Assembly: GCA_049652745.1 (NCBI GenBank)
Contig: JBASEY010000033.1
Location: 20,159 to 84,158 of the forward strand
Direction of reading: 5' to 3'
DNA: 64,000 nt
DNA from: a bacterium
GTDB lineage: Bacteria; CSSED10-310
In this document: piece by piece, positions 1 through 64,000 of the stretch
Numbering within the stretch: position 1 is the stretch's first letter
How the letters are laid out: the number at the start of each line of letters is the position of its first letter
Made by a program: the position numbers and the translations under genes
The notes under the pieces: generated by a model
Database searches by the model: none
What the model saw: only the letters and a program-made list of their open reading frames with translations
What the model was told of the DNA's origin: nothing

Positions 1-1
1 T

Positions 2-1780
2 GAACTGCTCGAGGCGGGAATGCAGAAGGATATTCGGCCGCTGGGTCGGTCGTCGCGCGGTCATGGAAGCGTGGCGGCGTACGATAACTCAAACCCGACG
101 CAATATTATTACGGCCCCGAAGAAGCCAATGTGCTGTATGCCGATGACATGCAACTGGCCGTAGCGGGAGGGGGATTGATGACAGCCTATGAGATCGGAT
201 TTTATACGGATGCGTCGGCTTCCTATCCGGTCACGGTCACCGCAAGGTTGTATAACGGGGCTCCCGACGGCGGAGGCACGGAGATTTCGGGCACGGCGAA
301 ATCCTGGACGATAACCGAGACCGGTTCCAATGCGTGGCTTTTAGTAAATGAACTGACTACGCCGATCACTATTCCGGAAACAGTCTATCTGGTCGTGTCG
401 TCGAACAGAGTAAATACCGGATGGATGGTATCTGGGCAAGCCAATTTAGGTTATACCGACGATTCATTTTGCCAAAAAATAAAGATTTGGATTTTCGAGT
501 TGTGGAGTTGTGGTCTAAGTTTCGAAGATGACGTTTGGGCCGGCTTCTATGCGACGATTTACCTCGATATGGAGCTCGATCCATGTGTGGAGTGTCCTCC
601 GGAAGGTGTTTTGGAGGGAGAGCCGCCTTGTGGAACGGGTTACGTCGACACCTATAACGGCGGCTGCAATAGTTCACCGGCGGTATTTCAACCGATTGCC
701 AACGGCGACATCATTTGCGGCCAGACCGGGACTTACGCGTTTGGTTCCGGCACCCATCGCGATACAGATTGGTTTGTGTTCACGTTGGCGGAAACCTCCA
801 TGGTCGAATGGCAGGCGTACGGCGAAGCTCCGATACAAGTCGCTTTGATCAAGCCTGGACTGGCGATTCCCGACGGATGTGCCGACCTGGAGGTCTTGGC
901 CGGCGCAATTTCCTATTACTGCGAACCGGCTCAGGTCCAATACTTATTGGATCCAGGAACATACTGGGCTTATGTGTCGATCAAATCAGGTTCCATTGGC
1001 TATCCTTGTGAAATTCCCTATGTCGCTGCGCTCAATTGGGGACCTGCGGCGTCGGAGACATGTGGTGCAGGAAGCATTTTTTCCCAACCTTTCGCCGGTG
1101 AAGTAGTCTACGTCAACTCAGATAACAATGCCGCCATATTGGCCGCTGATGATTTTTCCGGCGTGACAGCACCGATCAAGGTAGTGGAATGGTGGGGCGG
1201 CAACCTGAATAACAGCCCCAGTTGGCACGCCTGTTCCAAGCCCAACACGAATTTTGTCATCACATTTTACCAACCGGGCACGCTGCCGGGCTCTGTGGCA
1301 CGCCAGGAAACGGTGACGGCCACCCGTAGCGCCACCGGTCAGTACATATTCGGGAATGAAGGCTATGGATATAGTTATAAATACAGAGCTGAACTCGCCA
1401 CACCGCTCTCCTTATCCGCGGGCTGGATATCCATCGCTGCGGTCGACAGCGGAAGATGCTGGTTTATGTGGGGTGATGCCGGAGAGCCGCCGGCCAACGG
1501 CAGCCCTTACGTTCAAAACACGGGTAGTGGATGGGCGATAAGTACGGAACCGGATCAACACGTCGATCTGGCGTTCTGCTTGCTCGAAGAAGTCGTGATT
1601 CCAACGGAAACGCCTATTCCACCGACTGAAACGCCGATTCCGCCGACAAATACGCCGATCTCTCCGACAGAAACACCGGTACCTCCGCCCATTCCGTCCA
1701 CATCGCCTACCGGTCTATTTTTTGCATTGCTGGCGATCGGCATATTAATCGTATTGCCGGTATTGAGAAAAACGGTTTAA
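2..1780 (+). CDS. Secreted Cys-rich PPC-like surface protein, paralog A. It is 5'-partial because the frame is open to the window edge. The C-terminus is a Pro/Thr linker followed by a TM-anchor-like tail.
   Basis: Frame 2 is open from nt 2. One ~155-aa module has the Cys-rich motif CVECPPEG...CG..YVDTYNGGCNS...ICGQTG followed by RDTDWFVF...GTYWAYV (PPC-like D.DW[FY].F). The VEWWGGNLNNSP...NFVITFYQPG domain is shared with the paralog at 2368. The tail is (PTETPIP)x4-STSPTG-LFFALLAIGILIVLPVL-RKTV. Confidence 0.8.
   Translation, partial: ELLEAGMQKDIRPLGRSSRGHGSVAAYDNSNPTQYYYGPEEANVLYADDMQLAVAGGGLMTAYEIGFYTDASASYPVTVTARLYNGAPDGGGTEISGTAKSWTITETGSNAWLLVNELTTPITIPETVYLVVSSNRVNTGWMVSGQANLGYTDDSFCQKIKIWIFELWSCGLSFEDDVWAGFYATIYLDMELDPCVECPPEGVLEGEPPCGTGYVDTYNGGCNSSPAVFQPIANGDIICGQTGTYAFGSGTHRDTDWFVFTLAETSMVEWQAYGEAPIQVALIKPGLAIPDGCADLEVLAGAISYYCEPAQVQYLLDPGTYWAYVSIKSGSIGYPCEIPYVAALNWGPAASETCGAGSIFSQPFAGEVVYVNSDNNAAILAADDFSGVTAPIKVVEWWGGNLNNSPSWHACSKPNTNFVITFYQPGTLPGSVARQETVTATRSATGQYIFGNEGYGYSYKYRAELATPLSLSAGWISIAAVDSGRCWFMWGDAGEPPANGSPYVQNTGSGWAISTEPDQHVDLAFCLLEEVVIPTETPIPPTETPIPPTNTPISPTETPVPPPIPSTSPTGLFFALLAIGILIVLPVLRKTV
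1601..1684 (+). repeat. In-frame tandem repeat of four 21-nt units encoding (P-T-E/N-T-P-I-P/S)x4. It forms the linker before the C-terminal anchor of paralog A.
   Basis: Units ccaacggaaacgcctattcca, ccgactgaaacgccgattccg, ccgacaaatacgccgatctct and ccgacagaaacaccggtacct are directly visible. Confidence 0.8.
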
Positions 1781-1899
1781 GGGGTGAGCTTTATTTTGAA
1801 GACGGCGAGTGTTCGTGGTTTTTCAAAACACTTAAAAAGACTGTGGCGTTTGGGTTAACGGCAAGCTTCACCCGCAGACACTGACAATGTGTTATTTTT

Positions 1900-1938
1900 C
1901 CGCGGTGTGATATCGATGTCGCACTGCGGCTCTTTTTA
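1900..1938 (+). terminator. Candidate intrinsic terminator downstream of paralog A.
   Basis: Imperfect inverted repeat ccgcggtg...cactgcgg (7 of 8 bp), followed by the T-rich ctcttttta. It lies about 120 nt after the stop codon. Confidence 0.35.
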
Positions 1939-2079
1939 CGGGAACCATCTATGAAAAGGCAGACATTCAGAGAAATAAAAATTTCTTTTCGAACCTTTTT
2001 ATATCATTATAGGCAAACACTTTCACTTTGAAGATTTACCCCCAGACATCTGATCGATCGATTATTTTTTTTGCGCCGC

Positions 2080-2108
2080 TTGACAAATTCATTTTCTTCT
2101 GTTAGTAA
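2080..2108 (+). promoter_or_regulatory. Candidate sigma-70 promoter for the paralog B transcript.
   Basis: TTGACA at 2080-2085, a 17-nt spacer, then TAGTAA at 2103-2108. Confidence 0.35.
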
Positions 2109-2246
2109 TTATTATTGCTGTCAACAAACTCTACTGTGGTGTTGCGGTGTTGTATTTAGGGGATAAGTGTGAAGGGGGATGGTGATTTAATCACATGCTG
2201 GTGAATGCATTGACGCCACGGGCAATAGTCTCTACAGAGCAAATTC

Positions 2247-2290
2247 CGGTCTCCGCCGGAAGGGTGTATCCGGTATGGAGACCGTTTTTT
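2247..2290 (+). terminator. GC-rich hairpin plus U6 tract in the 5' leader of paralog B. It is a candidate attenuator or sRNA 3' end.
   Basis: cggtctcc at 2247-2254 pairs with ggagaccg at 2277-2284. An inner ccgga/tccgg pairing sits between them. tttttt follows at 2285-2290, 78 nt upstream of the ATG at 2368. Confidence 0.45.
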
Positions 2291-2367
2291 ATGTCTATAG
2301 CTCATGAAACAGGACTTGTTTCATTGAACTCAACAAACCGTGTAATGCGGAAGGGAGGAATTTTTCT

Positions 2368-4743
2368 ATGAAGAAAATGTTAATGTTAGGTTTTATCGTG
2401 CTGATTTTCTGTAGTTATGTCGCTGCGGAAACCGGCCAACTCAGCGCGAATACGCGCATAATTCAGCTCAATAGGATCGAAAAGAATATATTGAGCCCGC
2501 AGGTTTCTTCCGGCGATTGCAGTTCGGCATCGAGCTATCTTGCCAAATCAGACACGATCATCGAGAACCTGAGCCTGAACAAAATGGACTCGCCAATCAG
2601 CGCCGAGACAAAGCTGGATGCCCAGGTAATTCAGGAGCGGAACAGCCGTCAAAACTGTCCTGGTCTTCTGGCCTACAGCAATACTGACATCGAAGGTTAT
2701 TTTCCACCTGCGAACAACGTGAGCATAGCGGATGACATTATTTTGAATGTTGCGGGCGGAGGAGATCTGGTTTGCTATGAAATCGCATTTGCTTATGGAG
2801 CTTTCGTAGCCCCCCAAGTCAACGTCAACGCAGCCTTATACAATGGTCGTCCGGATCAGGGCGGGCAGTTGATTCCCGGCACCGAAGCAACGTGGGTGTT
2901 TGATTCCAGTGTTGAAGTGGGATATTATTACACCCTTACTGCAGAACTGGCAACGCCGGTTGCTATCCCGGAAATCGTTTTTCTTGTGATGAGTAAAAAC
3001 GCCGGTGGTAATGACAATGGATTTGCAGTTGCCGGAGCGGCGGAAATTGGGTATACGAACGATTGGTTTTGCATGCAAAATCCCGGCTGGATATGCGGCT
3101 ATTATTTCGGCGGCGACCCCTGGGCCGGATTTTTTGCAGAGTTGTATCTGGATATAGACCTGGAACCCTGTGTGACGTGTCCTCCCGGTGGGATCTTGGA
3201 AGCTGAACCGGCTTGCGGACCGGATTACGTGGATACCTACAATGGCGGTTGCAACAGTAACCCACCGGTTTTTCAGGCCATTTCCAGCGGGAACGTCATC
3301 TGTGGTCAGACCGGAGTGTTCGAAAACAGCGACTCGACCATTTCTCGTGATACCGATTGGTTCTCATTCACACTTGGCGAAGCCATGCTGGTCGAATGGG
3401 AAGTTTACGGTGAAGCTCCAATGCTTGCCGCAATTGCCAAACCGGGATCTGCCGGATGTGATGACTTTGAAGTTCTGGCCCTCGACACCGCAAATTATTG
3501 TGAAACTGTTTATCTTAGCGAAGTGTTGCCTGCGGGAACATACTGGGTTATCGCAATGGTCGATAATTTCTCAACATATTGGGAATGTGAAATTCCCTAT
3601 ATTGCATCGTTCAACACTATCAGCCTGACCCCGTGTGTGAGTTGTCCTCCCGGCGGTATTCCTGAAGGCGAACCTCCTTGCGGACCAAATTATAATGATA
3701 CGTTCAACGGCGGTTGCAACAGCACCCCATCCGTATTCCGACCTATTAGCAACAACAACGTCATCTGCGGCCAGACCGGTGTGTTCGATTATTCCGGAGA
3801 CACCTATCGTGATACCGATTGGTTTGTGTTCCAAGTCACTGAATACAGCTTGGTGGAATGGGAAGCCTACGGTGAAGCTCCAATGATGGTTGCTCTGATC
3901 GATCCGGGAGTAGCCATGCCCGATGGCTGCGCCGACATGTCGATTTTGGGTGTCGGCGTGTCACAGTACTGCGAAACCGCGACGATCAAACGCCTGGTGG
4001 AACCTGGCACGTATTGGGCTTTCGTATCGCTTGATACATTTAATGAATTCTTTGCTTGCGAGATTCCATATGTTGCTACGATTCACTGGGAACCTGCCGA
4101 TCCTGAAGACTGCGGTCCGGATACCATTTTCCCGCAGCCCTTTGCGGCGGAGGTCGTCTATGTCAATTCCGATGCCAATTCCGGTATCATCGTAGCGGAT
4201 GATTTTTCAGGTCTGACAGAGGCGATCACTGCGGTGGAGTGGTGGGGCGGCAACCTGAATAACAGCCCAACCTGGCATGGATGCACCAAACCCAATTCGA
4301 ATTTTGTCATCACCTTTTATCAGCCCGGAGCAGTTCCCGGGGCCGTCGTTTATCAGAAAACCGTCACAGCAGTTAAAACCCAGACCCTTCAGTTTGTATT
4401 TGGTAACACAGCTTACGGTCCTGTGATGAAATACAGAGCCGAGTTGCCGTCATCTGTCAGCATTCCCGCCGGGTGGATTTCCATTCAAGCTGTTGACAGC
4501 GGGACTTGCTGGTTCATGTGGGCTGATTCCGGAGCGCCGCCTGCCTCCGGCAGCGCTTTCGTTAGAGACTCAGGCTCAGGTTGGGAACTCGACGCGGAGC
4601 CAGATAATCAAGTTGATCTCGCTTTTTGCCTGATCGGCGGTGAACCACAACCCATTCCTGCCACATCACCCGTTGGTATCAGCATAGCATTGCTTGTCAT
4701 TGGAATTATGATCGCTCTGCCGATGCTGAGAAAATCTCTGTAA
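2368..4743 (+). CDS. Secreted Cys-rich PPC-like surface protein, paralog B. It has a signal peptide, two tandem ~155-aa modules, the conserved C-terminal domain and a TM-anchor-like tail.
   Basis: A GGGAGG RBS precedes an N-terminal MKKMLMLGFIVLIFCSYVAAETG. Two modules each carry C..CPPGG...CGP.Y.DT.NGGCNS...ICGQTGVF plus RDTDWF.F. The C-terminal domain resembles paralog A. The tail is SPVG-ISIALLVIGIMIALPML-RKSL. Confidence 0.85.
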   Translation: MKKMLMLGFIVLIFCSYVAAETGQLSANTRIIQLNRIEKNILSPQVSSGDCSSASSYLAKSDTIIENLSLNKMDSPISAETKLDAQVIQERNSRQNCPGLLAYSNTDIEGYFPPANNVSIADDIILNVAGGGDLVCYEIAFAYGAFVAPQVNVNAALYNGRPDQGGQLIPGTEATWVFDSSVEVGYYYTLTAELATPVAIPEIVFLVMSKNAGGNDNGFAVAGAAEIGYTNDWFCMQNPGWICGYYFGGDPWAGFFAELYLDIDLEPCVTCPPGGILEAEPACGPDYVDTYNGGCNSNPPVFQAISSGNVICGQTGVFENSDSTISRDTDWFSFTLGEAMLVEWEVYGEAPMLAAIAKPGSAGCDDFEVLALDTANYCETVYLSEVLPAGTYWVIAMVDNFSTYWECEIPYIASFNTISLTPCVSCPPGGIPEGEPPCGPNYNDTFNGGCNSTPSVFRPISNNNVICGQTGVFDYSGDTYRDTDWFVFQVTEYSLVEWEAYGEAPMMVALIDPGVAMPDGCADMSILGVGVSQYCETATIKRLVEPGTYWAFVSLDTFNEFFACEIPYVATIHWEPADPEDCGPDTIFPQPFAAEVVYVNSDANSGIIVADDFSGLTEAITAVEWWGGNLNNSPTWHGCTKPNSNFVITFYQPGAVPGAVVYQKTVTAVKTQTLQFVFGNTAYGPVMKYRAELPSSVSIPAGWISIQAVDSGTCWFMWADSGAPPASGSAFVRDSGSGWELDAEPDNQVDLAFCLIGGEPQPIPATSPVGISIALLVIGIMIALPMLRKSL
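3160..4089 (+). repeat. Two tandem 465-nt intragenic modules (3160-3624 and 3625-4089). A third copy lies in paralog A at about 575-1039.
   Basis: The protein-level repeats LEPCVTCPPGG...ASFN and LTPCVSCPPGG...ATIH are in register. At the nucleotide level they have diverged. Confidence 0.6.
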
Positions 4744-4751
4744 GTTTTTTT

Positions 4752-4801
4752 AGAATCCGCAACACAGCCGCAAGGATTACCCTGTTGCGGATTCTTTTTT
4801 T
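4752..4801 (+). terminator. Rho-independent terminator after paralog B.
   Basis: gaatccgcaaca..tgttgcggattc is a perfect ~12-bp stem. It is followed by cttttttttt. Confidence 0.75.
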
Positions 4802-4816
4802 AAAAGGAGAATGACA

Positions 4817-6862
4817 ATGAAAAGCCTGTTTCGATATTCGATACTGTCGGTGCTGATTTTCAGCCTTTCCCCTATCTATGCTCAGACTTGGGTCGAGGTT
4901 ACCGATAAGTTGGGGCTGACCGGCACACCGTCCTTTCGGATTTCGATCGTCGATCTGAACGGGGACGACTATCCCGACTTAGTGGTTCATGACGCCGTCG
5001 ATCATGCAAATTGGGATGTCATGAACAAAATGTATGTTTATTTGAATGTGGAAGGCGATACATCAGGCACTCGCAAGTTCATCGATTTCACTGAAGAATC
5101 CGGTATTCGTGCCAACAGGCGCGGGACTAAAGACGGCCGTCACTCCGACCTGGCTATTTTCGGTGATATCAATAACGACGGTTATCCGGACTATTTTGCA
5201 GGCGTGTATTACCATCGTCATACGTTCATACCCGAAAATATCGAATGGCTCGATACCAGCGAAGTTTTCTTGAATGACGGCACTGGCCGCTTCACGTTGG
5301 TTCCGGATACGCTCTTCTTCGACGGTGGTCTGACCAATGTTTCAAGCGCAGTTTTCGCTGATTTTGACCGTGACGGCAACCTGGACCTATTAGTCGGCAA
5401 TTGGTTCACCAAATATTTCGGCGGAACCGGCGACGTGTTCGCTCCAGATCAACTTTTCCGTGGCAACGGTGACGGAACGTTTCAAGACATGTCGGGAACA
5501 TCTGGCATACAGAACCCGGAAGTTCTCCAGCCGACTTACGGCGCTGCCGTCGCCGATGTCGATGAGGACGGATATCCGGATATTTTCCTCGGCAATTACT
5601 GTCGAGACAAATCGAAACACCTTCGAAACAACGGCGATTGGACCTTTACTGAAATTCATGAAACGTCGAATTACGGTCAATATGTCGGTCCCGGCAACTG
5701 CGCCTCCCACACCTGTTCATGGGGTTCCATGCCGCGGGATTTCAACAATGATGGTCATATCGACCTGTTCACGATCCTTGTTCACGGCTGTAGAAAAGTG
5801 ATGTCGGCGCCTTTGATCAACGATGGCACCGGCGTTTTCACCTGGGATTTCGATTGTATCAAAAGCCGCCTGGACGATGATCCGGCCAAACTGCACCATG
5901 GCGATCATTTTGCGACCTGGGTTGACTGGAACAACGACGGACTTGTCGATTTGATCCTGTCTGAAAACGGTTATGACAACAACCGGTTTTATATTTTTCG
6001 CCATGAACCGGATCACACACTCCAAGTCATTACACCGTCAACAGCGATGAGTGTTTTGAATACGGAAAATGTCTCGGTTCATAATGTTTCCGTTTTTGAT
6101 TTCGACCTGGACGGCGACGATGACATCATCATCGGCTCCGGTGACGGCGGACCTCTCCGAGTCTTCAGGAATGATATCGGGAACGCCAAAAATCATTTGA
6201 CGGCTACACTGGTCGGGGCCGGCAAACCAGGATTCAGCAACACATCGGCTATCGGCGCCAAAATTCAAGTGACCTACGGCGACACTACAATCACCCGCGT
6301 CGTGCGAGCCGGCGACGGCCATTTCGGCCCTCAAGTCCCGTTCAGACTGAATGTCGGTTTGGATACCGCCGCGCAGGCTGACCTGGTCACAATCACCTGG
6401 CCTAATCTTAGCCAGGATGTCTACAAGCTCAAAAAAATACCCGCCAATTCGCACATACGAATTTATGAGAATCCCGATCCGATTAAAAACGCGTCCGGCA
6501 CACGCCTATTCATCCCCACCGCTCATGTAACGCCAGGGGACCGCTTCAGCGTTTGGAGCTATTTATACAACAATTCCACACAAACCATGAAAAAGATTCC
6601 TTTTATGGCTGTCTTGGAAGTCGCGGGTATGTATTGGTTCTGGAACACCTGGTCGGAAGATGTCGGATATGATATTGTCGATGTCGACCCAGGCGTGACC
6701 ATGATAAACATACTGCCGGAATTTCAGTGGCCGGATACCGGAGACGGATCATTTGACGGCATCAGGTTTTACGCTGCCATGCTGAACGACTCGATGGACG
6801 ATATCATCGGCGGTTTTGACGGTTTGGGCTTCGCGGAATTTGGTTACGGCCCGAAAAAATAA
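4817..6862 (+). CDS. CRTAC1-family secreted protein with FG-GAP beta-propeller repeats and an ASPIC/UnbV domain.
   Basis: A signal peptide MKSLFRYSILSVLIFSLSPIYAQT follows an AGGAG RBS, spaced for the ATG at 4817. FG-GAP loops include DLNGDDYPDLVV, FDRDGNLDLLVGNW, DVDEDGYPDIFLGNY, FNNDGHIDLF, WNNDGLVDLIL and FDLDGDDDIIIGSG. The UnbV-like segment is AIGAKIQVTYGD...HFGPQ...VTITWPN. Confidence 0.8.
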   Translation: MKSLFRYSILSVLIFSLSPIYAQTWVEVTDKLGLTGTPSFRISIVDLNGDDYPDLVVHDAVDHANWDVMNKMYVYLNVEGDTSGTRKFIDFTEESGIRANRRGTKDGRHSDLAIFGDINNDGYPDYFAGVYYHRHTFIPENIEWLDTSEVFLNDGTGRFTLVPDTLFFDGGLTNVSSAVFADFDRDGNLDLLVGNWFTKYFGGTGDVFAPDQLFRGNGDGTFQDMSGTSGIQNPEVLQPTYGAAVADVDEDGYPDIFLGNYCRDKSKHLRNNGDWTFTEIHETSNYGQYVGPGNCASHTCSWGSMPRDFNNDGHIDLFTILVHGCRKVMSAPLINDGTGVFTWDFDCIKSRLDDDPAKLHHGDHFATWVDWNNDGLVDLILSENGYDNNRFYIFRHEPDHTLQVITPSTAMSVLNTENVSVHNVSVFDFDLDGDDDIIIGSGDGGPLRVFRNDIGNAKNHLTATLVGAGKPGFSNTSAIGAKIQVTYGDTTITRVVRAGDGHFGPQVPFRLNVGLDTAAQADLVTITWPNLSQDVYKLKKIPANSHIRIYENPDPIKNASGTRLFIPTAHVTPGDRFSVWSYLYNNSTQTMKKIPFMAVLEVAGMYWFWNTWSEDVGYDIVDVDPGVTMINILPEFQWPDTGDGSFDGIRFYAAMLNDSMDDIIGGFDGLGFAEFGYGPKK

Positions 6863-6954
6863 ACATTCTGTGAGCTTCACCATCACTTACCTACTGTAAG
6901 CTCCAAGAGAATAATGTAATGTGACCTTATATTCTTATTTAAGAAAGGCCTCCA

Positions 6955-8640
6955 ATGAAACGTTTTATATTTGTTACGATTATTTTCGCTTTGTCATCTT
7001 CTTCGGTGAGTTTCGCGCTGTTTCCTCGTGCTGAATTTCCGAAACCGTTGAACCCGGTAATCCGCGATTGTGATCGCTGGGATCTTCTGGTTGTCAAATT
7101 TCGTGAAAACACGGGGATTCGCCTTCGAAACGCGGATTTTGTATCGAAAAACAATGTCGATTTGACTGCGCTTTTTGAGCTTTTATCGTCTTATCCTGAA
7201 GTCAGATATGAACGATTATTTCGTCGTCCGGAGTATGTCTATGAAAATGAGAAACGCACTGGAGAACGACGAGTAGGACGTCAATTAGCGGATTTGAATC
7301 TGTATTTCGCTTTCGGACCTCCGGACAGGGAAACCGCGGAACGGTTATTAGTTGATTTAAACGCCTTGGAAATCGTGGAATGTGTTTACCCCGAGCCGAT
7401 TCCTCAGCTTGCTTTCATGCCCTCGGCCGGAAAGCGTGTTTTGCCGCCTTCGTATGTCCAGTATCAGGGCTACCTGAACGCTTCCCCGGTCGGTGTCGAT
7501 GTCGCCGCAGCACGCTCTTATCCAGGGGGTCGTGGAGAAAATGTCCGGATGATCGATGTTGAGCTGGCTTGGCGGTGGACACATATCGATCTGCCGACAC
7601 CTTTTTATCAAGGCGGTGTTCCATCGCAATTAGTGGACTACCGTCATCATGGAACAGCCGTGATGGGGATTATAACCGGTGTTGAAAACACCTATGGTAT
7701 AACAGGGATAGCTCCGTTAACCGAGGTCGGTGGTCAAGCGATAAATGAAGGTGACTGGCCTGAAAATGTCGGAACTTACTTTGACACAGCTTCCGCCGCC
7801 CTTGAACCGGGAGATATCTGGCTGATCGAATTGCATGGTCCTGGCCCTGCTGGTGATTACATACCAATGGAGTGGTGGCAGGCAAATTATGATGCGATCG
7901 CCAACTCCACCGCTCAAGGACGCATCTGCGTCGAAGCCGGCGGTAACGGCTCGGCAAATCTGGACGATTCCATCTACCAGGGCAAATTCAATCGATCCAC
8001 CAGGGATTCTTTAGCCATCATGGTCGCAGCCGGAACACCCTACAACATGAATCCTGAGTGGTTCACGAATTACGGGTCACGCATGGATGCAAACGGTTGG
8101 GGTTCCGCAATCTATACTACCGGCTACGGTGACCTTTATTCAGCAGGAGGCGAAGATTACTATTATACTTCTGATTTCGGCGGGACATCGGGAGCATCTC
8201 CGATCGTGGTAGGGGTTTGCTGCCTCGCCCAGTCCATTTACAAAGAGCTGACCGGAGGTGAAATACTGGACCCGGCCACTCTGCGAGCCGCCATTACAGA
8301 AACCGGCGCTCCCCAACCAAGCCCCGCCACCCAGTATATCGGTCCTCGTCCGAATCTGGCGGAATTATTGCTTCACGATATTTTCCAGCTCGAACCGACG
8401 CCGACACCCGTCCCAAGTAATACCCCGACGCCCGACTGTATCAATGACGGCGATGTCAATTTTGACGGCATCATATCCACTGCTGACGCGCAATTGACGT
8501 TCCTCATCGCAATCGGTCAATACTCCCCGACCTATCTTGAGGAATGTGCTGCAGACTGCAACGGCGACGGCTTGGTCACATCAGAAGATGCACAACTGGT
8601 TTTCTTGACAAGTTTAGGCACCGCAACCTGTGTGGATTAG
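6955..8640 (+). CDS. Secreted subtilisin-like (S8-type) serine peptidase with a C-terminal Pro/Thr linker and a tandem dockerin-like module.
   Basis: A signal peptide is present. The motifs are in D/H/S order: Asp in IDVE, His in HGTAVMGI, then AGGNGS and Ser in GTSGASP. The linker is PTPTPVPSNTPTPD. Two Ca-loop-plus-helix repeats follow: DVNFDGIISTADAQLTFL and DCNGDGLVTSEDAQLVFL (D.N.DG.....D). Confidence 0.7.
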   Translation: MKRFIFVTIIFALSSSSVSFALFPRAEFPKPLNPVIRDCDRWDLLVVKFRENTGIRLRNADFVSKNNVDLTALFELLSSYPEVRYERLFRRPEYVYENEKRTGERRVGRQLADLNLYFAFGPPDRETAERLLVDLNALEIVECVYPEPIPQLAFMPSAGKRVLPPSYVQYQGYLNASPVGVDVAAARSYPGGRGENVRMIDVELAWRWTHIDLPTPFYQGGVPSQLVDYRHHGTAVMGIITGVENTYGITGIAPLTEVGGQAINEGDWPENVGTYFDTASAALEPGDIWLIELHGPGPAGDYIPMEWWQANYDAIANSTAQGRICVEAGGNGSANLDDSIYQGKFNRSTRDSLAIMVAAGTPYNMNPEWFTNYGSRMDANGWGSAIYTTGYGDLYSAGGEDYYYTSDFGGTSGASPIVVGVCCLAQSIYKELTGGEILDPATLRAAITETGAPQPSPATQYIGPRPNLAELLLHDIFQLEPTPTPVPSNTPTPDCINDGDVNFDGIISTADAQLTFLIAIGQYSPTYLEECAADCNGDGLVTSEDAQLVFLTSLGTATCVD

Positions 8641-9251
8641 CTCCAATCAGCCTCTTCATGGATATCGATACATCTGACGACATCCTTTTGGACTTCACGG
8701 TATCGCAAACCGCTTTCGGGGCAAATCATGATTCCATCGTTATCCGGTTTTGACAGAGGAAGGCCGCGTCTGCCGACCCAACCTGTTCTGATCCCCGGCA
8801 CCCCCTTGATCAAAGCGTAATCGGGCACATCTCGTGTGACGACGGCTCCTGCAGCTATAAACGCATATCGTCCTACGACGATCCCGCAGAGAATCGTTGC
8901 GTTGGCGCCGATAGTACAGCCTTTTTTCAACAACGTTTTCTCAAACCGATCACGTCGGTTTATCCAGGATCTTGGATAAGTGACATTGGTCAGAACACAA
9001 GACGGTCCTAAAAACACATCATCTTCAATGATTGTGCCGGTATAAATCGAAACATTGTTCTGCACTTTGACATGGGATCCGATTTGCACATTAGATGCAA
9101 CGAAACAGTTTTGGCCGAAAACGCAATTTTCACCGATCTCGACATCCCGCATGATATGGGTGAAATGCCATATTTTGGTGCCGTCGCCGATGCGGCAGGG
9201 TTCATCGACATAAGCGCTTTCGTGTTTAAAATACACCTGATCCCTATCCAA
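8637..9251 (-). CDS. Hexapeptide-repeat (left-handed beta-helix) sugar N-acetyltransferase of the WbpD/PglD type.
   Basis: Repeated [LIV]G..... hexads run through GENCVFGQNCFVASNVQIGSHVKVQNNVSIYTGTIIEDDVFLGPSCVL...TIGANATIL. Confidence 0.75.
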   Translation of the reverse strand: MDRDQVYFKHESAYVDEPCRIGDGTKIWHFTHIMRDVEIGENCVFGQNCFVASNVQIGSHVKVQNNVSIYTGTIIEDDVFLGPSCVLTNVTYPRSWINRRDRFEKTLLKKGCTIGANATILCGIVVGRYAFIAAGAVVTRDVPDYALIKGVPGIRTGWVGRRGLPLSKPDNDGIMICPESGLRYREVQKDVVRCIDIHEEADWS

Positions 9252-9349
9252 CTGTATTGAATTATGATTGTTAACCGATTTATATCCTGTTCTGATGCAT
9301 CAGTTGCCTCCGACCCGGAATAATCAGATAACTCAGAAAGTTCCTATTC

Positions 9350-9907
9350 TCAAGTACCCAAAGACTCTGACGATTCCACTGGCTCTATAGGCGTTACATC
9401 AAGTTCCGTCATCGTCTCCAGAACCTTATCTACAAACTTCACTCCATCTTCTTCAGGCATTTCCGGCAGAATTCTAAAGGCAACCATCATGCCAAAACCA
9501 CTTTTCAAAGTCAGATACATCGCTTCGATATTTGCCGGTGTCGGAAAGGTGTGCTTGAAATACTCCGCTTTGACCGAATTGCCGAGAAGGTTTCGATCAC
9601 GTGTCGAGTCTGGTTCATCCGTCAAACCGAGAAATGTCGTTTTTAAATATTTAAAAACATCAGGTTCTTTCATTTCCATCATTTGCTGGAGTTCTTTGGA
9701 AGCTTTGACAAAGATGATTTCCGCAAGCATCTTATCCGGTTCAGCTTTCGCCGGATACATGAAGCTGACGGCATCCAATCCGATCTTCATAGGATCGGAA
9801 AGATCAAAATCTGATTTGAATTGAATTGTTTCCCAGGAATACTCCCGGCTAAAAGCTACAGCACCTACCGCTGCCAGAATACAAAAATAGACGACATACC
9901 GCTTCAT
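9350..9907 (-). CDS. Hypothetical secreted protein.
   Basis: The ATG at 9907 has an AGGAGG RBS 9 nt upstream. Signal peptide MKRYVVYFCILAAVGAVAFS. No recognisable family. Confidence 0.55.
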   Translation of the reverse strand: MKRYVVYFCILAAVGAVAFSREYSWETIQFKSDFDLSDPMKIGLDAVSFMYPAKAEPDKMLAEIIFVKASKELQQMMEMKEPDVFKYLKTTFLGLTDEPDSTRDRNLLGNSVKAEYFKHTFPTPANIEAMYLTLKSGFGMMVAFRILPEMPEEDGVKFVDKVLETMTELDVTPIEPVESSESLGT

Positions 9908-9976
9908 CGATTGAGCCCTCCTCAAAATGAAAGCTTTTTTAAACGCATTTAAGCTATGGTGATAGTCTTTCGATAT

Positions 9977-10702
9977 TTATTGTATATAACCCGGTAAATA
10001 CACATCATAAACCGGGTCAAGCTCCAGATTTCCATCTTTCTCAGCAAGTTTGCCCACAAATGCCGTCACATAGCCTGTTCCACCGTACATCGAAATATAT
10101 TTTTTGTGGTCATAATTTTTGGGACTTCGCAGTTGAATCATCATAAAGTCAGGAGTCAAGGCGCCTTCACCAAAAATTATGTTTAAGCTGGCGTTGTCAT
10201 TGAAGGGATTGGGATTGGTTTGAGCGGCAAAATAGATATATTGGTCTTTAGCGGCTTCCAAAAACAGTTTCACTCTTTCTTCTTTCGAGGTGATTTGTCC
10301 AGCGATGATTTTCTCGACAATCGGTGCGCTGTCGACAAAGCCTTTCGCTTCAGGTATTTCTTTCTCGATGACCTCACGCCTTTCAGGCGTAATTCTCCAA
10401 TCCATACCGCGGGTCTTCTGATAGACATTCTCTTCTTTCGGCTGCTCTTCTTTTTCCTCTTTTCCGGCAATATCCGAAGTCAGTTCCAATTTGTCCGATT
10501 TTCTGACAGAGGCTATATCGGATGCGTCTTTTCGAGTAGTAATTCGCTTTGCTTCATCTTTTACCACAGTATCGGCTGACTGTGCCTTTGGAGCCTCTTC
10601 CTTGGTAGCGACAGGTACGGGTTTCTGCTTATCGGAACCACAGCCCACGCCGATTAAACCGATGATTACCAAAATTAAAAAAAGCGTGACAAAATTTTTC
10701 AT
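9977..10702 (-). CDS. Hypothetical lipoprotein-like protein with a Lys/Glu-rich region.
   Basis: N-terminal MKNFVTLFLILVIIGLIGVGC-GSD is followed by a charged low-complexity stretch. No recognisable family. The start could also be the upstream in-frame ATG at 10720. Confidence 0.5.
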   Translation of the reverse strand: MKNFVTLFLILVIIGLIGVGCGSDKQKPVPVATKEEAPKAQSADTVVKDEAKRITTRKDASDIASVRKSDKLELTSDIAGKEEKEEQPKEENVYQKTRGMDWRITPERREVIEKEIPEAKGFVDSAPIVEKIIAGQITSKEERVKLFLEAAKDQYIYFAAQTNPNPFNDNASLNIIFGEGALTPDFMMIQLRSPKNYDHKKYISMYGGTGYVTAFVGKLAEKDGNLELDPVYDVYLPGYIQ

Positions 10703-10882
10703 GTTTTCTCTTTCCTCCATTCTTCTTGACTAAATTCACCTATCGTGTTTCATCTTCCTAAAAATTATATTCATAAATCCTTTAGAAGCAATACTATTCT
10801 TCAGTATATCAACGCTCACTTAAACGAAGACTCTCAAAATTTGAGATGCTATTTGTTTCTCTGCTTACCATCTGCCGCCGCT

Positions 10883-12211
10883 TTAAAGCCTCCAATGCGT
10901 AAAATTGATTTTTTTCGCATCTTCCATAGAAAACAGGCTTTTGACATCGACCAACACCGGCCCGGTTCGGCAGCAAATAGCCGCCAGGTTTTCCAATGAC
11001 CACTGCTCAATAATTTTTTTATGTTTTACCGCTATAATGACGGCATCATACGGCGCATTATCCTCCGGGGTTTGAACCAGATCCAGATCATATTCATTTT
11101 TGACATCATCTTTTCCGGCATGCGGGTCCCAGACGGTGACATCGGTTTCGTATTCATGCAATTCCTTGACAATGTCGATTACCCGTGAATTCCTGATATC
11201 GTTGATGTTTTCTTTAAACGTAAGACCCATAATCAAAACCTTGCTTCCTTGAACGGCTTTCCCTGCTCGAATCAGAAGCTTGACGGTTTTCTCCGCAATA
11301 AATTTTCCCATTGAATCATTGATGCGCCGCCCCGCCAAGATGACCTCCGGTCGATATCCCAGGCTTTCAGCTTTGAAAGTCAAGTAATACGGATCGACCC
11401 CGATACAGTGTCCTCCGACAAGGCCGGGTTCAAAACGAACAAAATTCCATTTGGTTGCCGCCGCATCCAAGACATCATGAGTATCGATACCTATCATGCC
11501 GAATATCAACGCCAATTCATTCATCAGGGCAATATTCAAATCCCTCTGCGTATTTTCTATCACTTTTGCCGCTTCCGCCGTTTTGATATTCGGTGCATGA
11601 TGAATGCCCGCGGTTATCACTCGGCCATAAACATCACCCAAGAATTTGCTCGTTTCCGACGTATCACCAGAGACGACCTTTACAATTTTATCAACGGTAT
11701 GCAGCTTATCTCCCGGATTCACCCGCTCCGGAGAATAGCCGACAAAAAAATCCGTTAGATGTCGAAAACCGCTCTCCTGTTCCAAAATAGGAATACACTC
11801 ATCTTCAGTCACGCCTGGGTAAACAGTCGATTCATATACGATGACGGTATTTTTTGCCATGTTTTTTCCTACGACCCGTGTTGCTGAGATGACAGGTGAA
11901 AGATCCGGCAATTTATAGGAATTGACAGGCGTCGGAACGGTGATGATAACAAGGCGGCAACGGGAGATGGCGGCAGGGCTGGACGTGAAAATCATGCTGG
12001 TATGTCGAAGTTTTTCAGCGTCAACCTCTCCGGTGACATCCTCCCCCGCCTGAAGCCCTGCAATACGTCCCTGATCGGAATCATATCCGACGACATTGTA
12101 CTGCTCGCTGAGATGCATCGCTAAAGGTAAACCCACATATCCCAGACCGACTACGCAAATTTTTTCTTCCCCTGTCACAAAGCGGTTAAAGAGATCATTC
12201 CATCCTGCCAT
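10883..12211 (-). CDS. Nucleotide-sugar dehydrogenase, in the UDP-N-acetyl-D-mannosamine / UDP-GlcNAc 6-dehydrogenase family.
   Basis: N-terminal NAD fold KICVVGLGYVGLPLA. The family domains are present, including the catalytic Cys region GGHCIGVDPYYL. Confidence 0.8.
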   Translation of the reverse strand: MAGWNDLFNRFVTGEEKICVVGLGYVGLPLAMHLSEQYNVVGYDSDQGRIAGLQAGEDVTGEVDAEKLRHTSMIFTSSPAAISRCRLVIITVPTPVNSYKLPDLSPVISATRVVGKNMAKNTVIVYESTVYPGVTEDECIPILEQESGFRHLTDFFVGYSPERVNPGDKLHTVDKIVKVVSGDTSETSKFLGDVYGRVITAGIHHAPNIKTAEAAKVIENTQRDLNIALMNELALIFGMIGIDTHDVLDAAATKWNFVRFEPGLVGGHCIGVDPYYLTFKAESLGYRPEVILAGRRINDSMGKFIAEKTVKLLIRAGKAVQGSKVLIMGLTFKENINDIRNSRVIDIVKELHEYETDVTVWDPHAGKDDVKNEYDLDLVQTPEDNAPYDAVIIAVKHKKIIEQWSLENLAAICCRTGPVLVDVKSLFSMEDAKKINFTHWRL

Positions 12212-12563
12212 CGCGATATCCCTCTCTTCCCCATCCATAAAGCCGAAATGCTTAATTATCGGTTTTCATATTCAAAAATGATTCATCAATCAGCATCCAA
12301 ATACTCGAATATCATAGATGATAACCATTCTGAAGAGCAATGGAGCGCAGAAAGGAATATGAAGAATTCGTCATAAATCTATGTGTTCATATTTCAGAAA
12401 AAGGCATTTATCGATACTTATCAATCCTCTTCAGAGCTAAAAAGCTGAAAAGAAGGAGATAGGAATTATAGAAACTCGCTGTAATTAAACCTTGAGCCTC
12501 ATTCGCACCCATGATATTGTTCTTGGGCTGTTTAAATGACGTTCTTATAAAAGGAGTCACCGG

Positions 12564-12890
12564 ATGCAGGCAGAATTTTACATAGTCACCACTACGGTCG
12601 GCAACGAAACGACGGCGGCGGAGCTTGCCCGCCGGATCGTCGAAGCCCGTTTGGCTCGATGCGTACAAATCGTGCCGAGAATCCGATCGATTTATCATTG
12701 GGACGGTGAAATCTGTGATGATGAAGAAAGTTTGTTGATCCTCAAAACAGCTCGGAAAAATCTCGATCAACTTTTAAAAACCTTACCGACTCTCCACCCT
12801 TACGAGGTGCCTGAAATTCTGGTCACACCGGTTACGGACGGTCATAAACCTTATTTGAAATGGTTGGATGAGTGGATATACGGGGATTGA
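12564..12890 (+). CDS. cutA: Divalent-cation tolerance protein CutA.
   Basis: CutA1 fold sequence YIVTTTVGNETTAAELARRIVEARLARCVQIVP...YHWDGEI...HPYEVPEI. An AAAGGAG RBS is present. Confidence 0.8.
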   Translation: MQAEFYIVTTTVGNETTAAELARRIVEARLARCVQIVPRIRSIYHWDGEICDDEESLLILKTARKNLDQLLKTLPTLHPYEVPEILVTPVTDGHKPYLKWLDEWIYGD

Positions 12891-12892
12891 CC

Positions 12893-13345
12893 ATGAGCGC
12901 CCGGACGATCACAGAAAACAAAAAAGCGCATCGCAATTACGATATCGAGGCGACGTGGGAAGCCGGCATAGCTTTGGTCGGCACCGAGGTTAAGTCGTTG
13001 CGGGCCGGAGGGGCCAATTTGAAAGACTCGTATGCTCGAATCATTCATGGTGAGCTGTTCTTGGTAGGTTGCCATATTTCTCCCTATTCCCATGGCAATC
13101 AAATGAATCACGACCCCGAGCGACCGCGTAAACTGCTGATGAAAAAGTCGGAAATTCGCCGTTTGATCGGCAAAATCAACGAACGAGGTTATACTCTTGT
13201 GCCTTTGAAATTGTATTTCAACGACCGAGGCATCGCGAAGGTGTTGTTGGGGCTGGGCAAAGGCCGGACTCATTCCGATAAACGCAGTGTGATCCGGGAA
13301 CGTGACATCCAGCGCGACATGGCCCGCGAACTTCGTAGATACTGA
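12893..13345 (+). CDS. smpB: SsrA-binding protein SmpB.
   Basis: KKAHRNYDIE...GIALVGTEVKSLRAGGANLKDSYA...GYTLVPLKLYF...GKGRTHSDKR matches SmpB throughout. The ATG lies 2 nt after the cutA stop. Confidence 0.9.
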   Translation: MSARTITENKKAHRNYDIEATWEAGIALVGTEVKSLRAGGANLKDSYARIIHGELFLVGCHISPYSHGNQMNHDPERPRKLLMKKSEIRRLIGKINERGYTLVPLKLYFNDRGIAKVLLGLGKGRTHSDKRSVIRERDIQRDMARELRRY

Positions 13346-13522
13346 AATGGATCGCACTTCAAACAGGATTCAGCGGGCGGTTTCACCTACGACCACCCTT
13401 TTCCAACATGGACATTGCTGACGATTCCGATTACACTATGATCTGATCATGACAAGGATGAACAATCAGTTTTTCGATATGTTCACCGGGAAAATTGACA
13501 CCGATTAACCAGGGAGGTTTTT

Positions 13523-14710
13523 ATGGCCGGAAAGCGAAGCATGGATGATTTAAATGTTATGGGGAAGCGTGTTTTTATGCGTGTGGATTTCAATGTTCCG
13601 ATCAAAAACGGGCAAGTTGCCGACGACAAGCGTATTCAAGCGGCACTGCCATCGATTCGTGCCGTCATTGAAAACAATGGAAAACTGATACTTGCATCTC
13701 ACCTGGGTGACCCCAAAAACGGGCCGGATCCCGCTTTCAGTCTTAAACCCGTGGCGGAGCGTCTTTCCGAGCTGATCGATCGGCCGGTCATTCTGGCGCC
13801 GGATTGCATCGGTGAATCTGTTGGTCTGCTGATATCCAAAATGCAAAACGGCGATGTCATCCTATTGGAAAACCTTCGTTTTCATCCCGGCGAAAAAAAG
13901 AATGATCCGGCATTCGCAAAGGCCCTTGCCGAGCATGTCGATGTTTATATCAACAACGCCTTCGGAGCCTGCCATAGAGCCCATGCATCGATTGTCGGCC
14001 TGCCGGCGCTGATCCCTGAATCCGCTGCCGGGCATCTCATCATGAAAGAAGTGGAATATCTAGACACTGCCGTCCGCCACCCGCGCCGACCGTTCTATGC
14101 TCTGCTGGGCGGCGCAAAAGTATCAGGAAAACTGGCCTTGATAAAAAATCTGCTCCCGAAAGTCGATGGTATTCTGATCGGCGGTGCCATGTCTTACACC
14201 TTCATGAAAGCCTTGGGCAACGAAATCGGCAAATCACCGGTCGAATATGATCTGATCGAAACCGCGCTTGAAACACTTTTACTGGCTGAAGAAAACGATA
14301 AACTGTTCCTGCTTCCATTGGATACCGTCATAGCTCCCTATCCCGAACCCGGGGTTCCTCATCGGATTGTCGAAGCAGGAACCATCCCATCCGATATGGA
14401 AGGATTCGATATAGGCCCGAAAACCATCAAGCTTTACAGCAGTTACCTGGAAAAAGCCGGCACGGTTATCTGGAACGGACCGATGGGCATGTTCGAAATT
14501 CCTGAGTTTTCCACCGGAACCTTCACTTTGGCGCGTGTGCTGGCTGCATCCGGCGCGATCAGCATTGTCGGCGGCGGCGATTCGGCGTCAGCAATGAGAA
14601 AAGCGGGTGTCACGGACCAAATGACCCATGTTTCCACCGGAGGCGGCGCCAGCCTGGAATACTTGGAGGGAAAGGAACTCCCTGGTATCGCTGCGCTTCC
14701 GAACGCCTAA
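13523..14710 (+). CDS. pgk: Phosphoglycerate kinase.
   Basis: GKRVFMRVDFNVP, the hinge and C-terminal nucleotide-binding motifs GGGDSASA, and a GGGAGG RBS. Confidence 0.95.
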   Translation: MAGKRSMDDLNVMGKRVFMRVDFNVPIKNGQVADDKRIQAALPSIRAVIENNGKLILASHLGDPKNGPDPAFSLKPVAERLSELIDRPVILAPDCIGESVGLLISKMQNGDVILLENLRFHPGEKKNDPAFAKALAEHVDVYINNAFGACHRAHASIVGLPALIPESAAGHLIMKEVEYLDTAVRHPRRPFYALLGGAKVSGKLALIKNLLPKVDGILIGGAMSYTFMKALGNEIGKSPVEYDLIETALETLLLAEENDKLFLLPLDTVIAPYPEPGVPHRIVEAGTIPSDMEGFDIGPKTIKLYSSYLEKAGTVIWNGPMGMFEIPEFSTGTFTLARVLAASGAISIVGGGDSASAMRKAGVTDQMTHVSTGGGASLEYLEGKELPGIAALPNA

Positions 14711-14739
14711 CGAACAGAAACCGATTCCGATCTCACTTT

Positions 14740-15906
14740 TTATACCCGGTCAATCGCCGATCGCGCTTTGAAATATACCTGCTTCAATGGAATACCATGT
14801 TCAATAGCGATTTTCCGGCAGTCTTCGTATTCCGGTGAAATCGTTTGACCGGAGCAGGTAACCCTCACTTGCCCCCATGGCGTTTCAGCCATTTTGATTT
14901 CTCTTGGAACACTGGTGCGCAGCACCCGGGTTTCCCGAACTCCCAGCGTGCGGGTTTCGGCGAATAAAACCGCTTTGGCTTTTTCAACTGCTTTTTCTTT
15001 GCATAAAACACGCAACAGATGACCGGGACGACACTTTTTGCGTAGCGTTCCCAACATTGTGACATCCAGAACGCCATCGACCGCAAGCAGTTTTTCAAAG
15101 CAATATCCCAGAATTTCCGGTGTGTCGTCATCGATATCCGTTTCCAACATGACCAATGACTCTACGATAAAATCCCCTTTGCTGCTCTCCGACTCAATTG
15201 CGCCGATTATCGCCCTCAACACATTCGCTCGATCACCGTCATCTCTGGCGCCGGCGCCGTGACCGATTTGAAGGGGAATCAGATTTCCGGGCGGGTCGAA
15301 GGAGTCGATAAACTCAGCGGCCAGAGCCGCGCCTGTCGGTGTTGTGCGCTCACCCGGCAGACCATCGATAAGAACTGGGATGTTTTTCAAAATCAAAGCA
15401 GTAGCCGGCGCAGGGACGGGGACGACACCATGCGAAAAGGTGACGGTGCCGGAGCCGGTGTTCAAAGGTGTTGAATAAATTTTTTCGACTCCTAATACAT
15501 CCAAACCCCAGGCAACACCCAATATGTCCACGATGGTATCCAATCCGCTCACCTCGTGAAGGTGAACCTTTTCCATTGATACGCCATGCACCTGGGATTC
15601 CGCGGCGACTATTCTTTCAAAAGCCGACAACGCTCTTTTGATCACGGTATCTTTCAATCCGGAGCCGGAAATGGCTTCCCGAATATCCGACACATGCAAA
15701 TGGCGATGAACATGAGGTGTCACTGTCACAAATGTTGCCGTAATACCTTTTTTCACCGTTTTTTGAATATCGACCTCATCGTCGGCAACACCTATAGAGC
15801 GCAGCATATCTTTGAATTTCGATGCATCTAACCCGGCATCCAGCAAAGCTCCTAAAAACATATCTCCACTGATTCCGGCTTGGCACTGCAAATACAATAC
15901 TTTCAT
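14740..15906 (-). CDS. larC: LarC-family (DUF111) nickel-insertion protein. It is a homolog of the nickel-pincer cofactor biosynthesis enzyme.
   Basis: N-terminal MKVLYLQCQAGISGDMFLGALLDAGLD is the LarC N-terminal signature. The ATG at 15906 has a strong AGGAGG RBS. The GTG at 15924 is less likely. Confidence 0.8.
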   Translation of the reverse strand: MKVLYLQCQAGISGDMFLGALLDAGLDASKFKDMLRSIGVADDEVDIQKTVKKGITATFVTVTPHVHRHLHVSDIREAISGSGLKDTVIKRALSAFERIVAAESQVHGVSMEKVHLHEVSGLDTIVDILGVAWGLDVLGVEKIYSTPLNTGSGTVTFSHGVVPVPAPATALILKNIPVLIDGLPGERTTPTGAALAAEFIDSFDPPGNLIPLQIGHGAGARDDGDRANVLRAIIGAIESESSKGDFIVESLVMLETDIDDDTPEILGYCFEKLLAVDGVLDVTMLGTLRKKCRPGHLLRVLCKEKAVEKAKAVLFAETRTLGVRETRVLRTSVPREIKMAETPWGQVRVTCSGQTISPEYEDCRKIAIEHGIPLKQVYFKARSAIDRV

Positions 15907-15973
15907 CGGTGTATCCTCCTTCACGCTTGTTTGATATCGACTATCATTCTAAACTATCGATTAAAGGGTGTGG

Positions 15974-15986
15974 GACCTGACAGGTC
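15974..15986. promoter_or_regulatory. Perfect 13-nt palindrome in the divergent larC/kinase intergenic region. It is a candidate operator.
   Basis: GACCTG-a-CAGGTC is seen directly. Confidence 0.25.
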
Positions 15987-16024
15987 TCCGCAGCCCCAGA
16001 ATATCGGAAGCTCGGGTAAACGCA

Positions 16025-19000
16025 ATGACAAAAATTCGGTTGATGGTTTTCCTGATTATAACGCCGCTGGTTTCATCGATCGGCTTCGGCTCCGATTTTT
16101 CAACTCCCCGACCCACCGCTTCAATCACAAATCCATCGACGGAAAACCCGTTATCCGTCTTTTTGGAATCACTGGACAGGTTTATTCCGTTTGTTCATGA
16201 CCAATTGCACGATCTCCCTTCATCCGATGAAAAGCAACTGTTTGAAAACCTTGCATCGCTTCAAAAGCAAATCGATCGGGAAACAGCGAAACAGTCTCTG
16301 CCTTCGATAGCTGGAACTGCGCTTTTTACTGAAACCGGTGCCTGGTCGGCCTGGTCCGGCGTCATCGAGGATCTACCCGGAAACTGGATGGAATACATTG
16401 CAACCTCAGAATCCGGAGCCGGTATCGTCGTTTTATATGAAACTCCGGCAAAGGCCATCATTGTTCATCTGACCAAAGGCGACTATCGAATAGCGATGAC
16501 CCAGATAATTCTGATCGATCGATCGATTGATGGAATCCAACCGGATGGGATGATGATACAGGGTAAACATAACCATTACTTGTTCAGATATTTATCACCT
16601 TTTGACAGATTACCCGGCGTGATGCCATTGAGTTCAAATTTGAGTGAATCCATTTTACCGGATATTTTGCTTCCCATTGAAGATATCGCCGCTAAACAAT
16701 CATTTTTTGGAAATGAATGTTTGCCTGAATGGTTACGTCCATTATTCGATCCGCATTTTTTTGCTGGAAATTTTCTCGGCCTTCATTCTGCCGGCATGCT
16801 GCTTGTTGCCGGGCTGATCGCTTGGAGCTTGACCCATCGCCTTGTCACATTTCAACCCAATCGTCATCGAAAAAAACTTTTAGTGGTTTTTACGGCCTTT
16901 TCATCATTAGCAACCATCTTTTTTGTTTCTCGATTGGCACACTCACTCATCTCCGATACCTCCTTTGCATGGTGGCCGGAGTTTCCTATCGAATACAGCC
17001 TGGCTACTCTTGCACTTCCGCTTTCAGCTCTTTTATTGGCCGGAGCCTGGATGCGCTGGATTTTTTTCCTGTTATTATCGCTTATTCAGTCACGATCAAG
17101 ATCAGACTCTCCATTCAAAAAGCATCATATACCCGGTTGGTTATGCCAAATATCCGCGATTGCCTTGCTGTCTCCCTATTTAATCTCGCTAAGCGGCGCA
17201 ACGATTCGACAGAATATCTCCAGCCGCCTTCAGAACTGGATCAATGAACGCGAGCGCCTGCTGCCGCTTGCTTTGGAAAACAACCTGGACATTCTCTCAG
17301 CAGATGAAATGCTCTATCATTGGGAAGACGGCGCTCCCTTTTCGAATACGGCATTTCATCTTTGGCGCAAAAGTGACCTTCACGTGTTCGAAGCGGATTT
17401 CGCTGTTCAGATACTCGATGAAAACGGAGTCATTCTGCAACAATTTTCTCCGTTTTTCACTCCGGATACGTTACATCCTGAAATTTTAGACCAGTCATTG
17501 GCGGTTGACACAGGCCGCTTAATCATTCCGCCGCGGCTTCATCACCATTCGATACACTCGCCTTTGATAGGAATTACCGCTGTCGAAACAGACGATGACA
17601 TGTTTGTTTATCTCGTCATACAGATAGCCATGGAGCCCGGCGCAATAAAACCTCCCCCCCATCGATGGGGCGACGCTATCACTGTTCATGTTGCTCGGCG
17701 TGAAGATTCATCTGAATTGCACCGAGACATACCCGCCGTTTTACAGGCGGAATGGTTTGAACATCCGCCTTCGGAACCCAAATGGATCGATGATGAGTCC
17801 GGACGTTTTCAGGCGCTGCTTTTTAGGTTGCCTTATTCCGACCCGACGCAGCCAGAAATTCTGGTCGGCCTGCTTCCCCGCATTTCTTTCGAATCCCATC
17901 TGGCCGGCATCGCTAGGCTCGCTTTATTATCCATGTGTCTTTTGATGCCCGGTTTAGCTTATTTTGAAATCAAACATATCGTTCGTTCCCGAAAAGAAAA
18001 AACCTATGGGTCTTTCACACGCCAATTGCTGGGCGCTTTCCTGTTGCCGGTGATCGCCTTGCCATTGATTTTTGCGGTCACTCTTCATCGCGTTATCGAT
18101 GATTCTGAAACCGAATTCCAAAAGGAACAAATGGCACAAATGCTTCAACAAACCCTTATGCAATTGAAAGAGCATACCATTGAACAGGCGAAAATCCTTC
18201 GTTCGAACGTCGAACACCACTTTTTCAATGAATATGATCCGGATTTTTCTGGTGTAATGGGTGGCACTTGGTTGGTTCTGGATGAATTCGGTCGGGAGAC
18301 AATGTCCGGTGCAACTCCTTCGATTCACGATCTACCATTGGAAACGATCAGCCGGGTCTTTCAAGAAACCTATTATCGAGGTCGTGCTGCAGATGAGATT
18401 GTCTTTCAATCCAGATCTCCCGGCGAGCTTACCGCTCAGGTGATTCTGGCATTTCCCCAATTTCCCGCCATGAATTCGAACGACGAAGTTTTCCAGGGCA
18501 CTTTTGTATGTGAAATACCTATTACCGATGACGCTTGTCGCTCACTCGATGAATTTTCAGATTCACTGATTGCAATATACTCACAAGGTTCGATTTCGGC
18601 CTCAAACAGACCGGAATTGTTCCAAACCGGCTTGATATCGAACCGCCTCGATGCATCTTTGTACCGGTCACTGGTTTTTCAAAAGAGAGATACACTCTTG
18701 AAATTCGATAGAACGCATGGTCAGTATTCCGTTACCGGCGCATTTTATTCAGAATTCAGCCATGTCATTGGCGCTGCAACCATGTCTTTCACACGATTTC
18801 CTTTTACAGCTCAGCATTCGAAAGCCAATGAATGGCTTTTTCCGACGACACTATTTCTGCTCGTTTCGGGAATACTCTTTTCGCTTTATTTCGGGCGACG
18901 GATTGCTCGTCCGGTCAAAGCGCTGACAGAGAGCGCCCTGGAGGTTTCAAAAGGCAATTTCAACGTTATCGTTCCGGAACATGGCGCCGGGGAAATCCGG

Positions 19001-20134
19001 TTGTTGACCCGCACATTCAACATCATGACGCGTGATCTCGAGGTTCAGCGGATCGATCTGCAAGAGCGCTATACCTTTATCAACGCCTTGCTGGCGAGGA
19101 TGTCATCAGCTATTTTGGCTGTAGACAATACCGGTAACATTTTGACTTGGAACGAGGCTTTCCAAAATCTCTTTCCAACATCCGGCATAGATGGAGAAAA
19201 TCACAAAATTGACAGAGTTTTCATGGATATTGGGATTCCTGAACTGAAAATGATTTTCGATGGCTACGTTTCCGGATCGGTCGAAGATCGACATGTTTTT
19301 CGTTTTTTCAGGGAAGGTCGAATAGTTCATTTAGCGGTCACGTTTGCCAAATTGCAGTTCCCCGGCAGGTTGACAGGGATTTTGATCGTCATGGACGATA
19401 TCACTGATACCGTACAATCATCAAAGCTCCAGGCATACAGTGAAATGGCCAGACGCATCGCTCATGAAGTCAAAAATCCCTTGACACCCATTCAATTGTC
19501 CATCGAACATCTTCGTCAGGCATGGGAGGACGGCGCCGCCGATTTTCCGGCTATATTCAATCAATGCCTTTCAATGGTTCTGGAGGAAGTGAGAAGTCTT
19601 GAACGGATTTCGACGGAGTTCAGTCGGTTTGCACGTTTTCCCAAGCCGTCTTTTCAATTGGATGATATGCGGCATGTCATCAATGAGGTGGCGGCAATGT
19701 ATCCGGCAGCCTTGACCGGTACGACTTTTCAGGTGGATCTGCCTGATGACCCGCTTCTTTGCCGCTATGACCACGATCAGATCAAACGCGTTTTAATCAA
19801 CCTTGTCCAAAATGCACTTCAAGCAATGGACAACAAGGGTGTTCTCAAGCTGAAAGGCAGTCGCGACGGCAATTGGATCAAAATCGAGATCGTTGATACC
19901 GGACCGGGTATGGATAAAGAGACGTTGATGAACCTTTTTGAACCATATTTCAGCACGAAAAAAGAGGGGGCCGGATTAGGCCTTGTCATCACCAAAGCCG
20001 TAATCGAGGCACATGAAGGGATTATCCAGGTACAAAGCGCGCCAGGGGAAGGCACAAGTTTCATTTTTCGCTTGGCGGCCGCGGATTCAATAACTCCCAT
20101 CAGGGAAGAAAAAGGTGGGTTCAATGCAGAGTAA
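16025..20134 (+). CDS. Large multi-pass sensor histidine kinase, NtrY-like, with HAMP, PAS, HisKA and HATPase domains.
   Basis: There are three clusters of TM helices. A HAMP-like segment follows the last TM (RRIARPVKALTE). The H-box is HEVKNPLTPIQLSIEHLRQ. The ATP lid is GAGLGLVITKAVIEAHEGIIQVQSAPGEGTSF. The start is uncertain, between the GTG at 15968 and the ATG at 16025. Confidence 0.8.
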   Translation: MTKIRLMVFLIITPLVSSIGFGSDFSTPRPTASITNPSTENPLSVFLESLDRFIPFVHDQLHDLPSSDEKQLFENLASLQKQIDRETAKQSLPSIAGTALFTETGAWSAWSGVIEDLPGNWMEYIATSESGAGIVVLYETPAKAIIVHLTKGDYRIAMTQIILIDRSIDGIQPDGMMIQGKHNHYLFRYLSPFDRLPGVMPLSSNLSESILPDILLPIEDIAAKQSFFGNECLPEWLRPLFDPHFFAGNFLGLHSAGMLLVAGLIAWSLTHRLVTFQPNRHRKKLLVVFTAFSSLATIFFVSRLAHSLISDTSFAWWPEFPIEYSLATLALPLSALLLAGAWMRWIFFLLLSLIQSRSRSDSPFKKHHIPGWLCQISAIALLSPYLISLSGATIRQNISSRLQNWINERERLLPLALENNLDILSADEMLYHWEDGAPFSNTAFHLWRKSDLHVFEADFAVQILDENGVILQQFSPFFTPDTLHPEILDQSLAVDTGRLIIPPRLHHHSIHSPLIGITAVETDDDMFVYLVIQIAMEPGAIKPPPHRWGDAITVHVARREDSSELHRDIPAVLQAEWFEHPPSEPKWIDDESGRFQALLFRLPYSDPTQPEILVGLLPRISFESHLAGIARLALLSMCLLMPGLAYFEIKHIVRSRKEKTYGSFTRQLLGAFLLPVIALPLIFAVTLHRVIDDSETEFQKEQMAQMLQQTLMQLKEHTIEQAKILRSNVEHHFFNEYDPDFSGVMGGTWLVLDEFGRETMSGATPSIHDLPLETISRVFQETYYRGRAADEIVFQSRSPGELTAQVILAFPQFPAMNSNDEVFQGTFVCEIPITDDACRSLDEFSDSLIAIYSQGSISASNRPELFQTGLISNRLDASLYRSLVFQKRDTLLKFDRTHGQYSVTGAFYSEFSHVIGAATMSFTRFPFTAQHSKANEWLFPTTLFLLVSGILFSLYFGRRIARPVKALTESALEVSKGNFNVIVPEHGAGEIRLLTRTFNIMTRDLEVQRIDLQERYTFINALLARMSSAILAVDNTGNILTWNEAFQNLFPTSGIDGENHKIDRVFMDIGIPELKMIFDGYVSGSVEDRHVFRFFREGRIVHLAVTFAKLQFPGRLTGILIVMDDITDTVQSSKLQAYSEMARRIAHEVKNPLTPIQLSIEHLRQAWEDGAADFPAIFNQCLSMVLEEVRSLERISTEFSRFARFPKPSFQLDDMRHVINEVAAMYPAALTGTTFQVDLPDDPLLCRYDHDQIKRVLINLVQNALQAMDNKGVLKLKGSRDGNWIKIEIVDTGPGMDKETLMNLFEPYFSTKKEGAGLGLVITKAVIEAHEGIIQVQSAPGEGTSFIFRLAAADSITPIREEKGGFNAE

Positions 20135-21494
20135 ATTGATACTTGTAATCGACGACGAAGTGGGTATTCGGCGCAGCCTGCGAATGATTTTGGAGTATTC
20201 AGGATATGCTGTCGAAGAAGCCGCCGATGGAGAATCAGGTCTTTTTGCGGCACGAAAACATAGACCGGACTGTGTTCTATTGGATATAAAGATGCCGGGG
20301 ATGGACGGCCTGGAGGTTTTGGAGATATTGATGCAGGATTATCCGAGCCTACCGGTCATCATTTTGTCGGGCCACGGCACAATTGAAACGGCCGTCAAGG
20401 CCACTCGAACAGGCGCTTTCGATTTTCTTGAAAAACCCCCTAAAAAAGACCGTATTTTATTGGCTGTCAGAAACGCTTTGAATATAGGCAATCTGGAAGC
20501 CCGCGTCAAAGCCGCCGACGGCGATATGGCCGAAACGGTTATTGTAGGTGAGTCGAAAGCTATTCGAGCCGTCATGGAAATGGTCGAACGTGTCGCCCCG
20601 TCTCCCCTTCCAGTTCTGATCCAAGGTGAAAGCGGCACCGGGAAAGAATTGATCGCTCGGGCAATTCATGAAAAATCTCTACGACGCCAAGGGCCTTATA
20701 TCCAGGTCAATTGTGCGGCAATTCCGGAAGACCTTATCGAAAATGAGCTTTTCGGACATGAGAAAGGCGCGTTTACCGGCGCTGGAGAACGTCGAATCGG
20801 CAAATTTGAAAAGGCGCATCAAGGGACTATTTTTCTGGATGAAATCGGAGATATGTCGTTGAAAACACAGGCCAAGGTTTTGCGTGCCCTTCAAGAAGGC
20901 GAATATCAACGTGTCGGAGGCAACAGAACGCTTCATTCGGATGTTCGCGTCATCGCCGCCACCAACCAAAACTTGGAAGCGTTGATACAAGAAGGCGCGT
21001 TTCGGGAAGACCTGTTCCATCGAATAAACGGTATCCCAATCAGGGTTCCAGCTCTACGTGAACGAACGGAAGATATCCCGCTTTTAGTCAAATACTTTGC
21101 GGAACGATTTATACTGGCCAATGGAATCCGTGCGCCGGGCTATTCCAAAGACGCCGTCGAATGGCTCAAGAAACAACCCTGGAAAGGAAATATAAGAGAA
21201 TTGAAAAATTTCGTCGAGCGCCATCTTATCCTGTGTACAGAAAATCAAATCGATGCCGCCTACCTGAGTCGTTTAAATGAAAGCTCCGAGATAAATCCAG
21301 GTCCACCCGACGGATTCGCTCCCCATCGGCATGCATCTTTACAAGATTTCAAGGAAGCTGCAGAAAAAACGTTTTTGATCCAAAAACTTCAGGAACACAA
21401 TTGGAATGTCAAAGCGACAGCCGAAGCGATCGGCACACCCCGCTCGAATTTATATAAAAGAATGCAGTATTTCGGGATTGAACGATCGAGTTAA
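20124..21494 (+). CDS. Sigma-54-dependent response regulator, NtrC/NtrX-like, with REC, AAA+ and Fis-type HTH domains.
   Basis: REC segment ILVIDDEVGIR...LLDIKMPGMDG. Walker A is GESGTGKELIARAIH. ESELFGHEKGAFTGA is the GAFTGA sigma-54 contact. A C-terminal HTH is present. The gene overlaps the end of the kinase gene. Confidence 0.85.
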   Translation: MQSKLILVIDDEVGIRRSLRMILEYSGYAVEEAADGESGLFAARKHRPDCVLLDIKMPGMDGLEVLEILMQDYPSLPVIILSGHGTIETAVKATRTGAFDFLEKPPKKDRILLAVRNALNIGNLEARVKAADGDMAETVIVGESKAIRAVMEMVERVAPSPLPVLIQGESGTGKELIARAIHEKSLRRQGPYIQVNCAAIPEDLIENELFGHEKGAFTGAGERRIGKFEKAHQGTIFLDEIGDMSLKTQAKVLRALQEGEYQRVGGNRTLHSDVRVIAATNQNLEALIQEGAFREDLFHRINGIPIRVPALRERTEDIPLLVKYFAERFILANGIRAPGYSKDAVEWLKKQPWKGNIRELKNFVERHLILCTENQIDAAYLSRLNESSEINPGPPDGFAPHRHASLQDFKEAAEKTFLIQKLQEHNWNVKATAEAIGTPRSNLYKRMQYFGIERSS

Positions 21495-23017
21495 AAATCG
21501 ATAAGCGAAACACGTGTTGTAACGACTTTGTTGGGATCGATCCACTTTTCAAAATGTTTCAACCACCACAGCGTGACAGCACGCCGCAATTTCCAAGCGG
21601 TCCGCCTGATACCGACGAAATAACCCCAATAAACCAGAAAAAACAAACTCTTGCCCCATATGCTTCCCCGGTTGTCCAAAATGAAGCGGATAACCGTCCC
21701 CGGTGTCTTCGGAACCGCTCTCATCAAACGATTTAATAGGGTGGGTTGATATCGAAAAAATTCCTCGTTATACAGCTTGTCATTCCCCTCCGATACCAGG
21801 CCGTCGGCAACCGCACGTTCTTCCAGACTTGTTTTTGGATAGAAAATCAAGCTGACAATCCCGACAAAAAACGGTTTTTTTAAATAAGAAAGAACCCGAA
21901 CGGTTTCCGCCGACTCTTCCTCCGTTTCATAGGGATTGTCGGTAATCACATCGACACGAACATCGACGATTTGTTTACGATATTCATGCAAAATGGTCAT
22001 ACATTCAAAAAACTGTTTATGGCTGACCTTTCGCTGATAAACTTCTTCAGATACTCTTGGACTACCGGACTCTAAACCGACATGTACCCCGACCAGCCCG
22101 GCAGGCACAAGCCTCTCGATCCGTTCCCGCGTCACGGCCACAGGATTGGCCCAGCAATAAAACGGGAGCCCGACATGCTTTTTATAGAGTTCTGAAAACG
22201 ATGCAAACCATTCCCTGTCTCCATAAAAAAACGAATCGTCCATAAACACAAAGCCTTTTAAATCCGGGAAGCGTTTTTTGATCAGGATCATTTCGTCGAC
22301 AAAATGCTCGGGGGATCGACGTCGTAAATAGGGACCACCCGCCACGATACGCAACGCTGAATTACAGCAATAGGTGCAGTTGTGAGGGCATCCTCTGCTG
22401 GACATAACGTAATGGGTATCCATGAAGCCGGGGATATAAGAGCGCCAAATCGCTTTGGATACAGCCTGCATCCGCTTGGCGTGGAAGACGGTATGCGTAT
22501 CTGAATCATGATCCGGAAAAGGAAGATCACTTAAATTGTCTTCTCTGTCAGCAGGAGGATTTCTGATGATTTCACCCTTGGCCGTTCGAACCCAGATACC
22601 AGGAATCGACATGAACGATTCTCCCGCCGACATGGCTTTTACCAGAGCGCTCATAGGCTTTTCACCTTCGCCTATACAGACCATATCGGCATAATCAAGG
22701 CACTCTTCAGGCGCCAAAGTTGGATGGATGCCGCCCCATATAACCGGAGCTTTACAGATTTTCCGTATGGCTTCATGTATGGACACCGCCCGCCTCCAGT
22801 GGCTGCTCATCAAGCTGAATCCGATTAGATCAGGTTTTTTTTCGACAACCCATTCTGAAATGTCCATCAGTTCCCGCTCCGATTCCAACTGGTCAAATTC
22901 TTTAGGAATAAAGAGAATTTGAACGTCATATCCTTCTCTTTTCAAAACGGCGGAAATCATTCTCACCCCGAAACACACCAAAGTATTTTCAACACTGATC
23001 AACAGAATTTTCATCAA
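21491..23017 (-). CDS. Class B radical SAM enzyme with a B12-binding domain.
   Basis: The N-terminal cobalamin-binding Rossmann segment is KILLISVEN...DLIGFSLMSS. The radical-SAM cluster motif is C-PHN-C-TY-C. The gene overlaps the methyltransferase upstream by 4 nt. Confidence 0.8.
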   Translation of the reverse strand: MMKILLISVENTLVCFGVRMISAVLKREGYDVQILFIPKEFDQLESERELMDISEWVVEKKPDLIGFSLMSSHWRRAVSIHEAIRKICKAPVIWGGIHPTLAPEECLDYADMVCIGEGEKPMSALVKAMSAGESFMSIPGIWVRTAKGEIIRNPPADREDNLSDLPFPDHDSDTHTVFHAKRMQAVSKAIWRSYIPGFMDTHYVMSSRGCPHNCTYCCNSALRIVAGGPYLRRRSPEHFVDEMILIKKRFPDLKGFVFMDDSFFYGDREWFASFSELYKKHVGLPFYCWANPVAVTRERIERLVPAGLVGVHVGLESGSPRVSEEVYQRKVSHKQFFECMTILHEYRKQIVDVRVDVITDNPYETEEESAETVRVLSYLKKPFFVGIVSLIFYPKTSLEERAVADGLVSEGNDKLYNEEFFRYQPTLLNRLMRAVPKTPGTVIRFILDNRGSIWGKSLFFLVYWGYFVGIRRTAWKLRRAVTLWWLKHFEKWIDPNKVVTTRVSLIDF

Positions 23018-24015
23018 CCTTGTCTCCTAAACGGTTCGACTCGGAATCCTCCCAGCAATGCTTGTAAAATATAACATTCTGACAATCGTCTTCTTTTCTG
23101 AAACCGTTCCGTATTCACAGGAATAATCACGATGTGATCCAATGCCGCTTGTGGAAATTTCACCGCCAGTTCAGCGTCTATCCATAAAAGACAGGCTGTT
23201 GTCCTCGGAGTCAAAACACGTCTTTTCCAGGCGGCCTGATGTTCATATTTTCCCAGCAGCATATGATGGATCGCTTCTTTTGCGCTGTGTCCAAGTTCCG
23301 TTGTCGTGAGTGTAAAATCGTAATACGATCGGCGTTGAATCAGCGATGTGCAGTCAGCCCATGCCAACCTGTTCAGAAGTGAATTAACCATTCGCGTCCT
23401 GGCGCCCAGATATATACTGTTTGGACCGCCCAAAACCCGTATATCTCGATCGGTAAAAAAATGGATATGAGCGTGCGGTTCCTTGGGATCCAACGTTTCG
23501 AAATGGCGTTTTTTCGCCGCTTCATCCTGCGCCCGCGGAGTGCTCAACACAACGAATCGTCGCGCAACTCTTACCAATTCTTTGATGACGACTGCTGGAT
23601 CGATGACATGCTCCAGCACCTCTGTACACAGACAGATGTCCATTGATTGATCACGGAAAGGCAATTGGTGGGCATCGGCTGCGGCTCCAAGCCCTTTGAA
23701 CATCTCACCACTGCGAACCAATGCTCGGTCGGAAAGGTCAGTCCCGTAGACAGCGGTACCGAAGAGGTGACGAATCAAAGCCGGACCGTATCCATCGGCG
23801 CTTCCGACATCCAACAGCGTTTCAAACGGCAGGCGGTTCAAAGTCTTTAATACGGCGAACATTCTAGCATATTCTTCCAGTCTGAAAGCCGCTGCATTGA
23901 ACCCATATGCAGGCTGGTTGGGAATGTAAACGCCGTCCTGATCATACAAATCAAAACGTTTGTTCAGCCAAGCGCGCGTTTCGCGGGTATATTTTCGTGC
24001 ATTTAGTTCATTCAA
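23014..24015 (-). CDS. Class I SAM-dependent methyltransferase with a C-terminal extension.
   Basis: Motif I is LLDVGSADGYG and post-I is VYGTDLS. TTG start with an AAGAGG RBS. Confidence 0.7.
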   Translation of the reverse strand: MNELNARKYTRETRAWLNKRFDLYDQDGVYIPNQPAYGFNAAAFRLEEYARMFAVLKTLNRLPFETLLDVGSADGYGPALIRHLFGTAVYGTDLSDRALVRSGEMFKGLGAAADAHQLPFRDQSMDICLCTEVLEHVIDPAVVIKELVRVARRFVVLSTPRAQDEAAKKRHFETLDPKEPHAHIHFFTDRDIRVLGGPNSIYLGARTRMVNSLLNRLAWADCTSLIQRRSYYDFTLTTTELGHSAKEAIHHMLLGKYEHQAAWKRRVLTPRTTACLLWIDAELAVKFPQAALDHIVIIPVNTERFQKRRRLSECYILQALLGGFRVEPFRRQG

Positions 24016-24176
24016 GGATTCAGCCTCTTAACCATGATATAGCCCTTCACTTTGTTTGTCACCTGTTCCAAAAGCGAAATCGATAGTGCTTTTAGCTAAA
24101 AATCACCTTCGTTTCCATTCAAATTTGTAAATTAATTTGTTAAAATGGTTGCTTTCGAGGTTAGGAGGTAATCCCC

Positions 24177-25205
24177 GTGAACAACGATTCCAATACAGCA
24201 CATTCATTTCCACATTTTCAGTCGATTATGGACAGCATCGACAATCTGCCGGGGCATCGCATACTTGTTTTGGGGGACATCATGGTAGATGAATATATTT
24301 GGGGCGAAGTCATGCGGATCAGCCCTGAAGCTCCTGTTCCGGTGGTTCATGTTCAAAATGAGACGATGCAATTAGGCGGTGCGGCAAATGTCGTGCATAA
24401 TTTAAAATCTTTGGATGCCGAAGTCGAGTTGGTAGGTGTGATAGGGTCTGACGATCTTTCCAGAAGAGTTCTGGCGGCCTTGGATCGACTACAGATCGGC
24501 CATTCGGGAATCAGATTGATCCAGAATCGGGAGACGATCCGAAAAACCCGTATAATCGCTCACAATCAACAGGTAGTACGAGTCGACCATGAGAAAATTC
24601 TTCCTCTGGAGCCGGAAGTGGAAACATTTTTGATCGATTATTGTTTACATCGTTTGCGGGAAGTCGAGGCGGTGATCATCTCAGATTATGCAAAGGGGAC
24701 CTTGACTAAAAGACTGGTTCAATCCGTCATTCAGGCCTGTCGGAAAATGGGTAAAATTTGTGCGGTCGATCCTCGGGTAAAAAACCATGAATTTTATGTC
24801 GGTTGTTCCGTCATCACTCCCAACCATCTGGAAGCGGCTTTGATGACGGGTATTGCGATGGACTCCGACTGGGACCGAGCGCTTCAGCAGGCTGGTAAAC
24901 AGTTGTTGTCCTCACTTGCAACCGATGCCGTGCTGGTCACTTGTGGCGAAAGAGGAATGGCGATTTTTCTACCGGATGAACCTGCTCAACACATCGATAC
25001 CGTTGCGCAAAGTGTTTTCGATGTCACCGGTGCAGGCGATACGGTCATCAGCGCTTTGACCCTGGGTTTGACAGGCGGTTTGAGCTATTCTGAAGCCGCC
25101 GTTCTGGCAAACTTCGCCGCTGGTATCGTCGTTGGAAAAGTCGGGACGGCAACCGTTACTCTCAATGAAATAAAAAAAGCGGTTCGATTGTATGCACGTT
25201 GCTGA
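24177..25205 (+). CDS. hldA: D-glycero-beta-D-manno-heptose-7-phosphate kinase. This is a stand-alone HldE domain I, in the PfkB family.
   Basis: ILVLGDIMVDEYIWGEVMRISPEAPVPVV and the PfkB C-terminal motif DVTGAGDT are present. GTG start with an AGGAGG RBS. Length 342 aa, with no adenylyltransferase domain. Confidence 0.8.
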   Translation: MNNDSNTAHSFPHFQSIMDSIDNLPGHRILVLGDIMVDEYIWGEVMRISPEAPVPVVHVQNETMQLGGAANVVHNLKSLDAEVELVGVIGSDDLSRRVLAALDRLQIGHSGIRLIQNRETIRKTRIIAHNQQVVRVDHEKILPLEPEVETFLIDYCLHRLREVEAVIISDYAKGTLTKRLVQSVIQACRKMGKICAVDPRVKNHEFYVGCSVITPNHLEAALMTGIAMDSDWDRALQQAGKQLLSSLATDAVLVTCGERGMAIFLPDEPAQHIDTVAQSVFDVTGAGDTVISALTLGLTGGLSYSEAAVLANFAAGIVVGKVGTATVTLNEIKKAVRLYARC

Positions 25206-25956
25206 TTCAAAAGCCAAATCCGTCTTGGTCATTCCAGCCCGGTATGCCTCGACCCGCTTCCCAGGCAAACCATTGGCTCTTATCGACGGCATCCCGATGA
25301 TCGTACGTGTTCTGAATCAGGCAAAAAAAGTCAGGCGTGTATCCAAAATCGTTGTGGCCACCGATCATGACGATATTCGATCGACCGTGGAAAACGCCGG
25401 CGGATATGTCGTTATGACATCGTCGGATATTGCCACCGGTACTGACAGAGTGGCTGCCGCCGCTGCCGACATAGACTGTGATATCGTCGTCAATCTGCAA
25501 GGTGATGAACCATTGATAAATCCTGATCACATTACTCAAGCCATCGAAGACCTTCAATCCGACCCCGGGGCCGACATGGCGACCTTGGCTTGCCCGGTGC
25601 ATGACCCGGCGGATATTCTTAATCCCAATGTCGTCAAAGTGATCATTGACGCATCGAGTTATGCCGTCTATTTTTCCCGGGCTCCCATCCCCTATACGGC
25701 GGATGCCGTGCCGACGGACTGGAAATTTTATCTCAGACACATCGGGCTTTACGTATTCAAACGGTCTTACTTGTATAAATTTGTCTCTTTAGAACAGGCC
25801 TGGAGCGAAAAAGTAGAAAAACTCGAGCAGCTCCGTGCTCTGCATCATGGCGGAATTATTCGCGTATCCTTGGTCGATTCGATGAGTCCAGGGGTGGATA
25901 AACCCGAAGACATTGCTATAATAGAACAATTACTGCGTAAACAAAGTGAACGCTAA
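25192..25956 (+). CDS. kdsB: 3-deoxy-manno-octulosonate cytidylyltransferase (CMP-Kdo synthetase).
   Basis: [27 protein letters not shown] and [11 protein letters not shown]. Confidence 0.9.
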
Positions 25957-25975
25957 ATGCCAGGAGTATTATGGA

Positions 25976-27583
25976 ATGGAAACTAAGTACATTTTTGTAA
26001 CCGGTGGAGTTGTATCTTCGTTGGGCAAAGGGATTGCCTCGGCGGGGATTGGAGCGCTGCTTGAAAGCAGAGGGTTTCGCGTCACACACTTAAAATTCGA
26101 TCCTTATTTGAATGTCGATCCAGGCACCATGAGCCCGTTACAACATGGCGAAGTTTTCGTCACCGATGATGGCGCCGAAACCGATCTCGACTTGGGTCAT
26201 TATGAGCGGTTTACTCAATCGACTATGAAGCAAGCGAACAATGTCACGGCTGGGGCGATTTACAACACTATTCTTACGAAAGAAAGGCGGGGTGACTTTC
26301 ATGGTGGAACCGTTCAGGTTGTGCCGCATGTCACTGATGAAATCAAAAACAGAATAACAAAGCTGGCGCCTGGATTCGATGTCGTCATTGTCGAACTCGG
26401 CGGCACGGTTGGAGATATCGAAAGTCTTCCGTTTTTAGAAGCGATCCGCCAGTTCCGGTACGATGTCGGCCCGGATAATACGCTGTATGTGCATCTGACT
26501 TTAGTCCCATATATTCGGGCGGCACGTGAGATCAAAACCAAACCCACTCAACACAGTGTCAAAGAATTACGCGAAATCGGTATTCAACCCGATATCCTAC
26601 TCTGCCGAACTGAAATGCCTCTCAGCGACCAGATAAAACGAAAGATATCTCTGTTTTGCAACGTGGACACACGCGCCGTCATCGCAGCGCCCGATGTCGC
26701 CAGTATTTATCAAGTCCCGCTGGAATATGCCCGGGAGGAACTGGATGACCTGGTGATCGAAAAGTTACGATTGCCGAATTTGCCACCCAATTTAGACGAA
26801 TGGAAGTCAATTGTTCACACGCTCAATTACCCGAAACACAAAGTGCGCATTGCTGTTGTCGGCAAATATGTGCTTTTAAAAGATTCTTATAAAAGTCTTG
26901 CTGAGGCTTTCATCCATGGCGGTATAGCCAATGAAACTCAAGTGGATTTGAATTGGATCGATTCCAGCCAGTTTGAAAAACACGGGCCGGAAACTCTTCT
27001 GAAAGGTCACAGCGGTATTCTTGTTCCTGGAGGTTTTGGGGATCGGGGTGTCGAGGGTAAAATTCTTGCCGTCCAATATGCTCGCGAACACCGAATACCT
27101 TATTTTGGTATCTGTCTGGGTATGCAAGTTGCCATCATAGAATTTTGCAGAAACATCTGTGGCTTGGAGGATGCCAACAGCACAGAATTCAATGAAAACA
27201 CGTCAAACCCTGTTATCGATCTGCCTACGGGCCAAGATAAACAAGCGAAGATGGGGGGTGCTCTTCGACTGGGAGCTTATCCTTGTCATTTGATGGATAA
27301 CACCATCGCTCGAAAAACATATGGCAGCGAAATCATCTCCGAGCGGCACCGGCATCGTTACGAATTCAACAATACCTACAGACAGTTGATTGAGGACCAT
27401 GGCATGATCATCAGTGGAGTATCCCCAGATAAAAGCCTGGTGGAAATAGTTGAAATCAAGGACCATCCCTGGTTTGTCGCCGTGCAATACCGCCCGGAAT
27501 TCAAATCATCTCCGCGCAAACCCCATCCGCTGTTTGTCGCTTTTATCAAAGCTGCACTGGAAGAGAGTGAATGCCAAGGCTGA
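25976..27583 (+). CDS. pyrG: CTP synthase.
   Basis: N-terminal [24 protein letters not shown]. The glutamine amidotransferase region is [12 protein letters not shown]...GICLGMQ. AGGAG RBS. Confidence 0.95.
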
Positions 27584-28503
27584 AATTGTTATGGAAAGCA
27601 TTCAAACGCCGGTCAATAGGAATCATTGTCCTTTCCGTCGCATATATCATCGCCAGGGTTCCGCAAAAATATGCCGATTTTCTGGCGAGATTTTTAGGCA
27701 AAGCCGTGTATCGCCTATCGAAAAAAACACGTGAAAGAATTTTAAACAATCTTATTTTGGTTTACGGCGATTCAATGGATGAGCATGTACGCCATGAAAT
27801 GGCGCTTAAAATTTGTTTAAACTTGGCGTTTCACATCGTAGAATCCGTACGTTTAGCCGTCATTGGCCCCGAGATGGTACGAATGATGATCGATGACAAT
27901 CAATGTGAGGAAATTCTTAACGCACACCTGGAAGCGGGAAAAAGCATCATGATCGTCACCGCTCATTATGGAAACTGGGAGCTTTTTGCTGCCAGAATCG
28001 CACAAATAGCGCCGTTGACTGTTCTGGCTCGAAGAAACAACAATCCATATATCGAAGCAGCTATCGCTCGTGCCAGAGAAAAACATCGTGTCAGAGTGTT
28101 GGATAGAAGCGATCCGGGGACACCGCGGGAAATGATTCAAATGGGACATGAAGGCGGCCACATAGTTGGAATCCTTGTCGACCAGGACACGATCAAGATT
28201 CAAGGGATATTTTCAAACTTTATGGGCTTGCCGGCATTGACGCCAAGCGGCCCGGCGGCTGTTGCTATACGTCAACTATTCACGGTTTTTATCGGGGTCT
28301 TGAAACCGATAGCAGACCATAAACACAAAATTATCTTGAACGGTCCGATCCCTATCCCGACGAATGGATCGAGGGAACAAAAAATTCAACTTCTCACCGA
28401 TATATTCAATCAACATTTAAGCGATATTATATTAGAAGACCCTCTATATTGGGTCTGGAATCATCGTCGATGGCGCCATAGACCGGAAGCGAGCGGGAAC
28501 TGA
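27571..28503 (+). CDS. lpxL: Lipid A biosynthesis late acyltransferase, LpxL/HtrB family.
   Basis: An N-terminal TM segment. The HX4E motif is HYGNWE. The family architecture is present. The gene overlaps the pyrG stop. Confidence 0.75.
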
Positions 28504-28505
28504 TT

Positions 28506-29651
28506 ATGCCGTGGCTGGTTTCAATAGCTCTTTTTCTAGGCATTTTACTCGGTATCATTATTGGGTTTAAATGGAACTCCAGCGGTAAATCCCAAGCATT
28601 ACAGGATGAAACGAACAAATACCTCGGCAGCGCTCTTTTAGCGCTCGTCAACCATAACCGTGACAAAGCGATGGAGCAATTATCCTTTCTAATCGGTAGA
28701 ACAACAGAAAACATCGAAGCTTATATAGCCTTGAGCAACCTTTATCGAGATAAAGGATGGTTTCATCGTGCCATCGATATCAGAAGGCGTTTATTAGCCC
28801 GCGCAATCATCACTCCCGAGCAGCGTCGGACAATCATGCTGGGTATGGTTTTTGATTACCAGAGGGCCGGATTGGTCGGACGTGCAATCGAGGCCATGAA
28901 AATCATTATTGATATGACGGAACCATCACAAGAGGACTACGAAATTCTAGCCGGTCTTTATGAATTGTCAGGCCGGCTGCAGGATTCGGCAGAAGTTTGG
29001 CGCAGAGTCGGGCATGACGAAAATTACGCATATGTTCGAACGGAATTGGCTCGAGTGATGATTCAAAACGGAAATCTGGATGGAGCTAAAAAGCTGTTGG
29101 TTCATACATTGAAAGTTCATCGGAACAATCCCGCGGCATTGCTGCTTTTAGCAGACTTGAATGCCCGATCAGGTAAAACCTCACGAGCGGAAAGACTGTT
29201 TGACCGGCTTCAAAAAATTCGGCCGGATTTGACGGGGGTCATTGCAGACAACTTGGAAAAAATAGCGACAGAGACAAATCATGCGCAAACTCAGGCTTTT
29301 TTCCTGCACTTGTTGGAAACACAAAAATCCAGGCCGAGAGTTGCTGTCCGATATGCTGCATATCTGGTCAAACTAGGTCGTTTAGAAGACGCACGACAAA
29401 TAATCGAAAATATAAAGACGGATGAACTCGCGCCGGAAACGATGACTCGTCTTGTATTGGTCGCGTATCAGAGCGGTGCGGTCGAATCTGCAGCTCGATA
29501 TGGGTTGGAGACTATCCAGAGATATCTTGATAACAAGGCCTTTGTTTGTCATGCTTGTAAAGAACTCGTTTATATTTTTGAATGGAAATGTCCTAAATGC
29601 GGACGCTGGGGAACCATCCGAAGCCGACGTTCCTACTCGAAACAGCCGTGA
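28506..29651 (+). CDS. lapB: LPS assembly protein LapB (YciM): N-terminal TM, TPR repeats and a C-terminal rubredoxin-type zinc ribbon.
   Basis: The TM segment is MPWLVSIALFLGILLGIIIGF. TPR-like helices follow. The C-terminus is C-HAC...C-PKC-GRWG. Confidence 0.8.
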   Translation: MPWLVSIALFLGILLGIIIGFKWNSSGKSQALQDETNKYLGSALLALVNHNRDKAMEQLSFLIGRTTENIEAYIALSNLYRDKGWFHRAIDIRRRLLARAIITPEQRRTIMLGMVFDYQRAGLVGRAIEAMKIIIDMTEPSQEDYEILAGLYELSGRLQDSAEVWRRVGHDENYAYVRTELARVMIQNGNLDGAKKLLVHTLKVHRNNPAALLLLADLNARSGKTSRAERLFDRLQKIRPDLTGVIADNLEKIATETNHAQTQAFFLHLLETQKSRPRVAVRYAAYLVKLGRLEDARQIIENIKTDELAPETMTRLVLVAYQSGAVESAARYGLETIQRYLDNKAFVCHACKELVYIFEWKCPKCGRWGTIRSRRSYSKQP

Positions 29652-29664
29652 AAGGAAAACAAGG

Positions 29665-30324
29665 ATGAAATCGATACATTTTCTTGTGCTGGCCATCAAC
29701 TTCTCGACTTTGATGTGCCATTCGGCATTTGCATTCGTTTTGCCCTCTACCGTGACGACTGAACAATGGCAAGACAGCTATATGGCAAAATGGCAGTCCG
29801 GGAATGAAGGTGATAAAGTCGATGCCATCGAACAACTCGCCGCCCTGCTTCTTTTGTTGCCACCCTCAGATTCAATGGGATCGATCACCAGCGAATCTCT
29901 GGAACGGTTTATACAAATATCTCCGGATGCTTTGATGGCTCAAGCTTTTTATTCACTCCAAAGCGGTAACCCGAAAATCGCTTCTCAACGTCTTCTGGAC
30001 ATCATCCTCAAATATCCTGACGAGCCGCGGATCAATCGCTTTCGAATCGCTCTTGCTCGCGCTTTCAGGGAAGAAGGAAAATATGACCTTGCCGCGGCGC
30101 AGTTGGACCCTTTGATGAACTTGATTACCACAGATGGAAAATGGGCAACATTGGAAAAAGTGGATTTGTTGCATAAAACGGGTGATTTCAAAGGCGCCGT
30201 TCAGATACTCAAATTATTGGCTCCGGCCGTCGAGGGGTCCGGATATTTTGAATATCGTGTCAAACAAGCCCTGGCCGCGGCTGGCACTGAACACATGTTG
30301 CGACTTCAAATGGAGACTGAATGA
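29665..30324 (+). CDS. Secreted TPR-like helical protein (hypothetical).
   Basis: The ATG at 29665 has an AAGGAAAACAAGG RBS. Signal peptide MKSIHFLVLAINFSTLMCHSAFA. The gene overlaps the mutS start (ATGA). Confidence 0.55.
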   Translation: MKSIHFLVLAINFSTLMCHSAFAFVLPSTVTTEQWQDSYMAKWQSGNEGDKVDAIEQLAALLLLLPPSDSMGSITSESLERFIQISPDALMAQAFYSLQSGNPKIASQRLLDIILKYPDEPRINRFRIALARAFREEGKYDLAAAQLDPLMNLITTDGKWATLEKVDLLHKTGDFKGAVQILKLLAPAVEGSGYFEYRVKQALAAAGTEHMLRLQMETE

Positions 30325-32921
30325 CAGGCGCCGGTTCGACACAGACGCCCATGATGCGGCAATATAAAGAACTCAAAGCTAAATATCCCGACGCTATTTT
30401 GTTTTTCAGGATGGGGGATTTTTATGAAATGTTTGGGGATGACGCCATTAAGGCCGCCCCTATCCTGGATGTAGTACTGACATCTCGGGATAAAACCAGT
30501 GATGAAAAAATTCCGATGTGCGGAATACCTTGGCATTCAGCTAATAGCTATATTGCAAAACTAATTGAACACAACTTAAAAGTGGCTATCTGCGAACAGC
30601 TCGAAGATCCCAAACTGGCCAAAGGTATCGTCAAGCGCGGCATCGTTAGAATTATCACTCCAGGAACGATTCTTGAGGACAATCTTCTTTCTTCCAAAGA
30701 AAACAATTACCTTGCCTGCCTGGCAGCCGCTTCTAATCGTTTTGGTATCGCGCTTCTGGATGTGTCGACGGGTGACTTCAGAGCTACGGAAATCCCGAAC
30801 ACTCCGGATCCACAAGCGTATAAAGATGAATTGAGACGATGGCCGATTAGAGAGTTGTTGCATCCTGAATCTTTTGAGCCGGTCGGCATCGATAAAACTA
30901 TCAGAATAAACGCTCTTGAAGACTGGATTTTTACAAAAGATCACGCAATTGAACGAATACGTGAACATTTCGGAGTCATGCATCTGGATGGATTCGGTCT
31001 CCAGGAGTCGCCTGCCGCAACTCTCGCCGTAGGAGCCCTGTTGGATTACCTCAAATCCACTCAATTGGCTGCCCTAAAACATATATCGAGCTTGCAAACC
31101 TACCATAACGATCAATTCGTTTTCCTCGACAGCGCCAGCCAACGCAACCTGGAGCTGTCTCGGACAATGATGGATAACCGCCGGGAAGGCAGCTTGCTCC
31201 ATTTTCTGGATGAAACATGCACGGCTATGGGCAGCCGCCTGTTGAAGCAGAGATTGGAACAGCCTCTTCGTGATCCCAATGCTGTTGACCAAAGACTTCA
31301 AGAAGTCGATGGTTTTTACTCTGACGGCGATTTTCGATCACTTGTCAGAAACGAGTTGGAAAAAATTGCCGACCTGGAACGGCTCATGGGTCGAATCACT
31401 GCGAAAATAGCAACCCCCCGTGATCTCTCCGCTCTGCGGTTCAGTCTCCACCGTTTACCGGCTCTGAAAACAATCGTGTCCAAATCCAAAAACACCCGCC
31501 TTCAATTCTTAGGTGAAGCCATAGACCCGGTGGATTTTGTCCGCGATCTTTTAGATCGATCTATTCAAGACAATCCGTCGGCCACGTTAAAAGACGGCGG
31601 CGTCATTCGTGATGGTTTCAACACGGAGCTTGACGGTTTTCGTGCTGCGGCCAAAGATGGAAAAAAATGGATCGCACAACTTCAAAAGCAAGAAATGGAA
31701 GCGACGGCAATTCCATCTTTAAAAATTCGATACAATAAATTGTTCGGTTTTTTTATTGAGGTAACAAATACACATTTAGATAAGGTGCCGGACAGGTATA
31801 TCCGCCGTCAAACACTGGTTAATTCCGAGCGGTTTGTCACGCACGAATTGAAAGAAATGGAAGAGACTATTTTAGGCGCTGAAGAGAAGATGTTGGCGTT
31901 GGAAGCTGAACTTTTCAATGAAATCAGAGATTCCATCGCTGAATCGGTTGCTCGGGTTCAACAAACAGCCAGAGTTATAGCAGAATTGGATGTTGCAGCA
32001 ACCGCTGCGGAACTGGCGGTCACATATCGTTATAGGCGACCTGAAATTCGTGCGGGAAATGATCTGATTATCATGGGAGGTCGTCATCCCGTAGTGGAAA
32101 GAATGGCATTGGATAGGGGTTTTGTGCCCAATGACACCTACTTGAACGGGGATGAAAACCGTCTTGTCATTTTGACAGGTCCGAATATGGCTGGGAAAAG
32201 CACATATATTCGACAGGTGGCCTTGATCGTATTGATGGCGCAGGCCGGCCTTTACGTTCCGGTGGATAGCGCCGTCATTGGAACAGTGGATCGAATTTTC
32301 ACGCGTGTCGGTGCGTCGGATAACTTGGCAGCAGGCCAATCGACATTCATGGTTGAAATGAGTGAGGCGGCTAACATATTGAACAATGCGACAAGTCAAA
32401 GTCTTGTGATATTGGATGAAATTGGTCGCGGCACATCGACGTTCGACGGGCTTTCGATCGCCTGGGCTGTTGCTGAATATCTTCATGGAGTGAAGTGTCG
32501 CACACTTTTTGCCACGCATTATCATGAGCTGACCGATCTATCTGAGAGGCTTGACAGCGTTAAAAACTTCAATGTCGTTGTCAAAGAATGGAAAGACCAA
32601 GTTATGTTTTTACGCAAAGTTGCGCCGGGAGCCGTCGACAAATCATATGGTATTCAGGTTGCGCGGTTGGCGGGTCTGCCGGCTCAAGTGATCGAACGAT
32701 CTAAAGAAGTTTTGGCAGCTCTTGAATTGAAAGAAAGCGGTCGTGTCCCGGAAACCGGCAGCGCAAAAAAACCTCGTGTCATCCAGCCAAGCCTTTTCAT
32801 GGAAGCGGATACCCCGCTCCTATACGCCTTGAACACAATCGATATACAGAAGCTGACTCCTTTGGATGCATTGAATCTGCTGGCCAAATGGAAAGCCGAG
32901 TATGGGAAAGGACAAAAATAA
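30321..32921 (+). CDS. mutS: DNA mismatch repair protein MutS.
   Basis: N-terminal TPMMRQYKELKAKYPDAILFFRMGDFYEMF. The Walker A is GPNMAGKSTYIRQ. The helix-turn-helix C-terminal region is present. Confidence 0.95.
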   Translation: MTGAGSTQTPMMRQYKELKAKYPDAILFFRMGDFYEMFGDDAIKAAPILDVVLTSRDKTSDEKIPMCGIPWHSANSYIAKLIEHNLKVAICEQLEDPKLAKGIVKRGIVRIITPGTILEDNLLSSKENNYLACLAAASNRFGIALLDVSTGDFRATEIPNTPDPQAYKDELRRWPIRELLHPESFEPVGIDKTIRINALEDWIFTKDHAIERIREHFGVMHLDGFGLQESPAATLAVGALLDYLKSTQLAALKHISSLQTYHNDQFVFLDSASQRNLELSRTMMDNRREGSLLHFLDETCTAMGSRLLKQRLEQPLRDPNAVDQRLQEVDGFYSDGDFRSLVRNELEKIADLERLMGRITAKIATPRDLSALRFSLHRLPALKTIVSKSKNTRLQFLGEAIDPVDFVRDLLDRSIQDNPSATLKDGGVIRDGFNTELDGFRAAAKDGKKWIAQLQKQEMEATAIPSLKIRYNKLFGFFIEVTNTHLDKVPDRYIRRQTLVNSERFVTHELKEMEETILGAEEKMLALEAELFNEIRDSIAESVARVQQTARVIAELDVAATAAELAVTYRYRRPEIRAGNDLIIMGGRHPVVERMALDRGFVPNDTYLNGDENRLVILTGPNMAGKSTYIRQVALIVLMAQAGLYVPVDSAVIGTVDRIFTRVGASDNLAAGQSTFMVEMSEAANILNNATSQSLVILDEIGRGTSTFDGLSIAWAVAEYLHGVKCRTLFATHYHELTDLSERLDSVKNFNVVVKEWKDQVMFLRKVAPGAVDKSYGIQVARLAGLPAQVIERSKEVLAALELKESGRVPETGSAKKPRVIQPSLFMEADTPLLYALNTIDIQKLTPLDALNLLAKWKAEYGKGQK

Positions 32922-32925
32922 TCGT

Positions 32926-33456
32926 TTAGCCGGAAACCTTTTTTTTCTGTTCGAAAAACGTGACAAGCTGCGGGTTATCTTTGAGGAAATTGATCATTTG
33001 GTATCGATTGCGACCTTTAAAACCCATGGACTCATAAAGGTGAACGGCTGCCGGGTTATCCATGTCCGTTAAAAGATCGATTCGTACCGCTCCTGAGGCA
33101 ACGGCAAAATCCAGAAATTTCCTCATCAAAGTTTTACCAAGGCCTTTGCCTCGAAATTCCGGAAGAATATATACAAGGTCTAACATCATGACGATATCGG
33201 ATGATGACATCGATATCCTATCATATGCCCGGATATATCCGGCCGGTTTTTGTTCCTCCAATAAAATCAATGGATGGTATATGGCGGAATTGTTGCGGTA
33301 AAACTCCATTTGAACATGCCAGGCCTTCGCATCGTGGCTCAAACCATATTCCTGATCATAGATTCGATGAATCTCGAATAAATGGTCGCGATCCTCAGGA
33401 AAAACCATTTTTCGAAATATGAATTCCCGATTCAAGTGTTCGTTTTCAGACTCCAT
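32926..33456 (-). CDS. GNAT-family N-acetyltransferase.
   Basis: The acetyl-CoA binding motif is RGKGLGKTLMRKFLDFA. Confidence 0.7.
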   Translation of the reverse strand: MESENEHLNREFIFRKMVFPEDRDHLFEIHRIYDQEYGLSHDAKAWHVQMEFYRNNSAIYHPLILLEEQKPAGYIRAYDRISMSSSDIVMMLDLVYILPEFRGKGLGKTLMRKFLDFAVASGAVRIDLLTDMDNPAAVHLYESMGFKGRNRYQMINFLKDNPQLVTFFEQKKKVSG

Positions 33457-33472
33457 TCCTTACCTCCCCATT

Positions 33473-34603
33473 TCATTTATAGGCTTTTTCAACGCCGGAT
33501 TTCTGCCACAAATCGATATAGAAATTTTCAGTCCGGCGAACCATTTCCTCCATTGAAAAAGATTGCGCGATCCGGAGAGATTCCCGGCCCATTCGAAGGC
33601 GGGTTTCCGGATTGTTCACGATTGTTCTCAAAGCTTCGATAAAAGCTTTGCTGTCCGACGGTGGTACCAATAGCCCGTTTATTTCATGCCGTATGGCTTC
33701 AGGATTGCCCCCGACAGCAGTTGTGACAATAGGCAGGCCACATGCCATGGCCTCGATCAAAGCATTTGAAAAACCTTCTTTTAAGGATGGCATAACAAAT
33801 ATATCCAAAGCCCGATAAAAATCACGCGTATCATTCGTGAATCCAAGCAGATGAAAAAAATCCAAAGCGCCGACACTTTGCGCATACTCGAGTAATTCTT
33901 GTCTCAAAGGTCCATCTCCGGCAATATAAAAATGTACTCCCGCATTTTGAAAATCCGGATCTGCCGCAGCTTCAACTAGAACGTGAAGAGCCTTGATCGG
34001 CATTAAGCGCGCGGCACATCCCACTTTCAGATTCCCGTCGAAAATGGGAGTGTCATCGTCTTTACCGGGACAAAAAAATCGAGTGTCCACTCCGTTATAG
34101 ATAACCTTTTGGCGCGATTCCGGCAATGAAATCCGCTCGATATAATTCTGTCTGACGCTTTCGGATACAAATACCGTACAGTGCCTAAACCTACTGACAA
34201 TTCGGTCTGTAAAAATCTGGCCGGCATCATCCCAGCCTTCAATAGTATGTATGTTAGCGACAATGACAGGTGTTCCTGCTATCTTTGCCGCAACAGTTCC
34301 AGAAATATTCGCCCGGTACATATGTGTATGAACAATATCAATTTTTTGCTCTTTGAGATATTTTCCAAGCTTCCACAAGCCCTTCGGCGACCAACGGGAA
34401 GAAATCGGTTTTTCAATAACCGGAATGCCTTTTTGAACAAGCTCCGGGGCTAGTTCACCAGCAGATTTCAAGCAAACAACCCTGGCTTCGAAACGCGATT
34501 TATCCAATAACGGCAACAGCGTTGTAAGTTTTTTTTCTACCCCTCCCGGCCACAGACCGCTGATAATCCTTGCTACTTTTAAAGGTCTATTGGGCTCTTT
34601 CAT
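33473..34603 (-). CDS. Glycosyltransferase family 4.
   Basis: The GT4 C-terminal motif is EGFSNALIEAMACGLPIVTTAVGGNPE. Confidence 0.8.
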   Translation of the reverse strand: MKEPNRPLKVARIISGLWPGGVEKKLTTLLPLLDKSRFEARVVCLKSAGELAPELVQKGIPVIEKPISSRWSPKGLWKLGKYLKEQKIDIVHTHMYRANISGTVAAKIAGTPVIVANIHTIEGWDDAGQIFTDRIVSRFRHCTVFVSESVRQNYIERISLPESRQKVIYNGVDTRFFCPGKDDDTPIFDGNLKVGCAARLMPIKALHVLVEAAADPDFQNAGVHFYIAGDGPLRQELLEYAQSVGALDFFHLLGFTNDTRDFYRALDIFVMPSLKEGFSNALIEAMACGLPIVTTAVGGNPEAIRHEINGLLVPPSDSKAFIEALRTIVNNPETRLRMGRESLRIAQSFSMEEMVRRTENFYIDLWQKSGVEKAYK

Positions 34604-34604
34604 A

Positions 34605-35726
34605 TCAATTCGATGTGCCCTCTGTTCCGCTCAGCAAGTTTTCATACACAGCCGCTGTCTTGCGAACCGTTTCGCGTATATCGAACACGGTTTCGACACG
34701 TTTCCGACCTGCTTTACCCATGATAAGCCGTTGCTCGGAACTATCGATCAAATCGGCGATTTTTTCCGCCATTGCAGATGGATTCCGGATCGGTGTAAGC
34801 CAGCCGGTCACGCCGTCGACAACAACCTCTGGAATTCCGCCGGCACGTGTCGCAACAACAGGTTTCGCCATGGCCATGGCATCCAGAATAGACGTGCAAA
34901 GACCCTCCATTTTTGAACTCATACAGAAAATATCACTTGCAGCAAGTATATGTTTGATATCGTTTCGAAATCCAAGCATCAGAAATCGATCTTTTAGAGG
35001 CGACTTGTGGACAGCGTTCTGCAGATCGTTCCAGAGTTCACCGGCTCCGATTAAAAGAAAAACCGCTTGCGGATATCTATCAGCAAGTAGCTCGGATGCT
35101 CTGAAAAAAGTCAAAGGGTCTTTGTGTGGAGCCAAAGCGGCAACCATGGTCACCAGCACTTTTTCGAAGTCCAAGCCCAGTTCGGAACGCACTGCTTTAC
35201 CTTTGTCATCAGGCTCGAAGGCTCTGACATCGATTCCGCTGTAAATCGTTTCAACCTTGTCGGATGGAACTCCGTCGGCAATTAGAATATTTTTTATGGC
35301 ATTGGAGACAGCTAAAATTTTGTCGGCTCCGATAAGATATTTTTTCACAGAAAAATTCATGAAACGTGTTTTCAGCGGAAAATCCGTTCTTTTTGAGTAA
35401 ACCACTTTTAAAGGGCGCCTACAAAAGAATTTGGCTAATGCGGCGGAAATCAGGCCGTGTGAAGTATGTACATGAAAAATATCAGCGCCATAGGTACGGG
35501 CGCCTTTCCAGAGGTCCTGAAACTGCCGAAAAGAAATCTCGCCTGTCGATCTGAGTATAATAGCAGGGATTTCCATCGAACGGACTTTATCCATCAGGGC
35601 GCTTTTCAGCGGCGCTGCGACGATAGACCGAACACCATGCTCAGAGAGGTGGCGAACAAGATGAAACACCTGCCCTTCGCCCCCTCGCCAGGTGCGTTCG
35701 GTATTGACATGGACGACAGTTATCAT
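34605..35726 (-). CDS. Glycosyltransferase family 4.
   Basis: EGLCTSILDAMAMAKPVVATRAGGIPEVV. The stop abuts the start of the next GT4 gene (TGATATG). Confidence 0.8.
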   Translation of the reverse strand: MITVVHVNTERTWRGGEGQVFHLVRHLSEHGVRSIVAAPLKSALMDKVRSMEIPAIILRSTGEISFRQFQDLWKGARTYGADIFHVHTSHGLISAALAKFFCRRPLKVVYSKRTDFPLKTRFMNFSVKKYLIGADKILAVSNAIKNILIADGVPSDKVETIYSGIDVRAFEPDDKGKAVRSELGLDFEKVLVTMVAALAPHKDPLTFFRASELLADRYPQAVFLLIGAGELWNDLQNAVHKSPLKDRFLMLGFRNDIKHILAASDIFCMSSKMEGLCTSILDAMAMAKPVVATRAGGIPEVVVDGVTGWLTPIRNPSAMAEKIADLIDSSEQRLIMGKAGRKRVETVFDIRETVRKTAAVYENLLSGTEGTSN

Positions 35727-35926
35727 TTGCCGCTGTTTTTGCCGGAATCTATCGAAACAGCTTCATCGATCATCATGACAGGAATATCGTCGATTATCGG
35801 GTATACCAATCGACAAGCATAACAAACCAAACCATCTTTCTTTTCCGTCAGTTCCAATTCGCCTTTACAGGCGGGACACACCAGAATGTCAAGCAGTTCT
35901 TTATCTATTGCCATGTAAACCTCCAT
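35723..35926 (-). CDS. ycaR: Trm112/YcaR-family small zinc-ribbon protein (UPF0434).
   Basis: LLDILVCPACKGEL...GLVCYACRLVYPIIDDIPVMMIDEA. Confidence 0.7.
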   Translation of the reverse strand: MEVYMAIDKELLDILVCPACKGELELTEKKDGLVCYACRLVYPIIDDIPVMMIDEAVSIDSGKNSGK

Positions 35927-36866
35927 CCATTATCGACTTCAACCAGTCGATTTCCTTCGCCAACCCGTCTTTCAACGATATTTTTGGTTCATATCCTAGA
36001 GCATCGGCGGCAGCGGAGATATCCGCGGCTGTATGCCGAACATCACCTTTCTGGGTCCCTTCCTTCTGCAAGTTCAAAGGGATGCCCAGCAGATCCTCAA
36101 TGATGGTGATCACTTTATTCAAACTGATCCTGGAACCTCCACCGATATTCAAAACACGCCCTGATAGTCCAGGTAGTATTCCAGCATTGTAGGTAGCATC
36201 GACAGCATCTGCGACAAAGGTAAAATCGCGAGTTTGACTGCCGTCGCCATATATTGTCAAAGGGCGGTTTTCCAACGCTGAACGGATAAACTTGTGAAAA
36301 GCCATGTCGGGGCGTTGGCGCGGGCCGAAAACAGTGAAATATCGCAATGAAACCGTTGGAAGGCCATAATTCACCGTATAGAGAATACACAGGTTTTCAC
36401 CGGCTAATTTGCTGACGCCGTAAGGTGAAATCGGTCGAGGACAAACATGCTCACTCATTGGAAAAGCGTCCACATCGCCATATACAGATGATGACGATGC
36501 ATAAATCAAGCGCTGAACACCCGCTGTCCGAGCAGCTTCCAACACACGCTGGGTCCCCAATATATTGAAATCCGTGTATATACTGAACTGGCTGCCCCAA
36601 CTGGATCTGACGCCGGCCTGAGCTGCCAGATGGAAAATGACATCCGCGTTTTTTACGATTGAACTTATATCTTCTTTGACAATATTTATCGGAAAAAACC
36701 TGAAACGTCGGTTTTTACGGCAACAATTAAGGTTGTTTTCTTTGTATTCTCGGGGATAATAATCCGTAAAACAGTCTATTCCAATGACATCATGCCCTTC
36801 CGACAGAGCTTTTTCCGCTAAATGCGATCCAATAAATCCCGCAACACCGGTAATCACAATTTTCAT
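35901..36866 (-). CDS. NAD-dependent epimerase/dehydratase, an extended SDR of the UDP-glucuronate decarboxylase / UDP-sugar 4-epimerase type.
   Basis: Rossmann fold KIVITGVAGFIGSHL. The catalytic YxxxK is in SPYGVSKLAGE. Confidence 0.8.
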   Translation of the reverse strand: MKIVITGVAGFIGSHLAEKALSEGHDVIGIDCFTDYYPREYKENNLNCCRKNRRFRFFPINIVKEDISSIVKNADVIFHLAAQAGVRSSWGSQFSIYTDFNILGTQRVLEAARTAGVQRLIYASSSSVYGDVDAFPMSEHVCPRPISPYGVSKLAGENLCILYTVNYGLPTVSLRYFTVFGPRQRPDMAFHKFIRSALENRPLTIYGDGSQTRDFTFVADAVDATYNAGILPGLSGRVLNIGGGSRISLNKVITIIEDLLGIPLNLQKEGTQKGDVRHTAADISAAADALGYEPKISLKDGLAKEIDWLKSIMDGGLHGNR

Positions 36867-36868
36867 GT

Positions 36869-37915
36869 TTATTTCTCCAGATTCAGTTCCCAGCCGGGGC
36901 CTGTGCGTCCAATCAAATCAGCATGCAACGATCCGATTCGAACTTTGATTTGCAACTTCAACGGAACTGCTATCGTTTCGTCTGACAACCAGAATACAAC
37001 CTCGCTGCGCCTTTTCTCAAACATCCTGCCTTCCCATGTTGGAAGTGGTCTTCCCTGCAGCACCCGTCGGCTGATATTATCCGCCAAAGATAGAGGTGTT
37101 GTCGACGAAAACGTTATTTCAACAGGATAATTGCTTTTACCCTCCGAATTACTGTTCATTCGAACAACGGTGTTATCCCCCGGCTTAAATCTTCGCATGG
37201 CGTAAACACAAGCTATCGGATCCTTGCTGTTGGGCGGCAAATCATGCTCATGATCACCGGTCCAGGCCTTTCGCCGCCCTTGATCATAACGGGTTTCTTG
37301 AAACTTCCTGTATTTTCCTTCCCGCACATTTTTACTGTAGTAAATGGAATTGAACGTTTCTGGATCCATGATGCTCGTGAATACATCCCTAACTTTGAAA
37401 AAAGTAGAAAACGTCTTATTCGTCTCACCGGTTACAATAACCTTATATACCGCTTTTCCGTCATAATCAGATTGGGCATCCAGTTTCATCGTTATCGTAC
37501 CGGCGTTTATTCCCATCCATGATACTCTGTACGTCAAAGTTTCGCCTTCAGTGAAAATCGGGTTTTCCAACCGATGCTGAATATCTTTCCAGCTAAAAAA
37601 AGGGTTCTCTTCCATAAATACCGGCATATCGAATGAATCTTCATCAATATTTATCTGCTCTGTAGTCGTATTTTTATTTTGCAAATTTTCCATTTCTAAA
37701 TTTTCAGACTTGTCTTGATTCAAAAAATTCTGCATATCGTTATCCATCGATGTCAAATCGGTCGAAGCGCCGGCAATAGAATTTGAGATGTCCTCAATAA
37801 AGCCGTGTCCCAACACAAGCGAGAGAATGACAAACATCAGAAACAGCGACCGAAAGCGGGGTTCAATTCTGTTGTTCTTGTAAAATTGATGCCAAAACAA
37901 AAACATTCCTTTCAT
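36869..37915 (-). CDS. Signal-anchored hypothetical protein, possibly DUF3108-like, embedded in the LPS operon.
   Basis: The ATG at 37915 gives MKGMFLFW...RSLFLMFVILSLVLG. The track's TTG at 38020 would overlap rfaF by 47 nt. The family assignment is unsure. Confidence 0.45.
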   Translation of the reverse strand: MKGMFLFWHQFYKNNRIEPRFRSLFLMFVILSLVLGHGFIEDISNSIAGASTDLTSMDNDMQNFLNQDKSENLEMENLQNKNTTTEQINIDEDSFDMPVFMEENPFFSWKDIQHRLENPIFTEGETLTYRVSWMGINAGTITMKLDAQSDYDGKAVYKVIVTGETNKTFSTFFKVRDVFTSIMDPETFNSIYYSKNVREGKYRKFQETRYDQGRRKAWTGDHEHDLPPNSKDPIACVYAMRRFKPGDNTVVRMNSNSEGKSNYPVEITFSSTTPLSLADNISRRVLQGRPLPTWEGRMFEKRRSEVVFWLSDETIAVPLKLQIKVRIGSLHADLIGRTGPGWELNLEK

Positions 37916-37973
37916 TAAAAAATCGGCTGTTAGTCTGGGAATCGAGTATTCGGCGCCAGTCAATCTTAATGTT

Positions 37974-39017
37974 TTACCTTTTACGAAGCGCGGTTTCAAC
38001 TGTGTCGAGAACTTCCTCAACGGAAATGCTTCTCATACAGCGATGATCCATCGGGCAGGTACGATATTTACAAGGCCAGCAGTCAACTTGGTGATGCAGC
38101 ACGATATGCCGTTCTCCGTAAGGCCTGCTGAATAATGGGTTTGTCGGCCCAAAGAGGGCGATGGTCACCACAGATTTCAATGCCGCCGCTACATGCATCA
38201 TGCCGGAATCATTGGAGACGCAAATTCCTGCTTTTTCGATAAGCGCCGCCTGAGCCATGATGGAATAATCCGCAGCCATACTGAAACCTCTTTCAGATGC
38301 ACCTGCCAATATTTCGTCACTGACGGTTTTCTCGAGTCTGCCCCCCAAAAATACTACTCGAGCATTCCATCTTCGCACGGCTGCATTTAGAAAATCTGTG
38401 ACAAGATCGGGCGGCCAGCGCTTGGCTGATCCGAAAGCGGCTCCAGGAGCTACTGGAATTATCGGACCGTTACCAGGCAACCTCTCGATAAAAGCGGTCG
38501 CTTCTTCCCTGTCATGATCCGTAAGAAAAACCTGGGGACGATAACTGGTCTGTGATTGTCCGACAATATATTGCGCAATGGCAAGATATTGCTCGACCTG
38601 GTGGTGCACCATGGCATCTTCGGATAGATGGACAGGGTAATTCAACAGCATCCTTCTCAAATCATTGGGCCGACCGATTCGCACCGGTATTCCACCAGCA
38701 TAAGCCAGCAAGGCGGATTCAAAATTCTGTTGAAAAAGAACGGCTGTTGAAAAGTCCCGTTTTCTGATTTGTTTGACCATTTTGAAAAATGCGCGTATTC
38801 GGCCGGGAAACCGTCCAGGATTATATACGATCACCTCTGATACCGCAGGATGATTTTTAATCACGTCCTGCACCCATGGCTTCAGCAGCACAATCAATTT
38901 CAAGTCAGGGCGAAGGTCATGAAGCATCTCCAGGGCTGCGGTTGCCATAACGGCATCACCAATCCAATTCGGCATTCGAACAAGAACATCGCTGTTTTTT
39001 TCTATGATTTCATTCAT
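37974..39017 (-). CDS. rfaF: ADP-heptose:LPS heptosyltransferase (GT9, RfaF/RfaC-like).
   Basis: VLVRMPNWIGDAVMATAALEMLHD is the GT9 N-terminal signature. The ATG at 39017 overlaps the upstream stop as ATGA. Confidence 0.75.
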   Translation of the reverse strand: MNEIIEKNSDVLVRMPNWIGDAVMATAALEMLHDLRPDLKLIVLLKPWVQDVIKNHPAVSEVIVYNPGRFPGRIRAFFKMVKQIRKRDFSTAVLFQQNFESALLAYAGGIPVRIGRPNDLRRMLLNYPVHLSEDAMVHHQVEQYLAIAQYIVGQSQTSYRPQVFLTDHDREEATAFIERLPGNGPIIPVAPGAAFGSAKRWPPDLVTDFLNAAVRRWNARVVFLGGRLEKTVSDEILAGASERGFSMAADYSIMAQAALIEKAGICVSNDSGMMHVAAALKSVVTIALFGPTNPLFSRPYGERHIVLHHQVDCWPCKYRTCPMDHRCMRSISVEEVLDTVETALRKR

Positions 39018-39934
39018 TTTGGTTCCCATTGTTGTAGCACCGCTTTGGGAACCTTTGTCTTCCATCGCCGATGAAACCAGAAATACCAATCGGGATACCG
39101 GATGATCGCTTCCTCTAATAACGCCGCATAACTGCCCATCACTCTTCGGGTATCCTCTTCGACATTACCGGTCATCTCACGTTTTAACCTGGAAAACTGA
39201 ACCTCCCAAGTACCATCCCGTTGCGGATAGCAGAATGCCATGATTACTGCACAACCGGTTTTTGAAGCGATCTGTCCCGGACCTCTGTAAAAAGAGGTCG
39301 GACGATTGAAAAAAGGCAACCATAAACCTCCGCTTCGCCCGTTTTGATCAACCAGCATTCCAATAATTTCATTTTCTTTTAAATGCCGAAAAATGCGCAG
39401 AGCTGATTGGCTTCTCATGATCTCACCAAAACCCATGTCGGCATGTATCTGCGTAAACCATTTATCCAATCGTCGATTCTTCAACTTGTTTCGGATTATT
39501 TTCAACGGCGCTTTACCATGAACAGCCACGGCTGAAGCCAACAATTCCCAATGGCCAAAATGAGCTGAACAGACGATTATTCCTCTCCCCTCTTGCAAAG
39601 CTTTTGGAAATTCTTCCACGCCGACACATCTGACTTTTTTCTCCAGTGTCTGCATGTTTTTCCGCGCACTAAGCCATTCCCCGGTCAGCCGACCAAAATT
39701 GGCATAAACTTTTTTTATCAATCTCACTCTTTCCTGTCGAGCCATCTGTGGAAATGCTATTTGCAAATTATTGTCCACAACTCGATACCGAATGCGTAAC
39801 ACTCTCGCCATCGATCCCAAAGCCATGCATATACGATAAGCCAATGTATCGGGCATCACGCTGATCACATATAACAAGCCAAGTATAGGAAGAGTGACTA
39901 GGGTGTCAAAAAAATCTGTCAGCCTTTTTTTCAT
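39014..39934 (-). CDS. Second lipid A late acyltransferase of the LpxL/LpxM family.
   Basis: An N-terminal TM segment. The HX4E motif is HFGHWE. It is paralogous to the gene at 27571. Confidence 0.7.
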   Translation of the reverse strand: MKKRLTDFFDTLVTLPILGLLYVISVMPDTLAYRICMALGSMARVLRIRYRVVDNNLQIAFPQMARQERVRLIKKVYANFGRLTGEWLSARKNMQTLEKKVRCVGVEEFPKALQEGRGIIVCSAHFGHWELLASAVAVHGKAPLKIIRNKLKNRRLDKWFTQIHADMGFGEIMRSQSALRIFRHLKENEIIGMLVDQNGRSGGLWLPFFNRPTSFYRGPGQIASKTGCAVIMAFCYPQRDGTWEVQFSRLKREMTGNVEEDTRRVMGSYAALLEEAIIRYPDWYFWFHRRWKTKVPKAVLQQWEPK

Positions 39935-40983
39935 GATTCCTGCCGGCTCTTTATCATGCTCACTAAATGAGATATGAATTCTTCTTCCCGATCTATTTTA
40001 ACAACTATATCTAAAACACATACAGGCAAAGAAGCATTTAAATTTCGAGGGTAGCGGGATTCATCTTTCGCCGTTATTACCGCATGCGTACACTTCATTT
40101 TTTGAGCATTATGGATTTCCTCGAACCACTCGGCTTTCGTCAAAGCTTTATGGTCGCGGAAAGGTTTTTCATATTGAATGTTCAATCCGAATTTTTCAGC
40201 GGTTCGTTTGAAGCCGGATGGAGAACCAATCGAAGAGATCAATGCAATACGATTATTTTCACCGGACAAATCCATTTCTTGGTCGGTCCATACTTTTCGA
40301 ATACCGACAGGAACGTGGCTTGAGAAAAAAATCATTGTCGGATTTTTCTGGGAATGCAGCCATTTAAGATCATTTTCTGCCGGTTCGGAAATATCTGTGT
40401 GTGAGAATACGATGATATCCGCCCTTATCAGCCCGTCAACAGTCTCACGAAGTCGTCCTAACGGAAGCAATTTATCCTGAGTAAAAGGAAATCGAGAATC
40501 CAGCATTACGATATTGCAGTCGCGTGCAAGCCGTCGGTGCTGAAATCCATCGTCCAGCAACAGGCAATCGACGGCGTCTCGATCGATAATCCAGCGTGCA
40601 CCTTTTGCTCGATCATGAGAAACGACGACAGGTATTTTCGTCAAAACACGTGCCATCAAGGCTGTTTCATCTCCGTACTCTCGGTGATCGGCGTTTTCAG
40701 GCACCTTTTCCGGGTGGCGCCCTTTCGTGCCGCCGTAACCCCGACTGATAACCGCTGGTTTCAAGCCGGATTTCCATATCGAGTGGGCCAACTTTATGAC
40801 AAGAGGAGTCTTCCCTGTTCCTCCCACCGTCAAATTTCCCACGCTGATTACCGGTTTAGAAACCCTGATTTCCTTGAGAATCTTATTATCGTACATCCAG
40901 TTTCGAGATTTCGTCACACAGGAATAAGCTGAGCTAAGGCGTTTTGAGAACCAAAGAGGTAAAATATCCGCAACAGCTTTCAT
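39931..40983 (-). CDS. lpxK: Tetraacyldisaccharide 4'-kinase.
   Basis: The P-loop is ISVGNLTVGGTGKTP. Confidence 0.85.
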   Translation of the reverse strand: MKAVADILPLWFSKRLSSAYSCVTKSRNWMYDNKILKEIRVSKPVISVGNLTVGGTGKTPLVIKLAHSIWKSGLKPAVISRGYGGTKGRHPEKVPENADHREYGDETALMARVLTKIPVVVSHDRAKGARWIIDRDAVDCLLLDDGFQHRRLARDCNIVMLDSRFPFTQDKLLPLGRLRETVDGLIRADIIVFSHTDISEPAENDLKWLHSQKNPTMIFFSSHVPVGIRKVWTDQEMDLSGENNRIALISSIGSPSGFKRTAEKFGLNIQYEKPFRDHKALTKAEWFEEIHNAQKMKCTHAVITAKDESRYPRNLNASLPVCVLDIVVKIDREEEFISHLVSMIKSRQES

Positions 40984-42344
40984 GAGTTTATATCCCTTTT
41001 GCAGCCGATATTCTTTTTTCGATCCAATTCAAGCACATTTGAATTGTAAATCAAGCGGCGGATATGCGTTATATGCCTTTCAACAGCACCTCGATTAGCC
41101 TCCACGACCGCTAACGCGTTTTGGCCGACTTGTGCAGCCAGTTCAGGATTAAAAGAGAATTCCAGGATTGCTTCGGCAAGTTCTTGCGACGATTTCACGG
41201 ATCTACCGGCATCATAAATGAGAAGTTGGTTGACGGCGTCGGCGAAGTTCGCCGTAAACGGTCCAAACAGAACCGGCTTAGCCAATGCGGCCGGTTCCAG
41301 CACATTATGGCCGCCGATCGGCTGAAGGCTTCCCCCGACAAAAGAGATCGACCCAGTCGAGTATGCTTGAAAAAGCTCACCCATAATATCCAGAACAAGA
41401 ACCTGGCACGCCTGCCGATTTTCCGCGGGATATTGATTAAAACGTTCATATTCTGTACATCGAAAGGGTTTCAAGCCGGCTTTTTTTACCAGGTCACAGA
41501 CTTCATCGGCACGATTGACGTGCCTGGGCGCCAGTATCATTTTGAACTCGGGCAACTGTTTTAAAACACTGTTAAAAGCCTCACAAATAATTTTTTCCTC
41601 AGTAAGATGCGTGCTGCCGGCGACAAAAACTCGAGAAGGGTCATGCCAATTCAATACTTTTATACAATTTAGAACGATCGACTGAGTTTTCTCAGGCGTA
41701 CCCCTATCATATTTAACGTTTCCTGCATTGATAACCGTTTCTTTTAAAGCGCCTAACGCTATAATCCTTTCAGCATCCCGTGCACTTTGCATGATGAAAG
41801 TATCGACATTAGACAGCACCGGTTTGATAAACCATTTCAGTTTTAGATATTTAGGAAAAGAGCGGTCGGAGATGCGGCCGTTGGCGATGAGTATCGGAAT
41901 ACTCCGTTTATGACAAGCTTTTATCATATTCGGCCAGATTTCGGTTTCCATAATGATCAGTAGTGATGGCCGAATGGTTGATATAAAGCGGTTGACGATC
42001 CACGGCAGGTCAAAAGGAGTTTGGTAGACTTCTTCCAGACAATCCAGTTGCTTTTTGGCTGTATTGTACCCGGTATCGGTGTTGGACGTTAGATAGAAGC
42101 GAGTAGAGGGATGCCGTTTTTTAAGTTCTTTTATAATTGGTTCAGCAGCGAGTATTTCACCGACGCTTGCCGCATGTATCCAGATAGTCAATCCGGTTTC
42201 ACTGTTTTTGGGGTTTGAGATTCTAGCGATACGTTCCGAAAAGCCACGTTTGTATTTTCCATGCCAAAGTATCTGATGCAAGTACCAGGGCACGATCAAC
42301 GGTAACATTATTATCAGCGCAAGGGTGTAGACCAATTGGATCAT
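40980..42344 (-). CDS. waaA: 3-deoxy-D-manno-octulosonic acid (Kdo) transferase.
   Basis: IWIHAASVGEILAAEPIIKEL is the KdtA N-terminal signature. The GT30 fold is present. Confidence 0.85.
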   Translation of the reverse strand: MIQLVYTLALIIMLPLIVPWYLHQILWHGKYKRGFSERIARISNPKNSETGLTIWIHAASVGEILAAEPIIKELKKRHPSTRFYLTSNTDTGYNTAKKQLDCLEEVYQTPFDLPWIVNRFISTIRPSLLIIMETEIWPNMIKACHKRSIPILIANGRISDRSFPKYLKLKWFIKPVLSNVDTFIMQSARDAERIIALGALKETVINAGNVKYDRGTPEKTQSIVLNCIKVLNWHDPSRVFVAGSTHLTEEKIICEAFNSVLKQLPEFKMILAPRHVNRADEVCDLVKKAGLKPFRCTEYERFNQYPAENRQACQVLVLDIMGELFQAYSTGSISFVGGSLQPIGGHNVLEPAALAKPVLFGPFTANFADAVNQLLIYDAGRSVKSSQELAEAILEFSFNPELAAQVGQNALAVVEANRGAVERHITHIRRLIYNSNVLELDRKKNIGCKRDINS

Positions 42345-43558
42345 CGATCGAGTTCACTCATATATTCTAGCTGATTTTCGACAAAATTCAGTACGGTTTC
42401 AGCAGCCTTGTCCGAAGGGTCGAAAGAACCGAATTGCAATCGAAATCTGTCAAGATTGTCGAGCATTTCAGCCAGTATATCCTTGTTTTGCAGAATGTGT
42501 CGAGTCTCGATCAACAATCGATCCACAGATAAATCTTTTTGGATCAATTCCGGCACTGCTTTTTTCTTTAATATCAAGTTTGCAAAGCTGATGTTTTCGA
42601 CCTGGATCAGCATTCTGGCAAGTAGATATGTAAGGCGGCTTGATCGATAGACGACGATATGTGGAACTCCGAGCAAAGCGGTTTCCAGCGCGGCGGTTCC
42701 TGAAGTCACCCATGCAAAATCGGCGCTTTTCAAAACAGTCAGAGTGTCATTTTTCACGACACAGATAGAATTATTTGATTTAGACATATCGATAGGAAGC
42801 TTGTGTTCGGATATTGTGTCTGCCAGGGCGATAATTGTATGTATTGTTTTCGAGGAGTCAGGTCCAAAGGGACAAGCTGCGGCTAGTTTTTGTTGAGCTT
42901 CAAAAAACAGCGGTAGAATTCGATGGATTTCATTGTATCTGCTACCAGGAAGCAAGCCCAAGACAAAATCGGAATCTGACAGGCCCAACTTTTTTCTACA
43001 TTCGCTCCTTTCAGGAACTTTGTTGATTCGATTTAAAACCGGGTGCCCCACAAATTGCGCTTGTACTCCGCGAAGGCGGTACCATTCTTTTTCAAAAGCG
43101 AACAGCACCATCATTTGGTCAACATATTTTTGAATAGTTTCAACACGGCCGCTTCGCCAAGCCCACAATTGCGGGCTGACATAATAAATGACGGGCACAT
43201 TGAGTTTTTTCAGCTTTTTGGCAAGTCGAAGGTTAAAATCAGGATAATCGACAAGAATAGCAGCGACAGGCTTTTTTTCTTTAACCCTGCTGATAATTTG
43301 ATTCATTACACTCATAATTCGAGGAATTTTCAGAACAACTTCAGTTATTCCAGTCACACCCAGATCATCGACTCTATACCAAAGATCAACGCCTTCCGCT
43401 TGCATCGCCGAGCCTCCAACGCCGTAGAAAGCGCTTTTCGGCTGAATCTTTCGTATCGATCTCACCAGGGCGGCGCTCAACAAATCACCCGACAATTCAC
43501 CTGCAACTATCAGAAAATCATAGGAATAGTGCGCTTGTTTTGCTGGAGTTTTTCTCAT
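42341..43558 (-). CDS. lpxB: Lipid-A-disaccharide synthase.
   Basis: FLIVAGELSGDLLSAALVRSIRK...FYGVGGSAMQAEG. Confidence 0.9.
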   Translation of the reverse strand: MRKTPAKQAHYSYDFLIVAGELSGDLLSAALVRSIRKIQPKSAFYGVGGSAMQAEGVDLWYRVDDLGVTGITEVVLKIPRIMSVMNQIISRVKEKKPVAAILVDYPDFNLRLAKKLKKLNVPVIYYVSPQLWAWRSGRVETIQKYVDQMMVLFAFEKEWYRLRGVQAQFVGHPVLNRINKVPERSECRKKLGLSDSDFVLGLLPGSRYNEIHRILPLFFEAQQKLAAACPFGPDSSKTIHTIIALADTISEHKLPIDMSKSNNSICVVKNDTLTVLKSADFAWVTSGTAALETALLGVPHIVVYRSSRLTYLLARMLIQVENISFANLILKKKAVPELIQKDLSVDRLLIETRHILQNKDILAEMLDNLDRFRLQFGSFDPSDKAAETVLNFVENQLEYMSELDR

Positions 43559-43652
43559 CTCATCAATAAACTAGCATGGTTTCATCTGCATAAAAAGGGG
43601 TTATTTTTTAATTGACATGTCGAAACTCGCTAATTAGAGTTTCCACGATGTC

Positions 43653-43725
43653 GGGCCATTAGCTCAACTGGCAGAGCAGCGGACTCTTAATCCGAAGGTT
43701 GAAGGTTCGATTCCTTCATGGCCCA
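43653..43725 (+). tRNA. tRNA-Lys (anticodon CUU).
   Basis: Manual fold. The acceptor gggccat pairs with atggccc. The D-stem is gctc/gagc. The anticodon loop is cuCUUaa. The T-arm is gaagg-TTCGATT-ccttc. The discriminator is A and no CCA is encoded. Confidence 0.85.
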
Positions 43726-43977
43726 TAAAGCTGAAATAAATGGCAACAAGCTTTCTGTAAACCCGAATCGATTACTGAAAAATATAAACTCGATTAATCT
43801 TGTACAAGACACAAAATCGGTTAGTGGACTTGATATTTTTGATTCAAGTATCGCAATAATGCAATAAACAACGTGCTTCTTTTTTTACGTACAGGCAAAA
43901 TCATTGACAGATCGGCTTCAAAAAAGATAGAATTAAAGCTGATTAGCGTGTTTTTTTTGGAAAAAGGAGAATGTGTA

Positions 43978-46900
43978 ATGAAGATTAATCAGTATTTATT
44001 ATATCTATTACTTTTCCTTGTTGTCTTCAATTATGGTGTTTTAGCTGATACTCAATGGATCGACATGGTCAGCCCGATAAATCACAGTCAATGGAAGAAT
44101 ATTGCCGTTGGTGATCTCGATACTGATGGTATTCCGGATATTGTTGCTGCAAACCCTGATCCTAACGAACAGTTTTCCGATTATTCCGGTTTACCGGTCT
44201 GGCTGGGACAAATTTATAGTGGTTCACAGGCACCTTTTTATTGGGGGCTCTCTAGAGGTTATGAAATTTCGGGGACCAGCGTCAGTATGCCTCTCCCTGA
44301 TCCTAAAAATACTGCATCTCCGCATGTTTCATGTGTTTTCATTGGCAATACATGCAATTTAATGGGTGAATGGACTATGGAAATCGCCGAAAAGGCTCGA
44401 ATAAACCAGTTGTATGTTGTTTCCGGCGGGTCCGATTTCAATGCTGCGATCCCTTCCGGTGTATTTTGGCCTGATATATATCATCTGGATTATGATACGT
44501 GGAAATTTACTCAGATTGAATCCGGCAATTCATTCAAGGTGTTCAGTGAACGATATGGGCAACAAAGCAACAATCTGACGTTAGGAGTTCCATATACTTC
44601 CGATAGAGGGCAAATTGAGATTCTGGTCACACGGAAGACTAAAGGCAATGCACAGGATCCGGAAATTTTCCATATTGTTACTCAGCCTGCATTGGCCAAC
44701 GTGTATACCATCGATCGAATCAGTTACCCTGAAAGGCGGTATTTGACAGATAATACGGGTAATACTTTGATCAGACCCAGCGCCATCTTTGTAGATCGCT
44801 CATCCTTGATGCAGTTGCGTTATGATCCCAAACCTTTTGACGAGCCATTGACTAAGGGGCAAAAATGGTATTTTCATACCCCCCACGGACCGAAAACCAA
44901 TGAAGCATACAACTCAGTAAAATTGTTTGATGTCAACAGAGACGGGCAATTGGATATCGTTGCTGCGGGTCCCAATGGCATCGATATTTTTCTTCAAACC
45001 GGGCCGGCTATGAGCGATTGGGGATTTCAACCTATCAATCCTCGTAATGGTGTTCCGAACAATGGTTTTGTTGCATACTTAGGCGTAGGCGAAAATGAAA
45101 ACAATCACGTATATCCCAATGTCGTCAGGGACGATGTCTGGGTGGCTGAATATAAAGACGGCTTTTTTTCTGCTTATGGTTTATTTACCCATGCCAGCGG
45201 CCCAAGGTTTTTGCCTTATGAGCAAACATCAACTTACTGCCGCGAATTGACAATCAAGAGTATTACCGGCGGGCCGTTTATAAATGGAGACAAGTTTTAC
45301 TTTTCGGTCAAACGCGTAAACTGGGATATAAGATCCGGTCCGGACACATCCGCCGATTACACTGACATATTGGTCGATGATATCACAAGGAACGGTTATG
45401 CAGATATCATCGCTTCAAAAGCCACCGGCGGTTTTGATTATTTTTCTTTTAATGGAACAAATTGGATCAAGAAAGAGGGAATTACTTTCGGTAATGTCGT
45501 TACCAGTATGCTTCTCAAGGACGTCGATAATGATGGTTGGCTTGACTTGATAGCGTCCAGTAATCGAGGGGTGCATGTTTGGAGAAAATTGCCCGGCGGC
45601 GGATGGGATAGAGACACCGGACCGGCACAAGACAGATCGTTTTTGGGAGTGACTGCGGCGGATTTCAACAAAGACGGTTTCATGGATATAGCTGCAACTG
45701 AAGATCTTGGTGGAGATGTGGGCGCAATTCAAGTATGGTATTTCGATTCAGAAAAAGGTTGGTTTCAGCGTTCGCGGGCATCCGTCCCGACTCCTGATCC
45801 GAATAACGTCGGAAATGGTTTCATGAGTGTCGTCAAGGTTTCTCATATTCTCACTATTCCTGAGATTTGGACGCTGACATGCGATGTCGAAATGGCGAAT
45901 AGTGGCTTATTTCGGGTAACAGGGAGCCGTTCAGGCATCCAGTCGAAGATGGCAAGAGTGGGTGAAGCCTATATTTCTGACAGAGGTCAGGTTGAATTTA
46001 CGATTTTTGATGGTTTGGTAGATTACGCCGTCAATGACAAGTTTACTTTTAGAACGGGGCGGGGACCATTGGAGCTAAGAAAATTTGGCGCTATTGCCGC
46101 CTCCGACCTGAATAAAGACGGCAATATGGATATTTTTGCCACTTCGCTGAACAATTTCGGCATCGGTATCTGGCTGGGCAATGGGCATTATGGGTGGCTG
46201 GCCGAGACACCACCCGAATCCAGCAGCTCGTGGCAAACCCTTTCCGCAGACGTTGATCTGAATTTCGACGGTCACCCGGATATCGTCGCAGGAAGTTATT
46301 CACCTGGTGGAGGTATCCAGAACGGAATAAAAATATGGGTCGGCAAACATAGCTCTCCCAACGTCTGGAAAGATTGGATTTATAAGCCGATCATCAATGG
46401 AAGGTTTAATAAAATTGTTCATGCCGATTTCAACAATGACGGAAATCTTGATATAGCTCTGACCAGTGATGACCCGTCAAATGAGGGAATCTGGTTGCTG
46501 ACAGGGAACGGACAGGGAGATTTTGAGAAAATCACCACTCCTATAAGCGATGATACCAATTATTTTTCCATTTGTGCCGGTGATTTTAATCAGGATGGCC
46601 TATGTGATATCGCCGCAGGCAAAAAAGGCGAAGGATTCGACGTTTTCCTGAACGGCCCCGATTTTAGCTGGAGTAACAATACCAGTTCGATCATGGTAGG
46701 CGAAATTTACGATATCACCGCTGCGGACATCGATCGGGACGGGCATCTGGATTTGATCATCGCCCAAAACTACATTTCATCTGATCGACCGGGAGTGATC
46801 GTTTATTTCAACGATGGGAAAGGCAATTTTTCTGATTCGCAATCGATGCCGTTGTCGGCAACTGTATACAGCCATTGGAGTGTAGACGCCATCGATCTGG

Positions 46901-48984
46901 ACAACAATGGAATCCTGGATATCATCACGACGAATGCTTCAGGAAACCCCGGCACTTTTATTTTCTATGGATTTTTGGATGACGATGATCGGCTCAACTA
47001 CAATTCTTATACTATAATCGTCGATCCTCAAGGACATGATCACAATTATGGTTTGGCGGTTGCAGATTTTAATCTGGATGCTCAAAAAGAATTTGCAACG
47101 GGGAGTGATGGACATGGCGGCCTTGGATTCGTAGGCTTTGGAAGTCATTTTGAAGAATGTAATTTTATGTGGACAACTCTCGGCTTTGGTAAAATACGCG
47201 ACATAGCCGTTGCAGACATCACCAATAATGGATATCCGGATATCGTGATTTCTACTGAGCAAAACGGTGTTCAAGCCTATAAAACAGTCCCCGGTTTTCC
47301 CGGTCAACATTCATTTTCATTTGCGCCTTTAAAACATCCTGCCGGCACAGGTGATTATGTCGGCATAACGGCGGCGGATTTCACCAATGACGGTTTGATC
47401 GATGTCATTGCTTCCAGGAATCAGAGTTCGGGAGCCTCAGGTCTTGATATGTGGATTAGTTATAGAGACTTTTCCTTACCGCGTATCACAAACACTTATC
47501 CCAAAAATAACACCACGTTTAATGTCGGTGCAGATACTGATGTATATGTGAGTTTTTCGAAAACAATGGATCCTTCGACTCTGACCTACGAAAATATACA
47601 GATTACAAAAGACGGAAATCCTATCGGATATTCTATTGTCACACTGGATTCCAACCACACGATACGAATCACGGCAAGCGAGATGGTCAGGCATGCACAG
47701 TATACTGTGACCATTGTCGGCGGTTTTGAAGGTGTTCGTGATCAGAACGGTAACATGTTCGACGGCAATCAGGACGGCCAAGCCCAGGAATCGCCATACG
47801 ATGATTATGTGTTCAGTTTTATAACCATCGATACGATTCCGCCATCGGTTCCAACCGGTCTTTTAGCCACCCCTGGGGATGCTGAAGTGTCCCTCAGGTG
47901 GCTCCCAAATAATCACCCCATTTTGGATTCGGATTTGGAAGGATATTATGTCGTCTGGCAGGTTGCTGACCACTCAGAACCGGAAAATTACAAGTTTTAT
48001 TCTAAAGAAGAGCTTGGAGTGCCTCCGAGAATCACTATTCGTGGTGTAAAAAACTTGGTAGAATTGGAGCTGTCGGTTGTATCTCGAGACTTTGATTACA
48101 ATGAATCTCTTTATAGTGAGAGAGTGAGAGTTCTGCCATATCCGGAACGCCCACAAATTTGGTGGGGGGGGACGTATGACACTCTTGTCACGTCAAATGA
48201 AGGCGGTTATATGACGTTGCTGGCATTTGTCGTGGATCCCAAAGGGACAATTCAAAACGTTGAACTCTACTATGAAGACATGCCGACCGGGGCTTACCTG
48301 ATCGATGGAGGCCATCCGGATTTTCCCTCAGGGCTGGGATTGTATGCACTTCATGGCCGAGTTGACCCGCTGCATACAGGCTATCTCGAAATTCCATTTC
48401 AGATGGTCGCTCATAGCACCAGCGGTTTAAAAAGCGCTATGTGGCCTTATTTGCATATGCAGCGCGATATTCCCGGCAGCGGCGGCAGCACGGCAAGCCC
48501 GCGACCCGGTTCGCTTGAAAGATATTTCGCCCTCAAACACCAGCAGTTCATCCGACAAACTGAAATACCTTTTGAGCGCCAACGACCATCGACGTCACCA
48601 GACAGACCACAGATTCTCTGTGCCGGCTTCACGGCCAACCCAGAAGCCGATTTCGAATTCGGAGCTCGTAATTGGTTGACAGCCATAGTCGTCGACCCTA
48701 ATGATGGAGATGGTTACAGTGACATCCAGACTGTCGAGCTGATTTATCGCAACGAGAGATATCCTCTTGTCAATACCGGTATAGCGAATTTTGGTTTTGC
48801 AGATGAGCTGGAGTTGACGCCGGTTATTTGGGGTATTGACCTGACCTGGTATGGTGAAGAGACTGATCCTGAAGGCCCCAACGGAAGACAACATTACCTT
48901 GAAGGACCGCAGCTGATGAAAATTCAAGCTGTCGATTATGATGGAAATGCCAGTGATATATGGCCTTACTTTATTGTAAACTAA
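43978..48984 (+). CDS. Giant secreted FG-GAP repeat protein (1668 aa) with at least two beta-propellers and C-terminal Ig-like and fibronectin-III-like domains.
   Basis: GGAGA RBS. Signal peptide MKINQYLLYLLLFLVVFNYGVLA. There are at least 14 FG-GAP Ca-loops, including DLDTDGIPDIVA, FDVNRDGQLDIVAAG, DVDNDGWLDLIAS, ADFNKDGFMDIAAT, ADFNNDGNLDIALT and ADIDRDGHLDLIIA. An Ig-like segment and an FN3 segment (PPSVPTGLLATPGDAEVSLRW) follow. Confidence 0.85.
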   Translation: MKINQYLLYLLLFLVVFNYGVLADTQWIDMVSPINHSQWKNIAVGDLDTDGIPDIVAANPDPNEQFSDYSGLPVWLGQIYSGSQAPFYWGLSRGYEISGTSVSMPLPDPKNTASPHVSCVFIGNTCNLMGEWTMEIAEKARINQLYVVSGGSDFNAAIPSGVFWPDIYHLDYDTWKFTQIESGNSFKVFSERYGQQSNNLTLGVPYTSDRGQIEILVTRKTKGNAQDPEIFHIVTQPALANVYTIDRISYPERRYLTDNTGNTLIRPSAIFVDRSSLMQLRYDPKPFDEPLTKGQKWYFHTPHGPKTNEAYNSVKLFDVNRDGQLDIVAAGPNGIDIFLQTGPAMSDWGFQPINPRNGVPNNGFVAYLGVGENENNHVYPNVVRDDVWVAEYKDGFFSAYGLFTHASGPRFLPYEQTSTYCRELTIKSITGGPFINGDKFYFSVKRVNWDIRSGPDTSADYTDILVDDITRNGYADIIASKATGGFDYFSFNGTNWIKKEGITFGNVVTSMLLKDVDNDGWLDLIASSNRGVHVWRKLPGGGWDRDTGPAQDRSFLGVTAADFNKDGFMDIAATEDLGGDVGAIQVWYFDSEKGWFQRSRASVPTPDPNNVGNGFMSVVKVSHILTIPEIWTLTCDVEMANSGLFRVTGSRSGIQSKMARVGEAYISDRGQVEFTIFDGLVDYAVNDKFTFRTGRGPLELRKFGAIAASDLNKDGNMDIFATSLNNFGIGIWLGNGHYGWLAETPPESSSSWQTLSADVDLNFDGHPDIVAGSYSPGGGIQNGIKIWVGKHSSPNVWKDWIYKPIINGRFNKIVHADFNNDGNLDIALTSDDPSNEGIWLLTGNGQGDFEKITTPISDDTNYFSICAGDFNQDGLCDIAAGKKGEGFDVFLNGPDFSWSNNTSSIMVGEIYDITAADIDRDGHLDLIIAQNYISSDRPGVIVYFNDGKGNFSDSQSMPLSATVYSHWSVDAIDLDNNGILDIITTNASGNPGTFIFYGFLDDDDRLNYNSYTIIVDPQGHDHNYGLAVADFNLDAQKEFATGSDGHGGLGFVGFGSHFEECNFMWTTLGFGKIRDIAVADITNNGYPDIVISTEQNGVQAYKTVPGFPGQHSFSFAPLKHPAGTGDYVGITAADFTNDGLIDVIASRNQSSGASGLDMWISYRDFSLPRITNTYPKNNTTFNVGADTDVYVSFSKTMDPSTLTYENIQITKDGNPIGYSIVTLDSNHTIRITASEMVRHAQYTVTIVGGFEGVRDQNGNMFDGNQDGQAQESPYDDYVFSFITIDTIPPSVPTGLLATPGDAEVSLRWLPNNHPILDSDLEGYYVVWQVADHSEPENYKFYSKEELGVPPRITIRGVKNLVELELSVVSRDFDYNESLYSERVRVLPYPERPQIWWGGTYDTLVTSNEGGYMTLLAFVVDPKGTIQNVELYYEDMPTGAYLIDGGHPDFPSGLGLYALHGRVDPLHTGYLEIPFQMVAHSTSGLKSAMWPYLHMQRDIPGSGGSTASPRPGSLERYFALKHQQFIRQTEIPFERQRPSTSPDRPQILCAGFTANPEADFEFGARNWLTAIVVDPNDGDGYSDIQTVELIYRNERYPLVNTGIANFGFADELELTPVIWGIDLTWYGEETDPEGPNGRQHYLEGPQLMKIQAVDYDGNASDIWPYFIVN

Positions 48985-48988
48985 CAGT

Positions 48989-49639
48989 TTGCAGGATGTT
49001 CCCTGGGGAGAAATGCTCCAGGGAACAATCGTTGAATTGAGAAATACCGGACAAGCTTTGGAATCAAAACAGGATACCATTCGCGCATTTCTTGCCCTTC
49101 CTGTCGATATCTCTGTAGTTGACCGAATTCATAGGGCATCGGAAATATTGAAAACCTCCATTTTCCCTGAAGCTCGATGGGTAAAACCGGAACACTTGCA
49201 TATCACCCTGAAATTTTTCGCCGAACTTCCAGAAAAGACCATTCCTTCCATCAAGAACATCATGGAACTTTGTGCTGAAAATATGCATAGATTCACTTTG
49301 GAACCAACCGAACTCGATGCTTTTCCAAACAAAAAATTTCCTAAAGTCATTTGGCTGGGCGTTAAATCCGATACCGACGATCACAAAAATCTCACCACCA
49401 CTATCGAAAAAGAATGCTCCCGTTTGGGCTTTCCAATGGAAAACAAAAAAGACATTCCTCATATTACGATGGCAAGAATTCGGAATCCACAACCCGGCAA
49501 ATGGCCGGAACGCGACCTGATTGTTAAATTATTTGACAAAATGCCGCGTTTTAGTGTAAATTCTATGAAGCTGATTCAAAGCACGTTGTCTTCACAGGGA
49601 GTTCGATATAAGCAATTGTATGAAGTATTTTGGGATTAA
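48989..49639 (+). CDS. thpR: RNA 2',3'-cyclic phosphodiesterase (2H-family LigT/ThpR).
   Basis: The two H-x-T-x motifs are HITLKFF and HITMARI. The true start is probably downstream of 48989. Confidence 0.7.
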   Translation: MQDVPWGEMLQGTIVELRNTGQALESKQDTIRAFLALPVDISVVDRIHRASEILKTSIFPEARWVKPEHLHITLKFFAELPEKTIPSIKNIMELCAENMHRFTLEPTELDAFPNKKFPKVIWLGVKSDTDDHKNLTTTIEKECSRLGFPMENKKDIPHITMARIRNPQPGKWPERDLIVKLFDKMPRFSVNSMKLIQSTLSSQGVRYKQLYEVFWD

Positions 49640-49671
49640 ACTTTTATTAAAGATAATTGGAGGTTTCAAAT

Positions 49672-50733
49672 ATGGCAAAAAAGGTATCTGTGGATTCAGG
49701 GAATCGTGAACAGGCGTTGAGTAGTGCGGTATCTCAGATTGAACGTCAATTTGGCCGTGGCGCTATTATGCGTTTGGGGGATACAGGTCCTCGTTTTGAT
49801 ATACAGGTCATTTCGACCGGCAGCATTACGTTGGATATCGCCACCGGCATTGGTGGTTATCCGAAAGGACGGATTATTGAAATATATGGTCCGGAATCTT
49901 CCGGTAAAACGACGCTTGCGCTGCATGCTATTGCCCAAGCCCAGAAAAGCGGTGGTATTTGTGCTTTTATCGATGCAGAACATGCATTGGATGCGGCTTA
50001 CGCGAAGCGGCTCGGTGTCAACACCGACGAATTGTTGATATCACAGCCGGATACAGGTGAACAGGCTCTGGAAATTGGTGAGTTATTGGTTAGAAGCGCT
50101 GCGGTGGATGTGGTGGTCATCGATTCTGTTGCTGCGCTGGTTCCTCGAGCAGAGCTTGAAGGTGACATGGGGGATGTTCATGTCGGTTTGCAGGCTCGAC
50201 TGATGTCTCAGGCCCTCCGAAAATTGGCCGCAGCTATTTCAAAGTCCAATACATGTTTCATTTTCATCAATCAGATACGTGAAAAAGTCGGCGTTATGTT
50301 TGGAAACCCGGAAACGACTTCAGGGGGCCGGGCGTTGAAATTTTATTCATCGATGCGGATTGAAGTGAGGCGAGTATCGCAGATCAAGGAGGGAGAGGAG
50401 ATTCTGGGGAATCGAACGGTTGCGAAAGTGGTTAAAAACAAGTTGTCGGCGCCATTTAAAAAAGCTGAATTCGATATCATATACGGTGAAGGGATTTCTC
50501 GTGAAGGAAGTCTGTTGGACATCGCTTTGAACATGGACTTGATATTGAAAAGCGGTGTATGGTTTTCTTATGGTGAGACACGTTTAGGTCAGGGAAGAGA
50601 AAATGCCAAGCGGTTTTTGAAAGAAAATACTGATTTGGCAAATGAAATCGAGCTGAAAATCAGACAATCCGGCGCCTTATTGAATTGGCGGGCGTCGGAA
50701 GAAACGAGTTCTGAGGCATTCGACGATTTTTGA
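49672..50733 (+). CDS. recA: Recombinase RecA.
   Basis: [19 protein letters not shown] and [18 protein letters not shown]. Confidence 0.95.
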
Positions 50734-50859
50734 TCCTATACTCGTTCAAGGCTCAAGCAGATATTTCATTCTGTAGCTTGACTGTAATCGGTTTCACTGC
50801 GTAAACTGTTGACTCGCGTGATGGATCGGCATCACTCGGCTATCGGAGGATATAAATCG

Positions 50860-52059
50860 ATGGACCTTAAAGAGTTGCTGCGTATAGCGACAGAGCGTGG
50901 AGCTTCAGACGTTCATATCAAGGTAGGGCGGCAGCCCGTCTTACGCATTAACGGTGTATTGGTTCCGATGCTGGAAAAGAAAAGGCTGATGCAGGAAGAA
51001 ATCACCGCTGTCGCTTTTGAAATAATGAATGATTATCAAAAGGAAAAGTTTAAACGAAACAATGAAATTGATTTGGCTTATAGTGTTCCCGGCTTGGGAC
51101 GCTTTCGAGTGAATGTATTCAGACAAAGAGGTACGATAGGTTTGGTTTTCAGATTTATTCCAATGCGAATTAAGTCTTTGGACGAACTTCATCTACCCAA
51201 AATTCTGCAAAAGATCGCTCTTGAGGAACGCGGTTTGGTTTTATGCACCGGAACGACGGGAAGCGGTAAATCGACGACTTTGGCTGCCATGATCGACTGG
51301 GTCAACGAAAACCGTACCGTGCATGTGATGACCATCGAAGATCCGATTGAATACCTTCACCGAGATAAAAAAGCAATAATTAATCAAAGGGAACTGGGAA
51401 CTGATACTTTTTCGTTCTCGGATGCTCTCCGCTCAGCCCTCAGACAGGATCCTGATCTCATTCTTGTCGGTGAAATGCGGGATTTTGCCACGATTGAAAC
51501 AGCTTTGGCGGCGGCGGAAACCGGCCACATCGTTTTCAGCACTTTACACACCACGGATGCCACTGAAACCATACAGCGGATTATTGCATTCTATCCCCCT
51601 TATCAACAACAACAAATCCGGCTACAATTGGCTTCCGTTTTGAAAGCAGTCATTTCCCAGCGTCTTGTTCCAAGAGCGGATGAAAAAGGACGCGTGCCCG
51701 CAGTTGAAATTCTCCGTTCGACAGCCCTGATACGTGATTGCATTATCGATCCGTTAAAAACGGTCGGTATTCGTGATGCCATCGAACAAGGGGTATCGCA
51801 ATACCGAATGCAAAGCTTCGATCAATCACTTCGTATGCTGGTAAAAAGCGGTTTGATCACTTACCAAGAAGCGTTAAGGCGCTGTTCCAACCCTGATGAT
51901 TTTGCATTAAAATTTAAAGGCATAACGACTACAGCTGATCTAGCTTTGGAAGACATGGAAGCTGTTATAAGAACGGAAATGCACAGTGATGATAATGAAA
52001 ATCCTGAAAATATGACTCAATCGTCTGATTTTGATTTCTCAAACCAATTCAGCCCGTGA
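50860..52059 (+). CDS. pilT: Type IV pilus retraction ATPase of the PilT/PilU family, with an acidic C-terminal extension.
   Basis: Walker A is GLVLCTGTTGSGKSTTLAAMIDW. The Asp box, Walker B and His box are IVFSTLHT. GGAGGA RBS. Confidence 0.8.
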   Translation: MDLKELLRIATERGASDVHIKVGRQPVLRINGVLVPMLEKKRLMQEEITAVAFEIMNDYQKEKFKRNNEIDLAYSVPGLGRFRVNVFRQRGTIGLVFRFIPMRIKSLDELHLPKILQKIALEERGLVLCTGTTGSGKSTTLAAMIDWVNENRTVHVMTIEDPIEYLHRDKKAIINQRELGTDTFSFSDALRSALRQDPDLILVGEMRDFATIETALAAAETGHIVFSTLHTTDATETIQRIIAFYPPYQQQQIRLQLASVLKAVISQRLVPRADEKGRVPAVEILRSTALIRDCIIDPLKTVGIRDAIEQGVSQYRMQSFDQSLRMLVKSGLITYQEALRRCSNPDDFALKFKGITTTADLALEDMEAVIRTEMHSDDNENPENMTQSSDFDFSNQFSP

Positions 52060-52108
52060 TACATCTTCGCCATTTTTATGTCGAACAACCCTGTATAAGG
52101 ATACTCTG

Positions 52109-54796
52109 ATGAAAACTTCGTACGAAATTCGATCAGAATTTATAGATTTTTTTCTTAAACGTGGTCATTCGTTTATCAGAAGTGCGCCATTGTTTATCCC
52201 GGAAGATCCGACTTTGCTGTTTACCAATGCGGGAATGAATCAGTTCAAATCTTATTTTTTGAACCTGGTCGAACCCGTGACCAAGCGGGCAGTCAATTCA
52301 CAACGATGCATTCGCGTCAGCGGTAAACACAATGATCTTGAAGAAGTCGGTATCTCTCCTCATCACCACACACTGTTTGAAATGCTGGGTAACTGGTCTT
52401 TTGGGGACTATTATAAAAAAGAGGCCATTCAATGGGCTTGGGAATTATTGACGGGAGTCTGGTCTTTACCGCGGGAAAAGCTTTGGATTACGGTTTTTCG
52501 GGACGAAAAAGGTGAAATACCGGAAGATGTTGATGCCTATCGTTATTGGAAAAATATGCCAGGGGTGGACCAGGATAAAATTCGCTTTTTTGGCCGAAAA
52601 GACAATTTCTGGGAAATGGGGGAAACAGGTCCTTGCGGCCCTTGCACCGAAATTCATATGGATCGAGGCCCGAGTTTTTGTGATAAGCACGATGTGCCGG
52701 AGCATGTGTGTCGCGTCAACGGTGATTGTAGACGAATTGTCGAGCTCTGGAATCTGGTTTTTATTCAGTACAATCGAATCGATGAAAACACTTTGGAAGA
52801 TCTTCCCAAGCATCATGTTGATACTGGGATGGGTCTCGAACGCATCACAGCGGTGCTTCAAAACGCTCCAAGCAACTACGAAACAGATTTGTTTTTGCCT
52901 ATTATGGATGAACTCCAGAATTTAGCCGGTCAGACTGATGAGCAACGAAAACAGACTATCACCGCTTATCGGGTTATTGCCGATCATATCCGTGCCGCTT
53001 CATTTTTACTGGCGGATGGGGTCATGCCGTCCAATGAATGGCGAGGCTATGTATTGCGAAGAATTATTCGTCGTGCTGTACGGTTTGGAACGAAGATTGG
53101 GTTTGACAAGCCCTTTCTTTATCGTATTGCAGATGCGTTTATTCGGATCATGGCCCCGGTTTATTCAGAACTGAGTGACAACTCCACACATGTTTCAAGC
53201 ATGTTGAAATCAGAAGAACAACGGTTTTTCAAAACTTTGGAACAAGGTCTTCCTCGAGTCACGGAAGTAATAGAGTCGGCTCGTAAATCGGGTTTGACAA
53301 TGATACCGGGTGAAGAGATTTTCAAACTTTACGATACATATGGATTTCCTGTTGATATCGCCAAGGAAATTGTGAGCGAAGCGGGGATGAAGTTTGATAT
53401 CACTGGTTTTGAAGATGCAATGAATTCTCAGCGCAATCGCGCTCGAAACGCCTGGAAAAAGGATTCGGAGATTTCAGAACAGGGCTTCTGGACCCGATTG
53501 CATGATAAGCTGGGGTCTATTACCTTTACAGGATATGACACTATAAACGATTCTGGAAATATTCTGGCTATCGTCGATTCTGAAGAACTCGTCAATTCAG
53601 CATCTCATTCAGAAAAAGAATTCTTTTTTATTGTCGATCCGACACCATTTTATGCAGAAGCTGGTGGCCAAGTGGGTGATACCGGAGTTTTAGAAACATC
53701 GTCATCACGAATCAAAGTGCTGGACACGGTCATGATGAATAGTGGTTTCCCTGTTTTAAAAGGCCGAGTTTTGCAAGGAGATGTTAGGGTTGGCGATACA
53801 GTAACAGGCTCGGTTCACGCTTCAAATAGAAAAGCGACTGCTCGCAACCACACCGCCACCCATCTTTTACACCACGCGCTTCGGCTTATTCTCGGTGAGC
53901 ATGTCAAGCAGGCAGGATCTCTTGTTTCACCTGAACGCATGCGATTCGATTTCACTCATTTTGCAAGTATAACACCCGACGTCCTTGGTGAGATCGAACG
54001 TGGAGTCAATGATGCAATTCTTGCTGATTTGCCGGTGATGACTGAAATTATGGCCCTTGATGAAGCTGTGGCCAGTGGCGTCATAGCTCTTTTTGGTGAA
54101 AAATATGATGAATCGGTGAGGGTTGTTCGCGTTCCAGGGGTATCGGCGGAGCTTTGTGGAGGCACCCATGTCACCCGAACAGGTGAAATCGGGCTGTTTA
54201 AAATTTTGTCAGAGTCTGGAATTTCAGCAGGAGTGCGACGCATAGAAGCGGTGACAGGATATGAATCTCTGAGAAAATTCAATGAGTGGGTAACGATTGT
54301 TGACAATGTAGCCACGACTTTAAAAGCGCCGCCGGATGCTCTGATTGACAAGATTGAAAAAATGCAGAAGCGCTTGCGTGAGTTAATGCGTGAAAATGAG
54401 CATGTTAAAGAGGGTGTCATAAAGCGTGAGTTGGAATCGAAACTGGATTCCCCCAAAATCATTGGCGGTGTAAAAACAGTTATTCATTCTGTCACAGGTC
54501 TTCAGGTCAATCAATTACGAGACCTTGCGGATCTGATCAAACAACGTTTGGGCTCATGTATCGTTCTTTTGGGATCGGTTGTCGATGATCGGGTTTTTTT
54601 CATTGCAGCGGTAACTCCGGATCTTACCCGAACGGTTCATGCCGGCAAGTTGGTGGAAAAAATTGCCAAGCTGGCCGGCGGTGGCGGAGGGGGCAAACCG
54701 GATATGGCTCAAGCCGGAAGCTCTCAACCCGAGCGTTTGGATGGCGCATTTGAACAAGCGGAATCCATAATTGCATCGTTATTATCAGGAGGTTGA
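52109..54796 (+). CDS. alaS: Alanine--tRNA ligase.
   Basis: The N-terminal class II core is FFLKRGH...PLFIPEDPTLLFTNAGMNQFK. The editing domain has HTATHLLHHALR and CGGTHV. The C-terminal DHHA1 domain is present. Confidence 0.95.
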   Translation: MKTSYEIRSEFIDFFLKRGHSFIRSAPLFIPEDPTLLFTNAGMNQFKSYFLNLVEPVTKRAVNSQRCIRVSGKHNDLEEVGISPHHHTLFEMLGNWSFGDYYKKEAIQWAWELLTGVWSLPREKLWITVFRDEKGEIPEDVDAYRYWKNMPGVDQDKIRFFGRKDNFWEMGETGPCGPCTEIHMDRGPSFCDKHDVPEHVCRVNGDCRRIVELWNLVFIQYNRIDENTLEDLPKHHVDTGMGLERITAVLQNAPSNYETDLFLPIMDELQNLAGQTDEQRKQTITAYRVIADHIRAASFLLADGVMPSNEWRGYVLRRIIRRAVRFGTKIGFDKPFLYRIADAFIRIMAPVYSELSDNSTHVSSMLKSEEQRFFKTLEQGLPRVTEVIESARKSGLTMIPGEEIFKLYDTYGFPVDIAKEIVSEAGMKFDITGFEDAMNSQRNRARNAWKKDSEISEQGFWTRLHDKLGSITFTGYDTINDSGNILAIVDSEELVNSASHSEKEFFFIVDPTPFYAEAGGQVGDTGVLETSSSRIKVLDTVMMNSGFPVLKGRVLQGDVRVGDTVTGSVHASNRKATARNHTATHLLHHALRLILGEHVKQAGSLVSPERMRFDFTHFASITPDVLGEIERGVNDAILADLPVMTEIMALDEAVASGVIALFGEKYDESVRVVRVPGVSAELCGGTHVTRTGEIGLFKILSESGISAGVRRIEAVTGYESLRKFNEWVTIVDNVATTLKAPPDALIDKIEKMQKRLRELMRENEHVKEGVIKRELESKLDSPKIIGGVKTVIHSVTGLQVNQLRDLADLIKQRLGSCIVLLGSVVDDRVFFIAAVTPDLTRTVHAGKLVEKIAKLAGGGGGGKPDMAQAGSSQPERLDGAFEQAESIIASLLSGG

Positions 54797-54799
54797 TAC

Positions 54800-55615
54800 A
54801 TGTCGGAAAATAACTCTAAAAATATCCCCGAAGATATTGTCAAGCGTATCGATGAATATGACAGGAATCTAAATATCTGGTCATACTATGACCTTCTATA
54901 CATTCCTCGTAATTCTGACAAATCCATGGTAAAGAAAGGGTATTACAAGATCGTGCAACTGATGCATCCTGATCGATACGGTTTAGATCTCGAAGAGGAT
55001 TACAAAGCCAAGCTGGAACGTATTTTTAATGAGATCAATATCGCTTATAACACTTTGATGGATGACACTGAAAAAGCGAAATATGACCAGTCGTTGTATT
55101 ACGCGGAAGATCACGCACAGCCGTTAAAAGTGAGTAACGATGTTGTAGTGGCCAGGGCTCAGTATGCAAGAGGAGTCAATGCTTTGAAAAAGCAAGAAAT
55201 CGTTCCGGCAATTGAATTTTTTCGCTCTGCCGTGCAATTGGACCCCGACGTTTCCGAGTATCATGCCAAATTGGCCTTTGCGCTTGCAAAGCACAATCTG
55301 CCACGTGTTCGACGGGAAGCCATTGAACATTGCAAACAGGCTATTTCAATGCAAAATGAAAACCCTAATTACCATGCTTTGATGGGATTTATCTATCAAA
55401 CATTGGGAGATCCTCAGGAGGCCAAGGTTCACTACAGAAGAGCGCTTTCCTGGGATCCTCAGCATCAACGGGCCAGAAAAGAAATTCAAAAGATTATCGA
55501 AGAAGAAAACGAGCAGAAAAAACAGAGCAGCCTGAAACATAAAATTGTATCTTTTCTGCGTCCTCCATCTCCAAAGCCTACGGATCGAGATAAAACCAAG
55601 AAACGTACACGCTGA
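54800..55615 (+). CDS. J-domain protein with TPR repeats.
   Basis: J-domain with HPD in YYDLLYIP...KKGYYKIVQLMHPDRY. TPR-like helices follow, then a basic tail. Confidence 0.7.
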   Translation: MSENNSKNIPEDIVKRIDEYDRNLNIWSYYDLLYIPRNSDKSMVKKGYYKIVQLMHPDRYGLDLEEDYKAKLERIFNEINIAYNTLMDDTEKAKYDQSLYYAEDHAQPLKVSNDVVVARAQYARGVNALKKQEIVPAIEFFRSAVQLDPDVSEYHAKLAFALAKHNLPRVRREAIEHCKQAISMQNENPNYHALMGFIYQTLGDPQEAKVHYRRALSWDPQHQRARKEIQKIIEEENEQKKQSSLKHKIVSFLRPPSPKPTDRDKTKKRTR

Positions 55616-55653
55616 TATGCAGTTTTTCAAAAACCCTCCATCGGCATCTCGGT

Positions 55654-56397
55654 ATGATAAAGCTTGAAAATGTTCATAAGGCTTTTGGTTCTTCAGTTAT
55701 TCTGAAAAAAATCAACCTTCATGTCGGTGAAAATGAATCCGTTGTGGTTTGTGGTCCAGGAGGAAGTGGGAAGACCACTCTATTAAAATTATGTCAAGGC
55801 CTTGTTAAACCTGACTCCGGCAGAGTGTTGATCGACAACAGAGACATCGGAAAGATTCCTGACACCGAACTGATGGAAATGCGAAAGAATATCGGTATGC
55901 TTTTTCAATACTATGCTCTGTTCGATTCAATGACAGTTGCACAAAATGTCGGTTTTTATCTGGCCAATCATACCGATCTGACACCGGAGGAAATTGAACA
56001 CAGAGTTCGTGATAATTTGAAGCTTGTTCGGCTTGAAGAATCTTATGATTTGATGCCGTCAGAATTATCCGGAGGCATGCAAAAGCGTGTCGGTATCGCC
56101 CGCGCCCTGACGCATAGGCCGAGTATTATTCTATATGACTCTCCGACCGACGGGCTGGATCCCGTTACGGCGGATGCCATTGTCGACATGATTTTATCGA
56201 TAAACAAACAGTTCGGCATCACGTCGCTTATTGTATCGAATGACATGAACACCATATTTCGCTTGGGGAATAGAATTGCATTTTTGTACAATGGCAACAT
56301 ACATGCCATAGGAACCCCGGATGATATTATCCATTCTGAAGACCCGTATGTTTACCAGTTTATCAGAGGATTGGGACAAGGGCCACTCTATGAGTGA
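55654..56397 (+). CDS. ABC transporter ATP-binding protein (MlaF-like). No permease lies adjacent.
   Basis: Walker A is GPGGSGKTT. The ABC signature is LSGGMQKRVGIARAL. Walker B is ILYDSPTDGLD. Confidence 0.8.
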   Translation: MIKLENVHKAFGSSVILKKINLHVGENESVVVCGPGGSGKTTLLKLCQGLVKPDSGRVLIDNRDIGKIPDTELMEMRKNIGMLFQYYALFDSMTVAQNVGFYLANHTDLTPEEIEHRVRDNLKLVRLEESYDLMPSELSGGMQKRVGIARALTHRPSIILYDSPTDGLDPVTADAIVDMILSINKQFGITSLIVSNDMNTIFRLGNRIAFLYNGNIHAIGTPDDIIHSEDPYVYQFIRGLGQGPLYE

Positions 56398-56565
56398 CGA
56401 GCGGCGCCTTCATTAAATTCTGGCATTTCTCACCAGCTCCGGCACGGTCTTAAAACCATGGCAAAATAAAACGGATTATTCAAAGTCACAAGTATTTTGG
56501 CTTGAGATCTTGAATTAGGCATTGGATCCGTCTTTGAATTTCATGAAAAGTTGGATTTAAAAAGG

Positions 56566-56592
56566 TTGACGGACATCACTGTTTTATATAAA
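56566..56592 (+). promoter_or_regulatory. Candidate sigma-70 promoter upstream of the PilZ gene.
   Basis: TTGACG at 56566-56571, a 15-nt spacer, then TATAAA at 56587-56592. Confidence 0.3.
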
Positions 56593-56639
56593 TAACAAGT
56601 TTGGGGAGGATCATCTTTTATTTTGGAGCAAAAGGAACA

Positions 56640-56984
56640 ATGACTAATAAAAATGGGGAACGCCGACGTTCGGAAAGGTTGAAAACCATCAATCTGATCT
56701 CCTATAAGAGCAAATCGGCTGCCGGTGAAACGATTGCCGCCGGCATGGCTCAAACTGTTGATTTGTCTGAAAATGGGGTATTGGTCAAACTTCAACAGCC
56801 TTTAAACGATCCGCATACAGTGGAATTTGAGGTGGCTTTAGATGATGAAATTATTCTGTTATCAGGGCAAGTGATCGAACAGGTGCAAGCATCTGATGGG
56901 GTTTGGTTGATCCGTGCGGATTTCGGTGTCTTGCGGCCGTCGATACGGCATAAATTGGTCACTTTCATGATGAATCTTCGCTGA
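56640..56984 (+). CDS. Stand-alone PilZ-domain (c-di-GMP-binding) protein.
   Basis: The RxxxR motif is RRRSER. The D/NxSxxG motif is DLSENG, about 30 aa downstream. Confidence 0.65.
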   Translation: MTNKNGERRRSERLKTINLISYKSKSAAGETIAAGMAQTVDLSENGVLVKLQQPLNDPHTVEFEVALDDEIILLSGQVIEQVQASDGVWLIRADFGVLRPSIRHKLVTFMMNLR

Positions 56985-57086
56985 ATTAGTTATATAAAAC
57001 CATCATTTTCTATTGATTGTCTTGTATATAGCCCCGGTTTTATTATAAAATGGGCTATTAAGCAGCTGGAAAGGCAGAGAGCAAAA

Positions 57087-58739
57087 ATGAAAAGAATTAT
57101 TACCCTTATTTTAATGATATTAATGATTTCACTTTGTTCATATTATCCCGTAAAAGCTTTTTTCCGATTTTCATCCAACACCGTTGACGCTCCTGAAATT
57201 ACGCACCCGAAAAGTGGATCGCGTTACATTCCCGGTACTACTCCTCCGCGAATTGAATGGACGAAAGTGCCCGGCGCCATCGAATATGAGCTTCAACTTG
57301 CTCTGAACAGCGATTTCGATGAGCCGTTTTCTGTTTTTTTTGATGACTGCTTTTGGGACTTATCTGAACTGATTGCTCAGGAAATCTGGGATGATTTAAG
57401 TATTTATTTATTTATTCAAGTTCGAGCCATTCAGAAAAATCATCTTACGACTGAATGGTCTGAGCCGATCGAATTTGCGAAATCCGTCGCTTCAGCTCCA
57501 AAAATCCTGTCGCCTGTCGATGACGCACGGTTTTTGCCCCAAAAACCTATGCCCGTATTTAAATGGTCCTCGCCGGCTTTCATTCATCGATTTGCAATTG
57601 AATTTGCTTCCGATAAGTTTTTTATCAACTCTTTTGGTATTTTTGAGATCGATTCTTCCATTGTCGACTGCAACATTATGGGTGATCAGGAGTTATGGGA
57701 TCCATTTATCGGCACCTTTTATTGGCGGGTCTGGGGGTTAGAAAACGGTTGGGTGCCTACGCCGCCGACAGCGGCTTATCGTTTTTCCAAAACAGTCATG
57801 AACCCTCCAACTCTTCTCACACCGGAAGACCAAAGTCGCTACCCTGCATCAAGTGCTCTTCCGGTTTTTGAATGGAAACCGCTGGCGCACCATCCCAATG
57901 AGTATCATATTCAATTCGTTTATAATGATGATCCGTTCCCTGCCGGGGGAAGTTATATTTTAACAACCATACCGATATTCACATTTGATTCGGTCGGCAT
58001 TACCCAGGATATTTGGGATTCTTTTTATGGTACCTTGTACTGGCGTGTAGCTGGTCTTGATGAGTTTGGCAACCCTGGCGGCTTCAGCGATTCGTTCCGT
58101 TTATCAAAAATTGCCGCCTTGAATTATATGGCTTTTGGTGATTCGATTACCGGCGGATACGGCGCCTCCGATTTTGAAACCGGTTATGCAGGCTATCCTC
58201 GTCAACTTCAGCGAATGCTTCGGGAAACCCGATCAAATCAGATAAATGTCTTCTGTGAAAAAGACACTTCATGGTTTTCAGGCTGTCATGCCTATACCGG
58301 AAGCGAGAAAATTGGAAATGCAGTGAGAACCCATGGGCCGCAATATAGCTTAATAATGCTTGGAGTTGTTGATATTGTCGATCCAGGCGCTTCGGGTTGT
58401 GATCATAATGATTGTCATACAATTGAGCATTTGACGACTATAATCGATATCGTACGCAGTTATTATTCGATCCCCTTCCTTGCCACGCTTACACCTGTCA
58501 ATCCAGTCTCCACACGTGCTCATCTTCAGGATAAGATCGATAGATTAAATGATGAAATCCGTGACCTTGCCTTTTCGAAAGGCGTCACTCTGGTTGATCT
58601 CGATGAGGCATTTTTAGATGCATCTATGCCTCTTCCAAGCTACTTCACTTATGATCCGAAAACCAAGGAGCCGGACTGGGCGCATTTTAACGATTCCGGC
58701 TATTTGCTTATTGCGGAAACATGGTTAAATTATTTATAA
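57087..58739 (+). CDS. Secreted SGNH/GDSL hydrolase with three N-terminal ~90-aa beta-sandwich-like repeats.
   Basis: Signal peptide. Three repeats each end in a YWRV-type segment (IQVRAI, GTFYWRVWGL, GTLYWRVAGL). The C-terminal domain has GDSL in YMAFGDSITGG. The catalytic DxxH is in DWAHFND. Confidence 0.75.
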   Translation: MKRIITLILMILMISLCSYYPVKAFFRFSSNTVDAPEITHPKSGSRYIPGTTPPRIEWTKVPGAIEYELQLALNSDFDEPFSVFFDDCFWDLSELIAQEIWDDLSIYLFIQVRAIQKNHLTTEWSEPIEFAKSVASAPKILSPVDDARFLPQKPMPVFKWSSPAFIHRFAIEFASDKFFINSFGIFEIDSSIVDCNIMGDQELWDPFIGTFYWRVWGLENGWVPTPPTAAYRFSKTVMNPPTLLTPEDQSRYPASSALPVFEWKPLAHHPNEYHIQFVYNDDPFPAGGSYILTTIPIFTFDSVGITQDIWDSFYGTLYWRVAGLDEFGNPGGFSDSFRLSKIAALNYMAFGDSITGGYGASDFETGYAGYPRQLQRMLRETRSNQINVFCEKDTSWFSGCHAYTGSEKIGNAVRTHGPQYSLIMLGVVDIVDPGASGCDHNDCHTIEHLTTIIDIVRSYYSIPFLATLTPVNPVSTRAHLQDKIDRLNDEIRDLAFSKGVTLVDLDEAFLDASMPLPSYFTYDPKTKEPDWAHFNDSGYLLIAETWLNYL

Positions 58740-58776
58740 AGGCAGTAATGTATGCAATGACGAAATCTAGTAGGTT

Positions 58777-61212
58777 TTGGGGTCAAGGTTGAAAAAAAAC
58801 AAACGCAAAGCCAAAAACAGCAGGGTGGATTCACCAAAAAGATCTTTTTTGAAGTTCAGTTTTGACACCTTTTCGACTTTTTTTAAATCGCGCCTTTTCT
58901 TTGAATCTTTAGGCATTATATTAATCAGTTTAAGTGTATTTCTGGCCATTGGGCTGGCAACTCTGCGAATAGATAACAATAATATCCCTTTTAGCCGATG
59001 TGGCCATGCCGGGGCGCTGTTGGCTAAGTTTCTTATTACCGCTTCAGGCCTCTTATCTATATCCTTCCCCCTTTTTTTAGCTACGGTGGGAATAATTTTT
59101 TTCAGGTTTAGACAGATCGAGCATAAGCTGCTCAGACTGGTCGGATTCGTTTTTTTCCTTTTCGCCGGCACTGCATTGCTCAGTCACCAGCTTTCCATTT
59201 CTCCTTTTTGGAAAGATATTCCTCATTCGGCCGGTGGATGGCTTGGTGATCTTTTTGTGCTGCCTTTAAACAAACATTTAGATTATTTGGGCACCACATT
59301 GACTCTGATCACATTGATTTTAATTGCCGTTACTTTCTTAACCGGAATTTCTTACTATAGAATTTTGTCTCGAGTTTGCTCAAATACAATCAAGGGATTC
59401 AATTCACTGGCAATAGGGCTTAAACAACGGCTGAACCGATGGATGAACTATCGTAAAAAAATGCGTAGACTTAAGATTAAACAAAAATTACTCGAATCAT
59501 CCCTCGACGCAGAAAAAAAGAGCGAACGTAAAACACATGATGAAGCCCAGCAGGAGCTTTCAAGCGTGCCTGAAAAGCCAATCGATGTATCCGAAGCGGC
59601 GACGAGTCCGAGTGAAATCATACCAATACACATCAACGACTCATACAATGTGACTACTCCTGAAGTGAATTCAATATCTCCGCAAAAGATATCGGCTGAT
59701 CACCATATGGAATCACCGAAATCTCCTTTCACCCGAACCCTGGAGTATGAGTATCCAGACATAATGATGTTGAAGAATCAGCCGGAAGCCGGCGAAAAGG
59801 AAACCTACGACGAGCTGGTTGCCAAATCTGAAAAACTTCTTAGAAAATTGAATGAATTCAGTATAGATGGTCGGATTACGGAGATTTGCCCTGGCCCTAT
59901 CATTACGCGATATGAATTTGAGCCTGCTCCGGGAATAAAAATTTCAAAAGTGATCACTCTTTCGGATGATCTAGCGTTGGGAATGCGCTCCCGCTTTGGT
60001 CTTCGCGTGGTGCCTATACCTGGAAAATCAGCGCTTGGCATTGAAATACCCAATCAGAGCAGAGAGTTGGTCAATCTGAAAGAAATTTTATTATCTGAAG
60101 AATTTCAAATAGAGAAAACCAAGTCTTTGTTGAGCTTGCCTTTAGGCAGAGACACTGCCGGGAAACCCTATATCAGCGATTTGAAACGAATGCCGCATTT
60201 ATTGATCGCCGGCGCAACGGGTTCCGGTAAAAGTGTTTGTATAAACACAATTCTTGCAGGTCTTCTATTCATTACCAGGCCGTCTGAGCTGCGATTTCTT
60301 TTAATTGATCCAAAAATGCTTGAATTAAGTGATTTCAATGGGATACCTCATCTGCGCGAGCCTGTCATCACCGATCCCAAAATTACACCCGATGCTCTGA
60401 ACTGGGCTGTATCCGAGATGGAACGTCGCTACCGTTTACTCGCGGATGAAAAAGTCAGAAACATCGATCAATTCAATGCCAGAGTTACCTCTCCTCAATA
60501 TGAGGGTGAAAATGAGTCTCTTCCTTATCTGGTTATCGTTATTGATGAGTTGGCGGATTTAATGTTGACGGCAGCCTCCACAATCGAAGACGCGATTCAG
60601 CGCCTGGCGCAAATGGCTAGAGCGGCAGGTATACATTTAATTATAGCAACTCAGCGGCCTTCTGTTGACGTCATTACAGGTGTAATCAAGGCTAATCTAC
60701 CTTGCAGACTGGCATTTCAGGTCGCATCAAAAGTTGATTCCCGGACAATTTTGGACACGGTTGGCGCCGAAAAACTGATCGGCCTAGGAGACTGTATCTT
60801 CATGCCTCCAGGAACCTCACAGTTGTTGCGCCTTCATGGCGCTTATATCAGTGAGTCGGAGATCAAACGTTTGGTTGAACATTTAAAACAGCAACCCTCA
60901 GATGAGCTTGATGAAGAATCCATTTTCAAATCGGTTGAAAGCGCCGAAGACGATTTGGAGGGTACGGATGACCCGCTGTATAATGATGCGGTACGGCTTG
61001 TTTTATCTTCCGGAGTCGCTTCGATCTCGATGCTCCAAAGGCGTTTGAGAATAGGCCACAGCAGAGCGTCCAGGTTGATTGACTTTATGGAATTATCCGG
61101 AATTGTAGGCCCGCATATCGGATCGAAGACCCGCGATATATTGGTCGATCCGGATGAATATCTAGGACGTCTCGACGACATTGAGGAATCAGGTATTAAT
61201 GATCAAATTTAA
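58777..61212 (+). CDS. ftsK: DNA translocase FtsK/SpoIIIE.
   Basis: There are 4-5 N-terminal TM helices and a linker. The motor Walker A is LIAGATGSGKSVCIN. Walker B is LVIVIDELADL. The gamma domain is RRLRIGHSRASRLIDFMELSGIV. The TTG start is uncertain. Confidence 0.85.
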   Translation: MGSRLKKNKRKAKNSRVDSPKRSFLKFSFDTFSTFFKSRLFFESLGIILISLSVFLAIGLATLRIDNNNIPFSRCGHAGALLAKFLITASGLLSISFPLFLATVGIIFFRFRQIEHKLLRLVGFVFFLFAGTALLSHQLSISPFWKDIPHSAGGWLGDLFVLPLNKHLDYLGTTLTLITLILIAVTFLTGISYYRILSRVCSNTIKGFNSLAIGLKQRLNRWMNYRKKMRRLKIKQKLLESSLDAEKKSERKTHDEAQQELSSVPEKPIDVSEAATSPSEIIPIHINDSYNVTTPEVNSISPQKISADHHMESPKSPFTRTLEYEYPDIMMLKNQPEAGEKETYDELVAKSEKLLRKLNEFSIDGRITEICPGPIITRYEFEPAPGIKISKVITLSDDLALGMRSRFGLRVVPIPGKSALGIEIPNQSRELVNLKEILLSEEFQIEKTKSLLSLPLGRDTAGKPYISDLKRMPHLLIAGATGSGKSVCINTILAGLLFITRPSELRFLLIDPKMLELSDFNGIPHLREPVITDPKITPDALNWAVSEMERRYRLLADEKVRNIDQFNARVTSPQYEGENESLPYLVIVIDELADLMLTAASTIEDAIQRLAQMARAAGIHLIIATQRPSVDVITGVIKANLPCRLAFQVASKVDSRTILDTVGAEKLIGLGDCIFMPPGTSQLLRLHGAYISESEIKRLVEHLKQQPSDELDEESIFKSVESAEDDLEGTDDPLYNDAVRLVLSSGVASISMLQRRLRIGHSRASRLIDFMELSGIVGPHIGSKTRDILVDPDEYLGRLDDIEESGINDQI

Positions 61213-61876
61213 TGAGATAATAAAACATCTTCTTTTTTGTTCGATTTTTATATTAGCCCCGACTGCTCAGCAAACCTCACCACCGGATAGATTGAGTGGT
61301 CTCGTGGAAAAACTTAACACATATCAGGCGTATAGTTTAACTTTTAAACAAGCAAATCAACATATGTCGACTGGTATGGAGAAAAAAGCGGAAGGTCTTT
61401 TGTTCATTCAGAAACCTGATCGCTTTGAGTGGATTTACAGTAGCGAGCCGCAAAACAAAATAATTTGTGATGGATATCACATCATGATGCTGCTGCCTGA
61501 TACCCAACAAGCGATGATCGACAAATCCGCCGAGCATGCCGTTATCTGGTCGCCCTTGGCAATACTCACGCCTTCAAACTTAAATACGCATTTTCGAGTT
61601 GTCTTACTGGACAACTCGGATTTTTCCAGCAGGTATCGGCTGTACCCATTGAGAAACGACCAGCCTTATGAATATGTAGAAGTGATAATTTATGAAGCTT
61701 CCGCTGAAAAGTTTTTCAGTCTGGTCATCATGGATCTGGCGGGAAGCGTAAATACTTTGGATTTCGGGGCTCTAGTTATTTCGGAAGAGCCAAAATTGAT
61801 TGTATTACCTCCAGTTCCAGATAATTTTGATGTAACGGATTTTTATGGTAACCCCCAAAATTTCAGCATTTTTTAG
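61181..61876 (+). CDS. lolA: Outer-membrane lipoprotein carrier protein LolA.
   Basis: A signal peptide and the LolA-like core LFIQKPDRFEWIY...KIICDGYHIMML. The conserved ftsK-lolA synteny supports the call. Confidence 0.65.
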   Translation: MRNQVLMIKFNEIIKHLLFCSIFILAPTAQQTSPPDRLSGLVEKLNTYQAYSLTFKQANQHMSTGMEKKAEGLLFIQKPDRFEWIYSSEPQNKIICDGYHIMMLLPDTQQAMIDKSAEHAVIWSPLAILTPSNLNTHFRVVLLDNSDFSSRYRLYPLRNDQPYEYVEVIIYEASAEKFFSLVIMDLAGSVNTLDFGALVISEEPKLIVLPPVPDNFDVTDFYGNPQNFSIF

Positions 61877-61889
61877 AGGAGCCTTCTCA

Positions 61890-62543
61890 GTGGAAAAATC
61901 GTTTCCGAAATATGCATTATTTTGTGCTTCGCTTTTATTGCTGTTTGGCTGTATTAGGCCACGTTATTTCACGACACCTCAGGATACGGTGTACCAGCTT
62001 GCCGATTATGAGATTGCGTTGCGTCATTGGGGCATGCATGACGAAATCCATCAACGGTTCATCAGTCTAGCCGATGGATATGCAGTTTATCTAGGATGGG
62101 AAGTGCGCCAAGCATTTATCAATGCGGTACGCGACCGACTGAATCCTAGGCTCGAATCGCTGGATAAAATAGTTGAGCGGAATATTCGCCAGTTTGAAAA
62201 TGGGCATGAGTTTTATTTGGGACTTTACTGTTATCAAAAAGAATGGTGCAGACTCAGCGGTGAAGACCCTGTTTGGAATCTGACCCTGGAAAACAATCGA
62301 GGGGTGAAAATGCGCCCTCTTTTAGTTGAAGAAGTGGATATTTCACCAGATCAAGCCTGGATGTTTCCTGAAGAGATGACAACTGGTAAGACGATTTTCA
62401 GAGTCGTTTTTCCGAAAACTGATCCAGCGGATCAGCCGATAATTGACTCGCAAACAAGTTTTTTTATCCTAAAATGCCATTCTTTACTTGGCAAGTTGGA
62501 ATTTAAATGGAAATTAGAACCGATTCCAGATAAATTCAAATAG
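61890..62543 (+). CDS. Hypothetical lipoprotein.
   Basis: The GTG at 61890 lies 9 nt after AGGAG. The signal with lipobox is KYALFCASLLLLFGC. The track's upstream start would overlap lolA. Confidence 0.5.
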   Translation: MEKSFPKYALFCASLLLLFGCIRPRYFTTPQDTVYQLADYEIALRHWGMHDEIHQRFISLADGYAVYLGWEVRQAFINAVRDRLNPRLESLDKIVERNIRQFENGHEFYLGLYCYQKEWCRLSGEDPVWNLTLENNRGVKMRPLLVEEVDISPDQAWMFPEEMTTGKTIFRVVFPKTDPADQPIIDSQTSFFILKCHSLLGKLEFKWKLEPIPDKFK

Positions 62544-62556
62544 TGATCCATCACGC

Positions 62557-63981
62557 CTAATTTTGTAAAGATAGAGCTGGTATTCGATTCCACGGGTATC
62601 TATCGAACCACCTCCGTGGATGGATGAGTTTATAGTTAATTTTACCGTTCAGCATTTCAATACCCAGTGATAGTCCATGGAATTTTACATACAAAATTCC
62701 TGTTTTTGCCGATTGAGATAAGCTCAGTTTGGCCTTGACATCCAACTGCTCGCCTTTCAGGTCGAGATTGTCTATTCCAAAACCATTCCTGTCTAGAATG
62801 ATAAACCCTTCACCGCGAATGTTTTCAATCATAAATATATCACCCAACGAGCTGATTATTCGATTTCTATCCTCGAACATCGTAAGTATCGGGCCGGTAT
62901 CCCTCATCTTCAAATCCAGCAAGCCGGCAAATTCAATAGGTTTTCCGAAAACCAACTCACCTTGAATTGCCTCAAGCCCAATCCACCAATCCGGATCGGC
63001 ATTCATCTCAACACTGTCGACATGATCAAGAGAAATTATCGTGTCGGCAATGTCGAATCTACCGGATAATACATTTTTGCTGTTCAGCTCCAAACGGATT
63101 TCAGGATCACCTTTGAAACGCGTCTCCATCAAAGCGAACTCCGTCTTTCGGCCGGAAATGTTCAAACGGGATTTTCCGGCACCGTTTTCAATATTCACAT
63201 CAGCTTGTATGCGACCTGGTGTTCCGGGAAAAATAAAAAAACCTGAACGTTTTGGTAGAAAATCATTGATTATGCTTAAATCCGGAATCGTTGAATCTGG
63301 GATATTAAACTTAATCTCTAAATTGGAAAATCCACGATTCAAGTCTACCAGTAAGCTGGATGCATAAACAGTGAAAGGCTTTATGCCAAAGCCTTCAGAA
63401 ACCATTCCATCAGCTAGGAGAGTGACTTTATGTAATTTCAGACTGGATGAATCCAATTGTAATTTCGCGTCGCCTTGTATATTTTCAAAATGAATTAAAT
63501 CGTCAAACCAATGTTTTTTGTTATTTAAAAAAATATCTATCAAAGGTTGAGAGTGAGATAATGTGACTTGCACGGCGCTGTTTAAATGTATGACATCATC
63601 CCATACCATTTCGGTATCTGAGATAATTATTCCCGCGCTCCATGAATCCCGCTCCTTCGCGCTTGTAGGTGGGTGATGCATGTTATCGATATGCAATTCT
63701 GTATCTTCCAGGTGGATTCGACGAAATGTCGGATCATCGGTTTTCATGATGGTCCTAAATTGGCAATTACCTTTGAAGGTTTCACCACCTAGATTTAAAC
63801 CAATTTCTTTGCCTGCCAAGGTCAACTCAACTTGGCTCAGTCGGTTTGTAATTTCGGCATGTGTGGCCAGTGACCCATAGCCGCCGGGAATGATTTTGAA
63901 ACCCGAACTCGGCGGAAACAACTCGTTATATTTGCTAAGATCATCTATTGCCGTTTCGATTATATCCAATTCAACAGCCAT
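62557..63981 (-). CDS. Hypothetical protein with no recognisable motif.
   Basis: A long minus-strand ORF lies at the window edge. The annotated start is 63981 and the remaining 19 nt give no further context. Confidence 0.4.
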   Translation of the reverse strand: MAVELDIIETAIDDLSKYNELFPPSSGFKIIPGGYGSLATHAEITNRLSQVELTLAGKEIGLNLGGETFKGNCQFRTIMKTDDPTFRRIHLEDTELHIDNMHHPPTSAKERDSWSAGIIISDTEMVWDDVIHLNSAVQVTLSHSQPLIDIFLNNKKHWFDDLIHFENIQGDAKLQLDSSSLKLHKVTLLADGMVSEGFGIKPFTVYASSLLVDLNRGFSNLEIKFNIPDSTIPDLSIINDFLPKRSGFFIFPGTPGRIQADVNIENGAGKSRLNISGRKTEFALMETRFKGDPEIRLELNSKNVLSGRFDIADTIISLDHVDSVEMNADPDWWIGLEAIQGELVFGKPIEFAGLLDLKMRDTGPILTMFEDRNRIISSLGDIFMIENIRGEGFIILDRNGFGIDNLDLKGEQLDVKAKLSLSQSAKTGILYVKFHGLSLGIEMLNGKINYKLIHPRRWFDRYPWNRIPALSLQN

Positions 63982-64000
63982 CTCTGGTGAGTCCTCGGTC

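Follow-up and report, generated by a model that had tools for sequence, protein, structure and literature searches.

The left end of the 64,000-nucleotide stretch of DNA that we analysed (the window) carries two adjacent genes, A and B, followed by genes for two further secreted proteins (Table 1). ORF A extends past the left edge of the window, so its translation lacks the N-terminus; a full-length homolog (P0005, 656 aa), 98-99% identical to A, begins with a signal peptide. The two proteins have a common layout, with a signal peptide, an N-terminal domain (N-domain), one or more modules of ~155 aa, a C-terminal domain (C-domain), and a hydrophobic tail. BLASTP aligns their C-terminal 410 aa at 56% identity (E 7e-169) and their N-terminal 336 aa at 48% identity (E 4e-91), and because these alignments are offset by exactly one module, B has two modules where A has one. 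A sequence-only reading of the locus had described tandem, Cys-rich paralogs that vary in module count, and it holds on all three points; the motifs that it quoted (CG..Y.DT.NGGCNS, RDTDWF, GTYW, VEWWGGNLNNSP, and CWFMW) are all found in the sequences. A third paralog of the array lies in a related contig (L001), upstream of the point that matches the window edge. The A-B spacer has no Rfam match, and the Rfam scan of the whole window gave one tRNA only.

Table 1. Features of genes A and B and of the genes that follow them, in window coordinates
Feature	Position	Strand	Detail
ORF A (paralog A)	2..1780	+	In frame from base 2, stop at 1778-1780; 592 aa in window
A N-terminal jelly-roll domain	62..568	+	aa 21-189 of window translation; jackhmmer coordinates, tblastn
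A module, single, Cys-stapled PPC	569..1042	+	aa 190-347 of window translation
A C-terminal DUF7901-like jelly-roll domain	1043..1588	+	aa 348-529
A Pro/Thr-rich linker (PTETPIPPTETPIPPTNTPISPTETPVPPP) between C-domain and tail	1589..1690	+	Read from sequence
A tail	1691..1777	+	IPSTSPTG, hydrophobic helix, RKTV
Terminator-like hairpin between A and B	1900..1929	+	13 pairs, then T-run; consensus match only
Shine-Dalgarno-like AAGGGAGGA	2351..2359	+	Good RBS, ATG of B 8 nt downstream
ORF B (paralog B)	2368..4743	+	Complete, 791 aa
B putative signal peptide, Sec-type (MKKMLMLGFIVLIFCSYVAAET)	2368..2433	+	Read from sequence
B N-terminal jelly-roll domain	2653..3153	+	aa 96-262; no Pfam or NCBIfam family
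B module 1, PPC/CBD fold, Cys-rich N-terminal arm	3154..3618	+	aa 263-417
B module 2	3619..4092	+	aa 418-575
B C-terminal DUF7901-like jelly-roll domain	4093..4638	+	aa 576-757
B tail	4639..4740	+	GEPQPIPATSPVG, hydrophobic helix, RKSL
FG-GAP / UnbV_ASPIC protein, secreted	4811..6862	+	Synteny with A and B kept in L001 and L004
S8 subtilase, secreted, C-terminal dockerin	6955..8640	+	

Searches of Pfam, NCBIfam, and PDB returned no confident full-length match to a characterised family, and neither Pfam nor NCBIfam finds a catalytic domain, or specifically a peptidase domain, in A or B. NCBIfam likewise has no match for the full proteins, for the modules, or for the N-domain family. A and B are uncharacterised proteins that are nonetheless mostly built of recognisable parts.

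Each module spans 155-158 aa and has eight Cys at fixed positions (6, 9, 21, 33, 50, 104, 118, and 147), as expected of an extracytoplasmic protein. The modules are PPC-like, as had been proposed, and their beta-sandwich can be superimposed on solved collagenase CBD/PPC domains. The Cys-rich stretch, which had been taken for a separate subdomain, belongs to the PPC domain as its N-terminal arm and carries a disulfide-type loop. With the Pfam PPC model (PF04151; gathering cut-off 25.9 bits), neither A nor B has a match at E ≤ 1, B module 2 alone has none at E ≤ 0.1, and among 40 family modules three match, the best at E 0.0045. Three homologs (P0009, P0010, and P0051) pass the model at 35-43 bits, with the best-scoring stretch inside a module. 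That the window modules fall below the threshold counts against the interpretation favoured below.

The module is found in 120 of the 120 homologs listed, in one to nine copies. Modules at orthologous positions are 68-73% identical and those at paralogous positions 53-62%, and by these comparisons the difference in module number between A and B is old and has been kept between species. Neither a recent duplication nor an assembly artefact lies behind it, since the paralogous modules have diverged this far and the two-module layout is kept in the B ortholog of another genome. Across 40 diverse modules, E18, D65, and D67 are invariant, D27 and N30 are nearly so, and position 16 is usually acidic or Asn. 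These residues may correspond to the Ca2+ ligands of ColG, an equivalence suggested by motif resemblance, with 1NQD as the reference, rather than by structural alignment.

What had been described as an AVAGGG region is indeed N-terminal, although it is actually a folded domain of ~167 aa that shares its jelly-roll fold class with the C-domain. It is matched by 538 cluster representatives and represents a jelly-roll family that neither Pfam nor NCBIfam covers.

The conserved C-terminal domain also exists, although it is smaller than the ~215 aa first given to it and consists of ~182 aa plus a 34-aa tail. It had been considered unplaceable in any family; it appears to be a borderline member of Pfam DUF7901 (PF25470; gathering cut-off 24 bits), which is itself uncharacterised and for which a literature search found no paper mentioning it. 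On its own, the B C-domain reaches 27.4 bits across profile positions 20-202 of 205, whereas within the full proteins the scores lie below the cut-off, at 21.3 bits in B and 16.1 bits in A; DUF7901 is matched by nine of 32 related domains, with a best E of 1.1e-12. A C-domain profile has no match at E ≤ 1 among PDB sequences. The nearest solved folds are phage tail/baseplate domains, the lectin-like domain of Cwp84, and CBMs, and the jelly-roll fold of the terminal domains is similar to those of solved CBM or lectin-like domains; because Foldseek finds nothing among solved structures at E ≤ 1e-3 (best E 0.026), we use lectin-like for the C-domain in the sense of generic jelly-roll similarity only.

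Both proteins end in [IV]P.[ST]SP.G, about 19 hydrophobic residues, and RK, and seven tails fit the broader pattern P-x-[IV]P-x-[ST]-x-P-x-G, a TM helix, and R-K, with P12, P14, P18, G20, R38, and K39 invariant. The motif before the helix is conserved while the other domains have diverged to ~30-50% identity, which gives it the pattern of a recognition signal. Within the window the tail is present on A and B only, and all proteins on which it was observed belong to this single family. The window tails match none of the curated NCBIfam sorting-signal models, VPDSG-CTERM included, at E ≤ 10, and the tails of relatives give matches of only 11-15 bits, below the cut-offs of 16-22. Neither the window nor the DNA within 10 kb of the tail-bearing relatives P0024 and P0011 codes for a sorting enzyme. 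In some A/B homologs a T9SS C-terminal domain or a dockerin takes the place of the tail, which indicates that signals for secretion or surface attachment are in use elsewhere in the family. We tentatively suggest, as a joint proposal, that the tail could be an undescribed C-terminal sorting signal, cleaved and processed in CSSED10-310 and a small number of neighbouring uncultured lineages by an enzyme resembling exosortase, archaeosortase, or rhombosortase, and that the N-domain is a widespread unmodelled family; the A/B family would then have the tail as a third option for anchoring, next to the T9SS C-terminal domain and the dockerin.

The presence of LPS biosynthesis genes shows that the host is a diderm, and it is best read as an uncultured, sediment-type bacterium related to the candidate phylum CSSED10-310. 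On balance, we lean towards A and B being disulfide-rich binding proteins without catalytic activity, similar to adhesins or lectins, that are exported and held at the cell envelope of this bacterium. A surface or secreted location is suggested by the signal peptide, the many Cys, the C-terminal anchor, and the relatives with T9SS tails or dockerins. The genes next to A and B code for secreted proteins as well, in a synteny kept in two other genomes, which also speaks for the binding role. The chain would be a string of beta-sandwiches, in which one or two PPC modules are flanked on both sides by a lectin-like jelly-roll. We envisage that A and B are exported by Sec and fold oxidatively with four disulfides per module, that each PPC module binds Ca2+ through its E-x-E-P...N-S arm and R-D-T-D strand, stiffening the chain as in ColG, and that the tail tethers the chain, whether it serves as a simple membrane anchor or is first processed by a sorting enzyme. 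Binding of an extracellular polymer or surface, whether glycan or protein, would then fall to the terminal jelly-rolls and perhaps also to the PPC modules, and the differences in module number and linker length between A and B could give them different reach or specificity. The absence of both a sorting-model match and a sorting enzyme in the window counts against this interpretation.

A and B might instead serve as substrate-capturing or scaffolding partners of the S8 subtilase and the FG-GAP/ASPIC protein, in an extracellular polymer-degrading locus whose PPC modules sit on separate polypeptides, although we think this unlikely. Conservation of gene order argues for it, since L001 keeps the succession of paralog(s), FG-GAP/ASPIC, and S8 protease genes and L004 that of paralogs and FG-GAP, as do the C-terminal domain that the third paralog and the FG-GAP protein have in common, the dockerin on a close homolog (P0008), which is of the same kind as that on the S8 protease, and the typical occurrence of PPC domains as appendages of secreted proteases (Pfam PF04151 description). 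However, no cohesin or other dockerin receptor was identified, and the terminator-like hairpin parts A from B; moreover, a partnership of this kind is compatible with a binding role rather than exclusive of it.

We give little credence to the alternative that A and B are periplasmic proteins anchored in the inner membrane, in which the tail is a stop-transfer TM anchor with R-K in the cytoplasm and the site of action is within the envelope, where the proteins might serve in its structure or in polymer handling. A plain C-terminal TM helix in a diderm would indeed place A and B in the periplasm on the inner membrane, which counts against a surface location, and a hydrophobic helix of this length followed by R-K, the lack of any sorting-signal model at cut-off, and the lack of a sorting enzyme in the window or beside tail-bearing relatives all agree with such a topology. 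Against it stand the conservation of the proline motif right before the helix, with its pattern of a recognition signal, and the relatives in which the tail is replaced by T9SS C-terminal domains or dockerins, signals that direct proteins beyond the outer membrane. It is very unlikely that A and B form a surface layer or coat as structural proteins whose domains self-assemble without binding an external ligand, since, although they consist of beta-sandwich domains only, are Cys-rich and possibly Ca2+ dependent, and have jelly-rolls similar to those of viral capsid and baseplate proteins, they are not similar to known S-layer families in Pfam or NCBIfam, and variable module number and domain shuffling over hundreds of architectures are more typical of adhesins and binding proteins than of lattice-formers.

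If A and B are tethered binding proteins, they show how surface binding proteins are constructed in uncultured anaerobic lineages of sediments and digesters (CSSED10-310, Zixibacteria, Phycisphaerae, and Eisenbacteria), by combining a few components, namely a PPC module stapled by disulfides, two families of jelly-rolls, and anchors that can be exchanged. A Cys-stapled PPC subfamily that occurs more than 500 times in GTDB species genomes can be defined, the N-domain adds a family still missing from Pfam and NCBIfam, and the A/B family offers a candidate new sorting tail. These are modest practical gains, and no long-standing open question is touched.

Each part of these proteins can be set beside a known system. 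The tail is tripartite, with a Pro signature, a helix, and a basic end, like the PEP-CTERM/exosortase, IPTL-CTERM, MYXO-CTERM, VPXXXP-CTERM/archaeosortase, and LPXTG/sortase signals, although no cognate enzyme was found for the A/B tail in the neighbourhoods searched. The C-domain is 8-16% identical to the lectin-like domain of Clostridioides difficile Cwp84 (4ci7), to phage baseplate and tail-spike domains (9euf and 9d93), and to CBM6/32/35/36. In phage 812, the tripod leg domain is similar to the lectin-like domain of Cwp84, and CBM-like domains next to it have been proposed to bind cell-wall glycans (PMC13433997). The CBDs of the Hathewaya (Clostridium) histolytica collagenases ColG (s3a/s3b) and ColH (s3) are a subclass of PPC domains in which linker ordering is Ca2+-dependent (PMC4356367). 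The modules superimpose on their beta-sandwich with a sequence identity of only ~15%, and add a Cys-bounded loop of ~12 residues (C21...C33) in the N-terminal arm and the eight conserved Cys; collagen is an unlikely ligand given the habitat. ColG and ColH have a protease catalytic domain in the same polypeptide, unlike A and B, and whereas Pfam PPC domains usually lie C-terminal to a secreted peptidase, here the S8 peptidase is encoded separately, two genes downstream.

Paralogs A and B lie side by side, and the window edge is the sole cause of the truncation of A; P0005, a 656-aa protein from a related contig that is 98-99% identical to A, begins with a signal peptide. BLASTP aligns A with B over the C-terminal 410 residues at 56% identity (E 7e-169) and over the N-terminal 336 residues at 48% (E 4e-91), a similarity well above chance level, and because the two alignments are shifted by one module, B has two modules and A only one. 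The sequence-only reading, which had proposed tandem paralogs with module-count variation, is borne out in both respects. The A-B spacer (587 bp) contains a terminator-like hairpin, and a strong Shine-Dalgarno sequence precedes B.

The 120 homologs retrieved with B were searched with each segment of B in turn, giving the domain map in the table; A has the same order of parts, with a single module and a Pro/Thr-rich linker ahead of its tail. Both proteins are all-beta, disulfide-rich and signal-peptide-bearing, and no catalytic or other domain was detected in A or B as whole sequences with Pfam or NCBIfam. They are most likely adhesin- or lectin-like binding proteins of the cell surface, where we infer that they are exposed and bind a ligand; each protein is built from PPC modules of the Ca2+ type (one in A, two in B) plus two jelly-rolls of lectin-like form, with T9SS or dockerin signals standing in for the anchor in relatives.

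Coordinates of the paralogs, their parts, and other features of the window and related loci
Feature	Location	Strand	Remark
Paralog A	window, open from base 2, stop 1778-1780	+	592 aa inside the window
Terminator-like hairpin	window 1900-1929
Paralog B	window 2368-4743	+	complete ORF, 791 aa
N-domain copies	window 2653-3153 and 62-568		family proteins P0121-P0265
Signal peptide	B residues 1-22
Low-complexity linker	B residues 23-95
N-domain	B residues 96-262
Module 1	B residues 263-417
Module 2	B residues 418-575
C-domain	B residues 576-757
Tail	B residues 758-791
FG-GAP/ASPIC C-terminus	window 6461-6859		homologous to the end of P0006
S8 subtilase	window 6955-8640	+	C-terminal type I dockerin
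Sensor kinase, then response regulator	window 15968-21494
Lipid A/LPS core cluster	window 33473-43558	-
tRNA gene	window 43653-43725
1703-aa FG-GAP protein	window 43873-48984
473-aa ORF	window 62557-63981	-	no Pfam match at E <= 1e-4
Third paralog, P0006	L001 4419-6953		844 aa
CSSED10-310 ortholog, P0003	L005 1285-4110		insert at residues ~412-620

The segment previously noted as an 'AVAGGG' region is a folded domain. Searching 1.84 billion proteins with a profile built from 10 sequences gave 538 cluster representatives at E <= 1e-3, 378 of them at E <= 1e-10. The N-domain frequently occurs in tandem pairs within one protein and frequently alongside dockerins; the module or C-domain accompanies it in just 4 of the 145 matches listed and fetched. 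The region has no Pfam match in ten members and no NCBIfam match in eight; judged from these searches, the family could merit a domain entry of its own. Profile-profile comparison did not establish homology (probability 13% and 2%); in the second alignment, shared A-D-D, F-x-[IV]-x-[FL]-Y and final strand motifs are in register.

The window is chromosomal, carrying genes for RecA, AlaRS, FtsK, MutS, PGK, SmpB and CTP synthase, and its lipid A/LPS core cluster (LpxB, KdtA, LpxK, lauroyl acyltransferase and heptosyltransferase, together with DUF3108, an epimerase and two GT4 glycosyltransferases) indicates a diderm host. A second large secreted-type FG-GAP protein (1703 aa, FG-GAP repeats plus Big_5) is encoded directly after a tRNA gene and this cluster. 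Elsewhere in the window, a 1388-aa HAMP/HisKA/HATPase sensor kinase, whose ~970-aa N-terminal region has no Pfam match, is followed by a sigma-54 activator response regulator.

Scanning GTDB species, each represented by a single genome, with a module alignment confirmed at least 523 module stretches. Among the matches listed, the closest is from uncultured bacterium binchicken_co39_363 (72% identity, syntenic) and the next from a candidate division CSSED10-310 MAG (63%); most of the others are MAGs of Zixibacteria, Planctomycetota/Phycisphaerae, Eisenbacteria, Ignavibacteria, Bacteroidales, Cloacimonadota and Calditrichota. Modules at orthologous positions are 68-73% identical, versus 53-62% between paralogous modules; it follows that A and B have long differed in module number and have kept that difference. 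The CSSED10-310 ortholog P0003 has a ~200-aa insert, starting PPANDNCEDAE, between its two modules.

On the related locus L001, an array of three paralogs (844, 656 and 791 aa) is followed by an FG-GAP/ASPIC protein and then an S8 protease. The first, P0006, lies upstream of the position matching the left window edge; it shares N-domain, module and C-domain with A and B, and in place of the tail has an extended Pro/Thr linker plus a C-terminal domain of ~130 aa that is homologous to the C-terminus of the FG-GAP/ASPIC protein in the window (BLASTP E 2e-12; tblastn E 8e-11) and is assigned to no family. A and B could be substrate-capturing partners of the neighboring S8 and FG-GAP proteins, a role that also fits adhesin- or lectin-like binding at the surface. 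The dockerin of the window S8 subtilase scores 23.2 bits, barely over the cut-off, and those ending the close homolog P0008 and many N-domain proteins are very similar to it.

Paralog A ends in PPPIPSTSPTG-LFFALLAIGILIVLPVL-RKTV and B in PQPIPATSPVG-ISIALLVIGIMIALPML-RKSL. Five further family members, whose other domains are only ~30-50% identical to B, end in the same pattern, with P, P, P, G, R and K invariant among the seven tails compared; an eighth tail-bearing protein was also found. In some family members the tail position is taken by T9SS C-terminal domains (for example, P0020 and P0044), in P0008, P0010 and many planctomycete proteins by dockerins, and in the third paralog by its ~130-aa domain. 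The tail of A and B has the tripartite layout of sortase- and exosortase-type signals. None of the NCBIfam sorting-domain models reaches its cut-off for the family tails, and the window tails have no match at all; within the window the tail is present only on A and B, and no sorting enzyme is encoded there, nor within 10 kb of either of two relatives that bear the tail. These observations argue against a sortase- or exosortase-type signal, and we consider a new sorting signal an unlikely reading of the tail. Should it be a plain anchor, A and B could be periplasmic inner-membrane proteins.

The C-terminal domain had earlier been left unplaced, which holds insofar as it belongs to no characterised family, but Pfam offers a borderline assignment. 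The isolated B C-domain matches DUF7901 at 27.4 bits (cut-off 24; profile positions 20-202 of 205), and this profile also matches 9 of 32 related domains (best E 1.1e-12); within the full-length proteins the score is under the cut-off, so membership is no more than borderline. The literature searched does not mention DUF7901. Among 30 homologs the C-domain is mobile, lying N-terminally, centrally or near the C-terminus, and is at times duplicated. Similar solved folds are a phage phi812 baseplate chain (9euf_0, score 11.9), PBCV-1 capsid protein (8h2i, 11.6), mycobacteriophage Bxb1 tail spike gp29 (9d93, 11.3), Clostridium difficile surface protein Cwp84 (4ci7, 9.0), PHR domains (about 7-8), and many CBMs and discoidin domains (6-7). 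Foldseek gave no match at E <= 1e-3 (top, Bxb1 gp29, E 0.026), and the C-domain profile has no PDB sequence match. In phage 812, the leg domain of the tripod protein resembles the lectin-like Cwp84 domain, and adjoining CBM-like domains are proposed to bind cell-wall glycans (PMC13433997). A and B could also be structural coat proteins, a reading we place behind surface binding.

Most components of A and B are recognisable (PPC fold, Pfam DUF and generic jelly-rolls), and hundreds of relatives exist annotated as 'hypothetical proteins'. Three features have yet to be described: the PPC variant with Cys staples, which can be defined as a subfamily; the N-domain family, for which neither Pfam nor NCBIfam has a model; and the tail motif.

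The module profile matches all 120 listed homologs, with 1 to 9 copies each. Across 40 diverse modules, E18, C21, G32, C33, D65, D67, C104 and C147 are invariant and further Cys are near-invariant; the modules of the window proteins and of close relatives all carry eight Cys at fixed positions, presumably paired as disulfides. The window modules score below the Pfam PPC threshold by sequence, and whole homologs score 35-43 bits (cut-off 25.9), the matched part lying within the module at about positions 65-130. Collagenase collagen-binding domains (5sv5, 4hpk and 1nqd) are the best, albeit weak, PDB sequence matches of the module profile (E 0.075-0.56), and with the homolog scores they identify the module as a PPC fold, in agreement with the 'PPC-like beta-sandwich' first proposed. 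The accompanying 'Cys-rich subdomain' is indeed Cys-rich, but most plausibly forms the N-terminal arm of the PPC domain, with a Cys-bounded loop in it, rather than a subdomain of its own. PPC domains usually have an arm of the form E-x-E-P-N-[DN], and the module arm, E-G-E-P-x-C-(11 residues)-C-N-S, looks like this motif with the loop inserted; R-D-T-D-W-[FY] likewise appears to correspond to the PPC D-x-D-x-Y strand. Wilson et al. in 2003 reportedly described Ca2+ binding by these elements in ColG, and the ordering of the inter-domain linker. That these PPC elements bind Ca2+ in ColG and order the linker is documented (PMC4356367). By analogy, the arm and strand of the module may be equivalents of the ColG elements and may bind Ca2+, the difference being the extra loop in the module arm.

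Follow-up and report, generated by a model that had tools for sequence, protein, structure and literature searches.

C-terminal sorting tags determine which proteins bacteria display at the surface, and, to our knowledge, each newly recognized tag has so far yielded a dedicated enzyme (sortase, exosortase, archaeosortase, rhombosortase, or myxosortase). Among the curated models, the one closest to the tails described here is IPTL-CTERM (TIGR04174 and PF18203), which has the consensus IPTLSEWG and for which we know of no processing enzyme. A Methylomirabilis S-layer protein carries this signal, and in proteomics its C-terminal tail escaped detection (PMC8671808). According to a preprint by Haft (bioRxiv 10.1101/2023.06.07.544157), LPXTG signals have a hydrophilic spacer, signals without a spacer between motif and helix belong with multi-pass membrane enzymes, and the motif of Cys-type signals (MYXO-CTERM and relatives) must include an invariant Cys. 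The same preprint states that sortases are generally missing from outer-membrane bacteria and that the experimentally tested tripartite signals named there are all cleaved.

The window analyzed here is a stretch of 64,000 nucleotides of DNA from a bacterium of the CSSED10-310 lineage. Its diderm-type genes include those for LpxB, LpxK, KdtA, an LpxL-like protein, KdsB, and LolA, and because lipopolysaccharide (LPS; lipid A) genes are encoded in the window, the organism is a diderm. A cluster of LPS and glycosyltransferase genes was also observed. Among the window open reading frames (ORFs) of at least 100 aa, only two paralogs, designated A and B (Table 1), have a hydrophobic C-terminal tail. 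The window edge truncates paralog A, whose reading frame is already open at position 2, contains an ATG at position 20, and stops at 1778 to 1780. Its complete form is P0005 (656 aa), in which a signal peptide is followed by an N-terminal domain, one Cys-rich PPC-like domain, a jelly-roll DUF7901-like domain, a Pro/Thr-rich (PT) linker, and the tail. Paralog B consists of a signal peptide (positions 2368 to 2430), an N-terminal domain, two Cys-rich PPC-like domains, a jelly-roll DUF7901-like domain, and the tail. A crude hydropathy scan found paralog B and P0005 to be hydrophobic only at their N- and C-terminal segments.

Table 1. Positions of the two window paralogs, the parts of their tails, and the proteins that align with paralog B over the tail only
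Feature	Location	Strand
Paralog A, truncated at its 5' end by the window boundary	2..1780	+
Pro/Thr-rich linker of paralog A, four imperfect PTETPIP heptads	1601..1684	+
Tail A signature motif P-I-P-S-T-S-P-T-G	1688..1714	+
Tail A hydrophobic helix LFFALLAIGILIVLPVL, 17 aa, zero charged residues	1715..1765	+
Tail A basic end RKTV and stop codon	1766..1780	+
Paralog B, 791 aa	2368..4743	+
Tail B signature motif P-I-P-A-T-S-P-V-G	4651..4677	+
Tail B hydrophobic helix ISIALLVIGIMIALPML	4678..4728	+
Tail B basic end RKSL and stop codon	4729..4743	+
Tail-only BLASTP partners of paralog B	L013 S8-GEVED-dockerin-cohesin protein; L013 7796..10099; L011 repeat protein; L001 GEVED protein	

A sequence-only reading of this DNA had proposed that the two paralogs share one tail design, and this is borne out in both sequences, in each of which the motif is followed by a hydrophobic helix of 17 residues and a terminal R-K-x-x. 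The S-P-[TV]-G motif that it named is present in both tails, but the conserved signature is longer, comprising the nine residues P-I-P-[AS]-T-S-P-[TV]-G. With a local hidden Markov model (HMM) of the tail, tail A (PIPSTSPTG-LFFALLAIGILIVLPVL-RKTV, ending at the stop) scores 37.9 bits and tail B (PIPATSPVG-ISIALLVIGIMIALPML-RKSL, preceded by GGEPQ and ending at the stop) scores 44.1 bits. The heptads of paralog A (PTETPIP, PTETPIP, PTNTPIS, and PTETPVP) are preceded by EEVVI and followed by P and the motif, and the DNA under them is a 21-bp tandem repeat of 4.2 copies (positions 1600 to 1687). For the last 235 residues of P0001, a homolog 98% identical to paralog B, AlphaFold2 predicts a disordered linker and then one helix (212 to 231) that comprises PVG and the hydrophobic stretch. 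Translated in six frames, the window has two and only two occurrences of P[IV]P[AST][TS]xPxG versus 0.005 expected, both within the paralogs and thus not independent of each other. The beyond-chance evidence for the tail comes from other proteins.

A profile built from seven tails and searched against 1.84 billion protein representatives matched 40 representative proteins at a threshold of E ≤ 1e-3, and every match stops no more than 9 residues short of the C-terminus. We use the working name IPATGP-CTERM for this family, which has the consensus TPxP-[IV]-P-[ATS]-T-G-P-x-G-[LI]-G-[LI]LLLA[LI]S[GA]LLGxSxL-RR[RK]K. The local tail HMM scores tails at 35 to 55 bits and everything else among 3,398 ORFs at <9 bits, a scale that is partly circular in that most tails are in the seed; three tails outside the seed (two in locus L019 and one in L022) score 49.0 to 53.1 bits. 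Motif conservation was tallied over 46 distinct tails. Numbering the motif from its first Pro as P0, conservation is highest at P2 (46/46), followed by G8 (45), P0 and P6 (44 each), T4 (41), and G10 (38), and within the helix S17 and G/A18 are likewise conserved. Positions 1 to 4 read [IV]-P-[ATS]-[TS], and L never occurs at position 4. Position 5 is the least conserved of the motif (G in 33 tails, S in 6, D in 3, T in 2, and E and Q in 1 each). The helix begins directly after P-x-G, a hydrophilic spacer being absent from these 46 tails, and the stretch from motif to basic cluster has 12 to 19 uncharged residues and no D or E; the tail end has a mean of 3.4 R/K. Measured against the consensus, both window tails have S for G at position 5, lack G10, carry only two basic residues, and contain a Pro within the helix. 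Given these departures, they could be degenerate copies.

The tail is a homology domain confined to the extreme C-terminus, and within a protein family a different C-terminal module can take its place. The ectodomains of its carriers are unrelated or mosaic, and include an S8 protease with cohesin and dockerin, MAM/LTD, GEVED, and P-domain proteins. BLASTP with paralog B found four other proteins that align over the tail only (Table 1). MAM and LTD domains accompany the tail in P0168, and a P-domain immediately precedes it in P0011 and P0167. Assembly GCA_008633355.1 encodes at least six carriers, and its S8 protease resembles the rest in the tail only; the CSSED10-310 MAG JAFGLW01 encodes at least two, adjacent to each other, and the window organism has two paralogous carriers within ~74 kb of its genome. 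Of the 120 paralog B homologs, 8 carry the tail, whereas others end in a T9SS-type, dockerin-type, or another C-terminal module. Exchange is also apparent in the tandem paralog P0006, whose ectodomain and linker are the same but whose C-terminal module (125 aa) differs. A signal peptide was found in all sequences with a plausible recorded start (30/47 proteins, the remaining 17 being fragments or untrimmed ORF translations), and no internal hydrophobic 17-mer occurs in the 23 complete family proteins. These results agree with the sequence-only reading that the tail has a tripartite sorting-signal design, and they show a conserved, portable C-terminal homology domain that is an optional suffix within protein families and sits on signal-peptide proteins with no other relationship, with several carriers per genome in relatives.

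The tail occurs in rare uncultured diderm bacteria, including phylum CSSED10-310, to which the named carriers belong. Two tail-only searches of a word-indexed database of 5.8 billion entries, at which size E values are harsh, returned no match and P0164 only, respectively. When metagenomes were scanned for [PL][PQ]PIP[AS]T[SGT]P[IVT], 422 stretches matched, and tblastn confirmed 4 of them. In viral contigs, 58 pattern matches yielded none that were confirmed. A search of genome contigs with the C-terminal domain found four loci only. Fold searches with the last ectodomain and with the alternative C-terminal module returned only generic beta-sandwich matches, the models being of low confidence.

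On balance, both window tails are probably divergent members of a tripartite C-terminal sorting/anchoring domain that lies outside all curated models and is processed by an enzyme. After Sec export, the helix would hold the protein in the inner membrane, the R/K tip facing the cytoplasm and the Pro-rich motif lying on the periplasmic side. A membrane-embedded endopeptidase or transpeptidase dedicated to sorting may then read P-I-P-x-T-x-P-x-G along with the small helix residues that are conserved and cut the helix away, and the ectodomain would pass to a new anchor for display at the cell surface. The enzyme could be an exosortase, archaeosortase, or rhombosortase or the enzyme that acts on IPTL-CTERM, and its gene would be located elsewhere in the genome. 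The tail marks proteases, cohesin/dockerin proteins, and large adhesin-like proteins of CSSED10-310 and of uncultured bacteria related to it, and an HMM from the family alignment would allow carriers to be annotated and the enzyme to be sought by phylogenetic profiling.

Within the window, no Pfam match to Sortase, Exosortase_EpsH, Rhomboid, or CPBP was found in the 44 ORFs scanned (all those of at least 150 aa not inside a longer ORF), and none of the five window ORFs without a Pfam match encodes a multi-pass membrane protein. No sorting-enzyme gene, including one for the exosortase-type or rhombosortase-type partner suggested by the sequence-only reading, was seen near the tail genes in 15 other distinct loci, 3 of which were screened by hydrophobic-segment count and sortase-motif pattern only. 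Four candidates from these neighborhoods were considered and dropped. A membrane-protein cluster in L011 that includes DUF6754 recurs at no other examined locus. A 621-aa protein in L013 (13941..15806, minus strand) with about seven hydrophobic segments and TPR has no family, PDB relative, or recurrence. An M50 peptidase in L004, 4 kb from the tail gene, is confined to that locus. Finally, the polyprenyl synthase operon in L025 adjoins P0163, and its two unknown genes encode soluble proteins.

The lack of a processing enzyme in any neighborhood examined would be expected if the tail were a plain uncleaved anchor, with the carriers being type I inner-membrane proteins and the Pro-rich motif a rigid stalk and helix cap spread by domain shuffling. 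Most tails are preceded by PT-rich linkers, of which a Pro-rich stalk would be a natural extension; however, an anchor of this kind would constrain hydrophobicity and not a nine-residue signature whose P, P, P, and G are near-invariant, nor fixed small helix residues, across otherwise dissimilar proteins. The carriers are mosaics that exchange modules, so a module common to them need not be a signal. Nevertheless, extracellular-type ectodomains (S8 protease, cohesin, dockerin, MAM, GEVED, and PPC) would then stay locked in the periplasm of a diderm, and homologs from other phyla have T9SS or dockerin surface-display modules in that very position. The uniform cleavage of the tested tripartite signals named in Haft's preprint (bioRxiv 10.1101/2023.06.07.544157) also argues against permanent retention. 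Overall, a plain anchor appears unlikely, if worth keeping in view.

We regard as rather doubtful a second possibility, that the IPATGP tail is an orphan signal with a new class of enzyme, distinct from sortase, exosortase, archaeosortase, rhombosortase, and CPBP myxosortase and possibly shared with IPTL-CTERM. If this were true, the sharp motif and the narrow, sporadic distribution would provide a clean phylogenetic-profiling handle on the enzyme and lead to a surface-display route in diderm candidate phyla.

Comparison with curated models (a Pfam copy whose latest models date from 2025 and release 20.0 of NCBIfam, June 2026) shows that none attains its cut-off on full-length carriers and that IPTL-CTERM comes closest. 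The earlier statement that the motif matches none of the known classes stands as far as cut-offs are concerned but is too sweeping for some relatives, which lie just below the IPTL-CTERM cut-off with the motif included. TIGR04174 (cut-off, 20.5 bits) aligns over its full model (positions 1 to 27 of 27), motif included, with the L011 protein (20.4 bits), P0176 (19.8 bits), and P0164 (13.8 bits). With PF18203 (gathering score, 20.8 bits), the L011 tail in isolation exceeds the threshold at 24.6 bits, but the whole protein scores 17.1 bits. At E ≤ 1, 16 of the 44 isolated tails match TIGR04174 and 28 do not, and neither the window proteins nor the isolated window tails match IPTL-CTERM at E ≤ 10. 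The two kinds of tail are alike in being C-terminal and tripartite, in lacking a spacer before the helix, in their diderm hosts, and in a motif that opens with I-P and closes eight residues later in G before the helix. They differ in signature (I-P-[ATS]-T-G-P-x-G versus I-P-T-L) and in host (CSSED10-310-type uncultured bacteria versus Proteobacteria or NC10). The IPATGP family also has sharp features of its own (P0, T4, P6, G10, and S17), with scores of 35 to 59 bits against its own profile. It is therefore very unlikely that the tail is simply IPTL-CTERM in a divergent lineage, with nothing new except the weak score.

Similarity to LPXTG signals is found in the tripartite design, in the signal-peptide carriers with several per genome in relatives, and in the motif, since [IVLF]-P-[ATS]-[TS]-G occurs in 33 of the 46 tails. 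IPxTG-type motifs serve pilin-specific class C sortases, and the tail could accordingly be read as a sortase substrate that is cut between T and G and linked to peptidoglycan or another subunit. The LPXTG_anchor model TIGR01167 (cut-off, 15.9 bits) matches 18 of the 44 isolated tails at E ≤ 1 (best, 0.011), and several newer sortase-signal models give weak matches to isolated tails. However, the LPXTG-type model alignments listed for ten full-length proteins span the helix and basic part and leave the motif out, as in Microco_LAVTG (positions 10 to 34 and 15 to 34). On these ten proteins, TIGR01167 gave one match (12.1 bits, model positions 13 to 32 of 34), and PF00746 (cut-off, 20 bits) reaches no better than E = 0.0079 on isolated tails. 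This reading is very unlikely, given that the would-be P1' residue (position 5) is the least conserved of the motif and is S in both window copies, that P6 and G8 past the would-be cleavage site are better conserved than T4 and G5, that the spacer typical of LPXTG signals is absent, that no sortase gene was found in the window or the examined loci, and that the host makes lipid A, sortases being generally absent from outer-membrane bacteria (Haft, bioRxiv 10.1101/2023.06.07.544157).

The MYXO-CTERM and other Cys-type signals processed by myxosortase are also tripartite and without a spacer; they differ in their Cys, which is absent from the motif region of all 46 tails. With neither a hydrophilic spacer nor a Cys, the tails argue for a membrane-embedded enzyme rather than a sortase or a myxosortase.

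PEP-CTERM (exosortase) and PGF-CTERM or VPXXXP-CTERM (archaeosortases) share with the IPATGP tails a Pro motif that abuts the helix, a conserved Gly in the helix, and a many-to-one design in which an optional suffix marks heterogeneous secreted proteins. The [IV]-P-x-x-x-P of the tails literally matches the name VPXXXP, although neither a VPXXXP nor a PGF model is among the 25 families listed as matching isolated tails. The PEP_CTERM model TIGR02595 matches 9 of the 44 isolated tails at E ≤ 1 (best, 0.024) and PF07589 matches 1 (E = 0.086); P-E-P is absent from the 46 tails, which differ in this and in the lack of P-G-F from PEP-CTERM and PGF-CTERM. GlyGly-CTERM (TIGR03501) matches 1 of the 44 tails (E = 0.046), and the IPATGP motif is Pro rich and lacks the Gly/Ser-rich GG motif recognized in rhombosortase substrates. 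The likeness to GlyGly-CTERM consists of small, helix-breaking residues at the outer end of the helix (G-P-x-G-L-G in the tails) and a diderm host, and GlyGly-CTERM carriers are homologous in the tail only (PMC3237569), as are several carriers of the IPATGP tail.

Paralogs A and B, neighboring genes for secreted proteins at the 5' end of the window, share the same ending, as the sequence-only reading had claimed, and the exact coordinates of the motif, the helix, and the basic end confirm it. The motif proposed in that reading, S-P-[TV]-G, is present in both tails but belongs to a longer one, P-I-P-x-T-x-P-x-G (positions 0 to 8). Six-frame translation of the window gives two matches to P[IV]P[AST][TS]xPxG against 0.005 expected, a count that proves little alone because the two genes are paralogs; no further tail of this kind was found in other window ORFs of ≥100 aa. 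The PTETPIP heptads of paralog A are a tandem repeat (21 bp x 4.2), and an antisense ORF of 62 aa made of GVSVG repeats was rejected as a gene, since it mirrors the PT-repeat coding sequence. Paralog A is cut by the window edge, and its complete version is P0005 (656 aa). [quoted passage not shown] For the last 235 residues of P0001, a 98%-identical homolog of paralog B, AlphaFold2 predicts a disordered linker and then a single helix comprising PVG and the hydrophobic stretch.

Features of the window and of related loci (L numbers) and proteins (P numbers)
Feature	Location	Strand	Remarks
Paralog A	window, from 2 (open frame); ATG at 20; stop 1778-1780	+	
Paralog A PT linker	window 1601-1684	+	
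Paralog A motif	window 1688-1714	+	PIPSTSPTG
Paralog A helix	window 1715-1765	+	LFFALLAIGILIVLPVL
Paralog A basic end	window 1766-1777	+	RKTV
Antisense ORF	window 1555-1743	-	rejected as a gene
Paralog B	window 2368..4743	+	
Paralog B motif	window 4651-4677	+	PIPATSPVG
Paralog B helix	window 4678-4728	+	ISIALLVIGIMIALPML
Paralog B basic end	window 4729-4740	+	RKSL
Tail-only BLASTP match	L013 3119..7780		S8 subtilase with GEVED, dockerin, cohesin
Tail-only BLASTP match	L013 7796..10099		
Tail-only BLASTP match	L011		repeat protein, long PT linker
Tail-only BLASTP match	L001		GEVED protein
Tail carrier	P0168		MAM + LTD
Tail carriers	P0011, P0167		P-domain immediately preceding tail
Tail carrier	L022		DUF6923
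~125-aa module	window 6479-6859		C terminus of FG-GAP/ASPIC protein 4811..6862
~125-aa module carriers	L005 6977..9511; L001 6616..7836; L013 15963..18695; L025 16930..18888		L005 protein is P0006
~125-aa module carriers	L019 14067..15218; L025 15121..16761	-	
S8 subtilase	window 6955-8640		C-terminal type I dockerin
Dockerin-type ends	L017 7928..8593; L019 661..1146		
KdsB	window 25192-25956		
LPS-related cluster	window 27571-28503, 33473-43558		lipid A, KDO, LPS-core genes: two LpxL-like acyltransferases, LpxB, KdtA, LpxK, heptosyltransferase, DUF3108, two GT4, epimerase
FG-GAP/VCBS-repeat protein	window 43873-48984		1703 aa, Big_5 domain
Giant fusion proteins	L019 16082..21439; L022 6182..10183	-	Ser/Thr kinase + AAA_16 + TPR + GAF + sigma-54 activator
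Giant fusion proteins	L021 2210..5803(-), 20138..21910		kinase + AAA + TPR, without activator domain
Candidate membrane enzyme	L013 13941..15806	-	unassigned; 621 aa, ~7 hydrophobic segments, TPR at C terminus; two tail genes lie 3.8 kb away

The tail is carried by 8 of 120 paralog B homologs; some of these are distant, the neighboring domain being about 30% identical, and even they retain [IV]-P-x-[ST]-x-P-x-G. A HMMER search with A1, a profile of seven tails, against 1.84 billion representative proteins returned 40 proteins at an E value of ≤1e-3, with all matches at the extreme C terminus. The consensus of 46 distinct tails is T-P-x-P-[IV]-P-[ATS]-T-G-P-x-G-[LI]-G-[LI]-L-L-L-A-[LI]-S-[GA]-L-L-G-x-S-x-L-R-R-[RK]-K. 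Among these, P2 (the second proline) is invariant, P0, P6, and G8 are conserved at ≥95%, and T4 occurs in 41 tails, while position 5 is the most variable of the motif (G33, S6, D3, T2, E1, Q1). None of the 46 has a Cys in the motif, and the stretch from the motif to the basic cluster is free of acidic residues; 12 to 19 uncharged residues follow the motif G, and the tail end holds a mean of 3.4 R/K. The 40 profile matches and the motif conservation across the 46 tails make the tail a homology domain. The window copies are divergent members: position 5 is S, G10 is missing, the helix contains a Pro, and the end has R-K only. Against the family HMM, no non-tail ORF among 3398 exceeded 9 bits, the window tails scored 38 to 44 bits, and three tails outside the seed (two in L019 and one in L022) scored 49.0 to 53.1 bits, on a scale that is partly circular because the seed held most tails.

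In BLASTP, four other proteins match paralog B over the tail only. Assembly GCA_008633355.1 has at least six tail carriers at three loci; shuffled modules are common to some of them, and the S8 protease shares the tail alone with the other carriers. The paralog family uses several alternative endings, of which the tail is one; homologs from other phyla carry a T9SS-type or dockerin-type module at this end. Portability, multiple copies, and use as an optional suffix are the criteria that identified PEP-CTERM, GlyGly-CTERM, and similar sorting signals (PMC3237569; Haft preprint, bioRxiv 10.1101/2023.06.07.544157). The architecture, topology, and family behavior of the tail are established by our data.

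The three tandem paralogs P0006 (directly upstream of the window), A, and B (L005 6977..9511 through window 2-4743) have a common signal peptide type and domains and different endings, and they are preceded upstream by an RND efflux operon. P0006 has the ectodomain and PT linker of the other two, but its 125-residue C-terminal module differs and stands in place of the TM tail. This second module of ~125 aa, without a known family, follows PT-rich linkers, is always C-terminal, and has motifs such as LLDVxGxYWFWPxW, FxWP, and xFYAAMxD. It is found on otherwise unrelated proteins (an FG-GAP protein, an M14 carboxypeptidase, and a paralog of A), and its carriers score 74 to 171 bits against a local HMM. 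AF2 predicts an all-beta sandwich with low confidence, with generic Foldseek matches only. It may serve this lineage as a further module for secretion or anchoring.

The window (46% G+C) encodes a lipid A/KDO/LPS-core cluster and LolA, and its organism is therefore a diderm; phylum CSSED10-310 has been predicted to be Gram negative (PMC8248873). NCBI annotates the window proteins as hypothetical proteins. P0003, a 50%-identical relative, is encoded in a MAG of "candidate division CSSED10-310", and the tail protein P0164 is encoded on JAFGLW01 (Zod_Metabat.419, phylum CSSED10-310). The window organism probably belongs to this phylum or to a neighboring lineage. As far as seen, the tail is restricted to rare uncultured diderm bacteria. 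A window S8 subtilase ends in a type I dockerin, dockerin-type ends recur in related loci, and one L013 tail protein joins S8, GEVED, dockerin, and cohesin; together these suggest that a diderm candidate phylum has a cohesin-dockerin assembly at its surface. The window's 1703-aa FG-GAP/VCBS-repeat protein has no family tail by the tail HMM. Giant fusion proteins adjoin tail genes in three related loci, which may represent conserved synteny or regulation.

No sortase, exosortase, rhomboid, or CPBP gene was found in the window and 15 other distinct tail-gene loci (~300 kb, duplicate loci excluded), of which 12 were annotated with Pfam and L007 to L009 by hydrophobic-segment count and sortase-motif pattern only. 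Likewise, 44 window ORFs (every ORF of ≥150 aa outside longer ORFs) gave no Pfam match to these families, and none of the five without any match is a multi-pass membrane protein. Because enzyme and substrate genes need not be neighbors in many-to-one sorting systems, absence from the loci is weak evidence. An M50 peptidase (L004), a DUF6754 membrane cluster (L011), and a polyprenyl synthase operon (L025) were rejected as enzyme candidates, each being confined to a single locus without recurrence. An unassigned candidate for a membrane enzyme in L013 has no Pfam family except TPR and no PDB relative and is found at one locus only.

We propose that a tail-bearing protein would be exported by Sec and retained in the inner membrane by the tail helix. 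A dedicated enzyme would then recognize P-I-P-x-T-x-P-x-G and the conserved small residues of the helix and remove the helix, with the protein subsequently displayed at the cell surface. Judging from the tail sequences, we favor a membrane-embedded enzyme (of exosortase, archaeosortase, or rhombosortase type, or of a type not yet known) rather than a sortase, because the motif abuts the helix without a hydrophilic spacer (the spacer rule for sorting signals is given in the Haft preprint), because G10, S17, and G/A18 are conserved within the helix, and because conservation is higher at P6 and G8 than at T4 and G5. The existence of another CTERM signal would not surprise specialists; because this orphan signal has a sharp motif, the enzyme search is directly testable.

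No NCBIfam (release 20.0) or Pfam model reached its cut-off on any full-length tail protein, and the window proteins and isolated window tails gave no relevant match even at an E value of ≤10. Among 44 isolated tails, the commonest weak match was LPXTG_anchor (18 tails; best E, 0.011), followed by IPTL_CTERM (16 tails; best E, 2e-6) and scattered other CTERM models. The LPXTG-type matches shown are confined to the model's helix and basic part (TIGR01167, positions 13 to 32 of 34; 12.1 bits versus a cut-off of 15.9), whereas the TIGR04174 (IPTL-CTERM) alignment spans the whole model, motif included, at 19.8 bits for P0176 and 20.4 bits for the L011 protein, just below the 20.5-bit cut-off; this makes IPTL-CTERM the closest family described. 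Against PF18203 (gathering score, 20.8), the L011 protein scored 24.6 bits as an isolated tail and 17.1 bits at full length. Myxosortase-type signals are excluded because the motif lacks Cys. An IPTL-CTERM domain is borne by the Methylomirabilis S-layer protein, of which proteomics missed only the C-terminal tail (PMC8671808). The sequence-only reading, which saw an unclassified sorting-signal-like tail, was right in kind but incomplete, having missed the full motif and this nearest relative. The window tail family is a distinct variant, with its own signature, of a well-known kind of signal and, by the curated sequence tests, not a member of IPTL-CTERM.

Follow-up and report, generated by a model that had tools for sequence, protein, structure and literature searches.

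A CSSED10-310 locus for modular secreted proteins is probably a lineage-specific gene group rather than a dedicated multi-protein machine

Do neighbouring genes for anchor-tailed, CRTAC1-type and protease proteins in an uncultured bacterium specify one joint system at the cell surface? The initial annotation of the 64,000 nt stretch of DNA analysed here (the window) had proposed such a shared function, with a scaffold or substrate-capture module and a docked protease. The host is most likely an uncultured Gram-negative sediment bacterium of CSSED10-310, a candidate phylum for which MAGs are the sole source (PMC8248873). The ORF coordinates confirmed that the four genes, A to D, follow each other on the same strand (Table 1). 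Our analysis suggests that the locus is probably a lineage-specific gene group that encodes modular surface or extracellular proteins exported by Sec and not a dedicated multi-protein machine; that it consists of tandem-duplicated binding proteins and a CRTAC1/protease pair is likewise a reading that we favour, with some reserve. Its value is descriptive, as a first look at how secreted proteins are built in the barely studied CSSED10-310.

Table 1. Features of genes A to D and of the gaps between them
Feature	nt	aa	Strand	Basis
Gene A, partial CDS open at left window edge	2..1780		+	paralog of B
A jelly-roll domain	about 47-568		+	domain-by-domain tblastn
A single Cys-rich PPC-fold domain	about 569-1048		+	domain-by-domain tblastn
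A DUF7901-like domain	about 1055-1585		+	domain-by-domain tblastn
A Pro/Thr linker	1592-1717	531-572	+	composition
A IPSTSPTG motif, TM helix and RK tail	1691-1777		+	hydropathy
Terminator-like hairpin, 13 pairs then T-run, in 587-bp gap 3' of A	1900..1939		+	consensus scan, sequence inspection; consensus match only
Gene B, 791 aa	2368..4743		+	paralog of A
B signal peptide		1-20	+	basic N-terminus then hydrophobic stretch
B disordered stretch		19-93	+	AF2 model
B jelly-roll domain	2650-3153	95-262	+	AF2 model
B two Cys-rich PPC-fold domains	3154-4098	263-420, 421-577	+	AF2 model
B DUF7901 domain	4102-4638	579-757	+	AF2 model, DUF7901 score
B IPATSPVG motif, TM helix and RK tail	4654-4740	763-791	+	hydropathy
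Hairpin resembling an intrinsic terminator, 13-bp stem then U7, in 67-bp B-C gap	4752..4802		+	RNA fold
Gene C, 683 aa, CRTAC1-family	4811..6862		+	Pfam, 9etn match
C signal peptide, N-terminal				basic N-terminus then hydrophobic stretch
C core, FG-GAP repeats and UnbV_ASPIC	4886-6475	26-555	+	Pfam, 9etn
C Ig-like (CARDB-like) C-terminal domain (CTD)	6476-6859	556-683	+	no Pfam model match
Gene D, 561 aa, pre-pro-subtilase with dockerin	6955..8640		+	Pfam, 1bh6 alignment
D signal peptide		1-21	+	basic N-terminus then hydrophobic stretch
D putative pro-region		up to about 170	+	
D S8 catalytic domain	7465-8400	171-482	+	Pfam, 1bh6
D Pro/Thr linker		479-495	+	composition
D Cys-bracketed type-I dockerin	8440-8637	496-561	+	Pfam

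Proteins A and B are 56% identical across 410 aa. A third paralog (844 aa, 69% identical to A) is encoded upstream of A in the 98%-identical strain L001, and the cluster thus reaches past the window edge. Judged by their sequences, A, B and this copy just off the window are tandem duplicates. Signal peptides, claimed for all four proteins, were found by inspection and hydropathy on B, C and D; the N-terminus of A lies off the window, and its full-length ortholog P0005 (656 aa, 99% identical) has one. Pro/Thr linkers had also been ascribed to all four and were present in A and D, but B has a 10-residue Pro-rich connector only and C has none.

The isolated C-terminal domain of B, which was delimited in an AF2 model with a mean pLDDT of 81.7, belongs to DUF7901 (PF25470; 27.4 bits, cutoff 24), and shares 65% identity with the equivalent domain of A. 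The whole-protein scores were under this cutoff (A, 16.1; B, 21.3). Both proteins had been described as anchor-tailed and PPC-like. The tail, a hydrophobic helix followed by RK, was confirmed and the Cys-rich domains of A and B have the PPC/collagen-binding-domain fold, but neither the isolated domains nor the whole proteins matched PF04151 (PPC) at E≤10. In this they differ from the collagen-binding domains of the clostridial collagenases ColG and ColH (PPC superfamily, PF04151); in addition, they have a nearly invariant Cys-rich head (C..C....E.EP.C....D..NGGCNS), and the proteins are without a peptidase domain. The occurrence of PPC domains on non-catalytic proteins had been regarded as unusual. 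However, among the best 120 of the 188 B homologs found, Pfam marked PF04151 in about 20 and a peptidase domain in none. We infer that A, B and the third copy, with their jelly-roll (DUF7901-type) and Cys-rich PPC/collagen-binding-fold domains, would act as non-catalytic binding proteins for particles or polymers, and that the C-terminal transmembrane tail would hold A and B at the cell surface.

The assignments of C to the CRTAC1/ASPIC-UnbV FG-GAP proteins and of D to the dockerin-tagged S8 peptidases both held. C matched FG-GAP_3 (108.7 bits), UnbV_ASPIC (46.8 bits, cutoff 23.4), FG-GAP and human CRTAC1 (9etn, E 2e-10), and its nearest named homologs are listed as 'CRTAC1 family protein [candidate division CSSED10-310 bacterium]'. 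It shares the FG-GAP propeller and the UnbV_ASPIC domain with the CRTAC1 family (cartilage acidic protein 1 / ASPIC / UnbV); it differs as a bacterial member with an extra lineage-specific CTD. D scored 35.0 bits against Peptidase_S8 (PF00082, cutoff 21.8) and matched PDB subtilisins with E as low as 5e-6. Alignment to subtilisin DY (1bh6) gave the catalytic residues Asp201 (MIDVE), His232 (HHGTAV) and Ser412 (GTSGASP), a triad in subtilase order, and the oxyanion residue Asn331 (GGNGS). Dockerin_1 (PF00404, cutoff 22.9) was matched by the whole protein with 23.2 bits and by the isolated domain with 31.2 bits, and the Ca-loop repeats of a type-I dockerin were present (DVNFDG at aa 500, DCNGDG at aa 534). 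D is probably a secreted, active subtilase and would degrade extracellular protein.

The hairpin in the B-C gap folded with -25.4 kcal/mol (z -4.46), and none of 200 shuffled sequences folded equally well; because of its long loop it had escaped the automatic terminator scan. With terminator-like hairpins after both A and B, co-transcription would be possible for C and D only. The 92 nt between these two genes have no stable structure (RNA fold, z -0.08), so that C and D may be one transcript.

Conservation of the neighbourhood across relatives had been named as a check. The joint presence of B, C and D was limited to L001 (98% identity) and L002/L010 (67-93%). These relatives also share the downstream housekeeping genes with the window, and the conservation of B, C and D is thus explained by recent common ancestry. 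Of 80 genome loci with B-type domains, three had an S8 gene nearby, four a CRTAC1/FG-GAP gene and one (L010) both; co-occurrence beyond relatives with general synteny was not found. The combination was absent from L003, L008, L009 and L092-L096. Partial exceptions were L004/L005, where a B-family and an S8-dockerin gene are three genes apart in another arrangement, and L006, where genes for homologs of C (82% identical) and D (77%) lie within 3 kb with two genes inserted and no B-family gene. The gene for P0003, a B homolog (50% identity) that shares the anchor, is located between tRNA synthetase and lytic transglycosylase genes and has no protease or CRTAC1 neighbour. Homologs of C (50-71% identity) and of D (56-76%) were not neighbours of each other, and no pair but C-D is conserved more widely.

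With both partners at a single B-type locus, no cohesin found in the window and hairpins after A and B, the view of A-D as one functional unit could not be upheld. What the sequences do support is a set of exported envelope or extracellular proteins together with a probably active protease that bears a docking module; a joint scaffold or capture function they do not support. We consider the 'system' finding weak and do not carry it forward as a new surface-assembly machine.

Related heads end in one of three modules, to which they are often joined by a Pro/Thr linker: the motif [IV]P-x-[ST]-[SG]-P-x-G with a TM helix and a basic tail, an Ig-like CTD of ~120 aa, or a Cys-bracketed dockerin. All three are present at the window locus. 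Within the B family, the anchor tail was found on A, B and P0002-P0005 and the CTD on P0006 and P0007 (E 4e-12 against the CTD of C, HMM E 1e-28), and in P0008 the anchor is replaced by a dockerin that is 60% identical to that of D. Beta-helix heads with 30% identity across 440 aa carry the dockerin in L006 and the CTD in L092. CRTAC1 heads have the CTD in the window, no module in L093 and the T9SS CTD (PF18962) in other phyla. The D-type dockerin is also on Kelch, astacin, beta-helix and S8 heads in related genomes, and the anchor motif is on unrelated proteins in L013, L048, L093 (two proteins) and L094. The three modules would set protein localisation.

The CTD of C, with 1342 protein-cluster representatives, is at the extreme C-terminus in 142 of the top 149. 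It had no Pfam match at E≤10 and did not match the T9SS CTD model PF18962, which fills the same position in C homologs of other phyla. Like T9SS CTDs and CARDB-type Ig domains, it is a beta-sandwich that is C-terminal on many unrelated secreted proteins and often follows a Pro/Thr linker. The tails of A and B combine the signature motif with a hydrophobic helix (~17 residues) and, at the very end, a basic cluster, a three-part layout that they share with PEP-CTERM/exosortase, IPTL-CTERM, MYXO-CTERM, GlyGly-CTERM/rhombosortase and LPXTG/sortase signals. The curated NCBIfam sorting-domain models (PEP-CTERM, IPTL-CTERM, MYXO-CTERM, GlyGly-CTERM, LPXTG, PGF-CTERM) did not match these tails at E≤10, and related tails gave sub-cutoff matches only, to several different models.

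One could read the three modules as a lineage-level surface-display code, in which a sortase-like enzyme would process the anchor tail as a new sorting signal, the CTD would take the place of the T9SS CTD as a new tag for secretion or attachment, and the dockerin would dock onto a non-cohesin receptor, possibly DUF7901 or the CTD, with the locus assembling a tethered protease and its binding partners. We think this unlikely. Neither the window nor the related loci examined showed a sortase-like enzyme, and the A/B tail may simply be a permanent membrane anchor. The anchor motif and the Pfam-unmatched Ig-like domain are both uncharacterised, recur widely at C-termini and could be new localisation signals; if the tags do specify localisation, they would help in predicting the surface proteomes of uncultured sediment bacteria. 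For the lineage-specific gene group that we prefer, the clustering of tagged genes is unremarkable, which is our judgement and not a statistic.

Alternatively, C and D alone could be a functional pair, with a CRTAC1-like propeller that works with the subtilase or is processed by it and with A and B as unrelated neighbours. The gap without stable structure fits such a pair, as do the adjacency of C and D in the window, L001 and L002/L010, their proximity in L006 without a B-family gene and the FG-GAP repeats fused to some D homologs (P0194, P0212). However, FG-GAP repeats occur fused to many kinds of protein, which counts against this reading. Moreover, C homologs at 67-71% (L092), 56% (L093) and 50% identity (L094) had no S8 neighbour, and D homologs at 56-76% (L004, L008, L009, L095, L096) had no CRTAC1 neighbour. 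A hexapeptide-repeat transferase gene ~7 kb downstream of the S8 gene in L006 may match the gene that abuts D in the window, and the L006 pairing may therefore be inherited synteny. We regard an exclusive C-D pair as quite improbable; the adjacency of C and D, together with a B-family or CRTAC1 gene near S8-dockerin genes in L004/L005 and L006, could nonetheless reflect real functional coupling. That CTD-tagged genes adjoin the S8 gene in three settings with different heads (window, L096, L009) likewise speaks against our preferred reading.

The type-I dockerin of D, with two Ca-binding F-hand repeats after a Pro/Thr linker, resembles those of cellulosomal enzymes. A and B could accordingly be pictured as membrane-anchored scaffolds or substrate-capture modules into a domain of which this dockerin plugs, which would bring proteolysis to the cell surface. 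Anchor-tailed protein and dockerin-tagged protease do share one same-strand group, which is kept in L001 and L002/L010, the two gene types are close in L004/L005, and a new cohesin-like function is conceivable in DUF7901 or the CTD. However, neither Pfam nor fold comparison revealed a cohesin or a cohesin-bearing scaffoldin in A, B, C or the rest of the window. In contrast to cellulosomes and non-cellulosomal cohesin-dockerin systems, conserved Cys residues flank the dockerin (DC...C..C...CVD), its host is Gram-negative, and the many heads on which it is reused in related genomes comprise peptidases, Kelch, beta-helix and binding proteins instead of glycoside hydrolases. That P0008 has a dockerin in place of an anchor argues that the B family is cargo-like and not a scaffold. 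The anchored homolog P0003 stands without the proposed partners, the combination is missing in 79 of the 80 B-domain loci, and A and B each precede a terminator-like hairpin. A complex of this type is very doubtful, and D is a further example of a dockerin-bearing peptidase from a Gram-negative lineage without a known cohesin partner.

That D serves to mature or process its tagged neighbours, cutting for instance the CTD or Pro/Thr linkers in the manner of PorU on T9SS C-terminal domains, is hardly credible: CTD-tagged genes with different heads do directly adjoin D-family S8 genes (CRTAC1 in the window lineage, DUF362 in L096, two proteins with BNR/unknown heads in L009), but L004, L008 and L095 have no CTD gene within 10 kb of the S8 gene, the CTD is on none of the D-family members among P0121-P0240, CTD genes cluster together even without S8 (L092, L094), and the D family (461 homologs found) has a broad distribution across Myxococcota, Eisenbacteria and Krumholzibacteria and bears tags of the FlgD/T9SS type there, as a general exoprotease would.

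Four consecutive plus-strand genes, A to D, lie near the start of the window, and their products are all of known kinds: the paralogs A and B are PPC-fold/DUF7901 proteins, C is a CRTAC1-family protein and D is a dockerin-bearing subtilase. The most plausible reading of the locus is that tandem duplication produced three copies of a non-catalytic binding protein, A, B and one more, next to genes for a CRTAC1-like propeller and for a subtilase that is secreted. The third copy was found in a 98 % identical strain (locus L001), where an 844-aa paralog, P0006, lies upstream of A, with a divergent RND efflux operon beyond it; the cluster is thus larger than is visible within the window. The initial annotation had assigned signal peptides to all four proteins. 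The export-type N-termini of B, C and D look so by inspection and hydropathy; that of A lies outside the window, and the full-length ortholog P0005 (99 % identical) has an N-terminal signal peptide. Pro/Thr linkers, likewise ascribed to all four, are present in A (aa 531–572) and D (aa 479–495), B having a 10-residue Pro-rich connector and C none.

Features of the A–D locus and of tagged or orthologous genes at homologous loci in other genomes (L numbers); domains of B are from the AlphaFold model
Feature	Location	Strand	Remark
A	window 2–1780	+	ORF open at left edge, N-terminus missing
A, anchor tail	window 1691–1777		
Hairpin after A	window 1900–1939		terminator-like; 13 pairs and T-run
B	window 2368–4743	+	ORF, 791 aa
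B, disordered stretch	aa 19–93		follows N-terminal helix (signal peptide)
B, four beta-sandwich domains	aa 95–262, 263–420, 421–577, 579–757		
B, C-terminal helix	aa 768–790		
B, anchor tail	window 4654–4740		
Hairpin after B	window 4752–4802		13-bp stem, 18-nt loop region, then U7; T-runs flank both sides
C	window 4811–6862	+	ORF, 683 aa
C, CTD	aa 556–683; window 6476–6859		
D	window 6955–8640	+	ORF, 561 aa
Hexapeptide-repeat transferase gene	window 8637–9251	−	convergent; end overlapped by D stop codon
Anchor tail, unrelated protein	L013 178–3246	−	
Anchor tail, unrelated protein	L093 2486–4162	−	
Anchor tail, unrelated protein	L093 7651–9939		
Anchor tail, unrelated protein	L094 3077–6178		
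Anchor tail, unrelated protein	L048 8966–11065		
CTD-tagged gene	L001 4419–6953		
CTD-tagged gene	L092 8243–9835		
CTD-tagged gene	L094 6266–8473		
CTD-tagged gene	L096 1574–3619		
CTD-tagged genes	L009		three genes
Longer D ortholog	L004 14717–17647		
Longer D ortholog	L006 10001–12811		
Longer D ortholog	L008 10001–12754		
Longer D ortholog	L095 2414–5155		

The gaps between the genes measure 587 nt (A–B), 67 nt (B–C) and 92 nt (C–D). The hairpin after A was reported by a consensus terminator scan. The long-loop hairpin between B and C was absent from the output of that scan and was found by inspection of the gap and RNA folding [−25.4 kcal/mol, z −4.46; 0 of 200 shuffles equally stable]; its features suggest an intrinsic terminator that acts in both directions. 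It speaks against a B-C-D operon, which the promoter/terminator scan by itself would imply. The C–D gap gave no stable structure (z −0.08). Given both hairpins and the unstructured C–D gap, the transcription units are likely A, B and C-D, and a joint C-D unit fits C and D being the sole pair with any wider conservation. Downstream, two minus-strand ORFs of 191 aa (9350–9925) and 247 aa (9977–10720) have signal-peptide/lipoprotein-like N-termini and no Pfam match; the first is roughly matched in size and position by an ORF in L001, the second by ORFs in L001 and L002.

Among named sequences, those closest to C and D carry the annotation 'candidate division CSSED10-310 bacterium', a phylum described as Gram-negative and heterotrophic, from anoxic sediments (PMC8248873). 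The published CSSED10-310 MAG Zod_Metabat.1246 (PMC8248873) includes a contig that encodes a C homolog (56–58 % identical), and the second-best match in our genome scan for the B-type domain was the original CSSed10_310 MAG (L011).

The four genes had been proposed to form one unit, and a comparison of neighbourhoods spoke against this. B, C and D co-occur only in L001 and in the next nearest loci, L002/L010 (B 67 %, C 91–93 % and D 86–90 % identical). These loci also share the downstream genes for the hexapeptide-repeat transferase, UDP-glucose dehydrogenase, CutA, SmpB, PGK and LarC, so the conservation of B, C and D is plain synteny of close relatives. More distant relatives do not keep the combination. 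In L003 and L011, a protein 50 % identical to B with the same anchor tail (P0003) is flanked by genes for a class-II (Asp/Asn/Lys-type) tRNA synthetase and a lytic transglycosylase. L006 has no B-family gene; it carries, in this order, a CRTAC1 gene (82 % identical to C), genes for a reprolysin and an OMP that run on the other strand, the S8-dockerin gene (77–82 % identical to D) and a beta-helix-dockerin gene, with CRISPR-Cas upstream. The order in L004/L005 is Kelch-dockerin, P0008 (B-family, 53 % identical to B, ending in a dockerin), reprolysin, OMP and S8-dockerin. D homologs with 56–76 % identity (L008, L009, L095 and L096) had no CRTAC1 or B-family neighbour, and C homologs with 50–71 % identity (L092 to L094) no S8 neighbour.

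We also scanned 80 loci (1.2 Mb) of GTDB species representatives with a B-type domain, from Zixibacteria, Planctomycetota, Eisenbacteria, Krumholzibacteria and other groups, using an alignment of the Cys-rich head as query and family HMMs for the neighbours. S8 genes occurred in 3 of the 80 loci and CRTAC1/FG-GAP genes in four, both together in L010 alone. A 'system' is not supported by these data.

In L004 (11954–14460) and L006 (7172–9734), two relatives that differ in gene arrangement, the S8-dockerin gene has the same opposite-strand gene pair immediately upstream, for a reprolysin-type metallopeptidase and a small OMP beta-barrel; the window has no such pair. Near the S8-dockerin gene, L006 (904–3684) encodes Cas6, a Cas4-Cas1 fusion and Cas2, and L095 (5861–14977) Cas3, a GSU0053-family protein, Cas4-Cas1 and Cas2; no cas genes occupy the equivalent position in the window.

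In A and B, Pfam found DUF7901 alone, with whole-protein scores below cutoff; the isolated C-terminal domain of B scored 27.4 bits (cutoff 24). A literature search on DUF7901 returned no papers, and B matched nothing in the PDB by sequence. In a Foldseek search with the AlphaFold model of B (mean pLDDT 81.7), the two central domains resembled collagen-binding domains of clostridia and the PPC domain of a collagenase (5iku, E 1e-8); the first and last domains gave generic jelly-roll matches only. The PPC-like domains of the initial annotation are thus borne out for B as a fold; by sequence, Pfam and NCBIfam searches of whole proteins and isolated domains detected no PF04151 in A or B. The PPC-fold domains share a near-invariant Cys-rich head, C..C....E.EP.C....D..NGGCNS...RDTDW[YF]. 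By analogy with the collagen-binding domains, A and B may bind particles or protein, presumably at the cell surface. It is unlikely that they form a surface scaffold on which the dockerin of D docks, as had been suggested: the defining part, a cohesin, is missing, no cohesin-like fold occurring among the structural matches of B, and one B-family member is itself dockerin-tagged.

Pfam agreed with the assignment of C as an FG-GAP/CRTAC1 protein [FG-GAP_3, 108.7 bits; FG-GAP; UnbV_ASPIC, 46.8 bits (cutoff 23.4)] and of D as an S8 peptidase with a dockerin. C matches the solved structure of human CRTAC1 (9etn, E 2e-10). A metagenome scan with C yielded two distant FG-GAP loci only and no clade-level neighbourhoods, and a literature search on bacterial CRTAC1 function found nothing useful. 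A second, far larger FG-GAP protein (1703 aa; FG-GAP_3, 180 bits; Big_5) is encoded at 43873–48984 and lacks all three C-terminal tags described below.

D scored 35 bits for Peptidase_S8 (cutoff 21.8) and matched Dockerin_1 (isolated dockerin 31.2 bits). Asp201, His232, Asn331 and Ser412 align with the catalytic positions of subtilisin DY (1bh6); with these residues in place, D is probably catalytically active and synthesized with an N-terminal pro-region (~150 aa; no Pfam match), and would perform extracellular proteolysis. It is a short form, orthologs at 64–77 % identity having 913–976 aa. Their extra ~350–415 aa between catalytic domain and dockerin have only weak fn3, MAM and Reelin-like Pfam matches, and a 'Rosetta stone' fusion with DUF7901 was therefore rejected.

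Related heads bear one of three alternative C-terminal modules: an anchor tail, a ~120-aa Ig-like domain (CTD) or a dockerin. Swapping is seen directly, since all three are used within the B family, and beta-helix heads 30 % identical over 440 aa end in a dockerin in L006 and in a CTD in L092. Elsewhere in the window (55 kb) no further copy of any module occurs. A to D would all be part of a modular repertoire of exported proteins that extends across the lineage, and within it the three tags may have a localization role.

The anchor tail, [IV]P-x-[ST]-[SG]-P-x-G followed by ~17 hydrophobic residues and R/K, is present in A, B, P0002 to P0005 and the distant B homologs P0011, P0019 and P0024 (~30–38 % identical). 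Its three-part layout resembles that of sortase/exosortase signals, but none of the curated models fits it: the matches of 11 anchor tails to NCBIfam sorting-domain models all fell below cutoff and disagreed with one another.

The CTD, matched by no Pfam model, also ends P0006, after a long Pro/Thr linker (BLAST E 4e-12; HMM E 1e-28), a beta-helix protein (L092), an M23 peptidase (L094), a DUF362 protein (L096) and three L009 proteins. Searched for exhaustively, it turned up in 1342 protein-cluster representatives (308 at E≤1e-10), on diverse, otherwise unrelated secreted proteins. By local phmmer/HMM analysis it forms the extreme C-terminus in 142 of 149 top matches, and a P+T-rich stretch directly precedes it in 59 of 121. 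It resembles a tag for sorting or attachment. A reading as a T9SS CTD was rejected, since its fold gave generic Ig/CARDB matches only; the T9SS CTD PF18962 occupies the equivalent position in C homologs of other phyla. The uncharacterized anchor motif and the CTD are modestly interesting by-products of the locus comparison.

The dockerin of D, which is bracketed by Cys residues, has relatives with 57–75 % identity on heads of the S8, Kelch, beta-helix, astacin and B-family types. In L004 the Kelch-dockerin protein (7244–9766) starts with a domain that shares 47 % identity with the DUF7901 domain of B, and in L093, from a CSSED10-310 MAG, an astacin-dockerin gene (11705–13741, minus strand) is convergent to the CRTAC1 homolog; dockerin-tagged peptidases of several clans thus seem common in the CSSED10-310 lineage. 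A CTD-tagged gene adjoins the S8 gene of the D family in three contexts that differ in the head, which may be chance or more than chance.

Follow-up and report, generated by a model that had tools for sequence, protein, structure and literature searches.

A conserved leader RNA with an intrinsic terminator, a putative transcription attenuator, upstream of a tandem surface-protein gene in an uncultured bacterial phylum

Surface protein B is encoded in a tandem array downstream of its paralogs C and A, and its gene is preceded by a conserved leader that contains a strong intrinsic terminator. As far as the sequence allows, there is about an even chance that this leader is a cis-acting attenuator of an undescribed family, found in an uncultured phylum, and that B is made by read-through. 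A separate small RNA (sRNA) or an encoded peptide appears less likely than such an attenuator. The analysis covered a 64,000-nt stretch of DNA, referred to below as the window.

Direct reading of the sequence gives a spacer of 587 nt between the two genes, from the end of the paralog A stop codon at position 1780 to the ATG of B at 2368. A sequence-only reading of this spacer had listed four elements (a promoter, a hairpin with a U6 tract, the ATG of an upstream open reading frame [uORF], and an overlap of its stop codon with the main start codon), and all four were found in place. The spacer is bipartite: positions 1781 to 2079 are unconserved and include the terminator of paralog A, whereas positions 2080 to 2367 comprise the promoter and leader of B. 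Its features and those of the adjoining gene are as follows.

1900 to 1937, plus strand: intrinsic terminator of paralog A, a 13-bp hairpin (1900-1929) followed by CUCUUUUU, recognized by consensus scan and folding
2065 to 2072, plus strand: T8 tract just 5' of the -35 element, noticed by sequence reading, a possible UP-element
2080 to 2108, plus strand: sigma-70-type promoter, with -35 TTGACA (2080-2085), a 17-nt spacer, and -10 TAGTAA (2103-2108)
2114 to 2129, plus strand: copy 1 of a direct repeat, AUUGCUGUCAACAAAC, where the transcript is predicted to begin (copy 2: 2323-2338)
2156 to 2246, plus strand: central leader, with conserved blocks UUAGGGGAUAAG, GUGAAGGG, GGUGAUUU.AUCA, GGUGAAUG.AUUGACGCCAC, and GAGCAAAUUCC
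2195 to 2371, plus strand: 58-codon open frame that starts with the ATG at 2195, spans the terminator, and ends in a TGA overlapping the ATG of B
2244 to 2261, plus strand: local alternative hairpin UUCCGG-UCUCCG-CCGGAA, which uses the 5' arm of the terminator, a candidate weak antiterminator
2247 to 2290, plus strand: intrinsic terminator and putative attenuator, a nested GC-rich hairpin CGGUCUCC...GGAGACCG (2247-2284) followed by U6 (2285-2290)
2302 to 2327, plus strand: stem-loop CAUGAAACAG-GAC-UUGUUUCA(U)UG before the ribosome-binding site, recognized by pattern matches and model R1 (fold z = -2.1)
2329 to 2367, plus strand: most conserved leader segment, with repeat copy 2, the hairpin CCGU-GUAAU-GCGG, and the ribosome-binding site
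2368 to 4743, plus strand: paralog B, a secreted or surface protein of 791 aa that has a signal peptide and, at the C terminus, an IPATSPVG motif, membrane helix, and LRKSL tail
4753 to 4801, plus strand: terminator after B, a hairpin followed by U7 (-18.6 kcal/mol); the hairpin is kept in the second species

The hairpin of the paralog A terminator (1900-1929) has a predicted stability of -20.9 kcal/mol (z = -4.44), matched by none of 200 shuffled sequences, and the paralog A transcript is predicted to end at 1900-1937, set apart from that of B. Because paralog A has its own strong terminator, B needs the promoter at 2080. The sigma-70-like promoter proposed from sequence alone is backed by a cross-species similarity that begins exactly at the -35 element; the promoter segment is 86% identical between the two species, and TTGAC(A/T/C) opens all seven of the paralog and ortholog leaders. 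Its -10 element is weak or ambiguous: TAGTAA agrees with TATAAT at only three of six positions and is missing the final T, which is why the promoter was not listed in the consensus scan. Transcription of B is predicted from this promoter to start at approximately 2114-2116. The tRNA-Lys gene of the window has a similar promoter, TTGACA-17-TAGAGT, and the pattern TTGACW-N15-18-TANNNT is enriched within the window (9 observed versus 3.6 expected). The host appears to use TTGACA-17-TAG..T promoters, with canonical terminators at gene ends. A T-rich tract likewise precedes the tRNA-Lys promoter and occurs in the second species as well. Short frames around the promoter and leader, a plus-strand ORF at 2071-2166 and minus-strand small ORFs at 2156-2305, are not conserved in L005, the related locus of the second species, and were discarded. 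A 10-nt inverted repeat (2090-2099 and 2370-2379) has one arm in the promoter spacer, is uncompensated in L005, and was treated as a chance occurrence.

The B leader (~255 nt) is 81.9% identical between the two species, compared with 73.8% for the B coding DNA, 57.1% for the four-fold sites of B, and 46.0% for the 300 nt 5' of the -35 element. These values indicate purifying selection on the leader from the -35 element to the ATG, which is more conserved than the coding sequence of B. The sequence-only reading had named a lack of conservation in relatives among the findings that would refute it, and the leader is conserved in the one related species available. A scan of the genome collection with protein B yielded this one relative only (L005), and protein searches found close homologs in only two or three species; the distant homologs P0003 and P0008 carry different leaders. 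With only two B-type leader sequences, no base pair is changed on both sides, so that covariation gives no support for structure.

Paralogs C and A, upstream of B, each have a TTGAC -35 element and a homologous leader of ~260 nt, as does B itself, and every copy of the element immediately precedes a C, A, or B paralog. Identity between species is 80.5% for the A leader and 69.5% for the C leader. In the C leader, the corresponding position holds a hairpin with U6-7 (-9.7 and -12.7 kcal/mol), weaker than the B terminator, and the A leader has no terminator and forms a stable local hairpin instead. Since the A leader lacks the terminator and keeps the rest, termination is apparently not the sole reason for leader conservation.

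The terminator in the B leader consists of an 8-bp outer and a 6-bp inner stem (-24.5 kcal/mol, z = -3.86, with 0 of 200 shuffles as stable) and occurs once in the window, 78 nt 5' of the B start codon. Like other intrinsic terminators, it has a stable GC-rich stem-loop, and the U6 tract abuts the last base pair, also in L005. Identity of this segment between species is 0.86. The ortholog hairpin in L005 reaches -20.1 kcal/mol despite 6 substitutions in 38 positions, partly via a shifted pairing register; in a simulation, 5% of random six-substitution sets kept the L005 stability (P = 0.05). The fold, its z score, and its retention in L005 all agree with the terminator-like hairpin noted from the sequence alone.

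A search of positions 2291-2367 by sequence reading revealed no second pair of -35 and -10 elements. The one candidate -10 element there, TATAGC, is not retained in L005 (CATAAC), and a promoter between the terminator and B was rejected because none is conserved in L005. With no second promoter after the terminator, B would be expressed by read-through only. Polymerase starting at ~2115 would run into the stop signal at 2247-2290, and B mRNA would come solely from the molecules that pass it; the terminator may set or switch B expression as a transcription attenuator. The stop could be overcome by occluding or out-competing the 5' arm of the hairpin during its synthesis. Of the attenuator or regulatory leader envisaged earlier, the promoter, the terminator, and the requirement for read-through have held up.

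The same terminator could also be constitutively leaky, with no switch involved: the hairpin would lower or insulate B transcription, or stabilize a processed RNA end, at a fixed level of read-through. In this doubtful reading, the leader would owe its conservation to other demands, such as efficient translation, mRNA stability, or sites bound by proteins. In its favor, the A leader functions with no terminator, the B leader yielded no convincing conserved antiterminator or sensor fold, and a second strong terminator after B, directly before the next gene, suggests routine leakiness in the cluster. However, a hairpin of -24 kcal/mol with a perfect U6 is normally efficient, and this one appears to be under selection, as part of a 255-nt leader whose conservation exceeds that of the gene.

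The promoter at 2080-2108 and the strong terminator at 2247-2290 bracket a conserved stretch of ~175 nt (~2115-2290), an arrangement that would also fit an independent sRNA acting in trans, with B mRNA as a by-product or made from another promoter. sRNAs that arise from 5' leaders via premature termination occur in other bacteria. Still, we consider this unlikely, and the separate ~170-nt sRNA suggested from sequence alone has lost ground: the 77 nt 3' of the terminator have no conserved promoter, yet they are the best-conserved part of the leader, the homologous A leader does without the terminator, and the 175-nt part shows no exceptional fold. Moreover, the element was found only directly upstream of the paralogs of one gene family, with nothing similar elsewhere in the window.

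The central leader is 76-80% identical between species. No stable conserved fold was found 5' of the terminator: the two species give fold z scores of -0.9 and +0.9 and do not share a minimum-energy structure. Searches against the 4227 families of Rfam gave only the tRNA-Lys at gathering thresholds in the whole window and nothing relevant at E <= 10 on the B, A, and C leaders or at E <= 1 on the L005 leader; the few weak matches, on the B leader and close to the C leader, are to eukaryotic RNA families and score far short of their thresholds. The A/C consensus includes 9 pairs with two-sided changes, derived from only 5 sequences, 3 of them near-identical. Model R2, built on the A/C central domain, fails to detect the B leader, so the three leaders cannot be pooled for covariation beyond the 3' module, and a full-length MAFFT alignment of the seven leaders misaligns B. 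CsrA-type GGA sites were also considered and rejected: seven GGA were counted by eye in the leader against ~4.6 expected from composition, and a GGA in the loop of the shared stem-loop is found in B only, not in A or C.

These results bear on a new class of riboswitch for a metabolite or second messenger, with the aptamer in 2115-2246 and the terminator as its expression platform. The layout would suit one (a promoter, 130 nt of alternating conserved and variable blocks, and a terminator), and a possible closing stem, GGGAU (2159-2163) with AAUUCC (2242-2247), would compete with the hairpin at 2244-2261, which itself competes with the terminator. Surface-protein genes are typical targets of cyclic-dinucleotide riboswitches. 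Nevertheless, a metabolite-binding aptamer is not the most likely sensor, because there is no stable conserved fold upstream of the terminator; the overlap of three alternative states is absent from the A and C leaders, and with no Rfam family in any of the three leaders and a central-domain model that misses B, a riboswitch seems quite improbable here.

If the B leader is an attenuator, the alternative hairpin at 2244-2261 offers one way to control it. Using the 5' arm of the terminator, it excludes the latter, and a trans-acting factor might favor it. It is the weaker of the two structures (-9.6 kcal/mol in the window and -6.5 in L005, versus -24.5 and -20.1 for the terminator). In the leader alignment, it occupies the site of the stable GGAUGCA..UGCAUCU hairpin of the terminator-less A leader. 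An ANTAR or RAT antiterminator, defined by two hexaloop hairpins (A at loop position 1 and G at position 4) or by a RAT sequence, in overlap with the terminator 5' arm, was absent on inspection of 2200-2262; the sole overlapping hairpin has the loop UCUCCG or CUCC, with no second hexaloop hairpin.

The other candidate is a ribosome that translates the open frame 2195-2371 and runs through the hairpin, with coupling of the type found in pyrL/pyrBI. The frame is already open from 2186, and GGUGAU (2181-2186) sits 8 nt 5' of the ATG at 2195; the start codon of the other leaders aligns with a GTG at 2201 in the same frame, and in L005 the start is GTG. The 26-codon uORF of the sequence-only reading, which runs from the ATG at 2291 to the TGA at 2369-2371 overlapping the ATG at 2368, exists as described, but it is the tail of this 56-58-codon frame rather than a coding unit. 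Its ATG was said to have no obvious Shine-Dalgarno (SD) sequence, which is not strictly so: the hairpin 3' arm contains GGAG (2277-2280), 10 nt upstream of that ATG. All seven leaders have a G-rich block and an R-U-G codon (motif RUGAAYGGAU) that opens 52-62 codons, and these frames reach, overlap, or stop shortly before the main start codon. The SD-like block is ~12 nt from the start codon in aligned spacing, farther than in real genes here.

A functional small protein encoded by this frame, or by its 26-codon part from 2291, is very unlikely. It is true that both species keep the frame open up to an ATGA on the main start codon, that all seven leaders share the SD-like block and start codon, and that third-position changes are mildly in excess in the A-type pair (4/7/13). 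In B, however, 15 non-synonymous codon changes stand against 2 synonymous ones, the differences are spread 8/8/7 over the codon positions, and neither B nor C shows codon periodicity. The frame through the shared stem-loop varies among leaders (PVSL, PCFIGFK, ALFHWI*), and the product has no Pfam match. Its length in B falls within that of dinucleotide-shuffled leaders (P = 0.13-0.17); for the leaders overall, the frames are no longer than in shuffles (P = 0.02-0.33), and other frames are likewise nearly stop-free. No run of one particular codon was seen. Judged as a leader peptide for attenuation, the frame has a start codon, an SD-like block, and an extent across 2247-2290, and its maintenance does not exceed chance. 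The open frame 2195-2371 is probably not a peptide gene, although it may be translated.

Transcripts that read through would carry the stem-loop at 2302-2327 and the strong ribosome-binding site AAGGGAGGA (2351-2359), located 8 nt before the ATG. The stem-loop is common to the leaders of all three paralogs in all species, its 3' strand UGUUUCAUUG being invariant, and model R1 found it in only nine copies across 160 kb. Paired cells account for 91.7% of the total; 6 pairs vary on one side, and none has changed on both. A metagenome scan with the degenerate pattern ATGRAAYRNGNCYTGTTTCATTG returned 17 loci, all unrelated and rejected, mostly terminators of another organism, L015 being a chance look-alike. 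In the last 39 nt of the leader, 38 of 39 positions (97%) are identical between species. The two copies of the direct repeat (family D2) are 81% identical, and both are retained in L005.

Several known systems resemble this arrangement in part. In the pyrL/pyrBI leader of Escherichia coli (PMC5021804, citing Roland, Liu and Turnbough 1988), ribosomes translate the leader ORF across the terminator, and tight ribosome-polymerase coupling blocks the hairpin. The B leader is similar in having an intrinsic terminator, an open frame with an upstream purine-rich block that crosses the hairpin and U-tract, and a requirement for read-through. It differs in that the putatively translated frame is 56-62 codons long rather than 44, a length within chance, and ends in ATGA on the main start codon; sequence reading also revealed no U-rich pause region before the hairpin, and the regulated gene encodes a surface protein instead of a pyrimidine enzyme. 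The bmrB-bmrCD leader of Bacillus subtilis exemplifies antibiotic- or stress-responsive ribosome-mediated attenuators, with a long leader peptide, a defined antiterminator/terminator pair, and ribosome stalling; there, too, a leader ORF of ~50-60 codons overlaps the terminator region directly upstream of the regulated gene, but the B leader has no conserved antiterminator/terminator pair. Terminator-type riboswitches and the orphan "premature terminator" leaders surveyed in PMC2965389 likewise have a long conserved leader that ends in an intrinsic terminator before the coding sequence. In contrast, the B leader matches none of the 4227 Rfam families and has no stable or covarying aptamer fold, and the C/A/B leaders occur before the members of only one paralogous gene family, in two or three species. 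The hosts of these leaders are bacteria related to the candidate phylum CSSED10-310.

The EAR element of the eps operons is a processive antitermination leader. As in the LoaP/NusG-paralog systems (PMC12691694), the B leader is a conserved leader RNA 5' of a terminator, with a further terminator (4753-4801) before genes of extracellular function. No NusG paralog was found among the genes called in the looked-up parts of the window and the upstream region (~16-30 kb of the window lay outside this set), and the B leader has no match to a known processive-antitermination leader hairpin. The post-B terminator begins 9 nt past the B stop codon, and only 2 nt separate its end from the following gene's ribosome-binding site. 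Beyond B, the FG-GAP and S8-protease genes have no promoter of their own. This terminator is, by inference, a second stop to be read through within the one apparent transcription unit, and the read-through problem would recur there. A ribosome terminating ~9 nt from an intrinsic terminator strongly suppresses termination (PMC4824070).

Very tentatively, the C/A/B leaders could represent a new family of leader RNAs of ~260 nt, duplicated with their surface-protein genes, that rely on translation-coupled or factor-loaded antitermination: a long frame with unconstrained sequence, opened by the shared SD sequence and RUGAAYGGAU, would be translated through the terminator and ATGA-coupled to the main start, and the same device would pass the post-B terminator for the FG-GAP and S8-protease genes. 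The practical value of these findings is modest for now. If the attenuator is real, it would offer one of the few glimpses into how genes are regulated in a phylum known from metagenomes only, one in which canonical sigma-70-type promoters, intrinsic terminators, and leader-based attenuation operate. It would also mean that a regulatory leader was copied along with a tandem surface-protein gene and then diverged, and the graded series, in which the terminator is strong in B, weak in C, and missing from A, would be a natural experiment on the gain or loss of an attenuator.

Gene B, for a predicted surface or secreted protein, has a conserved ∼255-nt leader containing an intrinsic terminator that is taken here to be genuine. 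The leader is most likely a cis-acting transcription attenuator; elements of this kind are well known, but this one is undescribed. B belongs to a tandem cluster of paralogs in the order C-A-B, which on contigs of the same species measure 844, 656, and 791 aa, respectively; none of them has an informative Pfam or NCBIfam match. The left edge of the window falls within A, and B is followed by genes for an FG-GAP/ASPIC protein and then a dockerin-containing S8 protease. The source organism carries genes for lipid A and LPS and thus has an outer membrane; its phosphoglycerate kinase shares 68% identity with proteins labeled "candidate division CSSED10-310," which is a rare phylum with no cultured members (PMC8248873).

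Features of the paralog cluster (window positions)
20-4743: paralog cluster (4419-12376 on L006, another contig of the window species)
1781-2367: 587-nt spacer between the end of A (1780) and the start of B (2368)
1900-1937: hairpin (1900-1929) and CUCUUUUU, predicted terminator of A
2080-2108: predicted promoter of B
2247-2290: nested hairpin CGGUCUCC-GCCGGA...UCCGGU-GGAGACCG (2247-2284), then U6 (2285-2290)
2368-4743, plus strand: gene B
4753-4801: hairpin and U7, post-B terminator

The sequence-only reading had described both the 587-nt spacer and the hairpin with its U6 tract, and direct reading bears this out. The sigma-70-like promoter that it proposed is a less simple matter: TTGACA (2080-2085) and TAGTAA (2103-2108) are present, 17 nt apart, but the −10 element is weak and a consensus scan does not call a promoter. 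A sigma-70-type promoter at 2080-2108 is still well supported as a prediction, because TTGAC(A/T/C) opens all seven leaders, with a −10 candidate 16 to 17 nt later, the tRNA-Lys gene of the window is preceded by the near-consensus TTGACA-17-TAGAGT (43612-43640), whose last base lies 13 nt from the mature 5′ end, and the window contains more matches to TTGACW-N15-18-TANNNT than expected (9 versus 3.6). The −10 candidates are TAGTAA or TAATAG in B leaders, CAGACT or CACACT in A leaders, and TACACT or CACACT in C leaders; for B, we infer the exact −10 element and a start site at about 2115. Farther upstream, the strong terminator-like hairpin at 1900-1929 (−20.9 kcal/mol, z = −4.4) is predicted to end the A transcript, so that the spacer would consist, in this order, of the 3′ end of A, nonconserved DNA, and B's own promoter and leader. 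A direct repeat, AUUGCUGUCAACAAAC / AUUGAACUCAACAAAC, is found where the leader is predicted to begin (2114-2129) and just after the stem-loop preceding the ribosome-binding site (2323-2338); both copies are retained in the second species, and the repeat could be a binding site. Elsewhere in the window, another near-consensus promoter, TTGACA-18-TAGAAT (43904-43933), lies at the 5′ end of a 1,703-aa FG-GAP/Big_5 ORF; the GTG start listed for this ORF (43873) is upstream of that promoter, so its true start codon is probably a later one.

Close orthologs were found in one other species only (contigs L005 and L029; L028, from a different sample, is a close variant). The nucleotide scans of public collections used exact patterns only, and a degenerate pattern for the common stem-loop, scanned against metagenomes, returned only unrelated sequences. 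The evidence comes from two or three species. The B protein of the second species is 67 to 69% identical to that of the window.

Nucleotide identity between the two species
B leader, −35 to ATG: 82%
A leader: 81%
C leader: 70%
B coding DNA: 74%
B four-fold degenerate sites: 57%
Four-fold degenerate sites of three other genes: 50 to 65%
300 nt upstream of B's −35: 46%

The similarity begins exactly at the −35 hexamer and reaches 86% in the promoter, 86% in the terminator, and 97% in the 39 nt that directly precede the ATG. Since the leader is more conserved than both the coding DNA and the four-fold sites of B, it is under purifying selection stronger than that on the protein. The sequence-only reading had held that lack of conservation in relatives would speak against a regulatory leader; the leader is conserved. 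Directly upstream of the −35 in L005 (3084-3653) are two tandem copies, 97% identical, of a 289-bp unit that is not present in the window; each copy holds an inverted repeat, TTGAACACGATT...AATCGTGTTCA, so that the unit could represent a small mobile element or a repeat element.

The hairpin at 2247-2284 has a predicted energy of −24.5 kcal/mol (z = −3.86), and none of 200 shuffled sequences was as stable. Its ortholog differs by six substitutions in 38 nt and still reaches −20.1 kcal/mol, partly through a shift in the pairing register, with U6 retained; in simulations, 5% of random six-substitution sets preserved the ortholog-level stability. Reading of the sequence between the U tract and B found no −35/−10 pair, and the candidate −10 downstream of the U tract, TATAGC, is CATAAC in the ortholog. 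With no promoter there, B is predicted to be expressed only by read-through, which would make the hairpin an attenuator, regulated or not. One main rival, a constitutive leaky terminator at 2247-2290, would likewise let B be made by read-through. The other is a leader-derived small RNA ending at the hairpin; the sequence-only reading had offered it next to the attenuator, and of the two the attenuator-type leader is most likely, with the separate RNA kept only as a rival. A metabolite aptamer as sensor for the attenuator is not supported, insofar as two sequences can tell: the B, A, and C leaders had no family match in Rfam, and the 90 nt before the terminator fold no better than shuffled sequences (z = −0.9 and +0.9), with predicted folds that differ between the two species.

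The 26-codon upstream ORF of the sequence-only reading does open at ATG 2291, with its TGA (2369-2371) overlapping the ATG of B, but it is the tail of a 58-codon frame that opens earlier, at ATG 2195; the ortholog frame has 56 codons and a GTG start. The start codon of the long frame is preceded, at a distance of 8 nt, by an SD-like GGUGAU in both species. All seven leaders have such a frame, of 52 to 62 codons, which starts from RUGAAYGGAU behind a G-rich block and runs through the terminator position; its stop overlaps or abuts the main ATG in four leaders and lies 27 to 34 nt upstream in three. Shuffled leaders contain equally long ORFs (P = 0.13 to 0.17 for B, 0.02 to 0.33 overall), other reading frames of the leaders are also nearly stop-free, and the B frame shows 15 nonsynonymous versus 2 synonymous differences, distributed 8/8/7 over the codon positions; a mild third-position excess is seen only in the A pair. 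Given also that the reading frame through the common stem-loop varies among leaders, the peptide is not conserved, and a peptide-coding upstream ORF is unlikely, while translation of the long frame is possible. The arrangement, with a frame running through the terminator, resembles the pyrL/pyrBI attenuator, in which tight coupling of the ribosome across the leader peptide blocks terminator formation (PMC5021804).

By its sequence features, the B leader is part of a small leader family common to the three tandem paralogs. All share the promoter, the central RUGAAYGGAU motif behind the G-rich block, and a 3′ module consisting of a U-rich stretch, a 10- to 12-bp stem-loop with the invariant 3′ strand UGUUUCAUUG, and a strong ribosome-binding site. 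A covariance model of this module recovered the nine known copies and no other match in 160 kb. Pairing in the stem-loop is seen in 91.7% of cells; six pairs differ on one side only and none on both, which is consistent with, but not proof of, a conserved structure. The C and A leaders are homologous over their full length, and for them RNAalifold, given just five sequences of which three are near-identical, predicts four hairpin domains, in which both sides have changed in nine pairs; the model of their central domain did not detect the B leader. At the site of B's terminator, C leaders have a weaker hairpin with U6-7 (−9.7 and −12.7 kcal/mol), and A leaders have no terminator and a stable local hairpin, GGAUGCA..UGCAUCU. 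The latter aligns with a weak alternative hairpin of B, UUCCGG..CCGGAA (2244-2261; −9.6 kcal/mol in the window and −6.5 in L005), which is mutually exclusive with the terminator. This series and alignment make the leaders look like one design in three states, with A locked open, C a weak stop, and B a strong stop. In L028, the first third of the C leader (127-230) is nearer to the A type (L005 475-560) than to the C leader of the window species (L006 4126-4210), which suggests gene conversion (sequence exchange) between paralog leaders. The more distant homolog P0003, from another organism (L007 5742-6000), has TTGACA-17-TAGAAT and a ∼190-nt leader in which GGGGG-N5-AUG opens a 16-codon ORF and a stem-loop and UUAAACC precede the ribosome-binding site; this layout loosely parallels that of the C/A/B leaders, and neither of the two models detects it. 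The C termini of A, B, and P0003 consist of IP(A/S)T(S/G)P.G, a hydrophobic helix, and a basic tail, which looks like an undescribed sorting signal; it is absent from C, and another distant homolog, P0008, has a dockerin in its place.

Best guesses are that the stop at 2247-2290 would be overcome through ribosome coupling on the long open frame or by a trans-acting factor. A scan of all 64 kb for hairpin energy and a directly abutting T run found only two sites of −18 kcal/mol or better with at least 6 T, 2247-2290 and 4753-4801; the A terminator (1900-1937) is the third strong one, and all three are inside the paralog cluster. The post-B terminator (−18.6 kcal/mol) begins 9 nt after the B stop codon and ends 2 nt before AAGGAG (4804-4809), the ribosome-binding site of the FG-GAP/ASPIC gene; a promoter would not fit in between, so this gene, too, would depend on read-through. 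Where an intrinsic terminator follows a stop codon by a few bases, the terminating ribosome suppresses it almost entirely (PMC4824070), and the position of 4753-4801 would fit a cluster in which the state of translation sets termination. A LoaP-type device for processive antitermination (PMC12691694) would also be compatible with the cluster; of the genes called in the looked-up parts of the window (all but about 16 to 30 kb), none is listed as a NusG paralog. By the same simple scan, most other genes of the window have no canonical terminator. The start codon of the FG-GAP/ASPIC gene is probably ATG 4817, not 4811 (window 4811-4819), because its L029 ortholog begins with MKSLFRY (L029 3830). 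In the second species, the post-B hairpin is retained (L029 3566-3606), with a spacer of 273 nt.
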